A stretch of 63,454 nt of DNA, filler included, from Craspedostauros australis (Eukaryota): the NCBI GenBank assembly GCA_030167865.1. It is 10 parts of 10 records of this genome, joined end to end, with 100 filler letters (N's around TTAATTAATTAA, not from the genome) between each part and the next. Parts side by side here need not be neighbours in the genome. Positions count along the whole stretch, not along the records: positions 35,977 to 45,924 come from JALAGF010006246.1; 9 more parts are not named here. The stretch is one strand, 5' to 3'. Each line of letters begins with the position of its first letter. Positions within the stretch are counted from its first letter, which is position 1. Shown in pieces: positions 1-63,454 of this stretch. The position numbers and the translations under genes were made by a program. The notes below the pieces were generated by a model. The model did no database searches. It was not told the DNA's origin and worked only from the letters and a program-made list of their open reading frames with translations.

Positions 1-900
1 GACAAAATCGTTGTTGGGTGTCTAATTCGTTGTACTAGTCGAATTTCCGATTTCGTTGCTTTTTGCCTGGTGTCCCAGACAATTTTCGACATGCGCGTGG
101 CCACCAGTCACGACCAGAGTGACCAACAGAGAAGGAACATGGGAACCATTGAAGAATAGGAACCACAGAGTGGTGGGGCACCCTGCATACAATACGATCC
201 ACTGTTGCACTCGCCCAGTTCCAGACACGAACACCGTGTGGCGACCAGAGAAGAAGCACCATGCCATTGGCAATCACGCACGCNNNNNNNNNNNNNNNNN
301 NNNNNNNNNNNNNNNNNNNNNNNNNNNNNNNNNNNNNNNNNNNNNNNNNNNNNNNNNNNNNNNNNNGTGTGTGCTCTATGCGTGCTTCCAACGAACATTC
401 CCCTCGACTCAACAAGCACGAGCCACGGAGGAAAGAGAGCCATGCTACTCTTCCTTGCTCTGGTGGAGTGGGCTTCGCGTTGTGTCCCATTCTTGGTTGG
501 GGAGAAGCGAGTGTCGTGAGCTCTCGCAGCCCGTCAAAACATGACCGGCCAAACTGGCATCGGAATACTCGTACTCCGCAGCATAACTGCAACTTCCTCC
601 CGCGATCGGTTGATGGAACCATCCGCGAAAGGGATCTGGTGGCTAAGAGAAGCTTGAAGTGAGAGGTCGATACGCCTAGTCGCAGACGACGGTGCGGGTG
701 GCTCAGCGAGATGTGTTGACAACGACAGATTGCTCTGCACAACGATGCTTACCGCACAAGCTTTCACCTTCCCAACCCCTCACGATTTCAGTCCGAGGGC
801 AAACAGATTCACAAATCAACCAATTTAACAAGACCAAAGCAACCGCAATACCTGTATCACATCTGCAGCCTACCTGTCCGTATCGACAGCATATCCCAAC

Positions 901-2930
901 ATGAGTATCCCATCACTTCCTTCCAATATCAACCCCGCCATCGCTGTTGATGATATCGAAGCCGCCAACGCCAACGTCATCCCCACTGAGCATGAAATCA
1001 TCCACAAATCCATCCAAAACAAGTCCTTCGTCGAACACATCAAGTTCGTCGTTGAACGCAAGTCCGACACCGTCTTCTCCACTTGGTACAACGAGAAGGG
1101 AAAGGCAATCGATAACTACACCTTCCAGCAGCTCTGGGATGAAGCGGGACACTGTGCCCACCTCCTTCGCAACAAATGGGGCACCAATAAAGGCGACCGC
1201 GTGGTCCTCTGCTACGACTTCGGTCTGCACTTCTTCGCCATGTTCCTGGGATGTCTGCGCGCGGGCGTGACAGCCATGTTGGTCTACCCTCCGGGGCCGC
1301 CGCTCGTCAAGTCGCTCACCAAGATGAACAAGATCATCGAGGATTGCGCTCCGACACTCATCCTCACCCAGGCGACCATCAATCTGCTCCGTGTTACCGA
1401 TCGCGCCAACCCAATATCCAAGACCCGGGCCATGTGGCCGAGCAGGGTGAAGTACAAAGTTACCGATCGTATCATCCGTCACGATCCTTTCGTCACCCAT
1501 AAGAACAAGAGCAACAACAAGAGCAACAATAGCTCCAAGCAGGCAAAGAATGGTATCCTTTCGTGCTTCGTTTCTGGCTGCTCCTCGTCGCCGCCACCTT
1601 CCTTCGATGAACCAAACATCATGGGATCGGACCTGGCGTTCCTCCAGTACACATCCGGGAGTACCGGCAACCCCAAGGGCGTCATGGTGACCCACGAAGC
1701 GCTGCGGGCCAACATCGAGCTCGTACAGAGCTACTGGTTCGCTTCATTCCAAGACCAGCTGGGTGATATGAGCGACATCCCAAAGCACATCGCCACATGC
1801 TCTTGGTTGCCGCAGTACCATGACATGGGCCTCATCGAGATGGGCATTGCGCCATTGGCAGGCGCCTTCCGTTCCCACATGATATCACCGGTCTCGTTCA
1901 TCCGCAACCCGTTGCTCTGGATTGATCTCATGTCCCAGCACAAGTGCCACATCAGTGCCGCTCCCGACTTTGGGTATCGGTTGGTCACCCGCAAGTTCAA
2001 TGAGGCCAGAGGAAAGTATATTCCAAAATTGGACCTCTCCAGCGCACTTCACTTCCAGAATGCCGCAGAGCCAATCCGGCTGGACACGGAGAAAGGGTTC
2101 GCCGACGCATTTGGTCCGTATGGTCTACGCAAGGACTGGTTCCTCGCAGCATACGGACTGGCAGAGAACGTCGTTGGTGTCAGCTACAATCACGGCTCCC
2201 ATCTTTCCACCATCCGCGAAGGCGAAGATCTCCAACCGTTCATCGCCGTCGCGCATCGCAGCAATCTGCACAGCTCAGTCGATATCATCATCGTGGACCC
2301 GGATACCCGAGTGCAACGTCCAGACAACGTCACAGGAGAGATCTGGATCGCCGGGGCCTCTGTGACCGCTGGGTACTACAATCAGCCACAGCTCACCGCC
2401 GAAACCTTCCAAGCTACACTCCAAGGTGATTCATCATCCGATGCCGACGGCAAGATGTACTTGCGGACAGGAGAGTATGGATTCTACCAAGATGACTATC
2501 TCTACATCTGCGGACGCAAGAAGGACATCATCATCGTCAACGGTGTCAACTACTACCCGCAAGATATCGAGCACGCTGTTGAAGGGGCATCATCTGCCGT
2601 CCGTCCAGGATGTGTCGCGGCATTTTCGTCCGATGAAACGGGCAACGACGGACAGCTCGAGATCGTCTTTTAGATCCGGGCCAATCGTGCTGACGATGCA
2701 GCAACAGTCTGTCAGGAGATCAGAAAGGTCGTGATCGAACACATTGGGTTGACGCCAACAACAATCGCAGCTGTGGAAGAACGCACCATCTCCAAAACAA
2801 CAAGCGGCAAGATCCAGAGACGTCAAAATCGCCACCGTCTGCACGATGGAGACCAGAAAGCAATATTCAGCTTCCGCACAAACCCAAATTCAACCGCCTA
2901 AGTTGCACAGGATGGCGATGCCAAGTCGTC
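901..2930 (+). pseudogene. Fatty acyl-AMP ligase (FAAL), truncated paralogue of the gene at 37415-41998; probable pseudogene
   Basis: FAAL motifs AFLQYTSGSTGNPKGV, SWLPQYHDMGLI, YGLAE, GEIWIAG, GRKKD, NYYPQDIE. In-frame TAG at 2671-2673 where the paralogue has Glu (EIVF*IR vs EIVFEIR). The frame continues through KTTSGKIQRR to TAA at 2899-2901 and similarity fades near 2930. RTGE replaces the conserved RTGD. No ACP follows. Confidence 0.8.
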
Positions 2931-3474
2931 CACCGAAACGATATGGTATTCGTACGTAAGAATGGGAGCCCGCGTGCAGAGGGGTTGTGTGATGGAGGAT
3001 GGCATTGATGGGTTGCGTCCCCGATCGGCGGGCTCCTTCAAGTCTATAGTACGCTGGAGATCAATACGCGGAGTGCTCTTCGATACTCGTCCGACTGCGA
3101 GCGACAGTTTTCGGGCTTCCGCAAAGCTCCACGTTGCATCCCTTCTGTCCTCCGACCAATCCTACCACATACCTGCGTACTTGAGCACTTTGACGATTCT
3201 CACCAACAACATCGTGAACCAAGGTGATCTCAAAAGTCGGACTTTCCTGCAACTGTATGGCATCACGTTTGGAAGAGAATCTGTACTCTCCAGAGAGAGA
3301 GAGAGAGCACGAGTACTCGTACGAGTAGCTCGTACATCACCGAAAGCAAGGAGAGTGCAGAGGTTGCTTCATAAAATTCAGTTGGGTTCACAACCAACAT
3401 CAGCTGCCATCAACAGCGCATTGAGTACTCCTCTCGCCATCAGTTCATTCAGTTCATTCGAAGCAACAGCAACC

Positions 3475-4458
3475 ATGCTCTTCCTTCGCCCTCTAATCCG
3501 CGTTGGATTCATCGCATCTTCCCGCAATCGAATACCCGTCACCAGAGGCATCAGCAGGGTCACGCCACAGCCGAACGCTCACCGTTTCCTCGTTCGTACG
3601 AGCCACTGCAACGCGAACAGCAAGAACGGAGATGGTAGTCCTGACGACATCGACACCTCCGTTCCCGAAGTCACCCTGGAAGATCTCGAGACTGCAGCGA
3701 AAGGTGGGGATCTGCGAACTGTCCAACGATGGAAACAGCAGAATCCAACACGCAATGATGCCCGGGCTGAGCACAAGGACGGTGAGATCCTTCTACGCGA
3801 TGCATGCAGCAATGGGCATCTGGATCTTGTCAAATACTTGCTTGATGACTTCATACCGAACGTGGAGGACAATGACAATACGATGTGCAAGGCACTGTGG
3901 TATGCTAGCAACGGAGATCAATTCGACATTGTGAAGTACTTGATCGAATCGCGCGGAGTTGATGTGAACGCTCAAGATGAATGTGGTAAGTCTGCTCTTC
4001 ATTTCGCATGCCGCAGAAATAGCACACGCATCGTGAAGTTCTTGGTAGAATCACATGGTGCGGACATTCGCATTGAAGACCAATACGGTTACCTTCCCAT
4101 TCACAGTGCATCCGGCTTTAAGTCGGAGGATGTCATGAAATACTTGATGGAGTCACACGGCATGGATATTAATGTTCAAAACAAGAACGGTGACACTCTA
4201 CTCCATTTGGCATTCAAGGATCCTGATGGTGCCTGTACCAAGCAGGTAAAGCGTATGATCGAATCATGCGAGCTGGATCTCGGCGTCAAGAACAACGATG
4301 GCAACACTCCATTTGAGTGCCTCCACCAGTGCTTGTATACCTTTGACTACGATCTCGGAGACTTCCGAGATCTAAGCGAAAATTATTACGAGTTTGCCGT
4401 CATCTTCTACAACGAATTGATCAGGCAGAGGGAGAAGGATCAGAAACAGCAAAAATAG
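3475..4458 (+). CDS. Ankyrin-repeat protein with probable mitochondrial transit peptide
   Basis: Repeats LLRDACSNGHLDLVKYLL, ALWYASNGDQFDIVKYLIE, DECGKSALHFAC, DQYGYLPIHSA, NKNGDTLLHLA, NNDGNTPF. ATG 3475 (aaccATG) begins an Arg/Ser-rich, acid-free leader and is preferred over the upstream start at 2962. Confidence 0.85.
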   Translation: MLFLRPLIRVGFIASSRNRIPVTRGISRVTPQPNAHRFLVRTSHCNANSKNGDGSPDDIDTSVPEVTLEDLETAAKGGDLRTVQRWKQQNPTRNDARAEHKDGEILLRDACSNGHLDLVKYLLDDFIPNVEDNDNTMCKALWYASNGDQFDIVKYLIESRGVDVNAQDECGKSALHFACRRNSTRIVKFLVESHGADIRIEDQYGYLPIHSASGFKSEDVMKYLMESHGMDINVQNKNGDTLLHLAFKDPDGACTKQVKRMIESCELDLGVKNNDGNTPFECLHQCLYTFDYDLGDFRDLSENYYEFAVIFYNELIRQREKDQKQQK

Positions 4459-6277
4459 ACCTTGATCCAATACCCCTGTGAAGAAGCTCCCAAACAACCG
4501 AATACGACTACAAGCTTCGACTCAAGCAACCAGGACAACCCCCAAGAATCCAGCGACGAGGTCATGACCGGCGTCACCTTGTTTGGATCCGGCGACGCAC
4601 TGCAAGCGATCAAGGCAAAGAGCGTCGTCATTCATCCAATTCGGTGAGCTGGCCAGCGACGGCGGACGCCTAGAATTCTTGCTGGTGGCAGGACAATTTG
4701 GATGTCCGAAGCTCAAGGTGGCGATTGAAGAAGAGCTTGGAGACAAAGTGGATGGAGTCTGTGTGAACTTAACATAAAGAAGAATTGAATTCTTTTCATG
4801 ACGACTTGTCTGTCCCATCCGCGAATGTCACAAGCGAAGATTCGTGAACGTGAAATCAGGCTTGGCTCTTGCTGTCGGTGCCATGAACAACTTTCGTCCT
4901 CAAGGTGGTTGTGCTTCTCGCTCGTGAACGGAAGGTGGAAATTGCAGCGCACTTGTTATCGTCGATGCGAATATCGATGTCGCCTGCGTGCTTGGTGGCT
5001 GCGCCTTGCGTTTGTCTGGCATCTCCTTGGGTGGAGCATGTATGGTTGTGCTTGAGTTGGTGGTCTTCTATTCCACTGCTGTTGAGTTGAACGCCGACAG
5101 TGCTCAGCTTGGGGTGGTTGAACAGGTCATCACCCGATCCGATCCGATCCCAGTCTCACTCATGAGGAGCAACATCCTATATGCTGAAGAGCACTGGCGT
5201 AGCCTTGTCTGGAAAGGCAAGGCAAGGCCAGATCAAATTCACTCATTTGGGTTTTGATCAAGAGGGAGACCCCTCTGCTTCACAAGAGCAAGGACGGAGC
5301 AACTCCAGACCCAGCAATCGTCAGCAGTGCTGCGGATGATGGGTGGGCCATGGCCAACAGGGTCCATGAATTGCGCACATGGTTTGCAACGCTTTGTGTT
5401 GGTCTCTTGTGTCTCGTGGCTTGAGTGGAGGCCACATTTTTTCGTAACCATTGGTAACAATTGGTAACTAGTCGCATGAGTCAATTTTGACGTAGGCGCT
5501 GGTACATTTTGTACGTCAGTCCCACGCGAACCGGCCCAAAAAGCACCATTTTTGACACAAACCTCCTCGGCAAGTCCATACCGCTCCGTTTGTTTGGGCT
5601 CTCCTTTCGTGAACACTCTCATGTGTGGCTTGTAATCACACACTCCAACTATGGTGGCGATTGGTTTGGTAGTTGTCGATATCTGTTTGTTTCTTCGGAG
5701 CAGGCACTCGTTGATCCCATTCACGAATGCCAATCACTGTGTTGTATCGTGGCGAATTTCTGTGTGCCCCAATACGTGTTAACATGTGGTTGAAATGATT
5801 ACACAACATTAGAGACTTCCTGAAATCCGAATAGTAAAACATACGGACAACTCATAACCCAATACTGCGACATTTGGAGCCGGCCATGCCCAAAAATAGT
5901 TTCGGGAAATGGCCATCTGGGGCTCTTTTTTTCGGGTTGGAGGAAGATCCCGAAATACCTTGTGTCCCGTGAAGTATTTGCCTCCACGCGTAGTCCATAC
6001 ACATCTCAAAGGTCCACCAATCAAATCTGCTCATTTGGAGTGCATCCTGATTCCAACTACTCCTCCTCGTGACGTCATTCTTGTTCCTCCTGTTCTCATC
6101 TCCAACGCACCGATCGGGAGTTGGCGACCTCAGAGTCGGAATTTCCCTTCCCACAGGCATGAGTCGTGATCACACACTCTCCTCTCTGCTCTGCCGATCG
6201 TGTTGTGAACACCATCTTGCTTCTCCCTCCATCACATCCCACAATCCCATCCATTGCGCCATCTCCCTCCTCGCGCC

Positions 6278-7678
6278 ATGAGCACAGGTCGGCCTCCACA
6301 CTCGTACATCGCGTCCTCCGATGAGGACGACAACACAGACGGTGGCAACCTCACCACCATCCCCCACCACTCCAACGCCGCAGCATCGTACCATCGCCAT
6401 GCGATCACTTCGGATCATCCACATGCAAGTGGGAGCAGCAGAGCTGCCGTCTCGCCACGGTCTCCTCGCCCACTCATCATTCGGCAGGGCCCGCTATGGC
6501 AGCCCACACAGGCCGACGTGATGGGGGTTGCTGCCACCAACACCCTGAAGTCTCCACCCTTCGTATCCACCACGCGCTCCTTCCTGGGAACATCATCAGC
6601 AACAATCAACCCTCCTGATGTTGTTGTTGTTGGGGTGGAGACAGCGGCAGAGCGGGCCATGAAGACCCCGTCCAAGCAGCCGAAGGTTGAGGATGGCAAG
6701 CCGCACCTCGCCCGCTCCATCAAACCCAAGACAGCCGGGCGCAAGGCCACGTCCTCATCGAAATGGATACTCAAACCTGAGTATCCATGGTTTCAAAATC
6801 CCAAAACATCCGATGTCATCCTCATCGACCATCTGATGGGGATGGACAGCAAGCCTTGGGAGAAGGACATTGGTGCGAGCTGGATGGAGGTGGCTAGCAA
6901 GCTCGAAGCTGTCCATCCCAGCATGTACAAGCCAACAAAGTCCACATGCAAAAAGACTCGGTACCAATATCGGTTTGAGACACTGATGGCAGAAACTGTG
7001 GAGTTCGAGCGCAGCGCTCCGAAGAGAACGGGAGATGATGGTGAGCCATCCACACCACATCTCCACAAACTCCTCACCCTTCATCAGCACTACAGCAGCT
7101 TCAAGAACACCAAGAAGCAGGCCACAGTTCGGGAAAAGAAAATGAAAGCCGCGGCGGCAGACTTCCGTGCAGCCATGCTTGGAAAGAGGTCCAAGACATC
7201 CCTCACCAGCAACAAACCAAACGCTGCTGACGACGATTCCAAGCCTTCCAACACGAAGAAGGCAAAGCAACTCGACCTGTGGGAAGATACGAAAAAAACT
7301 GCAGACATCGTTCAGCGCCTATTGGAATCGAGGAACAAGCAGTTGGAGACAAGCTGGATGGCAAATGCAAAGAGAGGTAAGTATGATGAATGCTTGTCGC
7401 GCCAACTTGATGACCTGTCACGCCAGCAGCGGCTTGCATCCCAACAACAAGTGGAGCGAGAGCAACGCGAGTTTGATGAAAGGAGGCGCATCTTCAATTT
7501 GCAGCAGCTCGAGTGGGAGCAGAATCGTCGCCGGCACGAACGACAAATGGAGGAAGCTCGCCGACAGGAGCGCGCGCAGACAGAGCAGCAGGCCGCATTG
7601 ACCCACGGCCTCCACTCCATGCTCCATGCGATGACCAAGTTCTTCGAAGACAGAGATTCCGGCAGTGACACAAAATAA
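6278..7678 (+). CDS. Myb/SANT(MADF)-like DNA-binding protein; accessory ORF of a PIF/Harbinger transposon
   Basis: Motif DVILID...PWE...SWMEVASKL...YQYRFETL and a C-terminal Q/E/R coiled coil; convergent with a Harbinger transposase about 290 bp away. Confidence 0.7.
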   Translation: MSTGRPPHSYIASSDEDDNTDGGNLTTIPHHSNAAASYHRHAITSDHPHASGSSRAAVSPRSPRPLIIRQGPLWQPTQADVMGVAATNTLKSPPFVSTTRSFLGTSSATINPPDVVVVGVETAAERAMKTPSKQPKVEDGKPHLARSIKPKTAGRKATSSSKWILKPEYPWFQNPKTSDVILIDHLMGMDSKPWEKDIGASWMEVASKLEAVHPSMYKPTKSTCKKTRYQYRFETLMAETVEFERSAPKRTGDDGEPSTPHLHKLLTLHQHYSSFKNTKKQATVREKKMKAAAADFRAAMLGKRSKTSLTSNKPNAADDDSKPSNTKKAKQLDLWEDTKKTADIVQRLLESRNKQLETSWMANAKRGKYDECLSRQLDDLSRQQRLASQQQVEREQREFDERRRIFNLQQLEWEQNRRRHERQMEEARRQERAQTEQQAALTHGLHSMLHAMTKFFEDRDSGSDTK

Positions 7679-7966
7679 TGTAATCAACAAATAGCACACA
7701 CACATCAACGAATTTGCTGTACAACTCATCTGTGTGCGATTCTCGTAGTAATCCTGCGATAGAGTAGAGCACACACGCGCGAATTCAAAACAGAAACACA
7801 CGGTAACGAGTAATTTTACATACACCCACTGATAGACGCCATCATGCACGTATCCACCACATGCACATGCAACATAAGAATATGAAGAGGTGGCACATCG
7901 GTATAATATAGCATGGCATAGAATAGCAGATGTTTTCCAATAGTCTGATTTCTATTTGTATTATAG

Positions 7967-9112
7967 CTATGGCACGAGGAGGAGGTACTCCTCCATACTC
8001 ATCTTGTTCAAATCGTACCTTGCAGACTGTTGATTACCATACACAGTGCAGTGCAGATTCATGAAGAACGCAGCAGTGTAGTACATATGCGTGAGTGGAC
8101 TGCCGTAGATGCGCATCAGCTTGGTTACATCCAACAAAGGGAAGAGCTTCACGATTTCCTTGAACTGCCACTCGACGCAGATGCGCACCGCAGACATCTC
8201 CCTGTTGACGATAGCTTCAGGTGATCCGCGAACGACATTGCTGAAACCACCGAACACATACACACGGTTGGCATACGCTGGATCCCCGTACAGGCGGTAG
8301 ATTTTGTTTGGGCCATCCAATGGCATCATGTCTTCCATTTGCTCTTCGATTCGGCTCTCCTTCAGCATGAAACCATCATGGCGATTCCCAGCAATGGGTC
8401 CGTAGAAGTGCATCATCAATCCATCCGGAGCCGACACTCCTTGATATTTGATGCCGTGACATCGCTTGTGGCCGGAGTATGCGAACTCCTGATAAATGTG
8501 TGGGCGACACGTTTTTCGCAACGTTCCATCAATGAAGCCGACGACGTTGTCCACGATCCCATCAGTCGCTCTCTCAACATAATCAGCATACATCTCGAAA
8601 CGATGCGCAAATGTCTGCATGTTATCGAAGTAGGGACGGGCGATGTCGTGGAAATGGCCGCAGAAGGTAAGAATCACAGCGGATAATTTAGAATTCCCGA
8701 CTCCGAAGACAACCTCCATGTCACCCAGAGTGCCCCGATGCGCCAGGCGATACAACATGTAGAGCATGCCTGTTTCGAAGGGCACACTGTATCCATATTG
8801 GCAGGTGATGGCCTCGGAGGATGTTGCGCCAGACACTTCCTCGAACTTGGGCCAAAGGCATCCCAGCATGCTTTGGAGGGCACACTTTCGGAAGCGAAAG
8901 TGGGTGATGGCCTGCATCTCCGAAAGATGTTCGATTCGGATTGGCGCTTTCTGGCGATTCGAGGGCGGCACGATTGGTGCGTAGTAGCGCATTTGCATGT
9001 TGAGCAAATGAAGCCCGAGCTCGATGACGAGATCGAAGTTCTCATCCAGGAAAGACTGATCGAACAAGGGTTCGTTGGAGTTGGCCTGGGCATGCTGTAG
9101 TTGCTGCAACTC
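7967..9112 (-). CDS. PIF/Harbinger (HARBI1-like, DDE_Tnp_4) transposase, 5' end cut by scaffold end
   Basis: FRF, GFIDGT, YSGHKRCHGIKYQ, GNRHD, LYGDPAY, NREMSAVRICVEWQF; catalytic D-D-E intact. Confidence 0.92.
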   Translation of the reverse strand, partial: ELQQLQHAQANSNEPLFDQSFLDENFDLVIELGLHLLNMQMRYYAPIVPPSNRQKAPIRIEHLSEMQAITHFRFRKCALQSMLGCLWPKFEEVSGATSSEAITCQYGYSVPFETGMLYMLYRLAHRGTLGDMEVVFGVGNSKLSAVILTFCGHFHDIARPYFDNMQTFAHRFEMYADYVERATDGIVDNVVGFIDGTLRKTCRPHIYQEFAYSGHKRCHGIKYQGVSAPDGLMMHFYGPIAGNRHDGFMLKESRIEEQMEDMMPLDGPNKIYRLYGDPAYANRVYVFGGFSNVVRGSPEAIVNREMSAVRICVEWQFKEIVKLFPLLDVTKLMRIYGSPLTHMYYTAAFFMNLHCTVYGNQQSARYDLNKMSMEEYLLLVP

Positions 9113-9212
9113 NNNNNNNNNNNNNNNNNNNNNNNNNNNNNNNNNNNNNNNNNNNNTTAATTAATTAANNNNNNNNNNNNNNNNNNNNNNNNNNNNNNNN
9201 NNNNNNNNNNNN
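9113..9212. other. Artificial scaffold spacer N44-TTAATTAATTAA-N44 (first of nine)
   Basis: The same all-frame-stop 12-mer within Ns occurs at 9157, 19289, 30606, 35921, 45969, 49783, 56227, 57746 and 61366. Confidence 0.98.
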
Positions 9213-9219
9213 TGACGCG

Positions 9220-12200
9220 ATGTTCACCGACACGGACACCACCGCCAAAGCCATGGCAGACTTCTGCCGTTCCGAACGATGCGGCAAACGCCATCATAAC
9301 CAAGCTTGGTTGAATGCCATCGGGGAGCACAAGAAAGCACTCTCCAACGCATCCGCGACCAGCATCTCATCTGGGTCAGAAGCATCTACCCATAGAACCG
9401 GACGCGACAACGACAGCCACCANGGAGGAACCCCATCTGGGCTCTCCCTCATGCTTGGTGGGAACACACCGCACCGTACTCCACCCGACTTCCCGAACGA
9501 AACCCAACTCTCCAGCATCGCCAAGCAAGGATCACAAAACACGTCACCAGTAATCATCGACAACCGTGGTACCACCCCGCCCAACGGAGGTACAGAACCA
9601 GGCACCGACTACGACCAACACCCTGGTAACGACGATACCGTAGGCGCATCCGACAACCGCGGTCCCACAGGACGCAACCGACTCTTCCCCAACGTAGACC
9701 CCGCAACGATCGGCGATTACAACCGCAACCCAACCGGCACCAAGGTAGTAACCTTCGCCCCCGAAACGACCGCCAGAGGCCTAGGAAACACCAATGCACC
9801 CCGGATGAACTTCCCAGAGAACGACGGGAACCGTCCACCCCACAATCGGAACCCGCACCCCTACCACGGTACTGCGGATACACCAGCCTCACACGGCATG
9901 GGTAACCATCAAGGCAACAACGGGCACGAACCCGTGAACCGAAACCCTGCCGGCAACCCACCCGCGAATCATGGGACAAACCGTCCGCACCGTGACAACC
10001 ATGGACCCCCAATTAACCATGGACACTACGGCGGCAACCCGTATGGGCATCCCCCTACCATGGGAAACCAATTCCCTCATGGCCCACCGCTCCCGATGTA
10101 CCACGGAACCCACTCAGGAGGATTCCCGCCCATTGGAATCCCTATCCCCATGGGCCATTTTCCCCATGGAGCCGGAGGTTTTCCAATGCCACAAGGAGCC
10201 TTCACCCCCGTTGGACACCCTCACCCCGGGTATCCACCACGACCACCCGCGTATGGGTACCGCCCAACCGACCCCAATGGAGGTTTCGGAAGACATGACC
10301 CACGCAACATGGGCCCGAACACCCCACATGGGCAACACGATCCCGGGTATACACCCCATCGTGGACCCACCCGCGGCGAACCACCAGCCGCCCAGACCAA
10401 GCTAACGAAGCGACGCCCCATCCCCGACTCCGTCAAGTTCACGAGTGATGCGGCATCCTTCCAAGTGGTGAAACACCAAATCCATGCCCACCTCCTGGGA
10501 AACGACATGGCGTACCTGATCAANNNNNNNNNNNNNNNNNNNNNNNNNNNNNNNNNNNNNNNNGCGATCAAGGACCACATCGACCCGGTGACAGGTGTGC
10601 CAACAACCACCTCGCCAGAACAGGTCGCGAGCGACGTCAGGACCCTATTCGCGGGACTATACTCCGTATTCGCCGGCGGCCCAGCACATGGACTCGCCAC
10701 CAGAGGACTCCTCACCGAGGACGGTATCCTATTCTGGAATGAACTCCTCAATNNNNNNNNNNNNNNNNNNNNNNNNNNNNNNNNNNNNNNNNNNNNNNNN
10801 NNAGGGTACACGACTTCAACCCCAGCAGACAGGACCTAGGATCCTACGTGAAGGAGATCCAGGATATATTCGCGAACGTGAATTTCCTGGCGACCAATCC
10901 GGATCAACAAGTCTCCGACGCGCAACAACGCCGCACGCTCCTTAACCATCTCATCGGTTGCGACGACATCAACGTTCGCACCATGGTCCGGAGCATCGAG
11001 CGAAGCGCGGACATGCAGTCGATGGGTGCCACCTGCATGTACCTCATCTCCGAGTCCGCCAGGGACAATGCGGTAGCCAACAACCAGCGGGGATCAAGGT
11101 CCGGCAAACGCAGGATCTTCAAGGCAACCGCCGAGGCGAACCAAGATCAAGATGAATCCAACACCGAGATGGTCATCAATGCCATCTCGAAGAAACTACA
11201 GGAGGATCCCACCTTCATCTCGCAGGAAGTATTCGATGGACTACCCGAAAAGGTCCGTCGAGTGATCATGAAACTCCGCAGCTCCCTCCGTTGGGCCCGT
11301 CGCAACAATGACCGGAACGGATCCGGATTCACCCGCGTCGAGAACAAGAAGGAGCAGGAAGACATCCAACCACCTGCCAATGTGAAGCCCCCAGAGAAAG
11401 GGGAGGAAGCCAAGCCACACAAGCAGTATGGAGGTGTCACCCACGCGAACTTGGCCAGATACACTCCAGGATCCACCGAGGGAACCGAACCCCAGGACGA
11501 GAATGGCTCAGATCTGTCCTCAATTGACGCCTCGGAACTTGCCAAGTTCCTAGTCGATTATGGAGGACACGAGGAGAATGGCAACGACCGACTCGTGAAG
11601 ATGATCACGATGAGTGATTCATCCGACGCTCCAAGCCCTATCGATCCACCAGCACCCAATCAACATCAATCAGTTCCCGAACAGATGATCAACCTGGCGA
11701 CCTTCTCCCCGCAAACTTACGCGGTATGCAACGGTGGCGCACAATGCTGCGTTATCGGGAACAAGGACCGGGTCTGGAAGATTGACTACGTGTACCCGCA
11801 TCGGACGTACAACATCGTCGGTGCCGTGGCAAGCACGATGAGGAAGAACAACCTCGCGGTGGTTGACGCAAGCATCAAGGCCAGGACTAGGGAAGGCAAC
11901 GAAGTGATCCTTCGGATCTACGAATCCGCCCTGAACGTTGACAGCCGGGTAACGCTGCTCTCCGACCACCAAATTCGAGCCAGTGGAACCGTCCTCGATA
12001 CGGTTTCATCGGAACACCGGGCATCGTTCTCAACACCAGGCACAGGAAAACAATGCCTGATGCCTGATGTGGACACGACGATCAACTTGGAGATGCGAGA
12101 CGCGCTGATGACATTCGATGTTTTCCCAATCATGGAAGACGACGAAGGCCTACCCACACACGACATCACTCCAAAGCAAGGATGGAACCCTTCGGATCAC

Positions 12201-15200
12201 CAAGGAGGACACGTATGTAACGTACCCATGGGTTGCTACCTTACCAGAGACCCAATCGGAGGAGAGGAAGCATTTGATTGGGATGGCCGACCTGATGCAC
12301 CGCATGACGCTGGAGCGATGGATCCAAGCGCTCACAACGCATCAATGGATCCCATGGAACCCGGGACACGCCAGGCCAAGGACGGTACCCCGGATAATCC
12401 CGTGAAGGGACGAGAACCCATGGACCCCAACGATCGTCATCCAGATGAGCACACCACAGGAGACCCCAACCGTGTGAACCAGGAGTACCCCAAAGTGGAC
12501 GCATTCCTTGACACTCTAAGTCTCGAGGAGCTCATCGGAATGTCACATGCAATTGACACGGTAACATTCGCGAAATCGGCCACGGACACGGCCATCTCGA
12601 TCCAAGACACCCTCTTCGACCTGGTGGACAACCTCTCTGCTGGAGACATCGACCACCTATACAGGGAACTGGGCATCGATCGCAAAGCCAACGCGGTAGG
12701 AACGGACCAGAAGGATTACACCGAGTCAACCAAAGTACCACCGGCAAAGGTACCAGATTCGGATGACGAAGCAGACAGCGCCATCTCATCCTTACACTCG
12801 GTGGGATCCGAACCGGCGTTCCGGAGAAATCGGGAGACATTTTGCATCCCCAACGAGATCGGAGTGACCAAGGCGACACGCGATGACACCCTCCGGGGAG
12901 ACCCACGAAGGGCACCTGAATACCACGGACACATCAAGGGCGAGAACCCCGTTGGGATTGACGACCCGAAAAAGGACAATCCCATGGACACCATGGACCG
13001 ACACCCTGCGGAAGCTATGACCGAGTACAGCCACCAAGGGTTCCCTTTCCGAGCCAAATGGAAGTCCATTGATCTCCACAAGATCCGACCGTACCTCGGG
13101 TATCTACCCACGCACGTGATCAAACAGACCCTCGCCAGAACCACGCAACTCATGCGGGCAGTGATCACTTACCCTATGCGAAGGCACAAGAAGTCCAGAT
13201 TCGAGTGGATGCGACGACAACGAATCCGGGAGATCGTGGCGACAGACACCATATTCTCCAACGTCAAGTCTTTTGGGGACGGATACTCCATGGCACAAAT
13301 CTTCTACGGAACATCCTCCCACATGATCAACGCATACGGCCTGAAGAAGAAAGAAGGAGTTTTCGTCGCCTTCCAGGATTTCATCAGGACAGAGGGAGNA
13401 CCATGGGCCTTCCACAGCGACAACGCGAAGGAACAGACCGGAGAGAAGGTCCTCAAGCTTCTTAGGGACCTCCACATCAAATCAAGGCTGACGGAACCAC
13501 GCAACCAGCAACAGAACCCGGCCGAGCACAACGCCATCCTGTACATGAAACGATGTGTCACGACACTCATTGACCGGACAGGGGCACCGCCAAAAGCATG
13601 GTTCCACGCTTTCCGATACATGTGCTACGTGCACAACCATACATCAGACCCGTCCCTACGATACGCAATCCCACACACCGTACGACACGGAGAGACCGTC
13701 GACATCTCTGCGCTCTTGACTTTCTAATTCTACGAGAAGGTCTTGTACCATGACCCCAACGCTACCTTCCCGAACTCGAAGGAGAAATCAGGGTACTGGC
13801 TTGGCGTGGCAGAGTCCCATGGGGATTTCCTCACATACCACGTGCTGGACGATGAATCCAGACGAGTACTGATACGGAGCGTGGTCCGCCCCTTCCGGAA
13901 GGGTATAAACAACAATAGGCGTGTCACCTTCGACCAAGACATGGACCCCGAGGCAGATAGCCCCAGCACACGGACCCCGCTGGAACTGTCTGGTACCCCA
14001 CAAGGATGGAAGACCAAAGCCCCACCGAAAAGAGGGTATGCAGCGACGGCCAAGACGACACACCCGCGGACATGGGAGAACAAGACCGACAAACTGACGC
14101 GACCCACCGGGATCCCTGATTCAGGGGAGGCACGGAACACAGGACCCGTCACCCGGTCCCAAACGCTAACCAAGCGGACAGCAAAGGCATCCACGACGCA
14201 CGCCACCGAGAAGGATAACCCGCGAACGAACCGCGACACGCCAGACAGGGGAGACTCTGACCCAGGATCTTCGTATCTTCCATGTTCCTCGGGACCACCA
14301 TCATACCAACGCATGGATGACGGCCCCGAAGAAAGGGGAGGGAATAAGAGGACCAAGCAAAACAAACGATCCGTTTTGTCAACAGGTACCAAGAAAGGCA
14401 TCCCATGGAAGAACATCGTCCATGGAACGATCAGATCCATTATCCAGACCATCGCAGCGGACCCAGTCACGACAGGCGTGAATACCGCGCCACCGCAAAG
14501 GGTACCCACCCTAACAAACCATCCAGGGAACCCGAAGCAGAACCCACCAGGGTGCAACACGAGCATCCCATGGGACACGACATCTGTCTCTTTTGCCTGC
14601 AACCTCACAGCAACAGAAGTCAACCAGCTCGCATACCTGGCTCAATGCGACCAGTACACCGAAAGAGACAACTTCATCCTTGATGGAAGGAACCTCAACT
14701 GGAAGGCAAAGGGAATCACTCGCCACCACCACGAGACACGAGAGGACGGAACCACCGAAGCAATCCTAGAGATTCTATGGATGAACGGAATGCGATCATG
14801 GTGCAGGATGGGAGACCTAAGGGCCCAACAGCTGGACATCATCATCGAATACACCGAGCAGAACCGCCTACAGGACCAGAAAGGGTTCGAATGGGTGGAA
14901 CTCCACAGAGCAAGGAACCAGCACATGCGATCAATGCTAGCCACCAAATTGGCGAACCATCGCCCAGGAAACAAGTACAAGTTCGGCACCCTGGTACCCA
15001 ACAGCCTGAAACACGCCATGGATATCGACAGGCTCAACGGAAACGGACTCTGGAGCGAAGCCGTCAACAAGGAACTGGACCAGATCAAGCGATTGGGAAC
15101 CTTCAGGCAACCAGGACCGAACAAAGCACTCGATGGGTACACCAAGATCCCATACCACATCGTCTACGATGTGAAGTTCGACCTACGTCGAAAGGCAAGA

Positions 15201-18200
15201 CTGGTGGCAAATGGGAACAAGACATCCCCACCAACAGAAGACGTATACTCAGGGGTGGTAGCATCAGACACCATCCGAATCGCCTTCGCCATCGCAGCAG
15301 CCAACGGACTGAGAGCATACGCCGGCGACGTAGGGAACGCGTTTCTATACGCAGATACCCTCGAGAAGTGTTACATCCGAGCAGGACCTGAATTTGGCGA
15401 CCTCGAAGGCAAACCCTTCATCATCCAAAAGGGACTCTACGGCCTGAGGACATCCAGTGCGAGGTTCCACGAACACTTCGCCGACACCCTCCGAACCATG
15501 GGATTCCTACCCTCCAAAGCCAACAACGACATCTACACCAGAGAAGCCGACGACCACTACAAGATGATCACCACGTACGTGGACGACGTACTGGTTTTCA
15601 GCAAGGATCCCATCCCAATCATCAACGACCTCAAGAAACGGTACACCATGAAGCAATGCGGTGACCCAGAGTACTACCTTGGCGGGAACATCGTCGACCT
15701 TCCCAAGAACTGGAAGGACAGGGGAGTCAACATCGGACTCTCGGCCCAGACATACATCGGAAACGTCATCAAACGAGTGGAACAACTAGTAGAGAAGACC
15801 ATCCCGAAGGCATCCACCCCCATGGTAGAGGCCTGCCATCCAGAAAGCGACACCTCGGACTTCACAAGCACTGAAGACGCCAGGACCTACCGATCAATAC
15901 TGGGTTGCCTCAATTGGGTCGTGACCCTCGGGAGACTGGACATCCAATACGCCACGACGACGATGGCACGGTTCGCTATGGCACCAAGGGAAGGACACCT
16001 CCTGACCATCCAACGCATCATTGGGTACCTCAAAGGTCGAGAAAGGGGAGCCATCCTCTGCGACCCCAACCCAGTGGACCACATGAACATCGACACTACC
16101 CTCTCAAGCCATTGGAGAGAATTCTACCCTACCGCAGCAGAAGTCACCCCCGCATCAGTACCAACACCAAAAGGGAAACTGGTCCAAATCACGTGTTACG
16201 TGGACGCCAACCATGGCCATGACCAGGTCACACGGAAATCCATGACAGGTGTGGTACTATTGATCAACAATACCATCGTCAAGACCATCTGCAAGCGACA
16301 GAATACAGTGGAAACATCCACCTACGGATCCGAATTGGTAGCAGCCAGGATAGCTACCGAAGCGGTCTCCGGTCTACGCTACATGCTGAGAGACCTCGGA
16401 GTCCCTATCGACGGACCAGCAATCATGCTCGGAGACAACAAGGCGGTGGTACTCAATACTACGGTTCCATCCTCAACGCTGAAGAAGAAACACTGCTCAT
16501 TGGCCTTTCACCAAATCCGGGAATGCATTGCCGCTGGAATCATCGTATTCGCCCACATTGCGTCAGTTGACAACATCGCCGACATACTAACCAAGCCTCT
16601 TTCCAAAACACCATTCCACCACATCACATCGAGAACGATATTCCGGAACTCAATCCATGAGTCCGGATACCACAGCGAAGCCATTTCACAAGTTATAACG
16701 CAGAGCAGGACGATCAGAGCAGAAGATGACCCCGAGCTAATGACCACGGAAACGCAAGAACCACCACCACCGAAGGAAGAACACACTATGAGCGTAAACA
16801 TGGCGAGGTATCAACAGACCTCCATGAAATACAGCCCGACATCGAAAACCCTTCGGCTAACCAGAACCCAACAAGAACCGAACCCCCTCGAAACGGCACA
16901 AACGAAACCACCCAGATCCATCAAACGCACCAAGAGCACACCGGCCCCGCCCAACCGCCAACAGACGCGAAATTCCAGTGTCGTATACGACATGACCGAC
17001 AACCGTACCACGAATCAGAACCACGAGCCAGCTGGCGCGCCAACCGACAAATTCTTGATCCGGCGTGGCGACACACCACCATCAGCCCTCACCGACGAAT
17101 TCAGCACACTATCGAGTATCAATCCCTCATGTGGAAGCGACGTCCTCTACTACCCAAGAGACATGCTGGAGACAGGGCCCATCATGCCGAGCAACCAATC
17201 ACACGTCGCCACATCGACCAAGTTCCGGAAACCGACACCTGGAGCCACCATGCCAGCCATCAAAGAAGGTAACTGTGAAACTTCCTTCCACACGGGCCTG
17301 ACACCTCGGGCTTTCGTCACACCTGAGCACGAAACATACAGGTGTGACATGCTGATTGCTGACCTCCAGGAAGACTTGGCACGGAACGCGACCGCATCCG
17401 CTCTTGCATTTCGCAACATGAACATGCCTTCCCCTCAAAAACTGAGCCGCCACAATCAGGATCCCGGACACAACTTCACCCTGCAACAGACAAGAACACC
17501 CACCATGACGTTCCCAAAGTACACCCTGTTCTACAAGGGCATTCATTGTCCTGTCCCCGGATCCAGGGTGCTATATCCTGCAGGAAAGAAGGGAACCTTC
17601 CAAGGAATCGTTGTCGGATACAGTGGCCGCAGAGTCCAAATCTTCTGCACGAAGGGAAACAAGAACGCACCAGCCGGCCAAATCACCCACGTAGAGAAAC
17701 AATCTATCTACCCTCTCACCCTCTCCGAATATATGGATAATGACCTCCAAACCACCCAGGTCCTCAGCATCGCCATAGCCGATGGCCAGTGCTTCTACCC
17801 CGCTCAAGACGGCGCATGGGCCGAACCACCCAATGAGTTCCACGCAACCATGCGGAAACCATCCATATGCCACTTCTTCAAGGTGAGGAAGAACCGGATC
17901 CCAATCATCCTCGCACGCGCAAGGAAAGCACGAGGGGTCCGAAAACAAAGCGACACCCTCGCCGCACACCTCTCACGAGAGAAGAGAGCGCTCGCGGACG
18001 AGCCCATTCCCCCCACCGACGACAATGAGATGATCGACGGAATACCATCCCTCGAAGACACCCGTCCCAGTCTCGAAGAGGGAGAGACACCAGAGAGCAG
18101 GTTCCTGGATGAGATCCCTGATGGATACTTCGACAAAAAGATGACCGCAGAAGAAGCCAGCCATCATGAATTCGAGGAGTCTCACGATGGAGATCAAGAA

Positions 18201-18320
18201 TCGCAGGACCCAGGAAGCGTGATCGACGTGGAAGCAGAGATCGCAAGTGGAGCGGTAATCAGCCACCCCAGACCCCCCTCAGGCGATCATCACGACCATC
18301 ACCAGCGTCCAAAATCTTGA
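9220..18320 (+). pseudogene. gag-pol polyprotein, disrupted, with about 550-aa extension after RNase H
   Basis: ORFs 10848-13727 and 13743-18320 are in one frame, split by a single TAA at 13725 (paralogue reads SFRFYEKV). The break near 10800 is an N-gap frame artefact. Protease motif CNGGA lacks the catalytic Asp. Confidence 0.85.
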
Positions 18321-19207
18321 CAGCCACGCGAGATGGACATGGGTATATCGACAAGGTACGGCCAAAGCCCGTGATCCCAACCGACCATTCCGTGGACAGC
18401 GCGTCCGCCCCAGAGCTCGGTGACAGTGACGATTCTGAGTCCGTCTATCGACCAGAAGGCAAGCCGACCAAGCAGAGCAACCGCCCCAAGAGAAAGGGGC
18501 TCTTCGATGAATCCGAGGACTCAACCATTTCCTTGGGAATGTCGGGAATCGAGATGATCAAACAGGCCAGATCCGCCAAGAAATCCACAGGTGGAACCAT
18601 CAACACGAAAATGGCTCCCATCGCGGCCGCGGAGAAACCCACCGAGGCAACAGAACCGGTGCCCCCCATAACCCAGGATGAACAACCAGAGGTCCCTACA
18701 CTACCGGAGGAACCAACCGATGATGACGTGCCGGTGGCAACCGCGTACCCGGCACCTATAAACCACAACGAGTATGTGGACATCAACACTCGCGAGCCCC
18801 ACGTCCTGAGTCCCCCCTTACCATCGACACCGGATACGCAAGGGACCAGCAACATGAGAAAGAAGGCTCGGACGGAGCCTCGACCAGCGATCGCATACCC
18901 GTCGCCCCGACGTCTTCGGTCCGGATATGTCATGTCCAGCAACCGAGGACCAACAATGACGCAACCATCCTTCTTTCAAATGTCACCCAACCCCACGGCC
19001 CAGATCAAGGCCGTCCTCCAAAACGACGAAAGGACACCCCTGGTCATCCAAGCCCTCGCCGATATCCTTTTTCGAGGAGGGCTTGACCACATCAACCACG
19101 TCCAACAGGTCAGCATCACCTCCTTGTTGAACGAGGCATTGGAACTCATGCGTACCATCCGTCACCAAGGCCGTGGCGACAACGTCAACAACGAACGGCC
19201 CGAATGA
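18317..19207 (+). CDS. Additional ORF 3' of pol, unknown function
   Basis: 296 open codons overlapping the pol stop, with the same A/C-rich style as the element. First ATG is at about 18539; may be a frameshifted continuation of pol. Confidence 0.45.
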   Translation: MTATRDGHGYIDKVRPKPVIPTDHSVDSASAPELGDSDDSESVYRPEGKPTKQSNRPKRKGLFDESEDSTISLGMSGIEMIKQARSAKKSTGGTINTKMAPIAAAEKPTEATEPVPPITQDEQPEVPTLPEEPTDDDVPVATAYPAPINHNEYVDINTREPHVLSPPLPSTPDTQGTSNMRKKARTEPRPAIAYPSPRRLRSGYVMSSNRGPTMTQPSFFQMSPNPTAQIKAVLQNDERTPLVIQALADILFRGGLDHINHVQQVSITSLLNEALELMRTIRHQGRGDNVNNERPE

Positions 19208-19344
19208 AGCCCGCTCGCCGCCATCTTGGGCGGCGGAACAAACANNNNNNNNNNNNNNNNNNNNNNNNNNNNNNNNNNNNNNNNNNNNTTAATTAATTAA
19301 NNNNNNNNNNNNNNNNNNNNNNNNNNNNNNNNNNNNNNNNNNNN

Positions 19345-20096
19345 TTGACCCACACACGTGTTACATTCCACCATGTGTGCCTGTCGCAATTGCAGCCAAG
19401 CACGAATCCCTTGGGAGGCATGGAAGTAAACGTGTTGACATCGAAGTGATCCGTGAGCTCCTCCATCACACGAATCACAGCAGGCCGCCTCCAGTTTCCC
19501 GCCTCTTCCAGATCNNNNNNNNNNNNNNNNNNNNNNNNNNNNNNNNNNNNNNNNNNNNNNNNNNNNNNNNNNNNNNNNNNNNNNNNNNNNNNNNNNNNNN
19601 NNNNNNNNNNNNNATAGCCACCAGCAACAACAGTATTGCAGCGCCGGGGAAGCCTCGCTGGCGGGGTAGGCTCGACAGGCGGAGCAACATCAGGCACAGC
19701 AGGGGGTGGCGCGTTCACAATAACGCTCACCAACGTGCCATCCCCGACACCTCGTCCTTCCGAGCGCACCCTGACGTTGGAGTTGTCGTAGACACCTCCG
19801 TTATCATCGAGGATGTGTACGAACACGTGCAGCTCGCGAGCATGCGCATGCGTACTGTTCGGGACGAGGCCGCCATCCGCTGCATGCATCGGCTTCACAT
19901 CGATCACTTGCGTGATGGTGNNNNNNNNNNNNNNNNNNNNNNNNNNNNNNNNNNNNNNNNNNNNNNNNNNNNNNNNNNNNNNNNNNNNNNNNNNNNNNNN
20001 NNNNNNNNNNNNNNNNNNNNNNNNNNNNNNNNNNNNNNNNNNGGGGGAGGGGTTGGCATCCTTGGAGAGGGCCTTGGTGGTGGTGGAGAGAGGCAT
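19345..20096 (-). CDS. Hypothetical protein fragment (gapped)
   Basis: Open across N gaps (MPLSTTTKALSKDANPSP...LGCNCDRHTWW); no family recognised. Confidence 0.3.
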
Positions 20097-21350
20097 GATG
20101 TAGTTGTTTCTGGAGAGTATAGTTGTTCGCTAGTTGGATGTGTTGAACTGGTCTGAGACGAAGTGAGGAAAGGAGAGCATGGGATGAAGGTCGACCATTT
20201 GTTGACAACAACNNNNNNNNNNNNNNNNNNNNNNNNNNNNNNNNNNNNNNNNNNNNNNNNNNGCAGAACGCGGTTTCTTACTGGGGGAGGGGTTAGCATC
20301 GTTGGGGAGGGCCTTGGCAGCGGCAGAGGGGAGCATGGTTGGATTGGTGCTGGAGAGAGTAGTTGTTGGCTGGTTGTCTGTGATGAACTGCACTGGTCTG
20401 AGACGAAGTGAGGAAGGAGAGCATCCAAAGGAAGGTCGATCATTCAGGAACAACGACAACAACTGCAACTACTACTACTACACGAACACTACCAGGGCGA
20501 GCACAAGCATGGAACACAACAGCGAGTGCGCATGGCATTGGCGAGGAAAGTTGTGAGATGGAGCGAAANNNNNNNNNNNNNNNNNNNNNNNNNNNNNNNN
20601 NNNNNNNNNNNNNNNNNNNNNNNNNNNNNNNNNNNNNNNNNNNNNNNNNNNNNNNNNNNNNGAGATCATGTCGCAGATGCTAACGTGTATTTAACGTGTA
20701 CCAAACGAACGACTCCTTCCGGAGCAGGTCCGTGACTGATCACCCGACGATAAATACTTCGGAACAGCATGGAACCTTCTGAAAAACAACCAGGAGTTTC
20801 ATGTGGTCGACTCATAGGACTTTAGCATATCTTTGACTGTACATAAAACTTAAAAAAGGATATACAACAAAAATCGATCGGTTAATTATTTGTAAGAAGA
20901 TTATAAGGATTACGACTATGTGCTTGGTGTGGATCTACTAGATAAAAGTTATTGAGTCCCATGACAAAGTGCAGGTCGACTCACTGATCGGGCTCCTAGA
21001 GTTGTGCGCAGCGAGCGAAAACACAATTCGGGTGTTCTTTGCTTCGTTTCTATTGCCCATCTTGGATGTTTCGGGAAGCATGCGCGGCGCTTGTGAGCGT
21101 CACAAATCCGGCCCAAGCGATCTCGCCAGAGTGGAGCTTCTTAGTTGGGCCTCTCGAAGGTCTCTTTCTTCGCGTTATCATTTCTTATTTCTCCATCCCT
21201 CCCCAATGCGCTTTGGAGCACTGATTTCTTCTTCCATTATTTGTCGTTACTATTGTCTGTCCGCCTTCGGAACAAAGTCTAGGATTGAAGATTCTAGATA
21301 CAAATGACGTCAGATCCAAGAACTCGAGATCTTTGCTCGCGTGTTCACGA

Positions 21351-21623
21351 TATTGGAGCCACGACCGCACGAGCCGGAGACATGGAGCTACGATCGCATG
21401 AATCGGAAACACAAAAGATACGACGACCACACAGCAGCGATCAAGACGCAACAGCAGAGAGAAATGAGAAGGCAAACATCGAAATACGTGCACGAACGCT
21501 GATGGAACAGAACAAAGCGAAACACAACAAAAGNAGCGAGGTATGCCTCATAATTCCCTACACAACACAGTTAGCACACACACTGATCATCCACAGTCGT
21601 TACCATCAGCCCAGATTCCAATA
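21351..21623 (+). repeat. 5' LTR (273 bp) with TATTGGA...TCCAATA termini
   Basis: Terminal inverted repeat. The 3' end and flank CAGCCCAGATTCCAATAGTTTAT(A/C)AGGACCTT(T/C)GACTC are shared with the region around 29707-29744. Lies about 170 bp upstream of gag. Confidence 0.75.
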
Positions 21624-21791
21624 GTTTATAAGGACCTTTGACTCTTGCTTGGCCGCCCGCCGTTGCCGCTTACTGTTGCTGCCACTGCCGCTTGACTGAT
21701 TGACTGACTGACGAGGCATTACGGCACACGACGTTTCGACCGCGCTGAGGTACTTGCCAGTTGAGGGGGGGATCCTGTGACGTATTGAACG

Positions 21792-24700
21792 AGAGACTGA
21801 GGACGAGACCAATGTCGACGAGAGGAGCTGCCGGGATTGTCGCCGCATCCGGCTTCAGGATACCCAAGAAGCCACCAGACCCGACGACAACAACTGTCAA
21901 GTTCCTCACCGACGTCCTGGGGTTCACCGAGGCGTTTGTCTACCTCCTGCCGATCTTCAACACCAGAGATGCAGCTGAAGGGTTGAACATCAACCGCGTT
22001 CTTCGCACGCTCGGATTCTTCGCTCGCAGCGACCTTGGCATTGTGATCCCAATGCTCCGTTGCCCTGTCACATGCATCATGCTGAAATACGACTTTGGAA
22101 GGCTACACCAATTCGGAAAGTACCTCGAGAAAGACGAAGCTGATGACGTCGATAAAGCAACCATCTACGAGCCAAAAGCAGAGGACATCACGTATGACCA
22201 GTTTGAGGCATTCTGTGACACGTGCCTTCCACCCATGGGATCGATATCCACAGCGGTTGTCAAGAACGATGGATACAATCGAAAGAATGCTGAGGCATGG
22301 TTTGGTGTGGAGGAAATCCTTCCCAGCCAGTGGCTCGAGTACATGAAGAAAGATGCTGCAGGTGACGACTTGGTGGAACTCTACAGCACCACAACAACAC
22401 TGCCATCCGTACCTGGACAGACAGGCACTGCAACAGCCACCAAACAACCTATTGGTCACACCGCAACATCGACACCGGTTGTAGCCAATACGCCAGCAAT
22501 GGCTGAGTACCACACACAACGCAATGACGGGACTGTGCCATACCGTGTTGGGCAGAGCCCAGACCCTCCAACCACATCACGGCATGCAACATTCGATCCA
22601 TTTGCTATCCGCACTGGTGATCCACTTAATGCTGCTTATCGTGTCCCCATTCGGCCACCGGGCTCCACACCCAATCGCGTCGAACACATGACACCACCAA
22701 ACCCAACAGCATCAACACCTCATACGCCAGCCTTCGCACCAATACCGAACGCGCCACGTGGCGTTCCCATTGCACCATTGCCCACACATGTGCACACCAG
22801 CCCTCCGCCAGCCATGGCATCCGCTCGTCCTGGTCTCGACCATAGCCCACAAAGGACGTCAACCACATCGAATGTGACGCCGCCAGTTGCAACAAGACCA
22901 TTGCGTCGCCCACACAGTATCAACCCAAGCTATCACTATGATGAAGAAAAAGGATTTCAAGTCTTCCGCAGCACGTTCAACTCGTTCCTACGACTCAACC
23001 ACATGAAGTACCTGACGGAAGACACCTTCATCACTCTGTACAAGGCGATGCAGGAAGCTGCACTCAATTACTATCGCGACCCGAAGACGAAGAAACCCTT
23101 GGCGATCACCGAAGACCAAGTTCAACGTGACGTTGTCACCATGCACGCTTTACTGCAACAATGCATCCAAGGGACGTCCCTCGCCTGCCTCCTTCAGCCT
23201 GACCACGACGACGGCGTCTTACTGTGGGATGCGATGGTTGCAATGGCTGACAACCCAGCGTCACGCAAGCTACGCATTGCCCAGCTGGAAGACCGCATCC
23301 TGCGGCGTGCAGCTCCAAACGAAGCTCTTGATAAGCTCGTCTCCGATGTGAGGCTTGATCTTGCTCAACTCAACGAGCACAGTACCGACCATAACCGACT
23401 GTCTGACGACGTCAAGACCCAGCGTCTCTATCGCTTGATCCGCAGCACGGGGAATCAAGACTATGTCAACATCGTTCGGGTCTGTGAAAGTATGAGTGCT
23501 GATCGGACGTTCGAGGACATCTGCAACTATATCATTGGGGAAGCTCGGGCCTCGATTGCAGTTCAAGACGCACTCCATGCACGCCAAGCTCGTCCCGCCA
23601 ACCGCCGGCTTACCAACAACCTTACCACGGCACAGACATCCGTCTCCTGGGGTGACGAGCTGCCCATTCAAGAGGGTTTTTCCGGCCTGACCATCTCCCA
23701 GACCACTGATCGCCACGTCGATGACGTCATGTCTGTTGCTCAAGCAGAGTTACAGAAGGTCGAGAGGGACGACACTTACATCCAAAGCGAGGATTATCGT
23801 CGCCTCCCGGCATCCGTAAAACGTGTCATCCATCTCTTGCGCAACATGGTCAAGCAACAAGGGAGACAATCGCATCAGACGGCTCATCCGCCAGCTGCAA
23901 CGGCAAAGCCGAACCCCATCAACCAGACGACAACCAACCAAATGCCAAAGCAGTATGCAACATCTCATGCACATGTACAGCATCAGACATCTGCACAAGA
24001 GTATTCCGACGACAGCGAGTACTATGACTCGTCGTATGACACAGAAGACGAGCAGACAGACATGCAGAACCACCTTACGGAGGCATATGAATCTCGGTAC
24101 TACGTCAATATGGTTCAAGTGTGGGCAACACCGGAGGCACTTGACCCAATCGATCCAGGGCCGGATGATCCGATCATTAACATTCCGTCCGAGCAGCTGT
24201 TGGTGAACTTAGCTGGGCATGATCAACATTCGTATTCCATATGCGATAATGGAGCCCAATGTGCAATCCTTGGCGGTAAAAACAACGCATGGACTGTGAC
24301 CAGTCCTGACTCCCGTCGCACCTATAACATCGTTGGTGCTGTGCCTTCTCACATGAAGAAGAATGGGTTACGCGTCGTGTCCGCTAAGACAAAGGTGAAG
24401 TTGACGTCGGGTGAGTGGGTCCTTCTGCAGGTGCACGAGGCAGCATACAACCCAAGTGGAAATGTTACCCTTCTGTCGGAATACCAGCTCAGGGAGGCAC
24501 GGTGTGTTGTTGACTCCGTATCTACCCGGCACATCAAATCGCTCCAGCCGCGTACGTATGGCACACAGACGGTGTACATCCCTGATGGTGGCAAGATTCC
24601 ACTCATCGTCCGCGGTGCGATGATGACATTCGACATTCATGAACCGTCTGAGCAAGACCTTGACGAACTGCGTACTGTCGATATCACACTGGAGTCTTGC

Positions 24701-27700
24701 TGGAATCCGAGAGACCACAACACCGAGACGGACGCACTTGAACCTTTCCAGCTTGGGGTATCCCGCTCCGAGGCCAAGACCATTGCTCCTTCACCTCCCC
24801 CTGATCCTCCTGCGATGGTCAACATATCACGAGTGATCAGGTACGCTGACGTACCAGGTTCTGCCAACATACCACCGGGCGATCCGGATCCTGGAAAGGG
24901 TGATGCGATGCTCCAAATTGACTACGAATCGTTGACACCCAACATGTCGCAACCATTTGTCAGCACGGACGTCGAGCTCATGGAGGCGAATGACGGTCCT
25001 CCGGTTGACTTCTTCCTGAACAACTTGGACTACGACACGATCACAGGACGACATGGTGAATTCTCTTTTGATTCACTGGCGTATGCGTCGTTTGTCTCAC
25101 GTGGATTCCGGGAAGGCGGCGACCTTGCCCTCTACACCGCGGCGATGCGTCCCGTCAGCGAGCATGACCGCATTTGGATGGCAACTGACAACGTCACCCA
25201 TCTGGCAGAGAGGGGCGCGTTTGGATCCACGTTGGTCACCGATTCCGCGCGACTATGGGATCCCGGATCGGGTCCATCCACGGACGCGGCCAGCGACCGC
25301 ACTCCCGTTGCCAGCAATACGACCAAGACAACGAGCGACCATGCTGTATCCGACTACGATGACCTCTCCGATTCGCTTCGGCAAGACAGGCACTTGCCTG
25401 CAGAACCGCCCAACGCCATGCAACCGTCCGATATGCATGATGTTGGCTTCAGGTACCAAGCCAAGCACAAAACTGATGACTTAGAAAAGATCAGGCCATA
25501 TCTTGGATGGCGTACCACCCGGATTGTGCAGGAGACTATTCGCCGCACCACTCAAAGCTGCAAAGCGGTGATTCGGTGGCCTATGATGCGACACATCAAG
25601 TCACGCTTCTCGTGGATGAGACGACCCCGCCTTCGTGAGGTTGTTGCCATTGACACTGCGTTCTCCAACGCCCGATCCTATGAGGATGGATTCACATGCA
25701 TGCAACTCTTCTTCGGCATGACCTCGCATGTCATCAACATCTATGGCCTACGGTCACGTGAGGGGGTGATTCATTCAATCAAGGACTTCATCAGGGAGGA
25801 AGGTGCCCCATGGGCCTTTCGCATGGACAATGCTGGTGAACAGGCCAGTGAGGATGTCAACAATGTGCTTCGCGACCTCCATATTGGTGTGGAGGCCATC
25901 GAACCCACCTTTTCGCAACAGAATCCTGCGGAACTACGAGCTGTGAAATGGATCAAGCGTCACACTCATGTTCTACTGGACCGCACTGGTGCACCTCCGC
26001 GTGCTTGGTATCACGCTGCCAGATACATCGCTGATGTTCACAACATCACGGCAGACCAATCCTTGCGTTATAACATCCCTCTGACAATGCGCCATGGTGA
26101 AACTGTTGACATCTCTCCCTTTCTTTCATTTCGGTTCTATGAGAAAGTGTACTACCACGATCCTCAGTCGTCCTTCCCTGATGCTACTGAGAAGCCTGGC
26201 TATTGGCTTGGGGTTGCTCATTCCTGTGGGGATGCCTTAACCTACTACGTCCTCTCTGACGACACACAGCGGGTCCTCGTTCGAAGTGTTGTTCGCCCAT
26301 TCCGTCCCAGCCAGCGAAACGAACGACTTTCGTTTGCGCCAGAGCTCGATCCGGATGTCCAGCATGCTGAGCCTGAGGTGCCGCTCCATCTCAGTCATGA
26401 GCGTGTACCGGTTGCAAGGAAGCTTGCTGAATACCGGAAGCCACCCAAGCGGACCACGACAAAGAGACGACGTCCCCGGAAGGCCAAGCGTGTGGAACGG
26501 GTGCCCGCCGGTGCCCCACCGCCAACGACCGTGCCCGCTCTCGCCCCTGCCACCATGGGTATGGCCCCGGGTGCAGGACCTCCTGTGATGGCAGTGCCTG
26601 CCACGAAGGCTCCTGCCCTTGCCCCGCCGGTGCAGTCGCCCATTCCACGCCATGCCCGCCCACCTGATGTTCAGGGGCGCTCCCCGGCCACCATCGACGC
26701 ACGCACGCCTCGCCATGGTCGTTCGCACCCCCAGCCGGCACGTCGCTCTGGCACTGCCCTCCCGGTCCAGCCTTCTGCTGCCGCCCTCACCGAACCCGCC
26801 ATCTCGCCTTCGCCTCGCATGCCGGTTTCAGGGGGGGTCCCCTTGCCTCCTGCCACAGCTCCATTGGTACGGCCAGCAATTGGTGGCCCACCTTCACTGC
26901 CACAACCGCCGCCGCCGCCACAGCAAGGTGATCCACCTGCGAGTGCTCAACCAGCTGCCCACAAGCCACCTCTAACTCGCCCACCGACGCACAGGGAGGC
27001 AACGCCGCTGCCCACACGACGGTCTGCTCGGATCAAGCGACGCAAGAAACGTGCGTTCGGTTTACAGGCTCTCCAGGCCGCCATCGGCGAAACCCTTCAT
27101 GCGACACAAACACTGAATGGCATACCATCGAGGGTTACTGGATACACGATGCGGAACTATGTTGAGCCAGCCACATTCCTTGGAGCACGGTTGCACCATG
27201 ATCATGCCGACCCAGACCACGCCCGAGAACTGCTACGCCGTGCGGAGGAACCCCGGTCACCTTCCTGCCACCTTACCCGCGACGAGTTGTCACACCTGCA
27301 CTATGTGCAACATGCCGACTACGCGGAGGACATCATCAACAATATGGTGGACGGTAGCGACCTTTCCCGCACCATCGCATGCATAACCCATCACCGACAG
27401 GTCAAAAGAGGAAGTGAGGACCAACACTGGCGCGTTCGGGTACAATGGGCAGATGGGCACACAACATGGCAACGTCTCAATGATGTACGCATGGACAACC
27501 CATTCATTCTCGTACAGTACGCTGAAGCAAACGGACTCCAACACCAATCACCATTTCGATGGACGAAGGCGTTGAAGGAGGACAACGTTACACTGAAACG
27601 CAGACTGATCAATATGGCAAAAGCAAAGAAGGCATCGAGACGCGGAGTTCGGTTCAAATTCGGTGTACAGATACCAAACAGCGTCCGTCATGCTCTGTAT

Positions 27701-29488
27701 CTCGATCGAGTCAACGGCAATAACGATTGGCGTGAGGCATTGGATAAGGAGCTTGGCAAGATCAATGAATTCAAGACATTCCGACAAGTCACTGAAGCTG
27801 ACAACCTGTCCGAATACACAAAGATCCCGTATCATGTGATATTCGACGTGAAATTCGACCTTCGCCGGAAAGCCCGTCTTGTCGCAAACGGTAACCACTC
27901 CCAGCCATCCACAGAGGACGTGTATTCTGGTGTGGTCGCCATCGACACCGTGCGCATTGCTTTCATCGTTGCAGAAATCAATGGTCTCATGGCATGCGCC
28001 GGAGATGTTGGCAATGCATTCCTGTATGCAATGACAAAGGAGAAGTGCTACATCATCGCAGGTCCAGAATTTGGCACCTTGGAAGGACAGCCCCTTATCA
28101 TTCACAAAGGCCTCTATGGGCTACGAACATCCAGCGCCCGGTTTCATGAGCATCTTGCCTTTCGCATCCGTTCCATGGGGTTCAAACCTTCGCAGTACGA
28201 CTCTGACCTCTGGATCCGTGAACGAGATGATCACTATGAAATGATTACAACTTATGTTGATGACGTGCTTGTATTCAGTCACAAGCCCATGCAACTAATG
28301 GCTCATCTCAGCAGCGAATACGAGGTCAAGCAAGTGGGCACACCAGTGTACTACCTTGGTGGCGACGTTGTGACTCTTGGAGAGGAATGGCAACGGTATG
28401 GCATCAGAACAGCCTTGTCAGCAAAGACATACATCCAGCGAGCACTCACCAGGCTGGAAACAAATGAACGCAAGCTGCGCACATATGCAACGCCCATGGC
28501 TGAGTCCTACCATGCTGAGACCGATGACACAGAACTGCTCGATGCTGACGAAGGTAGCCGATATCGATCCCTCATCGGATGTGCAAATTGGGTTATCACA
28601 CTTGGTCGGTATGATATTCAATATGCAATCATGGCGCTCTCTCGGTTTTCCATGGCGCCACGCAATGGCCACATGAAAGCATTGGAACGTGTCTTTGGAT
28701 ACCTCAAGTCCCATGCCAATGGAAAACTGCTCTGCGATCCGCACGTTCCCGATCACAACGACACACCTGACCCCAACAACGACAAATGGATTGAGTATTA
28801 TCCTGATGCGTGTGAGGAGATCCCACACACCATGCCACCACCAAAGGGGCGCTCTGCTACGCTCACGGTCTATGTTGATGCCGACCACGCTCACGATTTG
28901 GTTACAAGGAGATCTGTGTCAGGTATCATCATCAAAGTGAACGGAATGGTCGTACGAACTCACTGCAAACGACAACGGACAGTTGAATCATCCACATACG
29001 GCTCGGAGTTGGTTGCAGCACGAACAGCTGTTGACATGATCATCGAAATACGAACAGCACTTCGTATGATGGGAGTTCCATTGAGAGGGCCCGCATATTT
29101 GTTTGGGGACAACAAGTCCGTCATCCTGAATACCTCCATCCCATCTTCTGTCCTCAAGAAGAAGCACTGTGGCATATCATACCATCGCATTCGCGAAGCC
29201 ATTGCTGCCGGAATCGTACGGTTTACACACATTGCATCGAACATGAATGAAGCGGACATCTTGACGAAACCATTGGGCAAAGCTGCGTTCGAGAGACTTC
29301 GACGTGTATCCCTCTTTCGCATTCCCCCCCACACCATCACTGCCACCCAGAACAAGAAGCAAAAGAACCAACAAAAGGGCGACCAAGATCCAGTTGAGGC
29401 TACCACCAATCACATTACAAGCCATGCCAAACGATACTTTGTGAGGATTACAACCTTTGATGACTGCCAGCATCGAGAAAGGTTATAA
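21792..29488 (+). CDS. Intact single-ORF gag-pol polyprotein of a CoDi-I-like Ty1/copia element (about 2560 aa)
   Basis: Uninterrupted ORF; first ATG at about 21812 (MSTRGAAG). PR CDNGAQ; INT AIDT / MDNA / NPAE; chromodomain-like segment; RT KARLVANG, YVDD; RH YVDADH, ESSTYGSE, ADILTKPL. Confidence 0.95.
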
Positions 29489-29495
29489 AGGGGCG
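29475..29495 (+). promoter_or_regulatory. Polypurine tract
   Basis: GAGAAAGGTTATAAAGGGGCG directly precedes the LTR start TATTGGAA and overlaps the pol stop codon. Confidence 0.65.
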
Positions 29496-29723
29496 TATTG
29501 GAACCACAGTCGAAGTAGTCCAACATACCCAAGACACCGACCACAAAGATACACGTGGCACAACAGCAAAACAAGAACGCACAGCAACAGCACACAAACA
29601 CAGAAACAGAAACAGAAACAGAACAACAAACATCAGCTGTCAACCCACAATTCCCAACCAACTTAGTTAATTAGCACCACACTCATCACATCCATCTCGC
29701 ACACGACAGCCCAGATTCCAATA
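29496..29723 (+). repeat. LTR (228 bp): 3' LTR of the first element and 5' LTR of the next
   Basis: Perfect 8-bp terminal inverted repeat TATTGGAA...TTCCAATA; PPT upstream; PBS-position motif GTTTATCAGGACC and a second gag downstream; internal (ACAGAA)n. Confidence 0.8.
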
Positions 29724-29930
29724 GTTTATCAGGACCTTCGACTCACTGATCGTTCCCGGACGCTTGCTGTTGCCGTTGCCGCCGCCGTCGCCGTTCGCCG
29801 TTTGATTGAGGCATTGAGGCATTTTGGGGCAGTTTGGTTTTGAGGCACTTCTTCGCGCGGAGGATTCGACTGTTGGGGGGGATACCTGGCGCTATCTCGA
29901 ACTGAGACTGCTACGCACTGCGCTTGCATC

Positions 29931-30561
29931 ATGATGGCTCGCTCTGTTGAGGGGATTGTCACCACATCCGGTTTCCGGATGCCCCGCGAGCCGCCTGACA
30001 AGACAAAGCAAACCGTCGAATTCCTCCGCACCGTCCTCGGGTTTTCCGAACCCTTCATCTACCTCGCCCCGATGTTTGAGACCAAGCAAGCACGCGATGG
30101 CCTGGATATCAAACGCGTCCTCCGGAGGGTGGGATTCCTCTCACGTCTACAGACTGGATCTATATTGATCCACCTGCGATGCCCCGCCACAACCTGCTCG
30201 CTTATCCCAGACTTGATTGCGCTCCATCGCTTTCGCGCGTACATCGAGAAGGATTTGGAGACCATCGCTCCAAATCAAGTTCTTGAACCAGATCCTGACG
30301 ACATAACCAAGGATGCATATGCAGCTTTTTGTGACACAGTGCTGTCCCCAATACAGGACATCACCAAGGCAGTCATCTCACACGACAAGCACGCACAGAA
30401 GAACTCTGCGACATGGTTCGGTATCCCTGAACTCACTCCGACCGCATGGCTCAAGTGCATGAAAGGGGGTTATGACAGTAACTTCCCGCCAGAAATATAT
30501 GGCGACTTGGCCACTTTGCCATCACCTCCAGCCATCAACATCATGACACCATGTACTTCCG
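29931..30561 (+). CDS. gag N-terminus of a second, related but distinct copia element (cut by scaffold end)
   Basis: Colinear with the first gag: GIVTTSGFRMPREPPD..TVEFLRTVLGFSE vs GIVAASGFRIPKKPPD..TVKFLTDVLGFTE; LRCP, AFCDT and WFG shared. Confidence 0.88.
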
Positions 30562-30661
30562 NNNNNNNNNNNNNNNNNNNNNNNNNNNNNNNNNNNNNNN
30601 NNNNNTTAATTAATTAANNNNNNNNNNNNNNNNNNNNNNNNNNNNNNNNNNNNNNNNNNNN

Positions 30662-33600
30662 GAGCGTCAAGCCTCGGAAGCACATGAATTTGCACCACCG
30701 CTGCCATTCCTTCCACCAGCCGCTCGGGAGGCGGTCAGGTTGGCTCGCCCATTGATTGGGCAGGGTCGACGCGGCGATTCCGTCATGCGCCTCCGCCAGT
30801 ATTCTCGTTCCGTTAGCCGACGTGATGTCCGACATTCGTATCACACCCAGCTTCTGACGCACCATATTCAGATGGTATAACTGAGCTCCTTTCACACCTT
30901 GGCTTAGCCAGATGTCCATCAAGAACTTGTCACCTCTCCGCTGGCGAGTCGCCGACTTCGTGGTTTCGAGTATGTCTATGCTGGTGTCGTGAAGCTGCTG
31001 CCAGAGTCCGGTGACCCAGCAACTCGTGGCGCAGTGTCCTATGGCCTTGTGTGAGTACCGGAACAGGGATCGCTCCACTCCCAGCTCCTCTTTCAAGGCC
31101 AGAATAGAGCACTTGATCATTTCCCCGGTTTGAGTGCCACGATGGACTTCGTCGAATGCCAGCTGGACCTGCGAGATCAACTGCATATTGGCTGGGTTGA
31201 TGATTCCCAGCCCGCCCAGTGACGTCGTACCATATACCAAGTCTCTCGGGAAGTTCCTGGACACCCCCATTTTCGGGAGTGCTGCGAGCAGCGCCGGGGC
31301 CATGATCCGTCGCCATTGTAGCCGAGTAAGCTGAACCATTGGAAGCGCGTATTCGATCGTCTTCATGAACCGCAGCGTGAGGGCAGATCTTGCGTCGGCT
31401 GGAGAAATCTTAGCCGTCCGCATGCGTCCCCCAAATTCTTCTGCTTTCTTGCGGAGTCTGTCAGCCTGCGCTTCTTGATTCCCGTCGAAGTCGATGAACA
31501 CCCCCAACGTGAAGAGTGGCTGGTCCATTGGTTTGTATGGTATTTCCGCTGCTGCGCCTTGTCCATCGTTGATATTGATGATGGTCAACGGGTTGGCGTC
31601 TTGCCACGTCCATTGCCCTGAAATGAATTCCGGTTGCATCGCCCACCAGGCGGACTTACTCGGCACGAGAGCACCGCCGGTAACGTGCAGCAGCTTGCTC
31701 CAGTCTTGTACCATCGCCTTGAAAGCTTCCGTGTCTGCCGTCACTGTGCCACCTGTTTCCAGCCTCACTAGGTCCGTGTCGTCCACGAAGGCTGATCCCA
31801 GAATTGAAATCGTCTGCTCGTCAGGGGTCTGTAGCGGCGAGTCATGACCAAGGAGGCCCATGGCATTAAACATGACGGAACTGATGACCGCCCAAATAGC
31901 CGGTCCTGCCCCGTTCCCTTGGCCAATGCCGTGCATCTGGCAATCCGCGCCGCGACCATATGATCTATCCGACACTCCGTAGGCGGTGCTGATGTGGTGC
32001 TTTGCGTCTCGGAGCGTCTTGAACATGCTTCTCGTCGCCGATCTGTTCGCTCCGGCCGCCATCATCACCGTCGCCGCGAAGTTTGGTACTATCCTGTCGT
32101 AGCAGGATTTCGCGTCGTTGGAGCAGAATGAGACCGCCACTTTCCGCTGGAAACCCAGGTCGATGCTGATACGCTTGTTCAGCGCTGCGCTGATTGCCGA
32201 CCTGCATTTGCGGCTACCAAATTGGAATCCCGAGAGCCATCCTGCTTTCTCCGCAGTTTGCATCATTTGTCGTCCAAGTCTTTTGTTGTTCAGATTGAAC
32301 TGCGCGTCCATCAATTGTATGGTCCTCATCTTCTCTATGTTGAAGACTTGCGCCTTCTTCAGTATCTCGACGTCGGTGATCCGTTGCCATGGTCTCGGCG
32401 AGTGGCCTGTTTGGTACGGAATGTCTCTCAACATCATATCGGCGTCTGCTAGGCTCTTGACAGACATCGCTGCTTTGTAGTGTCCGAAGTGCGGCGTGCT
32501 CGGTTCTGAGTTCGTCAGTTCCGTCTGTCGTTTCCATGCCCGAATGTGCTCCTCTGTCGTAAGTTCCTCCTTGTCTTGTGCAATGGGTTGCAAGGACTGC
32601 AGCAGGGCATGAGTCATAGGATCCGGCACTTCTGGGGTGGATCCCTGCGCGTTGACAAGTTGTGTCTCCAGTGCCGGGTTCCAAATCCGGTCCATGATCC
32701 TTTTCGTCTGGCCCGTCATGCAAGGGGTCTGGTCTGCTTGGGAAAATCGTCGTTTGTTTTCCCTTATGCACGCTGTGACGATGTCGTGTTGTTCCGTGCA
32801 TTCCTGCAATCGGCCTTCGTCATCCGTGAATAAGACCTTCGTCGTCATCGACTTGTCTTGCCCAAACACAGCTCGAAGGCGTCCCGCTTGTTCCCGTTGT
32901 TTCTCTCGATTCATCAGGGATTGCAATGCCGCTTCATATTCCTGCTCATGGGCGTCGTGTCGTTGCCTGGCTAGCTGTACCAGAAACTCTTGGCGGGCCT
33001 TCTCGTGGTCCTTCTTTTGCTTGTAGTATGTGGTGTATGCCTCCGATCGGCGTTGTTGTGCCTGAGGCAGAGTCTCCCCTACCTCCAGTCCCACCAGCTT
33101 CCGTGTGCGGCACCGGAGCGACGAGCTGACCTTGACCCCTGCCAGGTGTTTGACCTCCAGGGACCAGTGTTTTATCACGTTCCTTGCGTGTTGCAGTTCT
33201 GGAGACCAGGCGGCCCCTCCCATCTTCAGCTTGCGACATCCCTTCTCCGCGTGTCGGCGGATCTCGTATGTTTGAGTCAGAAGCTTGTCGTATTGACGGC
33301 GTTGGTCGTGAGTCAGTCTCCACCCTTGGGTCTTGGCTGTGAGCCACATCTTCTGTGTGCGGTCAAGGATGTTGTGTCTTCCGTATTCTTCTAGAAGCGC
33401 ATCATTGTACCGTTGCATAACTCGGGGATCACTCAGCACAAGACGGCGTGGTGTGGACTTGCGAACGGGTTTGATACCTGTTCCCAATACCTGATCGAAG
33501 CTGATGTCGATCCACACCGCTCTGTGATCGGACGGGATCGCTGCACCAAACTCCAGGTAGCCGGCTTTCTCCAGAATGACTCCTTCAGAGGCGAATATCG

Positions 33601-34381
33601 CGTCGATAGGAATTCCACTGCGGTTGCGTTGTTGTGTTGCACGGCGAGATAGGTCTCGTCCTATCCGTTTCTGTACCGTGTTTCGCAACCCTGCGGCCTC
33701 GAGGCGTTTGGCGGTAGGGCTGTCCATGACGTCGTCATTCAGGTCCACTCCTAGTACAATGGTGTCGCCCTCCGCTTTCCACTTGTGTATCTCGACGGTT
33801 ATGTCTGTGATCCAGGCTTCGTGCGGGTCCTCTTCTCTTCCGGTCTCGTGCAGTACTCGCGTTTGTTGTGCCCAGACCGTGGTGGCTCCCTCGGTAGACC
33901 GGCATGGCCTATAGGCTGCGATGACTCGCAATCTCTTGGTGCCTTTCCCTTCCGTGAGAGTCCAACACCACCGACCCATACCACTCTCATCGGTTCCAGT
34001 TTGGAATGTGCGTGCGGCCATTTGCGCCGTTACGACCACCCCTGCGCCTCCGTACAGTCGCGGGTCTCTTTTGTCTTCGTGTGTGTTGTAGGCAAAGGAG
34101 TGTTTGGATCGGGGTAGCTGTCGTCTGGATCGCTCTGCCCACTGGTCGTGCGGTCGTGCGTGATCCCAACGTATGTTGGTTTCTGCCATGCATAGCATGT
34201 CCAAGTCGCTCGATTTGATGAACCCGAAGATTTCCTCGTTCTTCTGCTGGTACGTGTGAATGGGTAGCTGGGCTACGTTTTGGTACACAATGCGGATCGT
34301 CGCCTTAGCCTTCTCCGTCATCGGATCCCCGCAAGCATCGTTTAGCCTACTTGCTGCATCAAGCGCCTCCTGGTCTGTCAT
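30662..34381 (-). CDS. Non-LTR retrotransposon ORF2: AP endonuclease plus reverse transcriptase (Ambal-like), 3' partial
   Basis: APE motifs YQNV, MAETN, GMGRW, AAYRPC, VDLND, IDAIF, SDHRAVWID; RT motifs EKMRTIQL, QFGSR, NDAKSCYDRI, GIGQGNGAGP, FVDD. No stops. Confidence 0.93.
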
Positions 34382-34479
34382 GGTGTTGTCTCCGGTACTC
34401 AGTGGAACCGGGTCACCGAAGCCTTGGCACTGATGGTGTTGTGTTGATTGTTGGTTCTGTGGTCACAATCCTTCCGGTT

Positions 34480-34619
34480 CGACTCTGACCTTGTTGGTGT
34501 CGGTATCGTTGATGCCACCGTTGTTGTTTTCGTTGATGGTGTCGTCGTTGCCTATGTGGGCGGCGGTGTCGGTGGTCGTTGGTGGTGGTTGTTGTCGTAG
34601 TTGTTGGTATTGTTGTTAT

Positions 34620-34653
<34 letters not shown>

Positions 34654-34790
34654 GTTGTTCGTGGTGCTATCGTTGTTATTGTTATGTTATCGTTGTTGTT
34701 GTTGATGCTGTCGATGTTGCCGTTGCTGTCGCGTGAGCCTGATGTTGATGCCAGTGTTGTTACAACTGTTGTTGATGCTCTCTGACGCGG
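34480..34790 (-). repeat. Degenerate (CAA)n / (TTG)n low-complexity tract in the LINE inter-ORF spacer
   Basis: Runs of gttgttgtt, densest at 34578-34710. Confidence 0.85.
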
Positions 34791-34983
34791 TACGTTATGC
34801 TTCGATGATGCCGTATTGTATTCGTTCGTTTCCTTGGCCTACTATCTTTGCAGCTGTGAGTTGCCTTGCCTTCGTCTCGTTGTTATGTTGCCGTTGTTTC
34901 GATCGGTGTCTTGTTATTGCTGTTGCTCGATTTTCCGTCGTGGCTCCTTCCTGATGGATCTTTCTGTTTTTTTTTTTTTTTTT

Positions 34984-35876
34984 TTACTCGACTCGTGCGG
35001 CGTCTGCGCCTGCCTGTTTGGTTTGTTCGGTGTCCATTGGATCTTCGGTTTCCATGTCCTCCACACTCTGCTCCTCATCATCGCTCTCGTCGTCCTCACT
35101 CGAGGTCGCACTGCTTTCTTTGCCATCTGTTCCCGCCGCCATGGATAGTTCTCCGTCGTCTGACTCACTCTCTTCGCCTTCAGGAATGCTGATGCCCGGG
35201 TTATCCACATCGAAGTCTGTCTTCGCCGATGGGTCTGCTGCGAATCGCCGCGGATTGGCCGACTTGTTTCTCGCCGTGTTGGCGATTGCCGTGCCTACGT
35301 GTGCCGATTGCTGCGCTACTGTGGCCGTCGCAAAGGTTGCCACCGTACCGTTGTCTCCGTTTTGGATTCTGGGGTTCGACGTCATTTCCACTTCAAATTT
35401 CAGAAGCGGAACGGGCTTCATTTTTCCGTTCTCGTCGACGTAGCCTTCCCACCCGACATCTGCCGCAGTTAGGCCGATCATCTCTTCTTCATCCAGATCC
35501 AGGAAGTGTGCTCCTGCCTGCGCTAGCTGTCCCATTTCGAGTTCCTCTTTGCTTCTCACAAGTCCAGTTTCCCAGTCCACGTCGTAGAACTCGTTTTGCG
35601 CCCAGGCTTCTGGTGTGAACCAGCCTTGGCACTTGTGATCGAGCTTCTTGCTGCAGAAAAATGGGAGCTTCGAGATCAGCTCTCTGGCCTCCACTTGTCG
35701 TTTGGGATGGAACACAAAGAAGGTCCTGTTGCGGTCCGCTTTGTCCGTGTCCACTGACACAAATAGTGTGTAGTCCGGGTCTTCAAAGGAGCGCAGGTTC
35801 ATGACCACCTCGCGGAGTGTGAGGTTCCAGATAGGCACTTCGACATCCAGCTGCATGATGGAGTAGACGCCTTGAG
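34984..35876 (-). CDS. Probable ORF1 (C-terminal part) of the non-LTR element
   Basis: Open to scaffold end, same strand and about 600 bp upstream of ORF2; LTLREVVMNL...LFVSVD motif and acidic tail; stop runs into A20. Confidence 0.65.
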
Positions 35877-35976
35877 NNNNNNNNNNNNNNNNNNNNNNNN
35901 NNNNNNNNNNNNNNNNNNNNTTAATTAATTAANNNNNNNNNNNNNNNNNNNNNNNNNNNNNNNNNNNNNNNNNNNN

Positions 35977-36857
35977 GCAAAGAAACCAGTACCAGTGCGA
36001 GAATTGTCATCCTCGTTTGACTTCCCACCACCAACGTTGTTTCCCTCCGCATCACACTCCAAGGTTTGCAACAGCTCGGCGAAGTCCTTGGGATTGGGAA
36101 AGTCCTTGATGGAGTTTTGCAGATGCAGGTATTCACGCGGCTTCCCACTCAGCACTCCGCCGACGACGGGTACGACGTGGCGGATGAAGAAGCGAGCGAA
36201 GTACCCCAGAATGCCCGACGTCTCTGGATCTGGTTCCGAAAACTCCAGCACGCAGAACACCGCATTCGGTCGCAACAACGTATGGATTTGGCAAAGGGCA
36301 TCCTCGCGTTCTGGAACGTTGCGAATGCCAAATGACATGGTGGCGCCGTCAAACAGTTCGGCATCCTCGCCTTGCTGCTCACGATACGTCGCCACCAACT
36401 TGCGCGCATCCGCCACGCGTAACGAGATGCGATCGGCCATGCCGCGATGTGACACCTTGTCGCGTCCTACATCCAGCATGTTCGACGACGGATCCACGCC
36501 CACGATCGTCGCATCGGGCATGGCCTTGCCCAGCAGCAGCGCCACGTCGGCCGTGCCCGTCGCCACATCCAGCAGCCGGCGTGCCGTCGTTGTCTTGCGC
36601 TGCACGACCTGCACCATCTCCTCACGCCAACCAATGTCCATGTTCATGGCCAGCACGCGGTTGATGGTATCGTAGCGCGTCGCGATCTGATCGAACATGC
36701 TGCCGGTGCCAAAGTCGGTCGGCGGCGTTGCGACGGACAGCTTGCGGACCTGGTACGTGAAGATGCCCAGCAGGGGCATGATCACGATGGCGGCCTTGAC
36801 GGTCCAGTTCAATTGCAGCGGCTTGGGCTGGCGCACTGGGATCGCGTTGGACGACAT
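35977..36857 (-). CDS. UbiE/MenG/COQ5-family SAM-dependent methyltransferase, 3' partial
   Basis: MFDQIATRYDTINRVL, LLDVATGTADVA, GVDPSSNML, SFGIRNV, VLEFSEP, YLHLQNSIKDFP; hydrophobic N-terminal segment. Confidence 0.92.
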
Positions 36858-37414
36858 GGTGATACCAGATTACGCTGAGTGTGCTAATATCCTCGCGTGC
36901 AAATACTCGTATGATGTGCTATCGCCTACTGCTATGTACAAGTCTGCTCGGCATCGTTTGGTCACTGTCAACAATGACTTCGTGTTCAGTTCGTCGGGGA
37001 TGTCGTCTGATTGCGGTTGTGCAATGACCATCGTCATGGTCGGTTGCTCTGAGAGGTTGAAGTTGGTGTTGTGTGCTTTCTTCTCTCCGAAAGTGGGTGC
37101 GTCATCGACGAAGATTTTTTGTCTTGTTTTCTGTTGTTGTGGAACGTGAACCATCGAGTCACGAGTGATCTTGAGAACAACAAAGAGAACCCGAGTTGGA
37201 TTTTGATGTGATGCTGTCGCTCCGGATGCAGTGCTGTCACGGATGGGCAGAAGACTTGGCAACTCTTATGAATGCAAGAGATGCCTGAGGAATCAACCAT
37301 TATAAAAATATATAATATGATGTATACTCTGCATGACAATATGTTACCTCGACTATGAAGATGCTTGCTCGACGAATACTCTCCGGACACTGCCTGCGTG
37401 CTCGATCGCTTGTT

Positions 37415-40400
37415 TCAGGCCAGATGCGAAGGCAGCACTTCGTCCGACTGAGCTGTTGGTGCAACATCCGTGATGCCATCCCCAACGCCCACCAACAGAT
37501 GCTGGGGTCCGTGCTCCATGAGCCGCGCAGCATCATCCAGGACGGGCTCCCTCACCGCTCCCATCACGCCGCATTTCTGGTGCAGCACGCCGCTCACATA
37601 CGACCGCACCAAGGTCAAGTGCGCAAACGTATCGTGATGACCCGAGATGACGGACTCGTCGATGACGCATCCATCCGCGATGGTGATGTGCGTCGGCTCG
37701 TAGGCGCGGCAGGCGAAGTAGAGCAGGCGTCCCTCGACCTTGATACCCTGAAAGCGCAGGACGCCGTTCATCATGGGCGTTCCGGATAGCACCCAGGTGA
37801 ACGACCAGACAGAGACTGACCAGCAGAACGACTGGTACACCATGTACAGAGCGAGGCACCACGGCGTCGTCCGCTTGTCGGTTCCAAGGAACGTGATGCA
37901 TTCCAGGATGCGCAGCAGCACGGTCCACACCGCGGACTGNACGATGATGCATGCCACGACGGCTGGAACTGCATCGGANGGCGTCTGCGGCTTGATCAGN
38001 CTCATCCATAGTTCGTAGGCTGGGATGAAGCTGCCTGCTACCACCACGAGCATGATGCCGTACAGCAGCGTATTCGTCGCCATGAGTATCACATGCTCAC
38101 AGAGTGACAAGGGCATGTTGCGCGGATGGCGCTCCGACCGCACCACATTCTCCGTGATGTGCGTTTGTGGCGGCACCACCGAGTTTCGGATCTCCACACC
38201 TGGTTCGGCAACGGTCATGATGCCGATGCTGCTGTCTTCGACGGTGATCTTGGCATACTCGTTGCCATCCTTCACGCACGGGTTGAAGACGGAGATGAAG
38301 GACCGTCTCACGGAGACGAGGTCCACCTTGGACGGGAAGAATTTCTCTGCGAACACCTTGGATGTCAAATCAATGTCCATGCCAAGAGCCATAAGGATGA
38401 GATTCCAGATGATGGAGTTGAATGTCAGTCCGTAGAGGATGAAGCACCCAAGCGTGAAATGAAAGTCACATGCCCAGTCCGCAAACTGCGAAATGACACT
38501 CGTGCTTGCTTTTCCGGGCCGCTTCTTCCCGATGAGCACCCATTTGAAGAGGATGCTTGACACGAGGAGGAAAGAAGATGTGAGCCCAAATAGCACAATC
38601 CAGTATTGCAACTTGGAGTATCGCCAGATTGGGAGCTCATCGCGGACGAGAATGTCGATGGTCAGAAAGCAAGTGAATGCAAAGTACAGCTCGATGAGCA
38701 GCCAGATAATCTTCATGGCGCCCAGTGCGATCCATTGGGAGTCGTTACTCGGTCCTGCGGCATCTATGGTGCCGCCGTCCTCACCCTGTGGATTGTCGTC
38801 ACTGTTCCGTGGATCCGTCACAGGAACGTTGACATCGATAAACCCAGGATTCCCTTTGATCACAGTGTTGGGAGGTGCTTGCGCACCTTCGACCAGCACT
38901 GCGAGGTTGCACACATGGCAGGAAGATCCAACCTTCGCGCCGGGGCACAGAGTGCCGTTGACCGTCGCATTGGCTCCGATTTGGATCTTGCGGAACCTCA
39001 TGCTGGGGCCCAGCACGCCGTCTTCCCAAGCGCCGAACATGCGGCACCGGATGGCTTGGGTCGCTTTGGCATGGGCACCCATCGTCACGAGATCAAACTC
39101 TCGGATGCATGAGTCGATACGCGACGATCGATGAACGTTGGCGCCCATGAGGTAGCAGAATACTGTCATGAGCGGCGTTCCCAGGACGAAGCGGCCAACG
39201 AAAAGTTCCCACAAGTGCATCAGCCGATCTACGAACCACCATCGAAGGAAATAGATGCTTGTTTGGTGGATACGTCCCTCTCGATATCTGCCGATGACAA
39301 TCCATTTTGCGAGAACAACCTCGATGGTGAGTGTGAGGGACCAGAATGGGATGACGAGTGGATACCACACCCAAAGGTACGGGGAGAAATCGATGAAGAA
39401 GAGCACATGGGTGCGGTTGTCGTTGACCAGCACCCTGCCGATCTCAAATGCAGGAATGATGGGCAACGCGAAGATGAATAGGACGGCGAGCGCGCCGATG
39501 GCCTGGATGAAAGCGATGGTCGGTTGTGACAGAGACTTCTCGTTTCGCACTGTCTGGATCCTTTTGAGCGTCGGGAGGTTGGTCGGAAGTGGCTGCCCGA
39601 TGGATGCTTCGAGGTAGGTCTTGAGATCAAGAACCGACGGAAACATCTCGAAGCAGTTGGGGGGAATGACGGTGTTGTATCGCCGTGCGAGGGACTGCCG
39701 AAGCTCGAGCTCCATCATGGAGGAGAGTCCGACATCTTTCCATTTGTCTTCGGTCTTGACTTGTGACCCAGTGACGTCCTTCACGATCTCGTTGAAGTCC
39801 ATATCTTTGATGTCGAGGTCTTGGATACAGGACTTTCGCAACGAAAGACGCTTCGATTGAGATGCCAGGTCGCCATCGCGTACGCTGAAGAAATTAGACG
39901 TTCCGATCACGTCCAGCACCATCTTCTGAGTTCCATCATGAAGACGTTCGCGGTTGCGTCTTCGTTGAATCTTCCCGCTAGTCGTCTTGGAGATGGTGCG
40001 CTCTTCCACAGCCGTTACGGTTGCCGGTGTCAACCCAATCTCTTCCATCACAGCACGCTTGATCTCGTTGCAGACCGCTGCTGCTTCCTTGGCATGAGAC
40101 GATCGAATCTCGAACACGATTTCCAACCGCCCGTCGTTGCCTGATTCGTCTGATGAGAATGCCGCTACGCAGCCTGGACGGACAGCGGGCGATGCCTCTT
40201 CGACAGCATGTTCAATGTCCTGTGGGTAGTAGTTGACACCGTTAACAATGATGACGTCTTTCTTGCGTCCACAGATGTAGAGGTAGTCATCTTGGTAGAA
40301 GCCGTAGTCACCGGTTCGGAGGTATGTTTTGGCTGGAGCGCCGCTGTTGTCGCTGCTGCTACTTTTGCTCGTGTTTCTGTCTGTGCTGCTGCCGCTCGAC

Positions 40401-41998
40401 GTTGCGGTATCACCAGCCGGGTCGCCCTGCAACAACACTGCTCGGAATGTTTCCGAAGTGAGGCCAGGTTGGTTGTAGTAACCAGCTGCCATCGACGGCC
40501 CTGCGATCCACATCTCTCCCGTTGAATTGTCTGGCACTGGCTCACGTGTCTCTGGGTGCACGATGATGATATCAACGGAGTAGTGCAGAGTGTCGCGATG
40601 GGCGATGGCCACGAACGGATGGAGATCTTCGTCTTCACGGATGGATGATACCTGGAATCCTTGCTGATAGCTCACGCCAACCACGTTCTCCGCCAGGCCG
40701 TATCCAGCCATGAACCACTCCTTGCGCAAGCAGTGTGGACTGAATGCTGCGGAGAACAGTTCAGTCGTATCCAAGCGGATGGGCTCCGCAGCGTTTTGGA
40801 AACGGAACATGCTTGATAGATCGAGGTCGGGGATGGGATCCGAGCGATCGCCTCCTCGTGCCTTGGCCTCGTTGAACTTGCGAGTAACCAGTCTGTAGCC
40901 AAAGTCGGGAGCGACTGTGAAATGGCACTTGTGCTTGGAGATGAGATCCATCCAAAGCAATGGATTACGGATGAAGGAAACCGGTGACATCATGTGCGCA
41001 CGGAAAGCGCCCGCCAATGGAGCGATGGTCAGCTGGATCAGGCCCAGGTCGTGGTACTGTGGCAACCATGAAAATGTGGTGATGCGCTCGGGCAACTTAC
41101 TCATGTCACCCAAATCGTGTTCAAGGCACTCTAGCCAGCCACTGTGCAGCAGTTCAATGTTTGCTCTCAATGCATCGTGGGTGACCATCACACCCTTCGG
41201 GTTTCCCGTGCTTCCAGATGTGTATTGGAGGAAAGCAATGTCGGAGCCTTCAATGTTAGGTTCATCAAAGGATTTCATTGTCATTGTCGACNAAGAAGCC
41301 CACGAACGACTGGAGATGGCACGGGACAGAAAGCTCCTGCGCGGTCGTTTCGCACTGTTCTCGTGTCCGGCAAACGCATCATGGTAAATGATGCGATCGG
41401 TGACTTGAAACTTCACCCCGCTTGGCCACATGGCGCGGCTCTTCGATACTGGGTTGGCTCGATCGGCGGCACGGAGCATGGAGATGGTTGTCTGGGTGAG
41501 AATGAGGGCTGGCGAGCAATCCTCGACCACCTTGTTCATCTTGGCCAGTGACTTGACGAGCGGAGGTCCCGGAGGATAGACCAGCACGGCAGTCACGCCT
41601 GCGCGGAGACATCCCAAGAATACCGCGAAGAAATGGAGTCCGAAGTCGTAGCAGAGAACGACGCGGTCGCCCTTGTTGACGCCCCACTTGTTGCGAAGAA
41701 GGTGGGCGCACTGTCCAGCTTCATCCCAGATCTGTTGGAAGGTGTAGTTATTGACTGCCTTTCCCTTCTCATCGTACCAAGTGGAGAAGACGAGGTCGGA
41801 CTTGAGTTCGACGATGAACTTGAGATGGTCGACGAAAGACTTCTCCTTGATGGATTGGTGGATGATCTTGTGGCCGTTGCCCATGGTGGTATCGGAAATG
41901 TTGTTGGGCTCGGTGGCCTCAGTCTTCGAGCCTCCTTGCGGGGATGCTTGGGCTTGAAGGTCGATGGCTCTGTTTGTCATATCTTTGGTGTCGTCCAT
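37415..41998 (-). CDS. Multidomain FAAL - acyl carrier - membrane/left-handed beta-helix x3 protein (Pls/PosA NRPS-terminal-domain-like)
   Basis: FAAL motifs complete (QYTSGSTG, WLPQYHDLGLI, YGLAE, LRTGD, KTTSGKIQRR). Carrier motif DVGLSSMMELEL near 39720. Then TM pairs, AKWIVIGRYREG...YFLRWWFVDRL, LMGANV, DLVTMG, KIQIGANATV...GNPG, with two further degenerate copies (FKWVLIGKKRPG; LRFQGIKV...ITIADGCVID...ISGH). Confidence 0.88.
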   Translation of the reverse strand: MDDTKDMTNRAIDLQAQASPQGGSKTEATEPNNISDTTMGNGHKIIHQSIKEKSFVDHLKFIVELKSDLVFSTWYDEKGKAVNNYTFQQIWDEAGQCAHLLRNKWGVNKGDRVVLCYDFGLHFFAVFLGCLRAGVTAVLVYPPGPPLVKSLAKMNKVVEDCSPALILTQTTISMLRAADRANPVSKSRAMWPSGVKFQVTDRIIYHDAFAGHENSAKRPRRSFLSRAISSRSWASXSTMTMKSFDEPNIEGSDIAFLQYTSGSTGNPKGVMVTHDALRANIELLHSGWLECLEHDLGDMSKLPERITTFSWLPQYHDLGLIQLTIAPLAGAFRAHMMSPVSFIRNPLLWMDLISKHKCHFTVAPDFGYRLVTRKFNEAKARGGDRSDPIPDLDLSSMFRFQNAAEPIRLDTTELFSAAFSPHCLRKEWFMAGYGLAENVVGVSYQQGFQVSSIREDEDLHPFVAIAHRDTLHYSVDIIIVHPETREPVPDNSTGEMWIAGPSMAAGYYNQPGLTSETFRAVLLQGDPAGDTATSSGSSTDRNTSKSSSSDNSGAPAKTYLRTGDYGFYQDDYLYICGRKKDVIIVNGVNYYPQDIEHAVEEASPAVRPGCVAAFSSDESGNDGRLEIVFEIRSSHAKEAAAVCNEIKRAVMEEIGLTPATVTAVEERTISKTTSGKIQRRRNRERLHDGTQKMVLDVIGTSNFFSVRDGDLASQSKRLSLRKSCIQDLDIKDMDFNEIVKDVTGSQVKTEDKWKDVGLSSMMELELRQSLARRYNTVIPPNCFEMFPSVLDLKTYLEASIGQPLPTNLPTLKRIQTVRNEKSLSQPTIAFIQAIGALAVLFIFALPIIPAFEIGRVLVNDNRTHVLFFIDFSPYLWVWYPLVIPFWSLTLTIEVVLAKWIVIGRYREGRIHQTSIYFLRWWFVDRLMHLWELFVGRFVLGTPLMTVFCYLMGANVHRSSRIDSCIREFDLVTMGAHAKATQAIRCRMFGAWEDGVLGPSMRFRKIQIGANATVNGTLCPGAKVGSSCHVCNLAVLVEGAQAPPNTVIKGNPGFIDVNVPVTDPRNSDDNPQGEDGGTIDAAGPSNDSQWIALGAMKIIWLLIELYFAFTCFLTIDILVRDELPIWRYSKLQYWIVLFGLTSSFLLVSSILFKWVLIGKKRPGKASTSVISQFADWACDFHFTLGCFILYGLTFNSIIWNLILMALGMDIDLTSKVFAEKFFPSKVDLVSVRRSFISVFNPCVKDGNEYAKITVEDSSIGIMTVAEPGVEIRNSVVPPQTHITENVVRSERHPRNMPLSLCEHVILMATNTLLYGIMLVVVAGSFIPAYELWMXLIKPQTXSDAVPAVVACIIXQSAVWTVLLRILECITFLGTDKRTTPWCLALYMVYQSFCWSVSVWSFTWVLSGTPMMNGVLRFQGIKVEGRLLYFACRAYEPTHITIADGCVIDESVISGHHDTFAHLTLVRSYVSGVLHQKCGVMGAVREPVLDDAARLMEHGPQHLLVGVGDGITDVAPTAQSDEVLPSHLA

Positions 41999-42098
41999 GT
42001 TGGGTTATGGGAATGGTGATGATTATGATTATGGTGATGAAGTGAGAGGCCTGTCTTTGGCTTTGGCGTTGGCCCGGAGCTGAATCGAAATTGTGCGC

Positions 42099-42195
42099 TC
42101 ACATGGTGCTGACAGGCACTGGAAGGCTGAGGGACAAACAATCCACGGGTCGTCGTTTGTTCCTCAGTCTTTCCACACCTGCCAGCACCACGTGA
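42099..42195. other. Imperfect inverted repeat (arms of about 43 bp) upstream of the FAAL gene
   Basis: Left arm TCACATGGTGCTGACAGGCACTGGAAGGCTGAGGGACAAACAA vs reverse complement of right arm TCACGTGGTGCTGGCAGGTGTGGAAAGACTGAGGAACAAACGA. Confidence 0.8.
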
Positions 42196-42400
42196 TCTCA
42201 CCATTCGAAGAGACTCGGGCGTGCCATGTTGTTGGAACTACCTGGTTGTCCAACCTGTACCTGGGCTTTTTCGTAGTCTCAGACACAAGGTACTCCAGCG
42301 CCCTTGTGCGATGTCGCGGAGACTTCATTCGTCACTGGTTATCTTGGCGCATGTGTTTGGAATTGACGGTGATGTCGGTGATGACTGCACGCGCGTCAAG

Positions 42401-42976
42401 CCTGGGACACCCAATAATTTGTCCAGAATTTGTGTGTTGACATCTTTTCTAGTCTTGCGGGACTGGAAAAGGACAGAACCACAGTATCGATCAAGTTTGT
42501 CATTATTTTCTTCTAAGTCGACCATTTGAGAAAAAATTCAGCAATGGCGAGCATTGACTTAACGGACTCTATCGGACAAATCCGGACAGTCCATGACAAA
42601 TCCGGACAAATCCGGACAAATCTGGACAAATCCGGACAGATCCGGACAAATCTGGACATCTCCGACTACATGGAATCATAGTTGTACCCGGTTAGTGTGG
42701 ATGCTTGTCCGGATCTGTCCGGATCTGTCCGGATTTGTCCGGATCTGTCCGGATTTGTCATGGACTGTCCGGATTTGTCCTCATGTTCGATTATGTCCGA
42801 TAATATAATGTCCGTTAATGGAAATTGCGCATTTCAAGGAATTTCTCGCTTAGTTGTCTTGTTTGAATGAATAATACACAATTCGATCATCGCACTGATT
42901 TTCTCTTGATTTAGTCCCGCAAGACTCCAGAACATGTAATTTTCGGAATTCAGGACAAATTATTGGGTGTCCCTGG
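42401..42976. mobile_element. Non-autonomous foldback MITE, 576 bp, 5-bp TSD TCAAG
   Basis: TIR CCWGGGACACCCAATAATTTGTCCWGAATT (28/30 match); inner inverted AGTCTTGCGGGACT; TCAAG at 42396-42400 and 42977-42981; mirrored 10-bp TCCGGACAAA arrays. Confidence 0.9.
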
Positions 42977-43609
42977 TCAAGAGCTGGTATGTTGTGAAAG
43001 CCCAAGCGACTGTTCGTTCGTTCGTTCACGCTTTAGTCCGGATACTTATGGAACAGTGTGTCATTGATAACAAACTACTCTACTCTATGGTGCGCGCTGA
43101 GCGTTCTCGGTGATACATAAGGGCATAGTAGCACGTCGGCGAAGAGGATGACTGACACGTGTCTGGCACTCGAAAGCAACCGGTGTTTGCTTAAGGTGCA
43201 CGTGGACGAGAAACAATGTATTTTTTATCACCTTTGCATGCGTTGTGACGAATTGCGCCCCACGCAGACGCCAAAAGTACTCGGAGGCGCGAGCCAGCGT
43301 GCGCGACATGTACCAATAATCACGAGGTTGGCGGCCCTGTCGCAGGTCGACCGAGGAGAAGAGGGCTGTGCAGCCCGACCAGACAGAAGGATGATCTTCT
43401 CTTGCCATCATGTTACTCGATCTGTTTCTGTCCACCGGAACCCTGCATACGGTCTCATCTCGCTTCGCCTCGATACCGGATGTCACCGCTCTCCTCCACG
43501 GTTGCTATTCCTCTTCTGGAAGCACTGCTGTTCCATGCCTCAACAGTGTGCAAAGACGAGGCTCTAGCCTTCATTGGTCCAAGTAATTTGCATCGCTATT
43601 GAGACGAAG

Positions 43610-45295
43610 TTAACCTTGCAACCACCGCACACCTCCGTTCTCATCTCCTTCAGCAGTTGCGTTGCCAGCATCGTTCCTCCTCTCAGCCTCTGCCTTGCGT
43701 TTCCGTTGCTGTTGCCGCGGCAGGACGTGCTGGTCGAAGTTCTTCCTGCCTCGGTGGGCTTGCGACTGGACGGGCTTGTGCGGCACTGGAATCACCATCC
43801 CCGATGGTATCGAGTGGAGCCGGTAGTCGCCAAACGAAATGCGGATCAACCGCGTCACCGTCAAACCCAGGCTGGCCAACGCATTGCGGATTTGTCGATT
43901 CTTTCCCTCGCGACACGTAATCTGCATCCAGTTGTTCGTTCGGAACTTGAAGATGCCGTCTCTTCCGCGGGGCGGTGCTTCCAATTGGACCTTCATTGGG
44001 GCGTAGTACTGCTGTTCTGTTTGGTATCCATCGCCGCTAACATTCGGAACCTGCCAACGGAACATGCCGCCGCTGCGCAGCCGTTCCAGCTTCTGCGGCG
44101 TGATCCTCCCGTGGACCCGCACTCGGTAGGTGCGATGCAGCTGAGATGACGGCAGCTCCATCTCGCGTGCGTACTTGCCGCAGTTGGTGAGCAAAATCAA
44201 TCCCTCCGTCATCATGTCGAGTCGACCGATGGGCTTCAGCGTGACGTTCCGTCCACCCACTTCGTGCTGACCCAAGCCTCCGCGTTGCAAACGCTCCAGG
44301 AGGGTCGGTCGTCCGAGCGGATCGTGGTGGGCCACCAGCTCTCCCTTCGTCTTGTGTGCCGCCCATACTTTGGGGGTAGTACCGTCATCGCGGATACGGG
44401 CATCGGTACTGCCTGCACCGTCCAGAAGCACAGAGGCTGACGATGACGCCTGTGCCAGCTGCTGCTGTTTCGCGTGGTATCGTTCAATCAGCTCACCAAT
44501 GGAATCGGCGGATACTATCGTCCTGCCTTTCAGAGCCAGCGTGATTCTCGATGATGCATCATTGTGTTGTGATTCAATCATGCCCTGTTCCGTTTTATCC
44601 GCCGTGCCTGCATGGTCGTTCGCACTTGCACCCGATATAGCTGATTCCTCAACACCGCGAACATCTGGGAGAGCATCTCCGACGTCTTCCGTGATGGCTG
44701 GGGCACCAAATCGCACACCGGCATTCAAATCGTACTGTGGCGATGTGATGGTCCTGCCATTGACCGCCACATTCCCACGTCGGATCTGCAACTCCGCCTG
44801 CCTTCGGCTGAGGTTGCCATCGCCGGCAAGTCTGGATACAACCAGCGACAACCGCAACGGTAGGTCTCTCGCATCCTTTGCTTGATGTTGATCGGATGAA
44901 AACCATCGTTGTCTCCGTTTGTCCACGAACGGCGCTTCCACGATCTCCCTAACTTTGGCTTGAAATCCGTGACCAAGCCGGAAACTTGCTGTGCTGATGG
45001 AGCTGTGACGTAGTGTAGTGCTGTCCGATGCCAGAGGCGATGCTCTTTCTGGCAGCGCCGGCATTGCATAGAACGCTGCGATTCGATGGCTGGAGTACGT
45101 GCGACGGGGTCCGGTTGTGCAGAAGCGGCCTCCGACACCTTCACCGCCGTTTATACCAACGGCAAGGCATCGTGACCGAGGCCCCACGGCTCTCGCTGCC
45201 GAGATTGATGACAGCTTCCGCAGCACCACGGAGTTCAAGCCTTCGACCAACCGTGGCATGCATTGCCGGGAATGTGCATTGATAGCAAACATCAT
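43610..45295 (-). CDS. RsuA/RluB/RluF-family pseudouridine synthase with S4 domain and probable mitochondrial presequence
   Basis: S4 LRLS...SRRQAELQIRRGNVAVNG; HKTKG; HDPLGRPT; catalytic GRLDMMTEGLILLTN; RTYRVRV; EGKNRQIR; VTRLIRISFG. Confidence 0.93.
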   Translation of the reverse strand: MMFAINAHSRQCMPRLVEGLNSVVLRKLSSISAARAVGPRSRCLAVGINGGEGVGGRFCTTGPRRTYSSHRIAAFYAMPALPERASPLASDSTTLRHSSISTASFRLGHGFQAKVREIVEAPFVDKRRQRWFSSDQHQAKDARDLPLRLSLVVSRLAGDGNLSRRQAELQIRRGNVAVNGRTITSPQYDLNAGVRFGAPAITEDVGDALPDVRGVEESAISGASANDHAGTADKTEQGMIESQHNDASSRITLALKGRTIVSADSIGELIERYHAKQQQLAQASSSASVLLDGAGSTDARIRDDGTTPKVWAAHKTKGELVAHHDPLGRPTLLERLQRGGLGQHEVGGRNVTLKPIGRLDMMTEGLILLTNCGKYAREMELPSSQLHRTYRVRVHGRITPQKLERLRSGGMFRWQVPNVSGDGYQTEQQYYAPMKVQLEAPPRGRDGIFKFRTNNWMQITCREGKNRQIRNALASLGLTVTRLIRISFGDYRLHSIPSGMVIPVPHKPVQSQAHRGRKNFDQHVLPRQQQRKRKAEAERRNDAGNATAEGDENGGVRWLQG

Positions 45296-46109
45296 CAGAC
45301 CACGCTCTCATTGATCGTTACCGGATCTCCTCATCGATCATTCCGCAGCCTCCAGTGATCTTTTGTGCAAGAGTCCAACGTGTGTATCTGTGCGGCTACA
45401 AGCATGAGCAGCGTGGAGTGGAGTGGCATGATCTCTGTGTTGCTGTCTCTCCTTTCCTTGATGGGTGGATGTGGTTCTATGGTTGGAGACATCAAGTTGA
45501 CTTGCCAAACTTGATCCATGTAGTCGATCATCATCATTGTGTCACTCGATATACATGACTCAAAATTCAGCAACAATTCCTGTCACATTTTTCCGTTGGT
45601 CGAGAAAATTGGCACCATCACAAATTTCGCGACAAAGACACGAAGACATGGAAAGCGTGAGTGCACGAATTTGGCCCCACAAGAACCGATGAATTTGGCA
45701 AGGCGGGCACGCGCTTTGTCACTATCGGATGATGGCCATGATGAGGGTGTGACAGGCTCACATTTCAGAGCTGATCGTCGTTGGTTCGTGGGATTTTGAG
45801 CGACTGCGTTCAAGGTGCCGCGATGCCCTGCGATGCGGTGTGGAGGAACGTGATGCTTTCCCTGGATTGCAGCACATGCACCATACCATACGAGCAGGCA
45901 GAGATGTACCTCACTATTCCACCANNNNNNNNNNNNNNNNNNNNNNNNNNNNNNNNNNNNNNNNNNNNTTAATTAATTAANNNNNNNNNNNNNNNNNNNN
46001 NNNNNNNNNNNNNNNNNNNNNNNNCGCCCGGACAAGCCAACAGACAGACAGAAACTTGTGCGCGTGTCTGCGACGAAGCCCCCACAGAGATCACTCGGAG
46101 AGACACTCT

Positions 46110-46225
46110 CGATTCAGAATCAGAATGGAAAAATTCTGAAGTTCTGAAGTTCTGACTCGGTTCTGAATCCGTTCTGAAAGTCTGAATGCGTTCTGAATCG
46201 GAGCCAGATTCTGAATCAACCTGAA
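46110..46225. repeat. Cluster of short TTCTGAA motif repeats (about 10-bp spacing)
   Basis: About 8 copies of (T)TCTGA(A) plus inverted TCAGAA copies at 46114-46125. Confidence 0.65.
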
Positions 46226-46940
46226 ACACGCCAGCCGTGCTCAATGACAGAGAAACAGACCGACATGCGTAACGCTAATATAACGTCTATACAGATTCAA
46301 ACTATTGCTTCAGCACGAAGTTGGGTTACGCGGGACTCGATTGGAAACGTCATTGGGTTCTATGGGCTGTCTTTCCTTCGTATTTATCCACGACTAACAA
46401 GAGTACCGGACGGTGCAGTGCGGCTCACATTTCAAAGTCTCACAAAGGGACAGATTGAGAGGTGCGGTAATTTCTGGTTTTATGACTCTCGATCTCAAGC
46501 ACTATTGGGAGGTGCGGCAACCCAGTATTTCAAAACACCCGATTCCTGGCAAGTACCACACGTGGGTCGTGCATCTAACCTGTTGAGTCGATCGGGTCAA
46601 ACGCTCTGATGGAAAAGCCTCCTTGATTGATGATTCGTGATGGATCTTGTCAGTTGTGACGGACTTTTTAGGAGGATTGTGCGTGTCTGGTTGCGGAAGC
46701 GTAATGCGCTTCACGTGAGAGTGGAGAAAGAAATAAGTCCCAACGAGATTCAAAACCTCCAATTGCCCGTCATTGTCTTGTGCAACGACTTCAGACAACG
46801 CTGCGCAGACTCGTGACGAGATCGAGGATAGTCGTACGTCCACAACATCGCGAAGAGGCAGACACAAAGACCACCAACTGAAACCGGAACTGGCACCGCA
46901 AAGTGGACCTCAGCAAGCCTAATCTGCAATTTCAATACTC

Positions 46941-49738
46941 ATGATGTCAACCCCAACGATGACAACAGTGCCCCCGATGGACACACCCCGGTCCAACATG
47001 CTGCACAAGAACAGGACGAGCAGCACGAAGAGTCTCGACGATCCATCGACCAACATGTCAGACACAGACTCCCTCACCGACAGCGGACTCTCCGATGCCC
47101 ATCAACATGGTTATGCCTTCAACTTCGACCGCGCTGGAATCGTTGGGCGGGACAAGGAGAAGCGGGTGCTGTCCAATGCCATCAATCAGATGCTCAACAG
47201 AAAGCGAGCCACCCAACGCACGCGAAGTCTGGATAGCACCAGCATCACCACCAGTAGCAGCAGTCAAAGCTTCACCTCCAAACACAACAGTGAAGATGAG
47301 ATGCATCACAAACAGCAACGTCGCGGGCAGCGCCATCGCACAAGTCTCAAGACAGTATGCTTCATCTCGGGACCATCAGGAAGCGGCAAGTCCGCACTCG
47401 CNNNNNNNNNNNNNNNNNNNNNNNNNNNNNNNNNNNNNNNNNNNNNNNNNNNNNNNNNNNNNNNNNNNNNNNNNNNNNNNNNNNNNNNNNNNNNNNNNNN
47501 NNNNNNNNNCCAGCTGGTGGAGCAGATCATGGCATTGCCTCAGGAGGATACTCGTATGGCTGATGCGGCAGTGGATGATCCGCGAAGATTCTCGACATTG
47601 CACCAATCGTTGATTCGGCGTCTGTCGTCGAGGGAGCTCAAGACTCTGTACAAGATCATTCCAGGTCTACTTGAGATGATGGTCGGCGAGAGCACCAGCA
47701 ATACAATTGCAGATCGNNNNNNNNNNNNNNNNNNNNNNNNNNNNNNNNNNNNNNNNNNNNNNNNNNAAGCGGCAAGTCCGCACTCGCCATGCACTACAAG
47801 CAGCACTGCCTCGACAACTTCGCCTTCTTCATTTCTGGCAAGTTCGATCTTCAGCAGATGGAGGAACCGTACGCGGGCATCAAGAACGCGATGGGCCAGC
47901 TGGTGGAGCAGATCATGGCATTGCCTCAGGAGGATACTCGTATGGCTGATGCGGCAGTGGATGATCCGCGAAGATTCTCGACATTGCACCAATCGTTGAT
48001 TCGGCGTCTGTCGTCGAGGGAGCTCAAGACTCTGTACAAGATCATTCCAGGTCTACTTGAGATGATGGTCGGCGAGAGCACCAGCAATACAATTGCAGAT
48101 CGACAGAACAAGGACCACGACCTCCAAGAAATTAGCGATGATGATGTCAGCACAAGTGCCGATGGAGATGCGAGCACATCATTGAATGGCATTCGTGAGC
48201 AATCTCTGACCAAACAGTCATCGTTCACGAGTGCTTCCACCTCAGGATCGGCTGCTCATGGACTCGATCCGTCCACTCAACTATCAACAGCCACAATCAC
48301 AGAAGGATACAGAGCGAAGTCCGATCGAATCAAGCACACACTCAAGCGATTCCTTCGGATCGTCTGCAATCACAGCCCGCTGGTGATCATGATGGACGAC
48401 ATCCAATGGGCTGACAAGGCGTCGATTGACATCATGCAGACATGGGCGATGGATGGTGACATTTCATCCCTGATGATCATCGGATGCTTCAGATCCAATG
48501 AGCTCGAGCAAAGCCAAGACCTTCAAGACATGATCACGGCTCTTCAAGAATGCAAACGAGAGAGATCCATCCGTGTCCTTGACATCCCGATCCAAGATCT
48601 ACCGTTGCAGAGCGTCCGCCACCTTCTCATCGAGATCCTCCTGCCCAACAACGACAGCGACGTGAACGGTCTTGCTGACATTGTGCACCGCAAGACTGGA
48701 GGCAACATCTTCTTCATGAAGCAGTTCTTTGAGTCGTTGGTGTACAAGAAGCTGCTGTCCGTGGACGAGGACGGCGGGATGAAGTGGATCTGGGACGAGC
48801 AGAAGATCGTGGCTGGGTCATCCGCCATGGCCAATATGGTTGATCTGATGAAGCGGAAGCTGGATCGTCTGGACGCTGCTCGTCACGTGCTGCCGATCGC
48901 GGCATGCCTTGGATCTACATTCTCGAACCGCAGGCTGATCCTTGCGATCCGGACACTGTCCATCCACTCCGACCACAGAGTGTTCTTCAAGGATCTGTTG
49001 ACGTCAGATGAGAATGCTGCGCTGATGCCATCTTCGCAGTCATCGGATGCATCTCAGAGATCGGATGGATCACAACGGCCGCATGGTGCTTCATCCCTCC
49101 GTCAATCGGAGCGGTCACAAGAGCTGCAACGGCAACAAGCGCACCTCATCTCGTACGAAGGTATTCAACGAAGTCTGGATGTCTGTGAGAGAGAAGGCCT
49201 CATCGAGCAACATCTACATCGCAGCTCTCAACGCCGAAAGTCTGGAACAAAGGATACGGGCATCGGTACTCAGCAACAGCCCACGAACAACGCCAACGGA
49301 AAGCAAGGGTATCGATACACCTTCATCCACGATCAAGTCCAGGAAGCTGCGCTGTCGCTCGTTCCTCAAGACAAGCTCTCCGAGCTGCGACACAGAGTTG
49401 GTGATGTCCTGCTCACCTCATACTCAAAAGGTGAGATGCGAGAGGACAAGGTCCACATGATCGCTGGCCTCATCAATGCCAGACTCGATCTCGTACCCGC
49501 CACTGCTCAGCACTCCGATCGTCGCATGAGGATCGCCATGCTCAACTCCAAGGCAGGTCAGCTTGCTGTCGAATGCGCTGCATTCCAAGCTGCGGCGGAG
49601 TATTTCCGGACGGCAATAGAACTGTTGCCAGCTGATCATTGGAAGACCCATCTTCATCAGAGCATCGACATCTTTTCATCGGCCGCCGAATGCGCGTACA
49701 TCAATGCAAACATTGACGAGATGAAGCGGTACTGTTCG
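46941..49738 (+). CDS. COG3899/AAA_16-type P-loop ATPase with downstream TPR-like region; gapped and 3' partial
   Basis: Walker A ISGPSGSGKSAL, SGKFD...EPY, Walker B LVIMMDDIQWAD, IIGCFRSNE, KTGGNIFF, YTFIHDQVQEAA. An internal overlap is duplicated by the assembly. Confidence 0.88.
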
Positions 49739-49838
49739 NNNNNNNNNNNNNNNNNNNNNNNNNNNNNNNNNNNNNNNNNNNNTTAATTAATTAANNNNNN
49801 NNNNNNNNNNNNNNNNNNNNNNNNNNNNNNNNNNNNNN

Positions 49839-52800
49839 TGCTAACGAGCATCATGGAGTATCCGACCGTAGGTGTTGCGGATGTATCATGTCATGGGGGG
49901 ATATGTGACGTGCGTATGCATTATGGGATGTGTAATAGATGCTGTTGATGATGCTGAGGGGGAGGCCAGAAGTGACTGCATTGGTGAGATCTGTGATCCA
50001 TCATGGTCATCTGTTGTGTGTGGTAACGAGCATCACTGAGTAGCTGTTCGCATGTGCCACTCTTGCGTCGTGTCCAGGGGGCTATGCAACGTGTGAATGC
50101 GATTTGTGAGAAGTGAGAGTATTGTAGTTGATGGTGTCAAGAGCGAGCATGACAGTGACTGCAGCTGTGAGACTCAGCAATACGCTATGCTCACCCTTTG
50201 ATCGTGACAATGAGCATCATGGAGTGGCAGGCTGCATGTGCCATGCTTGAGCCAGGTCATGCGGGCTGTGAGATGTGTGTATGCGTCGTGGGATGTGAGA
50301 ACATCGCAGTTGATGGTGTCAAGAGCGAGCGTGACAGTGACTGCAGCTGTGAGACTCAGCAATACGCTATGCTCAGCCTTTGATCGTGACAACGAGCATC
50401 ATGGGGTGGCAGGCTGAATGTGCCATGCTTGAGCCAGGTCATGCGGGNTGTGCNATGTGTNTATGCGTNGTGGGATGTGAGAATATCGCACTTGATTGTT
50501 GTGTTGACAGAGAGAGAGAGAGACCATCAGTTGCTGCAGCTGTGGAATCCATGATCCACCATGGCCTATCTTTGAGTATCACAACNAGCGTCATGATGGA
50601 GCTGGCCTCATGTGNCATGATTGTACCACACCTAGAGGGATGAGGGGATATGTATTTTGTTGTGGAATGTGTGATTTTCGCAGTTGATGGTGTTGAGGGG
50701 GGCACACAAGTCCAGATAGCATTCGAGGAGACCCAGACAGGAACCACCACGGGACAGATGGTGGAATGCTCGATACAGGCGCTGAAAGAAGAATTGGGGA
50801 ATCATCGGCCTCTGTTTGAATATCCATACGACAAGATAAGTCGGTGCGTCACTCACTGCTGGGTGGCTGGACTGTGGAAACAGCTGCAGGACACAGGTGT
50901 GATGATACATGAGACAACTGGAGGGTCACTGTTACAGTGCAAAGGAGATGAACACCTGATGGATATCTGCCTGCGGCAGGGGTTCAAGGGATCCCAGCTG
51001 TATCACCTGAGCATGTGCCGGTTGCAGCTAGGGGTGAGCCGAATATTGGACATCTCCTCGGCGAGCGGGATCCGCGAAACAGCCAAAGCTCATGACGGGC
51101 TGTCTGCCCCCAACATTCCCAGGGAATGGGCCCACACTCCCCTGACGATTCCAGGCGGTTGGTGGAGAGAATGAAAGAAGTGGTGCAAGCGCATGTGCTA
51201 CCAAGGCCTGAAGCTTCACTGAACCCTTGGGCTGTGGCACTCCGACGATGCTAGCTGGAGATGGTGGAAGTCCACACTGACGGACCACATCTACGATACA
51301 GCGAGGATCCCGATACGGAAGTACAATCTGGTTAGGAGCCCACGGACGAGGGCCAGCGCATATCGCTCAGGGGAGACGGCCAAGGCTTTGCCCAGACTAG
51401 TGCAGAGGTGTCAGTGACGACTACAGAGCGAGGGACAACGTGGAACGGCCATGCAGGCCTTACCGCAGAAGCTCCCTCGGCTCCCCTCCCCTATGACCCC
51501 ATTGAGGAAGTGCAAGGCAACCTCACCCATGATTCAGAAGCGGCGTCTGGCCAGAGAGGGAACCTCTTGGTGGTGAGCGACGGGTCTTTCAAGGAGTCCC
51601 AAGGCACCTCTGCTTCCATCATGTATGACACAGCTTCGAAGCACCAGCTATGTTGCCACACCTTCGTCCTGGGGCCGAGCGACGTACACAGGGAATACCG
51701 CAGCGAGCTGGCGGGGATATGGGCCTCCCTTTCCATGGTTGAGGCGCTTGATGGTCTTGACAGCTCGTGCACCATTACTCTGGCACTCAACGGTAGTCAG
51801 GCCCTGCAGCAATCTCAAGAAGACCGGCTGCGGCCCACCCAACAAGACTGGGACCTGCCTATGGCAACACAATGGCTGCGACACAGTACTCTGGCTACCC
51901 TCAAATGGGAGTGGGTGCGGGGTCACCAGGACAATACTGGCAAAGAGCTCTTGGTCCTGGAGGAGCTGAATGTTGTTGCTGATCACAAAGCAAAGGAGCA
52001 TTGGGAGCGCGCCAGACAACATAGGCACATCCGTCAATGGAACACATGCACCAATCGATGGACGATCTTACTGTACGGACGGCATCCCTCGCATGTGGAT
52101 TCAGCCGCTATGAATGCCCTGCTCCAGTCCTCTTCAGCCGCTGAATATTGGGCGTCGAAGTTCCAAGAGAGCGAGGTGCAGGTGGCTCTCATCGACTGGA
52201 AGTCGTACCAAGCCGCTCAATCGGCACCGAAGAACCAGGACCTCGCCCAGTTCATCATGAAGTGGTTGTCGAGGTTCTTTGGGTTCAACCGGAAGCTCCA
52301 CCAAACTGGGCAGAAAGAGATGGCTGCATGCCAGTTCTGCTCCTGGGAGGAGACTACCCACTATATTCTGGAATGCCCAGAACACGTCGAAGCGTGGACA
52401 CGGGCGACAGAGGAGTTTCACGACTGCATGGTGAGAATCGGCACGAACCCACGAGTGATACAATGGATTTGGCACAGGTTGGTGGAAATGCGCCGGCGCA
52501 CAGCCCAGAGCGACGCTCAGGGCATGATTGGCTGGCATCCATTCATCCTGGGGTTCTTGCATAAAGATTGGCAACATCAACAGAACACTTGGATGACCAG
52601 CCATGAGTGTTGTTACCCAGACGAATGCGCTTGGGCGAAAGAGGTGATCAGGTAGAAATGGAAAGTCCCCTGCGAAGTCTGGAAGGCCCGCAACGATAAA
52701 GTTCACGATGTGGAGCAGCACCCATCTGTGGCAGAGTTACAGCGACGGATGAGGCGTTTGGCGTTGGGGGACCAGCCAGGATATGACGAACGAGGAGCTC

Positions 52801-54790
52801 CATCTGCTCTGCGAGGGCAGGACGGTTGAGTTCGGCACGGAAGCACAGATGATGCAGTGGGTCCACTCCATGACTGCCGTTCACGCGGAAGTCAAGGCGC
52901 GGCGCCAATCCAGGTCAATGCATGTCAAAAGGCGATCAATGGCATCTTGGCTCAGGCTGGGTGAGTGAGTAAGGACTCTCTGAAAGCTCGCTCAAAGCTG
53001 GCCCCACAAGGCTGGTGGTGGCGAGGGTAATGCCTACTGGCACATTTCTAATGTATTCCCTGAGTTACGCTTATTGTTGGGGGGGNNNNNNNNNNNNNNN
53101 NNNNNNNNNNNNNNNNNNNNNNNNNNNNNNNNNNNAACGCGCTATGCTCAGCCTTTTGAGTGTGTGTACAAGCATCATGGAGTAGCTGGCCATATGCGTC
53201 ATGCTTGCGTCATGTCATTCGGGGCTATGCTAGGTAGGTGTATGCATTCTCGAATGTCTTAGTATCGTGGTTGATGGTGTTGAGAGTGGGACTGGAAGTG
53301 ATTGCAGCTGTGAGAATTGTGATTCATCACAGTCCATCCATGAGTGTGACAACAAACATCAGAGAGTAGCCTCCCACATGTGTTGCGGATATGCCCTACC
53401 ATGCCATGCGGCCTGTACGAGGTATGTGTATGCATCATGGAATGTGTGACTGCAACAGTTGTTGGTGTTGAGAGTGGACCCGGTATTGGCTGCAACTGTG
53501 AGACTGAACAATCAATCATGGTCCTCCATTGACTGTGGCAACTAGCATCATGGAGTAGCCAACCGCATGTGCCAGGGATGTACCATACCCAGAGGGCTGA
53601 TAGGTATGCGTATGCAGTGTAGTATGTGTGATGAATGTTGTTGATGGCTTTGAGAGCAAGACTGAAGTTGACTGCAGCAGCGCGACTCAGCAATGCGCTA
53701 CGCTAACCCTTTGATTGTGACAACAAGCATCATGGAGTGGCCGGTCGCACACACCATGCTTCATCCATGTCATGCTGGCTGTGCGATGCGTGTATGCGTT
53801 GTGGGATGTGTGATAGATGCTGTTGATGATTCTGAAATGGGGACCAGCAGCGATCACAACTGAGAGATATCATGATCCACCAGGACCGATCTTTGAGTGT
53901 GTTAAGAAGCATCATGGAGTAGCTGGCTGCACATGCCATGCTTGAACCATACCCAGCGGTCTGTGAGGTATGATCATGCGTTGTGGGATGCATGATAGAT
54001 GCTATTGCTGGTGTTCAGAGGGGGCCATCACTGACTGCGGCTGTGAGATTTGGTTGTCCATCATGGTCAGCTGTGGATTGTGATAACTATGATCATGGAG
54101 TAGCTGACAACATGCACCACACTTAATCCATGTGATGTGGGTTGTGCGATGTGTGCATGCGCTGTGAGATGGGTGAATATTGCAGTTGATGGTGTTGAGA
54201 GAGGGGGACTGGCAGTGACTGCATCTGTGAGACTTGGATATTCATATTGGTTTATGTTTGAGTGTGACAGTGATTATCACAGTGAAGCCAGGAGCATGTG
54301 CAATGCTCATGCAATGTCATGCGTGCTATGGGACGTGTGTATGCATTGTGGGATTTGTGAGTATCGCAGTTGGTGTTGAGAGGTGAACCATAAGTGATTG
54401 CATGTGTGAGACTTCGTGATCCACCATGGTCTATCATGTAGTGTGACAATGAGCATCATGGAGTAGCCAGCTGCATGTGTCACATTTGTATCATGTGAGG
54501 GGGTTCTGAAGTGTGTGTATGCGTTGTGAGATGTGCGAATGTTGCTTGTTGGCGGTGATGAGAGAGGCAACAGAAGTGACTGCAACTTTGTCACGCTGGG
54601 ATCTGTCATTGTCCATTTGTGATTATGCCAATCAGCATCATGGAGTAGCCGACCATATGTATTGGGGATGGTGCATGTAATGTACACTATGAGATGTGTG
54701 TCTGCATTTCAGGATGTGTGAATATTACTTGTTGTGGTGTTGAGAGATGGGCCAGAAGTGACTGCAACTGTGAGAGTGAACGATCAATCA
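49839..54790. repeat. Subtelomeric satellite, about 183-bp diverged monomers, interrupted by a LINE fragment
   Basis: AGCATCATGGAGTAGC-like anchor near 49848, 50029, 50214, 50395, 50588, then 53171, 53356, 53543, 53726, 53908, 54090, 54272, 54452, 54634; shared GTTGATGGTGTTGAGAG and GTGACTGCAGCTGTGAGA. Confidence 0.9.
50704..53073 (+). mobile_element. 5'-truncated, decayed non-LTR retrotransposon (RT C-terminus, RNase H, CCHC), related to 30662-34381
   Basis: QVQIAFEETQTGTTTGQMVECSIQALKEELG matches QVQLAFDEVHRGTQTGEMIKCSILALKEELG; RNase H SDGSFK, YRSELAGI, WVRGHQD, LNVVAD; CQFC..E...H...EC; stops at 51172, 51220, 52653 and frameshifts. Confidence 0.9.
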
Positions 54791-54832
54791 GTATCGCTGC
54801 AATGCAATGCAAGTCTTTCCCCCCTCCTCTGC

Positions 54833-55348
54833 AGTCAGCCATTTCATGGGACTTGTGCCATCCTCCAGTAGTTGGAATGGTGTTGACTTCCCCCTCCTCC
54901 CCCACAAGTCAGCCATNNNNNNNNNNNNNNNNNNNNNNNNNNNNNNNNNNNNNNNNNNNNNNNNNNGTAGTTGGAATGGTGTTGACTTCCCCCTCCTCCC
55001 CCACAAGTCAGCCATTTCATGGGACTTGTGCCATCCTCCAGTAGTTGGAACGGTGTTGACTTCCCCCTCCTCCCCCACAAGTCAGCCATTTCATGGGACT
55101 TGTGCCATCCTCCTGTAGTTGGAATGGTGTTGACTTCCCCCTCCTCCCCCACAAGTCAGCCATTTCATGGGACTTGTGCCNNNNNNNNNNNNNNNNNNNN
55201 NNNNNNNNNNNNNNNNNNNNNNNNNNNNNNNNNNNNNNNNNNNNNNNNNNNNNNNNNNNNNNNNNNNNNNNNNNNNNNNNNNNNNNNNNNNNNNNNNNNN
55301 NNNNNNGCCATTTCATGGGACTTGTGCCATCCTCCTGTAGTTGGAATG
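54833..55348. repeat. 74-bp near-perfect minisatellite
   Basis: Unit GCCATTTCATGGGACTTGTGCCATCCTCCWGTAGTTGGAATGGTGTTGACTTCCCCCTCCTCCCCCACAAGTCA starting at 54838, 54912, 55011, 55085, 55159 and about 55307; copy number hidden by gaps. Confidence 0.95.
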
Positions 55349-56057
55349 ATATTAACAATAGTTCATTTGATGTTGACAGATAGTTCATTTGCCATTGACG
55401 ATGTTCATCCGCCATTAACCATGTTCATCTCACATTGACCATGTTCATCTCACATTAACATGGTTGCACGTGTTATCACTTGTTGTTTGTGTTGTACTCA
55501 TGTATCACTATCTCCATCACCAAGTCGATTCAGAGTGTGGTTCTTGATGTCACACGTGCGTATGGTCGTGGTGAACACGTGTGTATGCTTACATGTACAT
55601 GACAGTGTGTATTGCAAGTACTGGTTGATGTTGTGTACTTTGATCATCAATATCTCACCTTGTCGAGGTCCGTTGAAGATGGTAGAAGTGTTGACGTGTA
55701 CGTATGGACGTGGTGCGTGTGTGTGTACACATAGATGTACGTGAACATGTGCACGTCATGATGTATCGTGCTGTACATGTTTAACACGGTGTATCGCGTG
55801 GCTCGTAGTATCACGTGTTGTTTGGGAGTTGTGGATGATGAACATTCGTCCGCACTTTTGGGGAGTTGCGGATCATCGACATTTTCCATACAAAAACGTC
55901 CGTCCTTCGACCGTCAGTATTGCGTGCCCATACAAACGTCTGTACGTCATCCGTCAATCGACCCAAACTTCGGTCTGGCCGTCGTACGTCACCGTGTTAA
56001 ATCCTCGTACATTAGGGTTTGATTGGTTGCACCTGCGGACACTATTGCGGCTATAGC

Positions 56058-56182
56058 TAGGGTTAGGGTTAGGGTTAGGGTTAGGGGTGGTTAAGGTTAG
56101 GGTTTACAGTAACCTGTAAGCTTAGGGTTAGGGTTAGGGTTAGGGTTAGGGTTAGGGTTAGGGTTAGGGTTAGGGTTAGGGT
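56058..56182 (+). repeat. Telomeric repeat (TTAGGG)n
   Basis: G-rich strand runs to the scaffold end; variant repeats proximally. Confidence 0.96.
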
Positions 56183-56282
56183 NNNNNNNNNNNNNNNNNN
56201 NNNNNNNNNNNNNNNNNNNNNNNNNNTTAATTAATTAANNNNNNNNNNNNNNNNNNNNNNNNNNNNNNNNNNNNNNNNNNNN

Positions 56283-57701
56283 CACTGGGACGCCCACACT
56301 TTCGAGTAGCTGCACGACGAAGAAGATCTCCTTTGCCGCTTCAGAAAGGGCAACGTATTCTGCTTCCGATGAGCTGAGTGTGACGGCCTTCTGTGCCTTG
56401 GATCGCCAAAGGATCGGCGCCTTGCACAGGTATAGGATGAACCCTCCTACGCTGATTCTCGTGTTCTTGTCTCCTGCGTATTCGCTATCGCAGAAGAGCT
56501 CCATGTCCCAGCCGTCGTNNNNNNNNNNNNNNNNNNNNNNNNNNNNNNNNNNNNNNNNNNNNNNNNNNNNNNNNNNNNNNNNNNNNNNNNNNNNNNNNNN
56601 NNNNNNNNNNNNNNNNNNNNNNNNNNNNNNNNNNNNNNNNNNNNNNGGGTTCGCGATATCTGGTCGCGAGTGCTTGATGAGGAAGAGTAGCATACCGACG
56701 CCTCGGCGGTACTCGGCATGTTCTTCCGGTCCAACTTTCTGCAGTCCGTTATCTTCGGACGGTCGTACGATGATTTGACCCGGGGTTCCCGGTGTCCCAT
56801 AGCGTTGCATCTTCTCAACCTTGGTTCCGAATTCTTCAATGAGGNNNNNNNNNNNNNNNNNNNNNNNNNNNNNNNNNNNNNNNNNNNNNNNNNNGTCTCC
56901 TGCGTATTCGCTATCGCAGAAGAGCTCCATGTCCCAGCCGTCGTCGTCTGGACGCGCTGGATGGATCTTCAATCCATACTCCTTCGTATCGATCACATAC
57001 TTTATGATCCGATACATCTCCTTCATTGCGGCCTTGGTGGGCCCGATCAATACCTTGGAGAGTTCCCTCACAGGGTTCGCGATATCTGGTNNNNNNNNNN
57101 NNNNNNNNNNNNNNNNNNNNNNNNNNNNNNNNNNNNNNNNNNNNNNNNNNNNNNNNNNNNNNNNNNNNNNNNNNNNNNNNNNNNNNGGTCGTACGATGAT
57201 TTGACCCGGGGTTCCCGGTGTCCCATAGCGTTGCATCTTCTCAACCTTGGTTCCGAATTCTTCAATGAGGTGTCAGATGAGATGTGGTTGACGCAATGTT
57301 GCTCTAGTCTTGTTGTGGTTCAACTCGATGTTGCAGCTAAGGTAGTCTCCGAGTCCGTGCTCGATTGTTACCTTGAATTTGCTGCCTTGGATGTCCTTCA
57401 GGAATGTCTCCAGTGCCTTGGAGTCTCCNNNNNNNNNNNNNNNNNNNNNNNNNNNNNNNNNNNNNNNNNNNNNNNNNNNNNNNNNNNNNNNNNNNNNNNN
57501 NNNNNNNNNNNNNNNNNNNNNNNNNNNNNNNNNCTTGAGGGTCGATACCAACATCTTGAACCATTGCCTGGCGCTCTGCACAAGTCCGTAGATTGGCTTG
57601 TGTAGGGTCAGGGCTTTGTCTGCTTGATGATCCATCCCATTGGGACAGTTCATGTAGATCTCCTCGTCGAGGTCTCCGTGTAGGAATGCCGTTACGACAT
57701 C
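56283..57701 (-). mobile_element. Ty1/copia RT-RNase H fragment (lineage distinct from the CoDi-I-like elements), gapped
   Basis: DVVTAFLHGDLDEEIYM, KPIYGLVQSARQW, SRPDIA, FCDSEYAGD, WRSKAQKAVTLSSSEAEYVALSEAAKE. Confidence 0.92.
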
Positions 57702-59358
57702 NNNNNNNNNNNNNNNNNNNNNNNNNNNNNNNNNNNNNNNNNNNNTTAATTAATTAANNNNNNNNNNNNNNNNNNNNNNNNNNNNNNNNNNNNNNNNNNN
57801 NACAATGGCTATCTATTCATGGAAGACGCGACGTTCCACGGCTCATTCTCATCAACGCGCTGACGGGTGTGAATGAGACATGATGGGAATCCACTGATCC
57901 GAGTGCCTCCTTCCGTCCCTCCATTCCGTTGTTGCTGCTGCAAATAGTGTTGCGGTTTTGGTTGTTGGACATCGCTATCAAGGAGAACTGCACCCGTTGT
58001 ATCGTCTATCGTCGATCATCTATTGCTCATCATCGATCATGATCAATCTCGCTGCGCAGTCTACTGGAGATTCTGCAGTCACTGTTCATCCCTGTGAGTG
58101 AGCATGTGGTCGTGCTCATACTCATGCTCGTCCTCGTTGGCACGATGACTATCCATTCCAAGGACTTCCCGTTGCATCATGGTGAAGATCCGTTGGGTGT
58201 TCGAGTGTCTGTTTTGGCCTTTCCCAGATTAGTCAGGCGGTCGATGATCGCAGCTCGCTTGGCGTAACGTCCCATGCGAGTATTTGCCGACCGATAGTAC
58301 TCGAGAGTGACAGCTCGAAGGACGGGCATCACCTCGGTCCGTGCTTGTGCTTGCGGGAGCAGGCTGCGAAGGGCAACCGTGAAGAATAGTGGTATGTTCG
58401 CCGCGTGTTTGCCCAGCATGTTTACTCTGTACATACGAGTGTGGACGTTGGTATTGGTCTTTGCGTTGGTCTTTGCTCTGTTGCAAATTGCGACAGAGTC
58501 CATGATGCGGTCTTGTGTGCAGTCTGCAGCGTTGTCAACATTACCAAAGCTCAGCGCTCGTCAGATGGTGCGGTGGACGGGTGGGCAGTGCCTTTGAGAT
58601 GCTTGAGCACTCGTGACGGCAGTACTCTGCCCGTGACGTCGCCTCTCCAACAACTCTCGCAATTGCGTGTACGGACACGGAGCTCCAACCTGAACATGCA
58701 GTACGGGCCAATGCGTCCATCAGAGTTACTTGCCCACTTTGACAATGACTACGACTACACGCACCATGATGATTACCATGATGACGATAATGCTATCGAT
58801 ATCTATTCCATCTGCTCGTACGATTATGAATGGAGTGCCTCTGCTTCCACATTCTAAGAATGCTCGTGCTTGTCAGAATAGCGACATGGAGAACCACTAC
58901 GCAACATGTCGATCGAAGCATCGGGAGAGCAACACCCATTCTGACAACCGTAATCATCAGGTGTCAAGACGGTCGTAGCATTCGCGGTCGCACTTGTACT
59001 CGTCGTGACGCATGTATTCGTGTATCTGGTACTAGTGACTTTCTTTACGTGTAACATTGGTAAGACTGCGACGCAGACTTTCTTTCCGAAGGGCCATGCA
59101 TTGGTACCAACATGAGTGTCGTTGCGGAATTCGTCAGAACCACCAGATGTTCTGAAGGATGCGTGCATGGATGCATGGATGCGTGGACGGATGTATGCAT
59201 AGATTGGAAACACCGAACCCCTTTTCGGTGTGCTCCTTTGGTTGGCGTCGGCGACGAACGAGACCTTCGCGAGGCATGCGGCATTTGGCATCTTGGTCAG
59301 GCTGCCTGGTTGTTGCTTCATGGCAGAATACCCGCAGTTCTCTCATCGTTGATGTCAT

Positions 59359-61321
59359 CTATCGAGAATATTTAGGATTATTTTTTTCCCTCTTGCTCTG
59401 TCTTGAGGCGATCGACGTGCTCGAGTTCCTTTTGGCTGGCTTCCTGTGTTGTCCCCGTCCGCTGAAGATTACAGCGTGCACGCCAGGTTTTGCGGTTTTA
59501 GTACGGTGCTTGTTCATTTCGCCCATCTGATTCTCCAGGATGATGGACTTGTCCACCACGAAAGGAACGTAGGAAATTTTTCCGCCGTAGTTCCAAGCAA
59601 CTGTGCTTTTCGTGCCTGCAACGGTGTATATCAGGTCTTTTCCAAAGAGATCACGCAGTCCGGGGTTCGCCACTGCGGAAGCATTTTTCTTGTTGTCGTT
59701 CATGTCTGAGCTTGTATCCTCGGAGTAATCTTTGGCTTGGATACAGATTGTTCGCAAACCGTAGAGCTTCTTACCTGTGTTGTCCGTCTGCTGNGCAAGG
59801 AAGGTGATATAGGCATCTGCGAACTCACTGCTACCTTCTGCAACGTGGATGAGTGGCAGGTTGAAGATAAGTTCCACGACGCCCGTCTTTTTCACGACGT
59901 CTGTGGTTGTGCCTTGAGATGTGTTGGCGGAAGCGGCGGCGGCCGGTTTCGCGTCTTCGTCGGGTGCTTTGTGAGATGTATTGGTGGAGTTGTTGATTCC
60001 CGCCGCGGGAATGCGACGGGTGACTTGGGGCACAGTGGGGGCTTTCTGCTTGTGGTCTTGCTGGTCNNNNNNNNNNNNNNNNNNNNNNNNNNNNNNNNNN
60101 NNNNNNNNNNNNNNNNCTCTGTCTTGAGGCGATCGACGTGCTCGAGTTCCTTTTGGCTGGCTTCCTGTGTTGTCCCCGTCCGCTGAAGATTACAGCGTGC
60201 GCGCCAGGTTTTGCGGTATTAGTACGGTGCTTGTTCATTTCGTCCATCTGATTCTCCAGGATGATGGACTTGTCCACCACGAAAGGAACGTAGGGAATTT
60301 TTCCGCCGTAGTTCCAAGCAACTGTGCTTTTCGTGCCTGCAACGGTGTATATCAGGTCTTTGCCAAAGAGATCACGCAGCCCGGGGTTCGCCACTGCGGA
60401 AGCATTTTTCTTGTTGTCGTTCATGTCTGAGCTTGTATCCTCGGAGTAATCTTTGGCTTGGATACAGATTGTTCGCAAACCGTAGAGCTTCTTACCTGTG
60501 TTGTCCGTCTGCTGGGCAAGGAAGGTGATATAGGCATCTGCGATTTCACTGCTACCTTCTGCCACGTGGATGAGTGGCAGGTTGAAGATAAGTTCCACGA
60601 CGCCCGTCTTTTTCACGACGTCTGTGGTTGTGCCTTGAGATGCGTTGGCGGAAGCGGCGGCGGCGGCCGGTTTCGCGTCTTCGTCGGGTGCTTTGTGAGA
60701 TGTATTGGTGGAGTTGTTGATTCCCGCCGCGGCAATGCGACGGGTGCCTTGGGGCACAGTGGGGGCTTTCTGCTTGTGGTCTTGCTGGTCATTGCATTGT
60801 TGTTCGACCTCCCAGAGCACACTGAGTTGGTGGAGTAAGTCGTGATCGACGAAAATTGAACCATCGGACGCCAACTCTGTCCATGTCGTATCTGAATCAA
60901 TGTCCTTGAGCGGACTCGAACGCGAGTCTCTGTTTTGATCAAAGTGACATTCGTCCATTTTGCCAAATACAGCGCCCGGCTTGTTTGCAGCAGCATCCAT
61001 GATGCGCTGCTTGTCCGCTTCGGTCTCGACGCAAGTCATTATTGACTTGTGGAAGTGCACCCGAGCAATCCCGAGGTCTCTTGGAAGTAGTGCCGGGTGG
61101 GTACCCTTGAGAGACCAAAAGAGATGGCCGGGGCCGTTTTCCACAACTGAGTCTTTGCTGGTCGTTCCGCATGCGTAGTGGGAAAACATGTTGTTGTTGG
61201 TCGTCACCCATTTTTCGATTCTCATGCCGACCTTGCGCAGAGCAGCAAAGATGTCTGCTTCCTGCTGCCCAACCGTGTTTGGATTGGGACCATTGGCGGG
61301 AGCAGCAACGACGCGCCCGTG
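59359..61321 (-). CDS. Hypothetical protein with candidate restriction-endonuclease-like C-terminal domain; 3' part present twice, 5' partial
   Basis: Open to scaffold end; ADAYITF...RTICIQAKDY; 59359-60066 nearly duplicates 60117-60790. Confidence 0.55.
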
Positions 61322-61421
61322 NNNNNNNNNNNNNNNNNNNNNNNNNNNNNNNNNNNNNNNNNNNNTTAATTAATTAANNNNNNNNNNNNNNNNNNNNNNN
61401 NNNNNNNNNNNNNNNNNNNNN

Positions 61422-63454
61422 GCATCATCGGACATCGCGAGGTAGAGTGCCGAAAGAAGAAGTTCAACAAAAAGAAGAAGGCCAACAAGCAGGCCAACAC
61501 AGCGAAGGAAAGACATGAGAAGAGCGGCCATGAGATGATGCTCTCTATNCTGGACATGATGCTCTGCTTGGAGGTATCCGACNACATCAAGGATTCATTC
61601 TTNGATCACTTCCAACACTTCGAAAACGATGACGAAGTACACGACNACGAGGTCGTGCCAGCGTGGCTCAGCGACGAGCCAATCATCCATGAAGTCGACC
61701 GACGTCGCGAAGTCAGCTACAAGTACTGCTTCAATGTGAACGACATCATTGATCTGTCCGGCGACGCAGCTGAGATGGGAGCAGAGACCATCGCCATCGA
61801 GTTGGAAGCGGCTGCGAACGCAGACGATGCCGACACCAACGAGAACAGCGCGGATCAAGACAACGAAGACGTCTCTGGCGACAAGACAAACGGCGGTGAG
61901 GCGCTGCCTCCTCCAGTGGCAAGGAACAACAGAATGGGTATCTTCCACAAAGACAGCAGCAATGAATCAGAACAAGAAGTGGACAGATTCAATCCAAACA
62001 AGAGAGTCATCTATCCAACAGACATCTCGTTCCCACCAGTCCAGAANNNNNNNNNNNNNNACACCATACACAGGCATGATACGATCCCATATCCTACATT
62101 GACAGTAGAGACAATGCAACGACAGCTCATCCACGACGCCGTGATGGTAGCAGGCATGCGTCGCTTCCCAGGGATGACCAACGGGGGACTGCAACACGTA
62201 TGGGTGCGCGTGATTGGCACCATACTGTCCGACAATTTCCGATCAATCGAAGAGATTCTCGCCAACANNNNNNNNNNNNNNNNNNNNNNNNNNNNNNNNN
62301 NNNNNNNNNNNNNNNNNATTCTCGCCAACACAGTGATGCTCAACCGGCTGTTGGAGGAAAGACGAGCTCATTCCAGAGACGGAATTGCACTACGTCCTTG
62401 GGGGATGTATGCAGGTACTCCTGCGCGAGCGACCACAAGTCACGCCATACGATTCGGTGACAGGAACTCACCAAGAAGACATGACTCCAGCAGTCAGAGA
62501 ACCGTACTACGACGGCATGGACTACCACAGGATGGACGACAGGAACGAAGAAGATCACNNNNNNNNNNNNNNNNNNNNNNNNNNNNNNNNNNNNNNNNNN
62601 NNNNNNNNNNNNNNNNNNNNNNNNNNNNNNNNNNNNNNNNNNNNNNNNNNNNNNNNNNNNNNNNNNNNNNNNNNNNNNNNNNNNNNNNNNNNNNNNNNNN
62701 NNNNNNNNNNNNNNNNNNNNNNNNNNNNNNNNNNNNNNNNNAAGCTGGACTCTCCCAAGATCGGATCCATCCGCTTGAAGGTCAAGCAACATGACAACAC
62801 TTGCCACATTATCCAGCTCAATAATGTGAAGTACGCACCCAAGATGGTGGTGAACCTTTTCTCTACAAACAAGGCACTATACAACAGTTACCAGATTGGA
62901 AACAATGGCATTCTGATGGNNNNNNNNNNNNNNNNNNNNNNNNNNNNNNNNNNNNNNNNNNNNNNNNNNNNNNNNNNNNNNNNNNNNNNNNNNNNNNNNN
63001 NNNNNNNNNNNNNNNNNNNNNNNCATGCCAACTGAGGATGACAAGGCTTCCACAGCCATCATCAAGAGCCCATCCAAGGAGGTGAGCGCGGTGAACTTGC
63101 ATCGAATGCTCCGTCACGCACCGCTCGAGACCATGAAGCAGACAGCCGCTCAATACGGATGGAAGATCATCGGCGAGATGCTGGTGTGTCGCGACTGTGC
63201 TGTCGCGAATGCGAGAGTGAAGAACATCTCAAAGACTAGAATCCCAAGAGCGACTCGCCGTGGCGAACGCCTCTTCATCAATATCAGTTACACTAAACAC
63301 ATAGGCTTCGGAGATAAATGCTACTGGACCTTGATCGTGGACAGCTTCACGGACTACTGCTGGAGCTTCTTTCTGAAGAACAAGAGTGACCAACCAGGGT
63401 ACATCAAACGATTCGTGCAGACGATCAAGTCACACACAGGTGATCAACAAATCA
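61422..63454 (+). mobile_element. Ty1/copia fragment (probable gag end, protease, integrase N-terminus), degenerate
   Basis: LNNVKYAPKMVVNLFS; frame from 63025 reads LHRMLRH...CRDC (HHCC), GERLFINIS, YWTLIVDSFTDYCWSFFLKNKSD. Assignment of the region before about 62740 is tentative. Confidence 0.8.

Follow-up and report, generated by a model that had tools for sequence, protein, structure and literature searches.

A predicted FAAL-loaded relative of the Pls/PosA synthetases encoded in one open frame of Craspedostauros australis

Characterised FAALs mostly load plain fatty acids, and FAAL-like domains can also load aryl acids. Among acyltransferases built on the beta-helix, LpxA and LpxD receive their acyl group from ACP. 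The hallmarks of a FAAL, in the part of the eLife 2021 survey available, are a FAAL-specific insertion and helix, a blocked CoA pocket and a proline-lined alternative pocket. The epsilon-poly-L-lysine synthetase Pls of Streptomyces albulus and the delta-poly-L-ornithine synthetase PosA of Acinetobacter baumannii have, in the sections of their descriptions at hand, a carrier and then a module of ~700 residues, in which six transmembrane (TM) helices form three pairs and are accompanied by three beta-helix domains in tandem, a layout that the protein considered here resembles. The sections of the PosA paper at hand predict the same anatomy for the bacterial domain and note a likeness to sugar-nucleotide acyltransferases.

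The gene and its loading domain

The whole stretch of DNA analysed, here called the window, is 63,454 nucleotides long. Positions 37415..41998 on its minus strand, to which all features of the gene given below also belong, are a single uninterrupted frame that starts with ATG and encodes 1527 amino acids and a stop, comprising a FAAL, a carrier and three repeats of a TM pair plus beta-helix. A preliminary description of this DNA had given an intronless ORF of exactly this extent, and it is called intronless because a single open frame can be aligned with relatives from one end to the other; with one of these (P0122) there is 46% identity in a single stretch covering C-terminal residues 2-700. 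Four single N in the ORF DNA (37940, 37979, 38000 and 41292) result in X at residues 236, 1333, 1340 and 1353. A co-linear near-identical contig of 955 bases has 37 differences to the gene and 0 gaps; the near-identical contigs together have 58, and of the 40 of these that are listed, third codon positions account for 24 and synonymous changes for 23. We read the frame as an intact nuclear gene from an alga of diatom type.

The window also contains Copia-type and LINE-type ORFs and a DDE transposase, and the gene is in a transposon-rich stretch. Next to the gene is a decayed, truncated paralogue with an in-frame stop (991..2943).

Judged by sequence, the N-terminus is FAAL-like, nearer to FAALs than to acyl-CoA ligases or A-domains. 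Its core (residues 82-508; 40475..41755) has the motif WLPQYHDLGL and matches Pfam AMP-binding with E 1.7e-56 over profile positions 19-384 of 384; the best NCBIfam and PDB matches are FAALs, and phmmer also labels the loading domain FAAL. The top NCBIfam matches are FAAL families at 238-280 bits, with typical FACL models at 132 bits or less (NF005850, named a CoA ligase, scores 245) and the amino-acid adenylation model TIGR01733 at 122 bits, though curated FAAL cut-offs were all missed, the best being NF006624 with 280.3 bits against a cut-off of 600. PDB sequence comparison gave 134-253 bits for solved FAALs, 57.9 for the FACL FadD13 and ~71 for NRPS A-domains; McyG is among the structural-database matches of the domain. 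A Ser/Thr-rich low-complexity insert (residues ~520-556; 40331..40441), missing from both the truncated paralogue and the solved FAAL 7r7g, lies between the core and a C-terminal subdomain (residues 581-681; 39956..40258), which has an A10-type TSGKIQR lysine motif and is identified by PF23024 (AMP-dom_DIP2-like, E 1.9e-08) and by alignment with 7r7g. The stretch after YGLAE aligns with 7r7g, the best solved FAAL, but in this pairwise alignment is 14 residues shorter. With an AMP-binding core and a FAAL/DIP2-type C-subdomain, the earlier designation as a complete FAAL is upheld.

Carrier and membrane module

The carrier (ACP/PCP-like, residues ~731-801; 39596..39808) is barely visible to Pfam, with PP-binding (PF00550) at 737-796 scoring 18.3 bits, under its gathering score of 20.8. 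In the AlphaFold2 model, where its pLDDT is ~90, it matches ACP/PCP structures with Z 9-10.3 and rmsd ~2 over 68-72 residues (for model residues 11-82, 7m7f_B gives Z 10.3 and rmsd 2.1 over 72 residues). In GLSS the second Ser, Ser760 (codon 39719..39721), corresponds to that of the GGHS motif of bacterial Pls. It is conserved at 97, 93 and 100% in the three groups that make up an alignment of 61 rows extending from the clade of this protein to Pls/PosA-type rows loaded by an A-domain, and it is the predicted phosphopantetheine attachment site. A four-helix carrier fold with a conserved Ser at the start of helix 2 is supported by the model despite the sub-threshold Pfam score, and so the GLSS carrier earlier proposed is retained.

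In hydropathy and in the AlphaFold2 model the C-terminal ~700 residues have six TM helices arranged as three pairs, and a left-handed beta-helix comes after each pair. Unit 1 (residues 820-1085; 38744..39541) consists of TM1 (~825-859), TM2 (~879-902), KWIVIGR...RWW and beta-helix C1; unit 2 (residues 1086-1295; 38114..38743) of TM3 (~1086-1118), TM4 (~1128-1156), KWVLIGKKRPG and beta-helix C2; and unit 3 (residues 1296-1510; 37469..38113) of TM5 (~1299-1331), TM6 (~1343-1369) and beta-helix C3, all as delimited by hydropathy, the model and homology between units. Profile-profile comparison finds the units mutually homologous (probabilities 99.2, 98.7 and 96.4%). The three tandem units of the preliminary description are thus borne out; of the KWxxIG...RWW signature that it ascribed to them, unit 1 has the whole (K898 W899 ... 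W920 W921), unit 2 a part (K1152 W1153, W1175) and unit 3 none. The absence of KS, condensation and thioesterase domains that it reported agrees with a Pfam search, in which no such family was found at E ≤0.1.

The model, which covers residues 720-1527, has a mean pLDDT of 89.9 and a pTM of 0.91, with 652 of 808 residues at or above 90. Its best structural matches are the beta-helix acyltransferases 4m98_A, 3ect_A and 3srt_A (Z 11.8; model 215-336, in unit 1), and Foldseek returned maltose/galactoside O-acetyltransferases (1ocx_A, 5u2k) with probability 1.00; Pfam LbH matches are weak (E 0.0013). The Pls/PosA model TIGR02353 matches with E 3.8e-19 and 68.5 bits, its curated cut-off being 423.1. 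Similarity of residues ~830-1527 to Pls or to beta-helix proteins, which had been put forward for checking, is found, to Pls in the TIGR02353 match and to beta-helix proteins in the structural matches. When a bacterial Pls was compared with the PDB, matches ended at residue ~615 and no solved Pls-type C-domain was found.

Clusters of Lys and Arg are immediately behind TM2 and TM4 (KWIVIGRYREGR, KWVLIGKKRPGK), and the first ~100 residues have no hydrophobic N-terminal segment (top 15-residue hydropathy mean 0.85); both fit a cytosolic location of the catalytic side. Within C3, His1454 (codon 37637..37639) is kept in 97, 100 and 100% of the same three alignment groups, bacterial Pls with its THLFEDR included, and units 1 and 2 have other residues at the matching positions. 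By conservation, and by analogy with beta-helix acyltransferases, it is the candidate general base of the transfer.

Family and distribution

There are 958 representatives of the family at E ≤1e-3 and 94 at ≤1e-30. Among the 25 closest, the NRPS-type AMP-binding_C (PF13193) is found in 0 and PF23024 in 13. A FastTree tree of 162 C-domains, a biased sample, puts 69 of the 70 rows labelled FAAL on one side (support 99) and all 91 A-domain rows in one group (support 100). The protein is on the FAAL side, where the FAAL-type clade has a long branch (stem 1.01), in a clade of 48 rows with at least 9 of the 10 Seminavis robusta paralogues. It scores below the TIGR02353 cut-off, with a C-domain placed outside the amino-acid-loaded clade, and so, as far as sequence comparison goes, it is from a FAAL-loaded sister family of Pls/PosA and is not a member. 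The likeness of the C-terminus to Pls in the preliminary description accordingly stands, as homology outside the family proper.

The named FAAL-type relatives checked by domain content all come from Seminavis robusta, which has 10 named paralogues among 120 matches, or from a eukaryotic transcriptome collection, in which complete relative ORFs are present (P0188). Some relatives have extra FAD/amine-oxidase-like, hydrolase or KS domains (P0021, P0136, P0125, P0237). An 896-residue sequence of the pelagophyte Chrysophaeum taylorii (P0039), outside the domain-typed set, gives a weaker, partial match.

The preliminary description mentioned FAAL-ACP-beta-helix fusions in plants and bacteria, and placed the likely novelty in function and not in architecture. 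Such fusions could not be confirmed: the typed relatives are from the diatom and the eukaryotic transcriptomes, none of 80 bacterial FAAL loci has a Pls-like domain within up to 3 kb beyond the match, and other odd architectures are described in the accessible part of the eLife 2021 survey, with the FAAL-carrier-Pls-like fusion not among them. A literature search found no paper on such a fusion. The architecture itself may thus be undescribed. No characterised orthologue was found in the databases and literature searched, nor any biochemistry of FAAL-type members in that literature.

Acyl transfer, its alternatives and known systems

The reading of the whole that we favour, with a confidence a little better than even, is of an enzyme that activates, carries and transfers on one polypeptide, with FAAL loading and acyl transfer at the membrane. 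The FAAL domain would adenylate a lipophilic carboxylic acid, by family similarity most likely a fatty acid, and the acyl group would pass to a phosphopantetheine arm on Ser760 of its own carrier. The acyl thioester would then be taken by the C-terminal module, modelled as a pseudo-trimer of three left-handed beta-helices on a six-helix membrane bundle, with the beta-helices presumably on the same, cytosolic, side as the FAAL and carrier. There His1454 may serve as general base, as in beta-helix acyltransferases, for transfer to an amine or hydroxyl acceptor, and the product might stay in the membrane or, more speculatively, pass through the helix bundle. The family probably makes an acylated lipid or polymer. 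Of the transfer or polymerisation of the acyl unit earlier envisaged, single transfer is more likely: a plain fatty acid lacks a second nucleophile, which points to one transfer per cycle, and it cannot chemically be polymerised unless it bears a second functional group.

That objection would fall away were the FAAL to load an amino- or hydroxy-fatty acid whose free end the Pls-like module extends iteratively, with export of the polyamide or polyester through the helix bundle. Homology of the C-domain to proven polymerases extends along its full length, and in the portions of their descriptions at hand these likewise have six TM helices and three units; the extra domains of some relatives could functionalise the chain. 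Such a polymerase is nevertheless unlikely in view of the long FAAL-type branch, the clade-conserved D924, R925, R966, E967, C985 and R986 that differ from Pls, the loss of the acidic THLFEDR context of the His, and the plain fatty acids that characterised FAALs mostly load. Far more improbable is a true cationic poly(amino acid) synthetase, whose adenylation domain, although FAAL-like in sequence, would activate a diamino acid: C-domain homology to Pls/PosA speaks for it, but every comparison of the loading domain (FAAL models against TIGR01733, solved FAALs against NRPS A-domains, PF23024 against PF13193 in the closest relatives) goes the other way, as does the position of the C-domain outside the A-domain-loaded clade.

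Acyl transfer might also have a housekeeping form, in which carrier-loaded fatty acid is put on a membrane lysolipid, or on the head group of another membrane lipid, to recycle or tailor membrane lipids, as with Aas. The logic is that of the bacterial proteins, mentioned in the available parts of FAAL surveys, that join a lysophospholipid acyltransferase to a FAAL or an acyl-ACP synthetase, and the catalytic module is membrane-embedded. This form is doubtful, as the acyltransferase is of beta-helix and not PlsC/LPLAT type and the strong expansion and diversification in Seminavis looks more like specialised metabolism than housekeeping. A decaying or silent copy with no present function is what the mobile elements and the stop-containing paralogue in the window would suggest; the 4.6-kb frame is, to the contrary, fully open with every conserved motif kept, and differences to near-identical contigs favour synonymous sites, making this very improbable.

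Returning to the described systems, the protein and Pls/PosA have in common KWxxIG after TM pairs, a GTP...GAxI motif where each beta-helix begins and the nearly invariant His of unit 3. The identity of its C-domain with bacterial ones is 16-19%, a GHxxxY-like sequence surrounds the His in place of the acidic Pls context, and the loading domain is of FAAL type instead of an NRPS amino-acid A-domain. FAALs (FadD32, FadD28, FadD23, those of E. coli and Legionella, and PKS/NRPS loading modules) are by far the best sequence matches of that domain, with WLPxYHDxGL and TSGKIxR aligned and a carrier in cis, but here a membrane beta-helix module follows instead of a KS or condensation domain, and the Ser-rich insert separates the subdomains. 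Each soluble unit has the fold of beta-helix acyltransferases (LpxA, LpxD, PglB/PglD-type, maltose/galactoside O-acetyltransferases), with three helices packed together and a His as candidate general base. Unlike in those enzymes, a single chain forms the whole trimer, only one His is conserved, six TM helices serve as the anchor, and the activating enzyme and the carrier are part of the fusion. Aas and the FAAL-LPLAT fusions, in the accounts available, follow the same logic, in which a free fatty acid is activated, loaded on a carrier and handed over at the membrane with no use of CoA, but do so with an unrelated PlsC-type fold in place of the beta-helix and with a carrier that is usually a separate protein.

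The reading frame with its loading and carrier domains

The gene at 37415..41998 on the minus strand is a single open frame of 1527 codons with an ATG start, and four isolated N in its DNA leave residues 236, 1333, 1340 and 1353 as X. A chance reading frame is rejected, as the frame extends for 4.6 kb and is homologous over its full length. The preliminary description had credited its product with a complete FAAL and with no KS, condensation or thioesterase domain, and both statements hold. Pfam detects AMP-binding at residues 82-508 (E 1.7e-56, covering 19-384 of the 384 profile positions), a FAAL/DIP2-type C-subdomain at residues 581-681, and none of the three other domains. FAAL families take the top NCBIfam ranks (NF006624 with 280 bits; FadD32, FadD21 and FadD28 with 200-247 bits), against at most 132 bits for ordinary acyl-CoA ligase models and 122 bits for the amino-acid adenylation model, every NCBIfam match of the domain falling short of its curated cut-off. 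The order is the same among solved structures, where the FAALs 7r7e-g (253 bits), 3kxw (237), FadD32 (184-194), FadD23 (176), EcFAAL (174) and FadD28 (136) stand ahead of the non-FAALs, FadD13 with 58 bits and NRPS A-domains with about 71. The segments WLPQYHDLGL and TSGKIQR align with a solved FAAL. A Ser-rich insert, residues ~520-556, lies between the two FAAL subdomains.

The carrier domain is weak by PP-binding in Pfam (18.3 bits at residues 737-796, where the gathering score is 20.8), but residues 731-801 have a carrier-protein fold in the AlphaFold2 model, with structural matches to 7m7f_B (Z 10.3, rmsd 2.1 over 72 residues) and 2cgq_A (Z 10.1). Its GLSS serine, S760, aligns with the GGHS Ser of bacterial Pls and is kept in 97, 93 and 100% of the three row groups of a 61-row alignment, and so the carrier and serine first noticed in the sequence are borne out.

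The membrane beta-helix module

Residues 800-1527 are homologous to TIGR02353, the Pls/PosA model (68.5 bits, E 3.8e-19), yet below its cut-off of 423.1. Six membrane helices, arranged as three pairs (~825-859/879-902, 1086-1118/1128-1156 and 1299-1331/1343-1369), are indicated both by hydropathy and by the model. The AlphaFold2 model of residues 720-1527, built from 61 aligned sequences, has a mean pLDDT of 89.9 and a pTM of 0.91. Its soluble parts resemble left-handed beta-helix acyltransferases (4m98_A, 3ect_A and 3srt_A, Z 11.8), with a Foldseek probability of 1.00 against maltose and galactoside O-acetyltransferases, and the three units are mutually homologous with hhalign probabilities of 99.2, 98.7 and 96.4%. 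The proposal of three tandem units of membrane helices plus beta-helix is thus upheld. A PDB sequence search with the C-terminal 728 residues gave just two marginal beta-helix matches (E 0.15 and 0.27), and with a bacterial Pls query the A-domain and carrier region were matched and nothing past residue ~615. Foldseek and VIA-align returned no chain spanning the membrane bundle or more than one unit, which is not evidence for a new fold.

Several positions are common to rows from the window protein's clade through to the A-domain-loaded Pls/PosA-type: S760, W920/W921, D969, D1226 and H1454, the trios K898/W899/G903 after the second membrane helix and K1152/W1153/G1157 after the fourth, and G952, G1206 and G1418, each of which opens a beta-helix. 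Domains, domain order, homology and conservation are established for the protein. H1454, in unit 3, occurs in 97, 100 and 100% of the rows of the three groups. The unit-to-unit alignment has residues other than His at the corresponding positions of units 1 and 2, and the pseudo-trimer therefore probably has one active site, by analogy with LpxA, LpxD and PglD-type enzymes, where a His deprotonates the acceptor. D924, R925, R966, E967, C985, R986 and R1003 are conserved in the FAAL-type clade only, and the acidic THLFEDR context is lost there; these clade-specific residues and the lost context suggest a changed acceptor site.

Relatives and genomic surroundings

A word-indexed search with the C-terminal part as query listed 120 matches. 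The best 25 have E values of 1e-56 or lower and identities of 29-36%, and they are followed by a gap down to E 1e-30, where the bacterial Pls/PosA proteins start. PF23024 is in 13 of these 25 and in none of the 95 lower-ranked matches listed; the NRPS-type PF13193 is in none of the 25. Ten named proteins among the best 25 are from Seminavis robusta, with the automatic names DltA or FadD21. An exhaustive search gave 958 representatives at E <=1e-3, 94 of them at <=1e-30. The closest, P0122 (1534 residues), has 46% identity, and P0188 and its kin, from a eukaryotic transcriptome collection, form a more distant FAAL-type group. Some relatives have extra domains between or beside FAAL and carrier. 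P0021 and P0136 have FAD/amine-oxidase-like regions, the latter also having a second AMP-binding domain; in P0125 an alpha/beta hydrolase follows the Pls-like module, and P0237 has a KS. The eLife 2021 FAAL paper mentions plant FAAL-like domains beside HemY-type domains.

For the phylogeny, each row was labelled from its N-terminus, which was scored against the window protein's FAAL and against the A-domain of a bacterial Pls, the higher score deciding. FastTree was run on 162 full C-domains; rows whose C-domain is incomplete were set aside, as were 20, mostly truncated at the N-terminus, in which no loading domain could be recognized. One side of the tree holds all 91 A-labelled rows (support 100) and the opposite side 69 of 70 FAAL-labelled rows (support 99), the exception being the long-branched P0092. 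The split is clean despite a biased sample, all rows having been harvested as matches to the window protein or P0188, and despite the generosity of FastTree support. The window protein falls with P0122 in a 48-row clade on the FAAL-labelled side (stem length 1.01), apart from every A-labelled row. A scan with P0188 as query was drawn to the FAAL motif and gave 80 bacterial FAAL loci, none of which had a Pls-like C-domain (tblastn E <=0.01, three C-domain queries, up to 3 kb past the match); this negative is weak and does not prove that the fusion is absent from bacteria.

Directly downstream of the gene is a UbiE/COQ5-type quinone methyltransferase (35925..36857, minus strand; TIGR01934, 170.8 bits, above the cut-off of 158). 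Its top matches have ~60% identity, and the few organism-named ones among the 120 listed are diatoms with 53-55%, such as Mayamaea pseudoterrestris with 53%. A bacterial contaminant is rejected on these diatom relatives and on the Copia, LINE and ankyrin frames in the window, whose parts need not be genome neighbors. The window is eukaryotic, with a diatom or a near relative as its likely source. The transposon load comprises a DDE transposase frame (7967..9109, minus strand), two Copia-type reverse-transcriptase (RVT_2) frames on the plus strand of 1525 residues (13743..18320) and 2575 residues (21761..29488), and a 1255-residue frame with a LINE-type endonuclease domain (30614..34381, minus strand). 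A truncated second FAAL copy on the plus strand (991..2943, frame 901..2673) matches the main protein over residues 43-718 with 67% identity. Its frame is broken by a stop at 2671-2673, at a position that is Glu in the main gene, the similarity stops ahead of the carrier domain, and the copy is probably a decayed duplicate; right after it, in the same frame, is a 498-residue ankyrin-repeat frame (2962..4458, plus strand).

The stretch 54001..58000 is AT-rich (GC 0.37-0.43 against ~0.52 elsewhere) with many masked runs. N totals 2511 in the window, including nine paired runs, all of 44 N, 12 bases and 44 N: 9113-9156/9169-9212, 19245-19288/19301-19344, 30562-30605/30618-30661, 35877-35920/35933-35976, 45925-45968/45981-46024, 49739-49782/49795-49838, 56183-56226/56239-56282, 57702-57745/57758-57801 and 61322-61365/61378-61421. 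Filler of 100 letters joins the parts of the window, as after 9,112, 19,244 and 30,561; the paired layout in itself suggests a single recurrent element that has been masked, not assembly gaps. The remaining runs of N measure 50 or about 100-180 bases.

Possible chemistry and kinship to known systems

In the mechanism judged most likely, with the balance tipped somewhat in its favor, a lipophilic acid would be adenylated by the loading domain, the acyl group then loaded on Ser760 and, assisted by His1454, transferred to an acceptor amine or hydroxyl on the membrane's cytosolic side, and the product let go into or across the membrane. We infer its substrate class, catalytic residue and single-turnover logic, and also the topology, the latter because of the positive-inside rule and the absence of a signal peptide. 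Polymerization of bifunctional fatty acids is an unlikely alternative use of the same domains, and lipid remodelling of the Aas kind is given an equally small chance. Far less probable is that the gene is a decaying copy. In sequencing run X1 (8% of sampled words; its RNA label is a guess) contigs cover only 39041..40297 of the window, and one of 955 bases is ~96% identical to it, with 37 differences and no gaps. There are 58 differences from all X1 contigs, and the 40 listed include 24 third-position and 23 synonymous changes, which argues against decay. A true poly(amino acid) synthetase is the least credible alternative; the protein is outside Pls/PosA because it misses the cut-off, has another loading domain and is in a separate clade.

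Returning to acyl transfer at the membrane, a bolder and rather improbable extension is that FAAL-loaded Pls-like enzymes are a eukaryotic, diatom-expanded family making acylated products, exported at the membrane, of a class not seen so far. These could be polyamines or amino compounds bearing an N-acyl group, or else functionalized fatty acids linked as polyamides or polyesters, passing through the six-helix bundle. If so, the paralogue burst seen in a benthic raphid diatom, in which the loading domains have diversified, would be a repertoire of surface, adhesion or signalling chemistry, and the top rank of diatoms in eukaryotic FAAL counts would be explained. That rank is from the available part of the FAALPred survey (2026), which gives 16 for Seminavis robusta; the same text has no 'Pls' or 'hexapeptide', nor attachment partners of diatom FAALs. 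At least 10 named Seminavis proteins have the Pls-like module, and therefore much of the FAAL excess may be this fusion family. Other odd architectures listed in the eLife 2021 paper are LPLAT fusions and, in plants, HemY-FAAL-catalase. Literature searches found no paper linking polylysine synthetase with FAAL or diatoms, none for TIGR02353 and none for Seminavis with carrier protein ligase, though the supplementary tables of the FAALPred and eLife papers might list the architecture.

To our knowledge, cationic poly(amino acids) are the sole known products of Pls-type membrane synthetases, and a large sister family whose loading domain is of the fatty-acid type would bring lipids within their chemistry. 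The family is a concrete, testable way into diatom lipid and polymer products, and a second, divergent lineage in which to study how the unsolved Pls C-domain catalyzes transfer. In the PosA paper the bacterial domain is predicted to have six bent helices below three beta-helices, with packing like that of sugar-nucleotide acyltransferases. The C-terminal module of the window protein has that same anatomy, and the whole resembles a hybrid, a FAAL loading module joined to a Pls transfer module.
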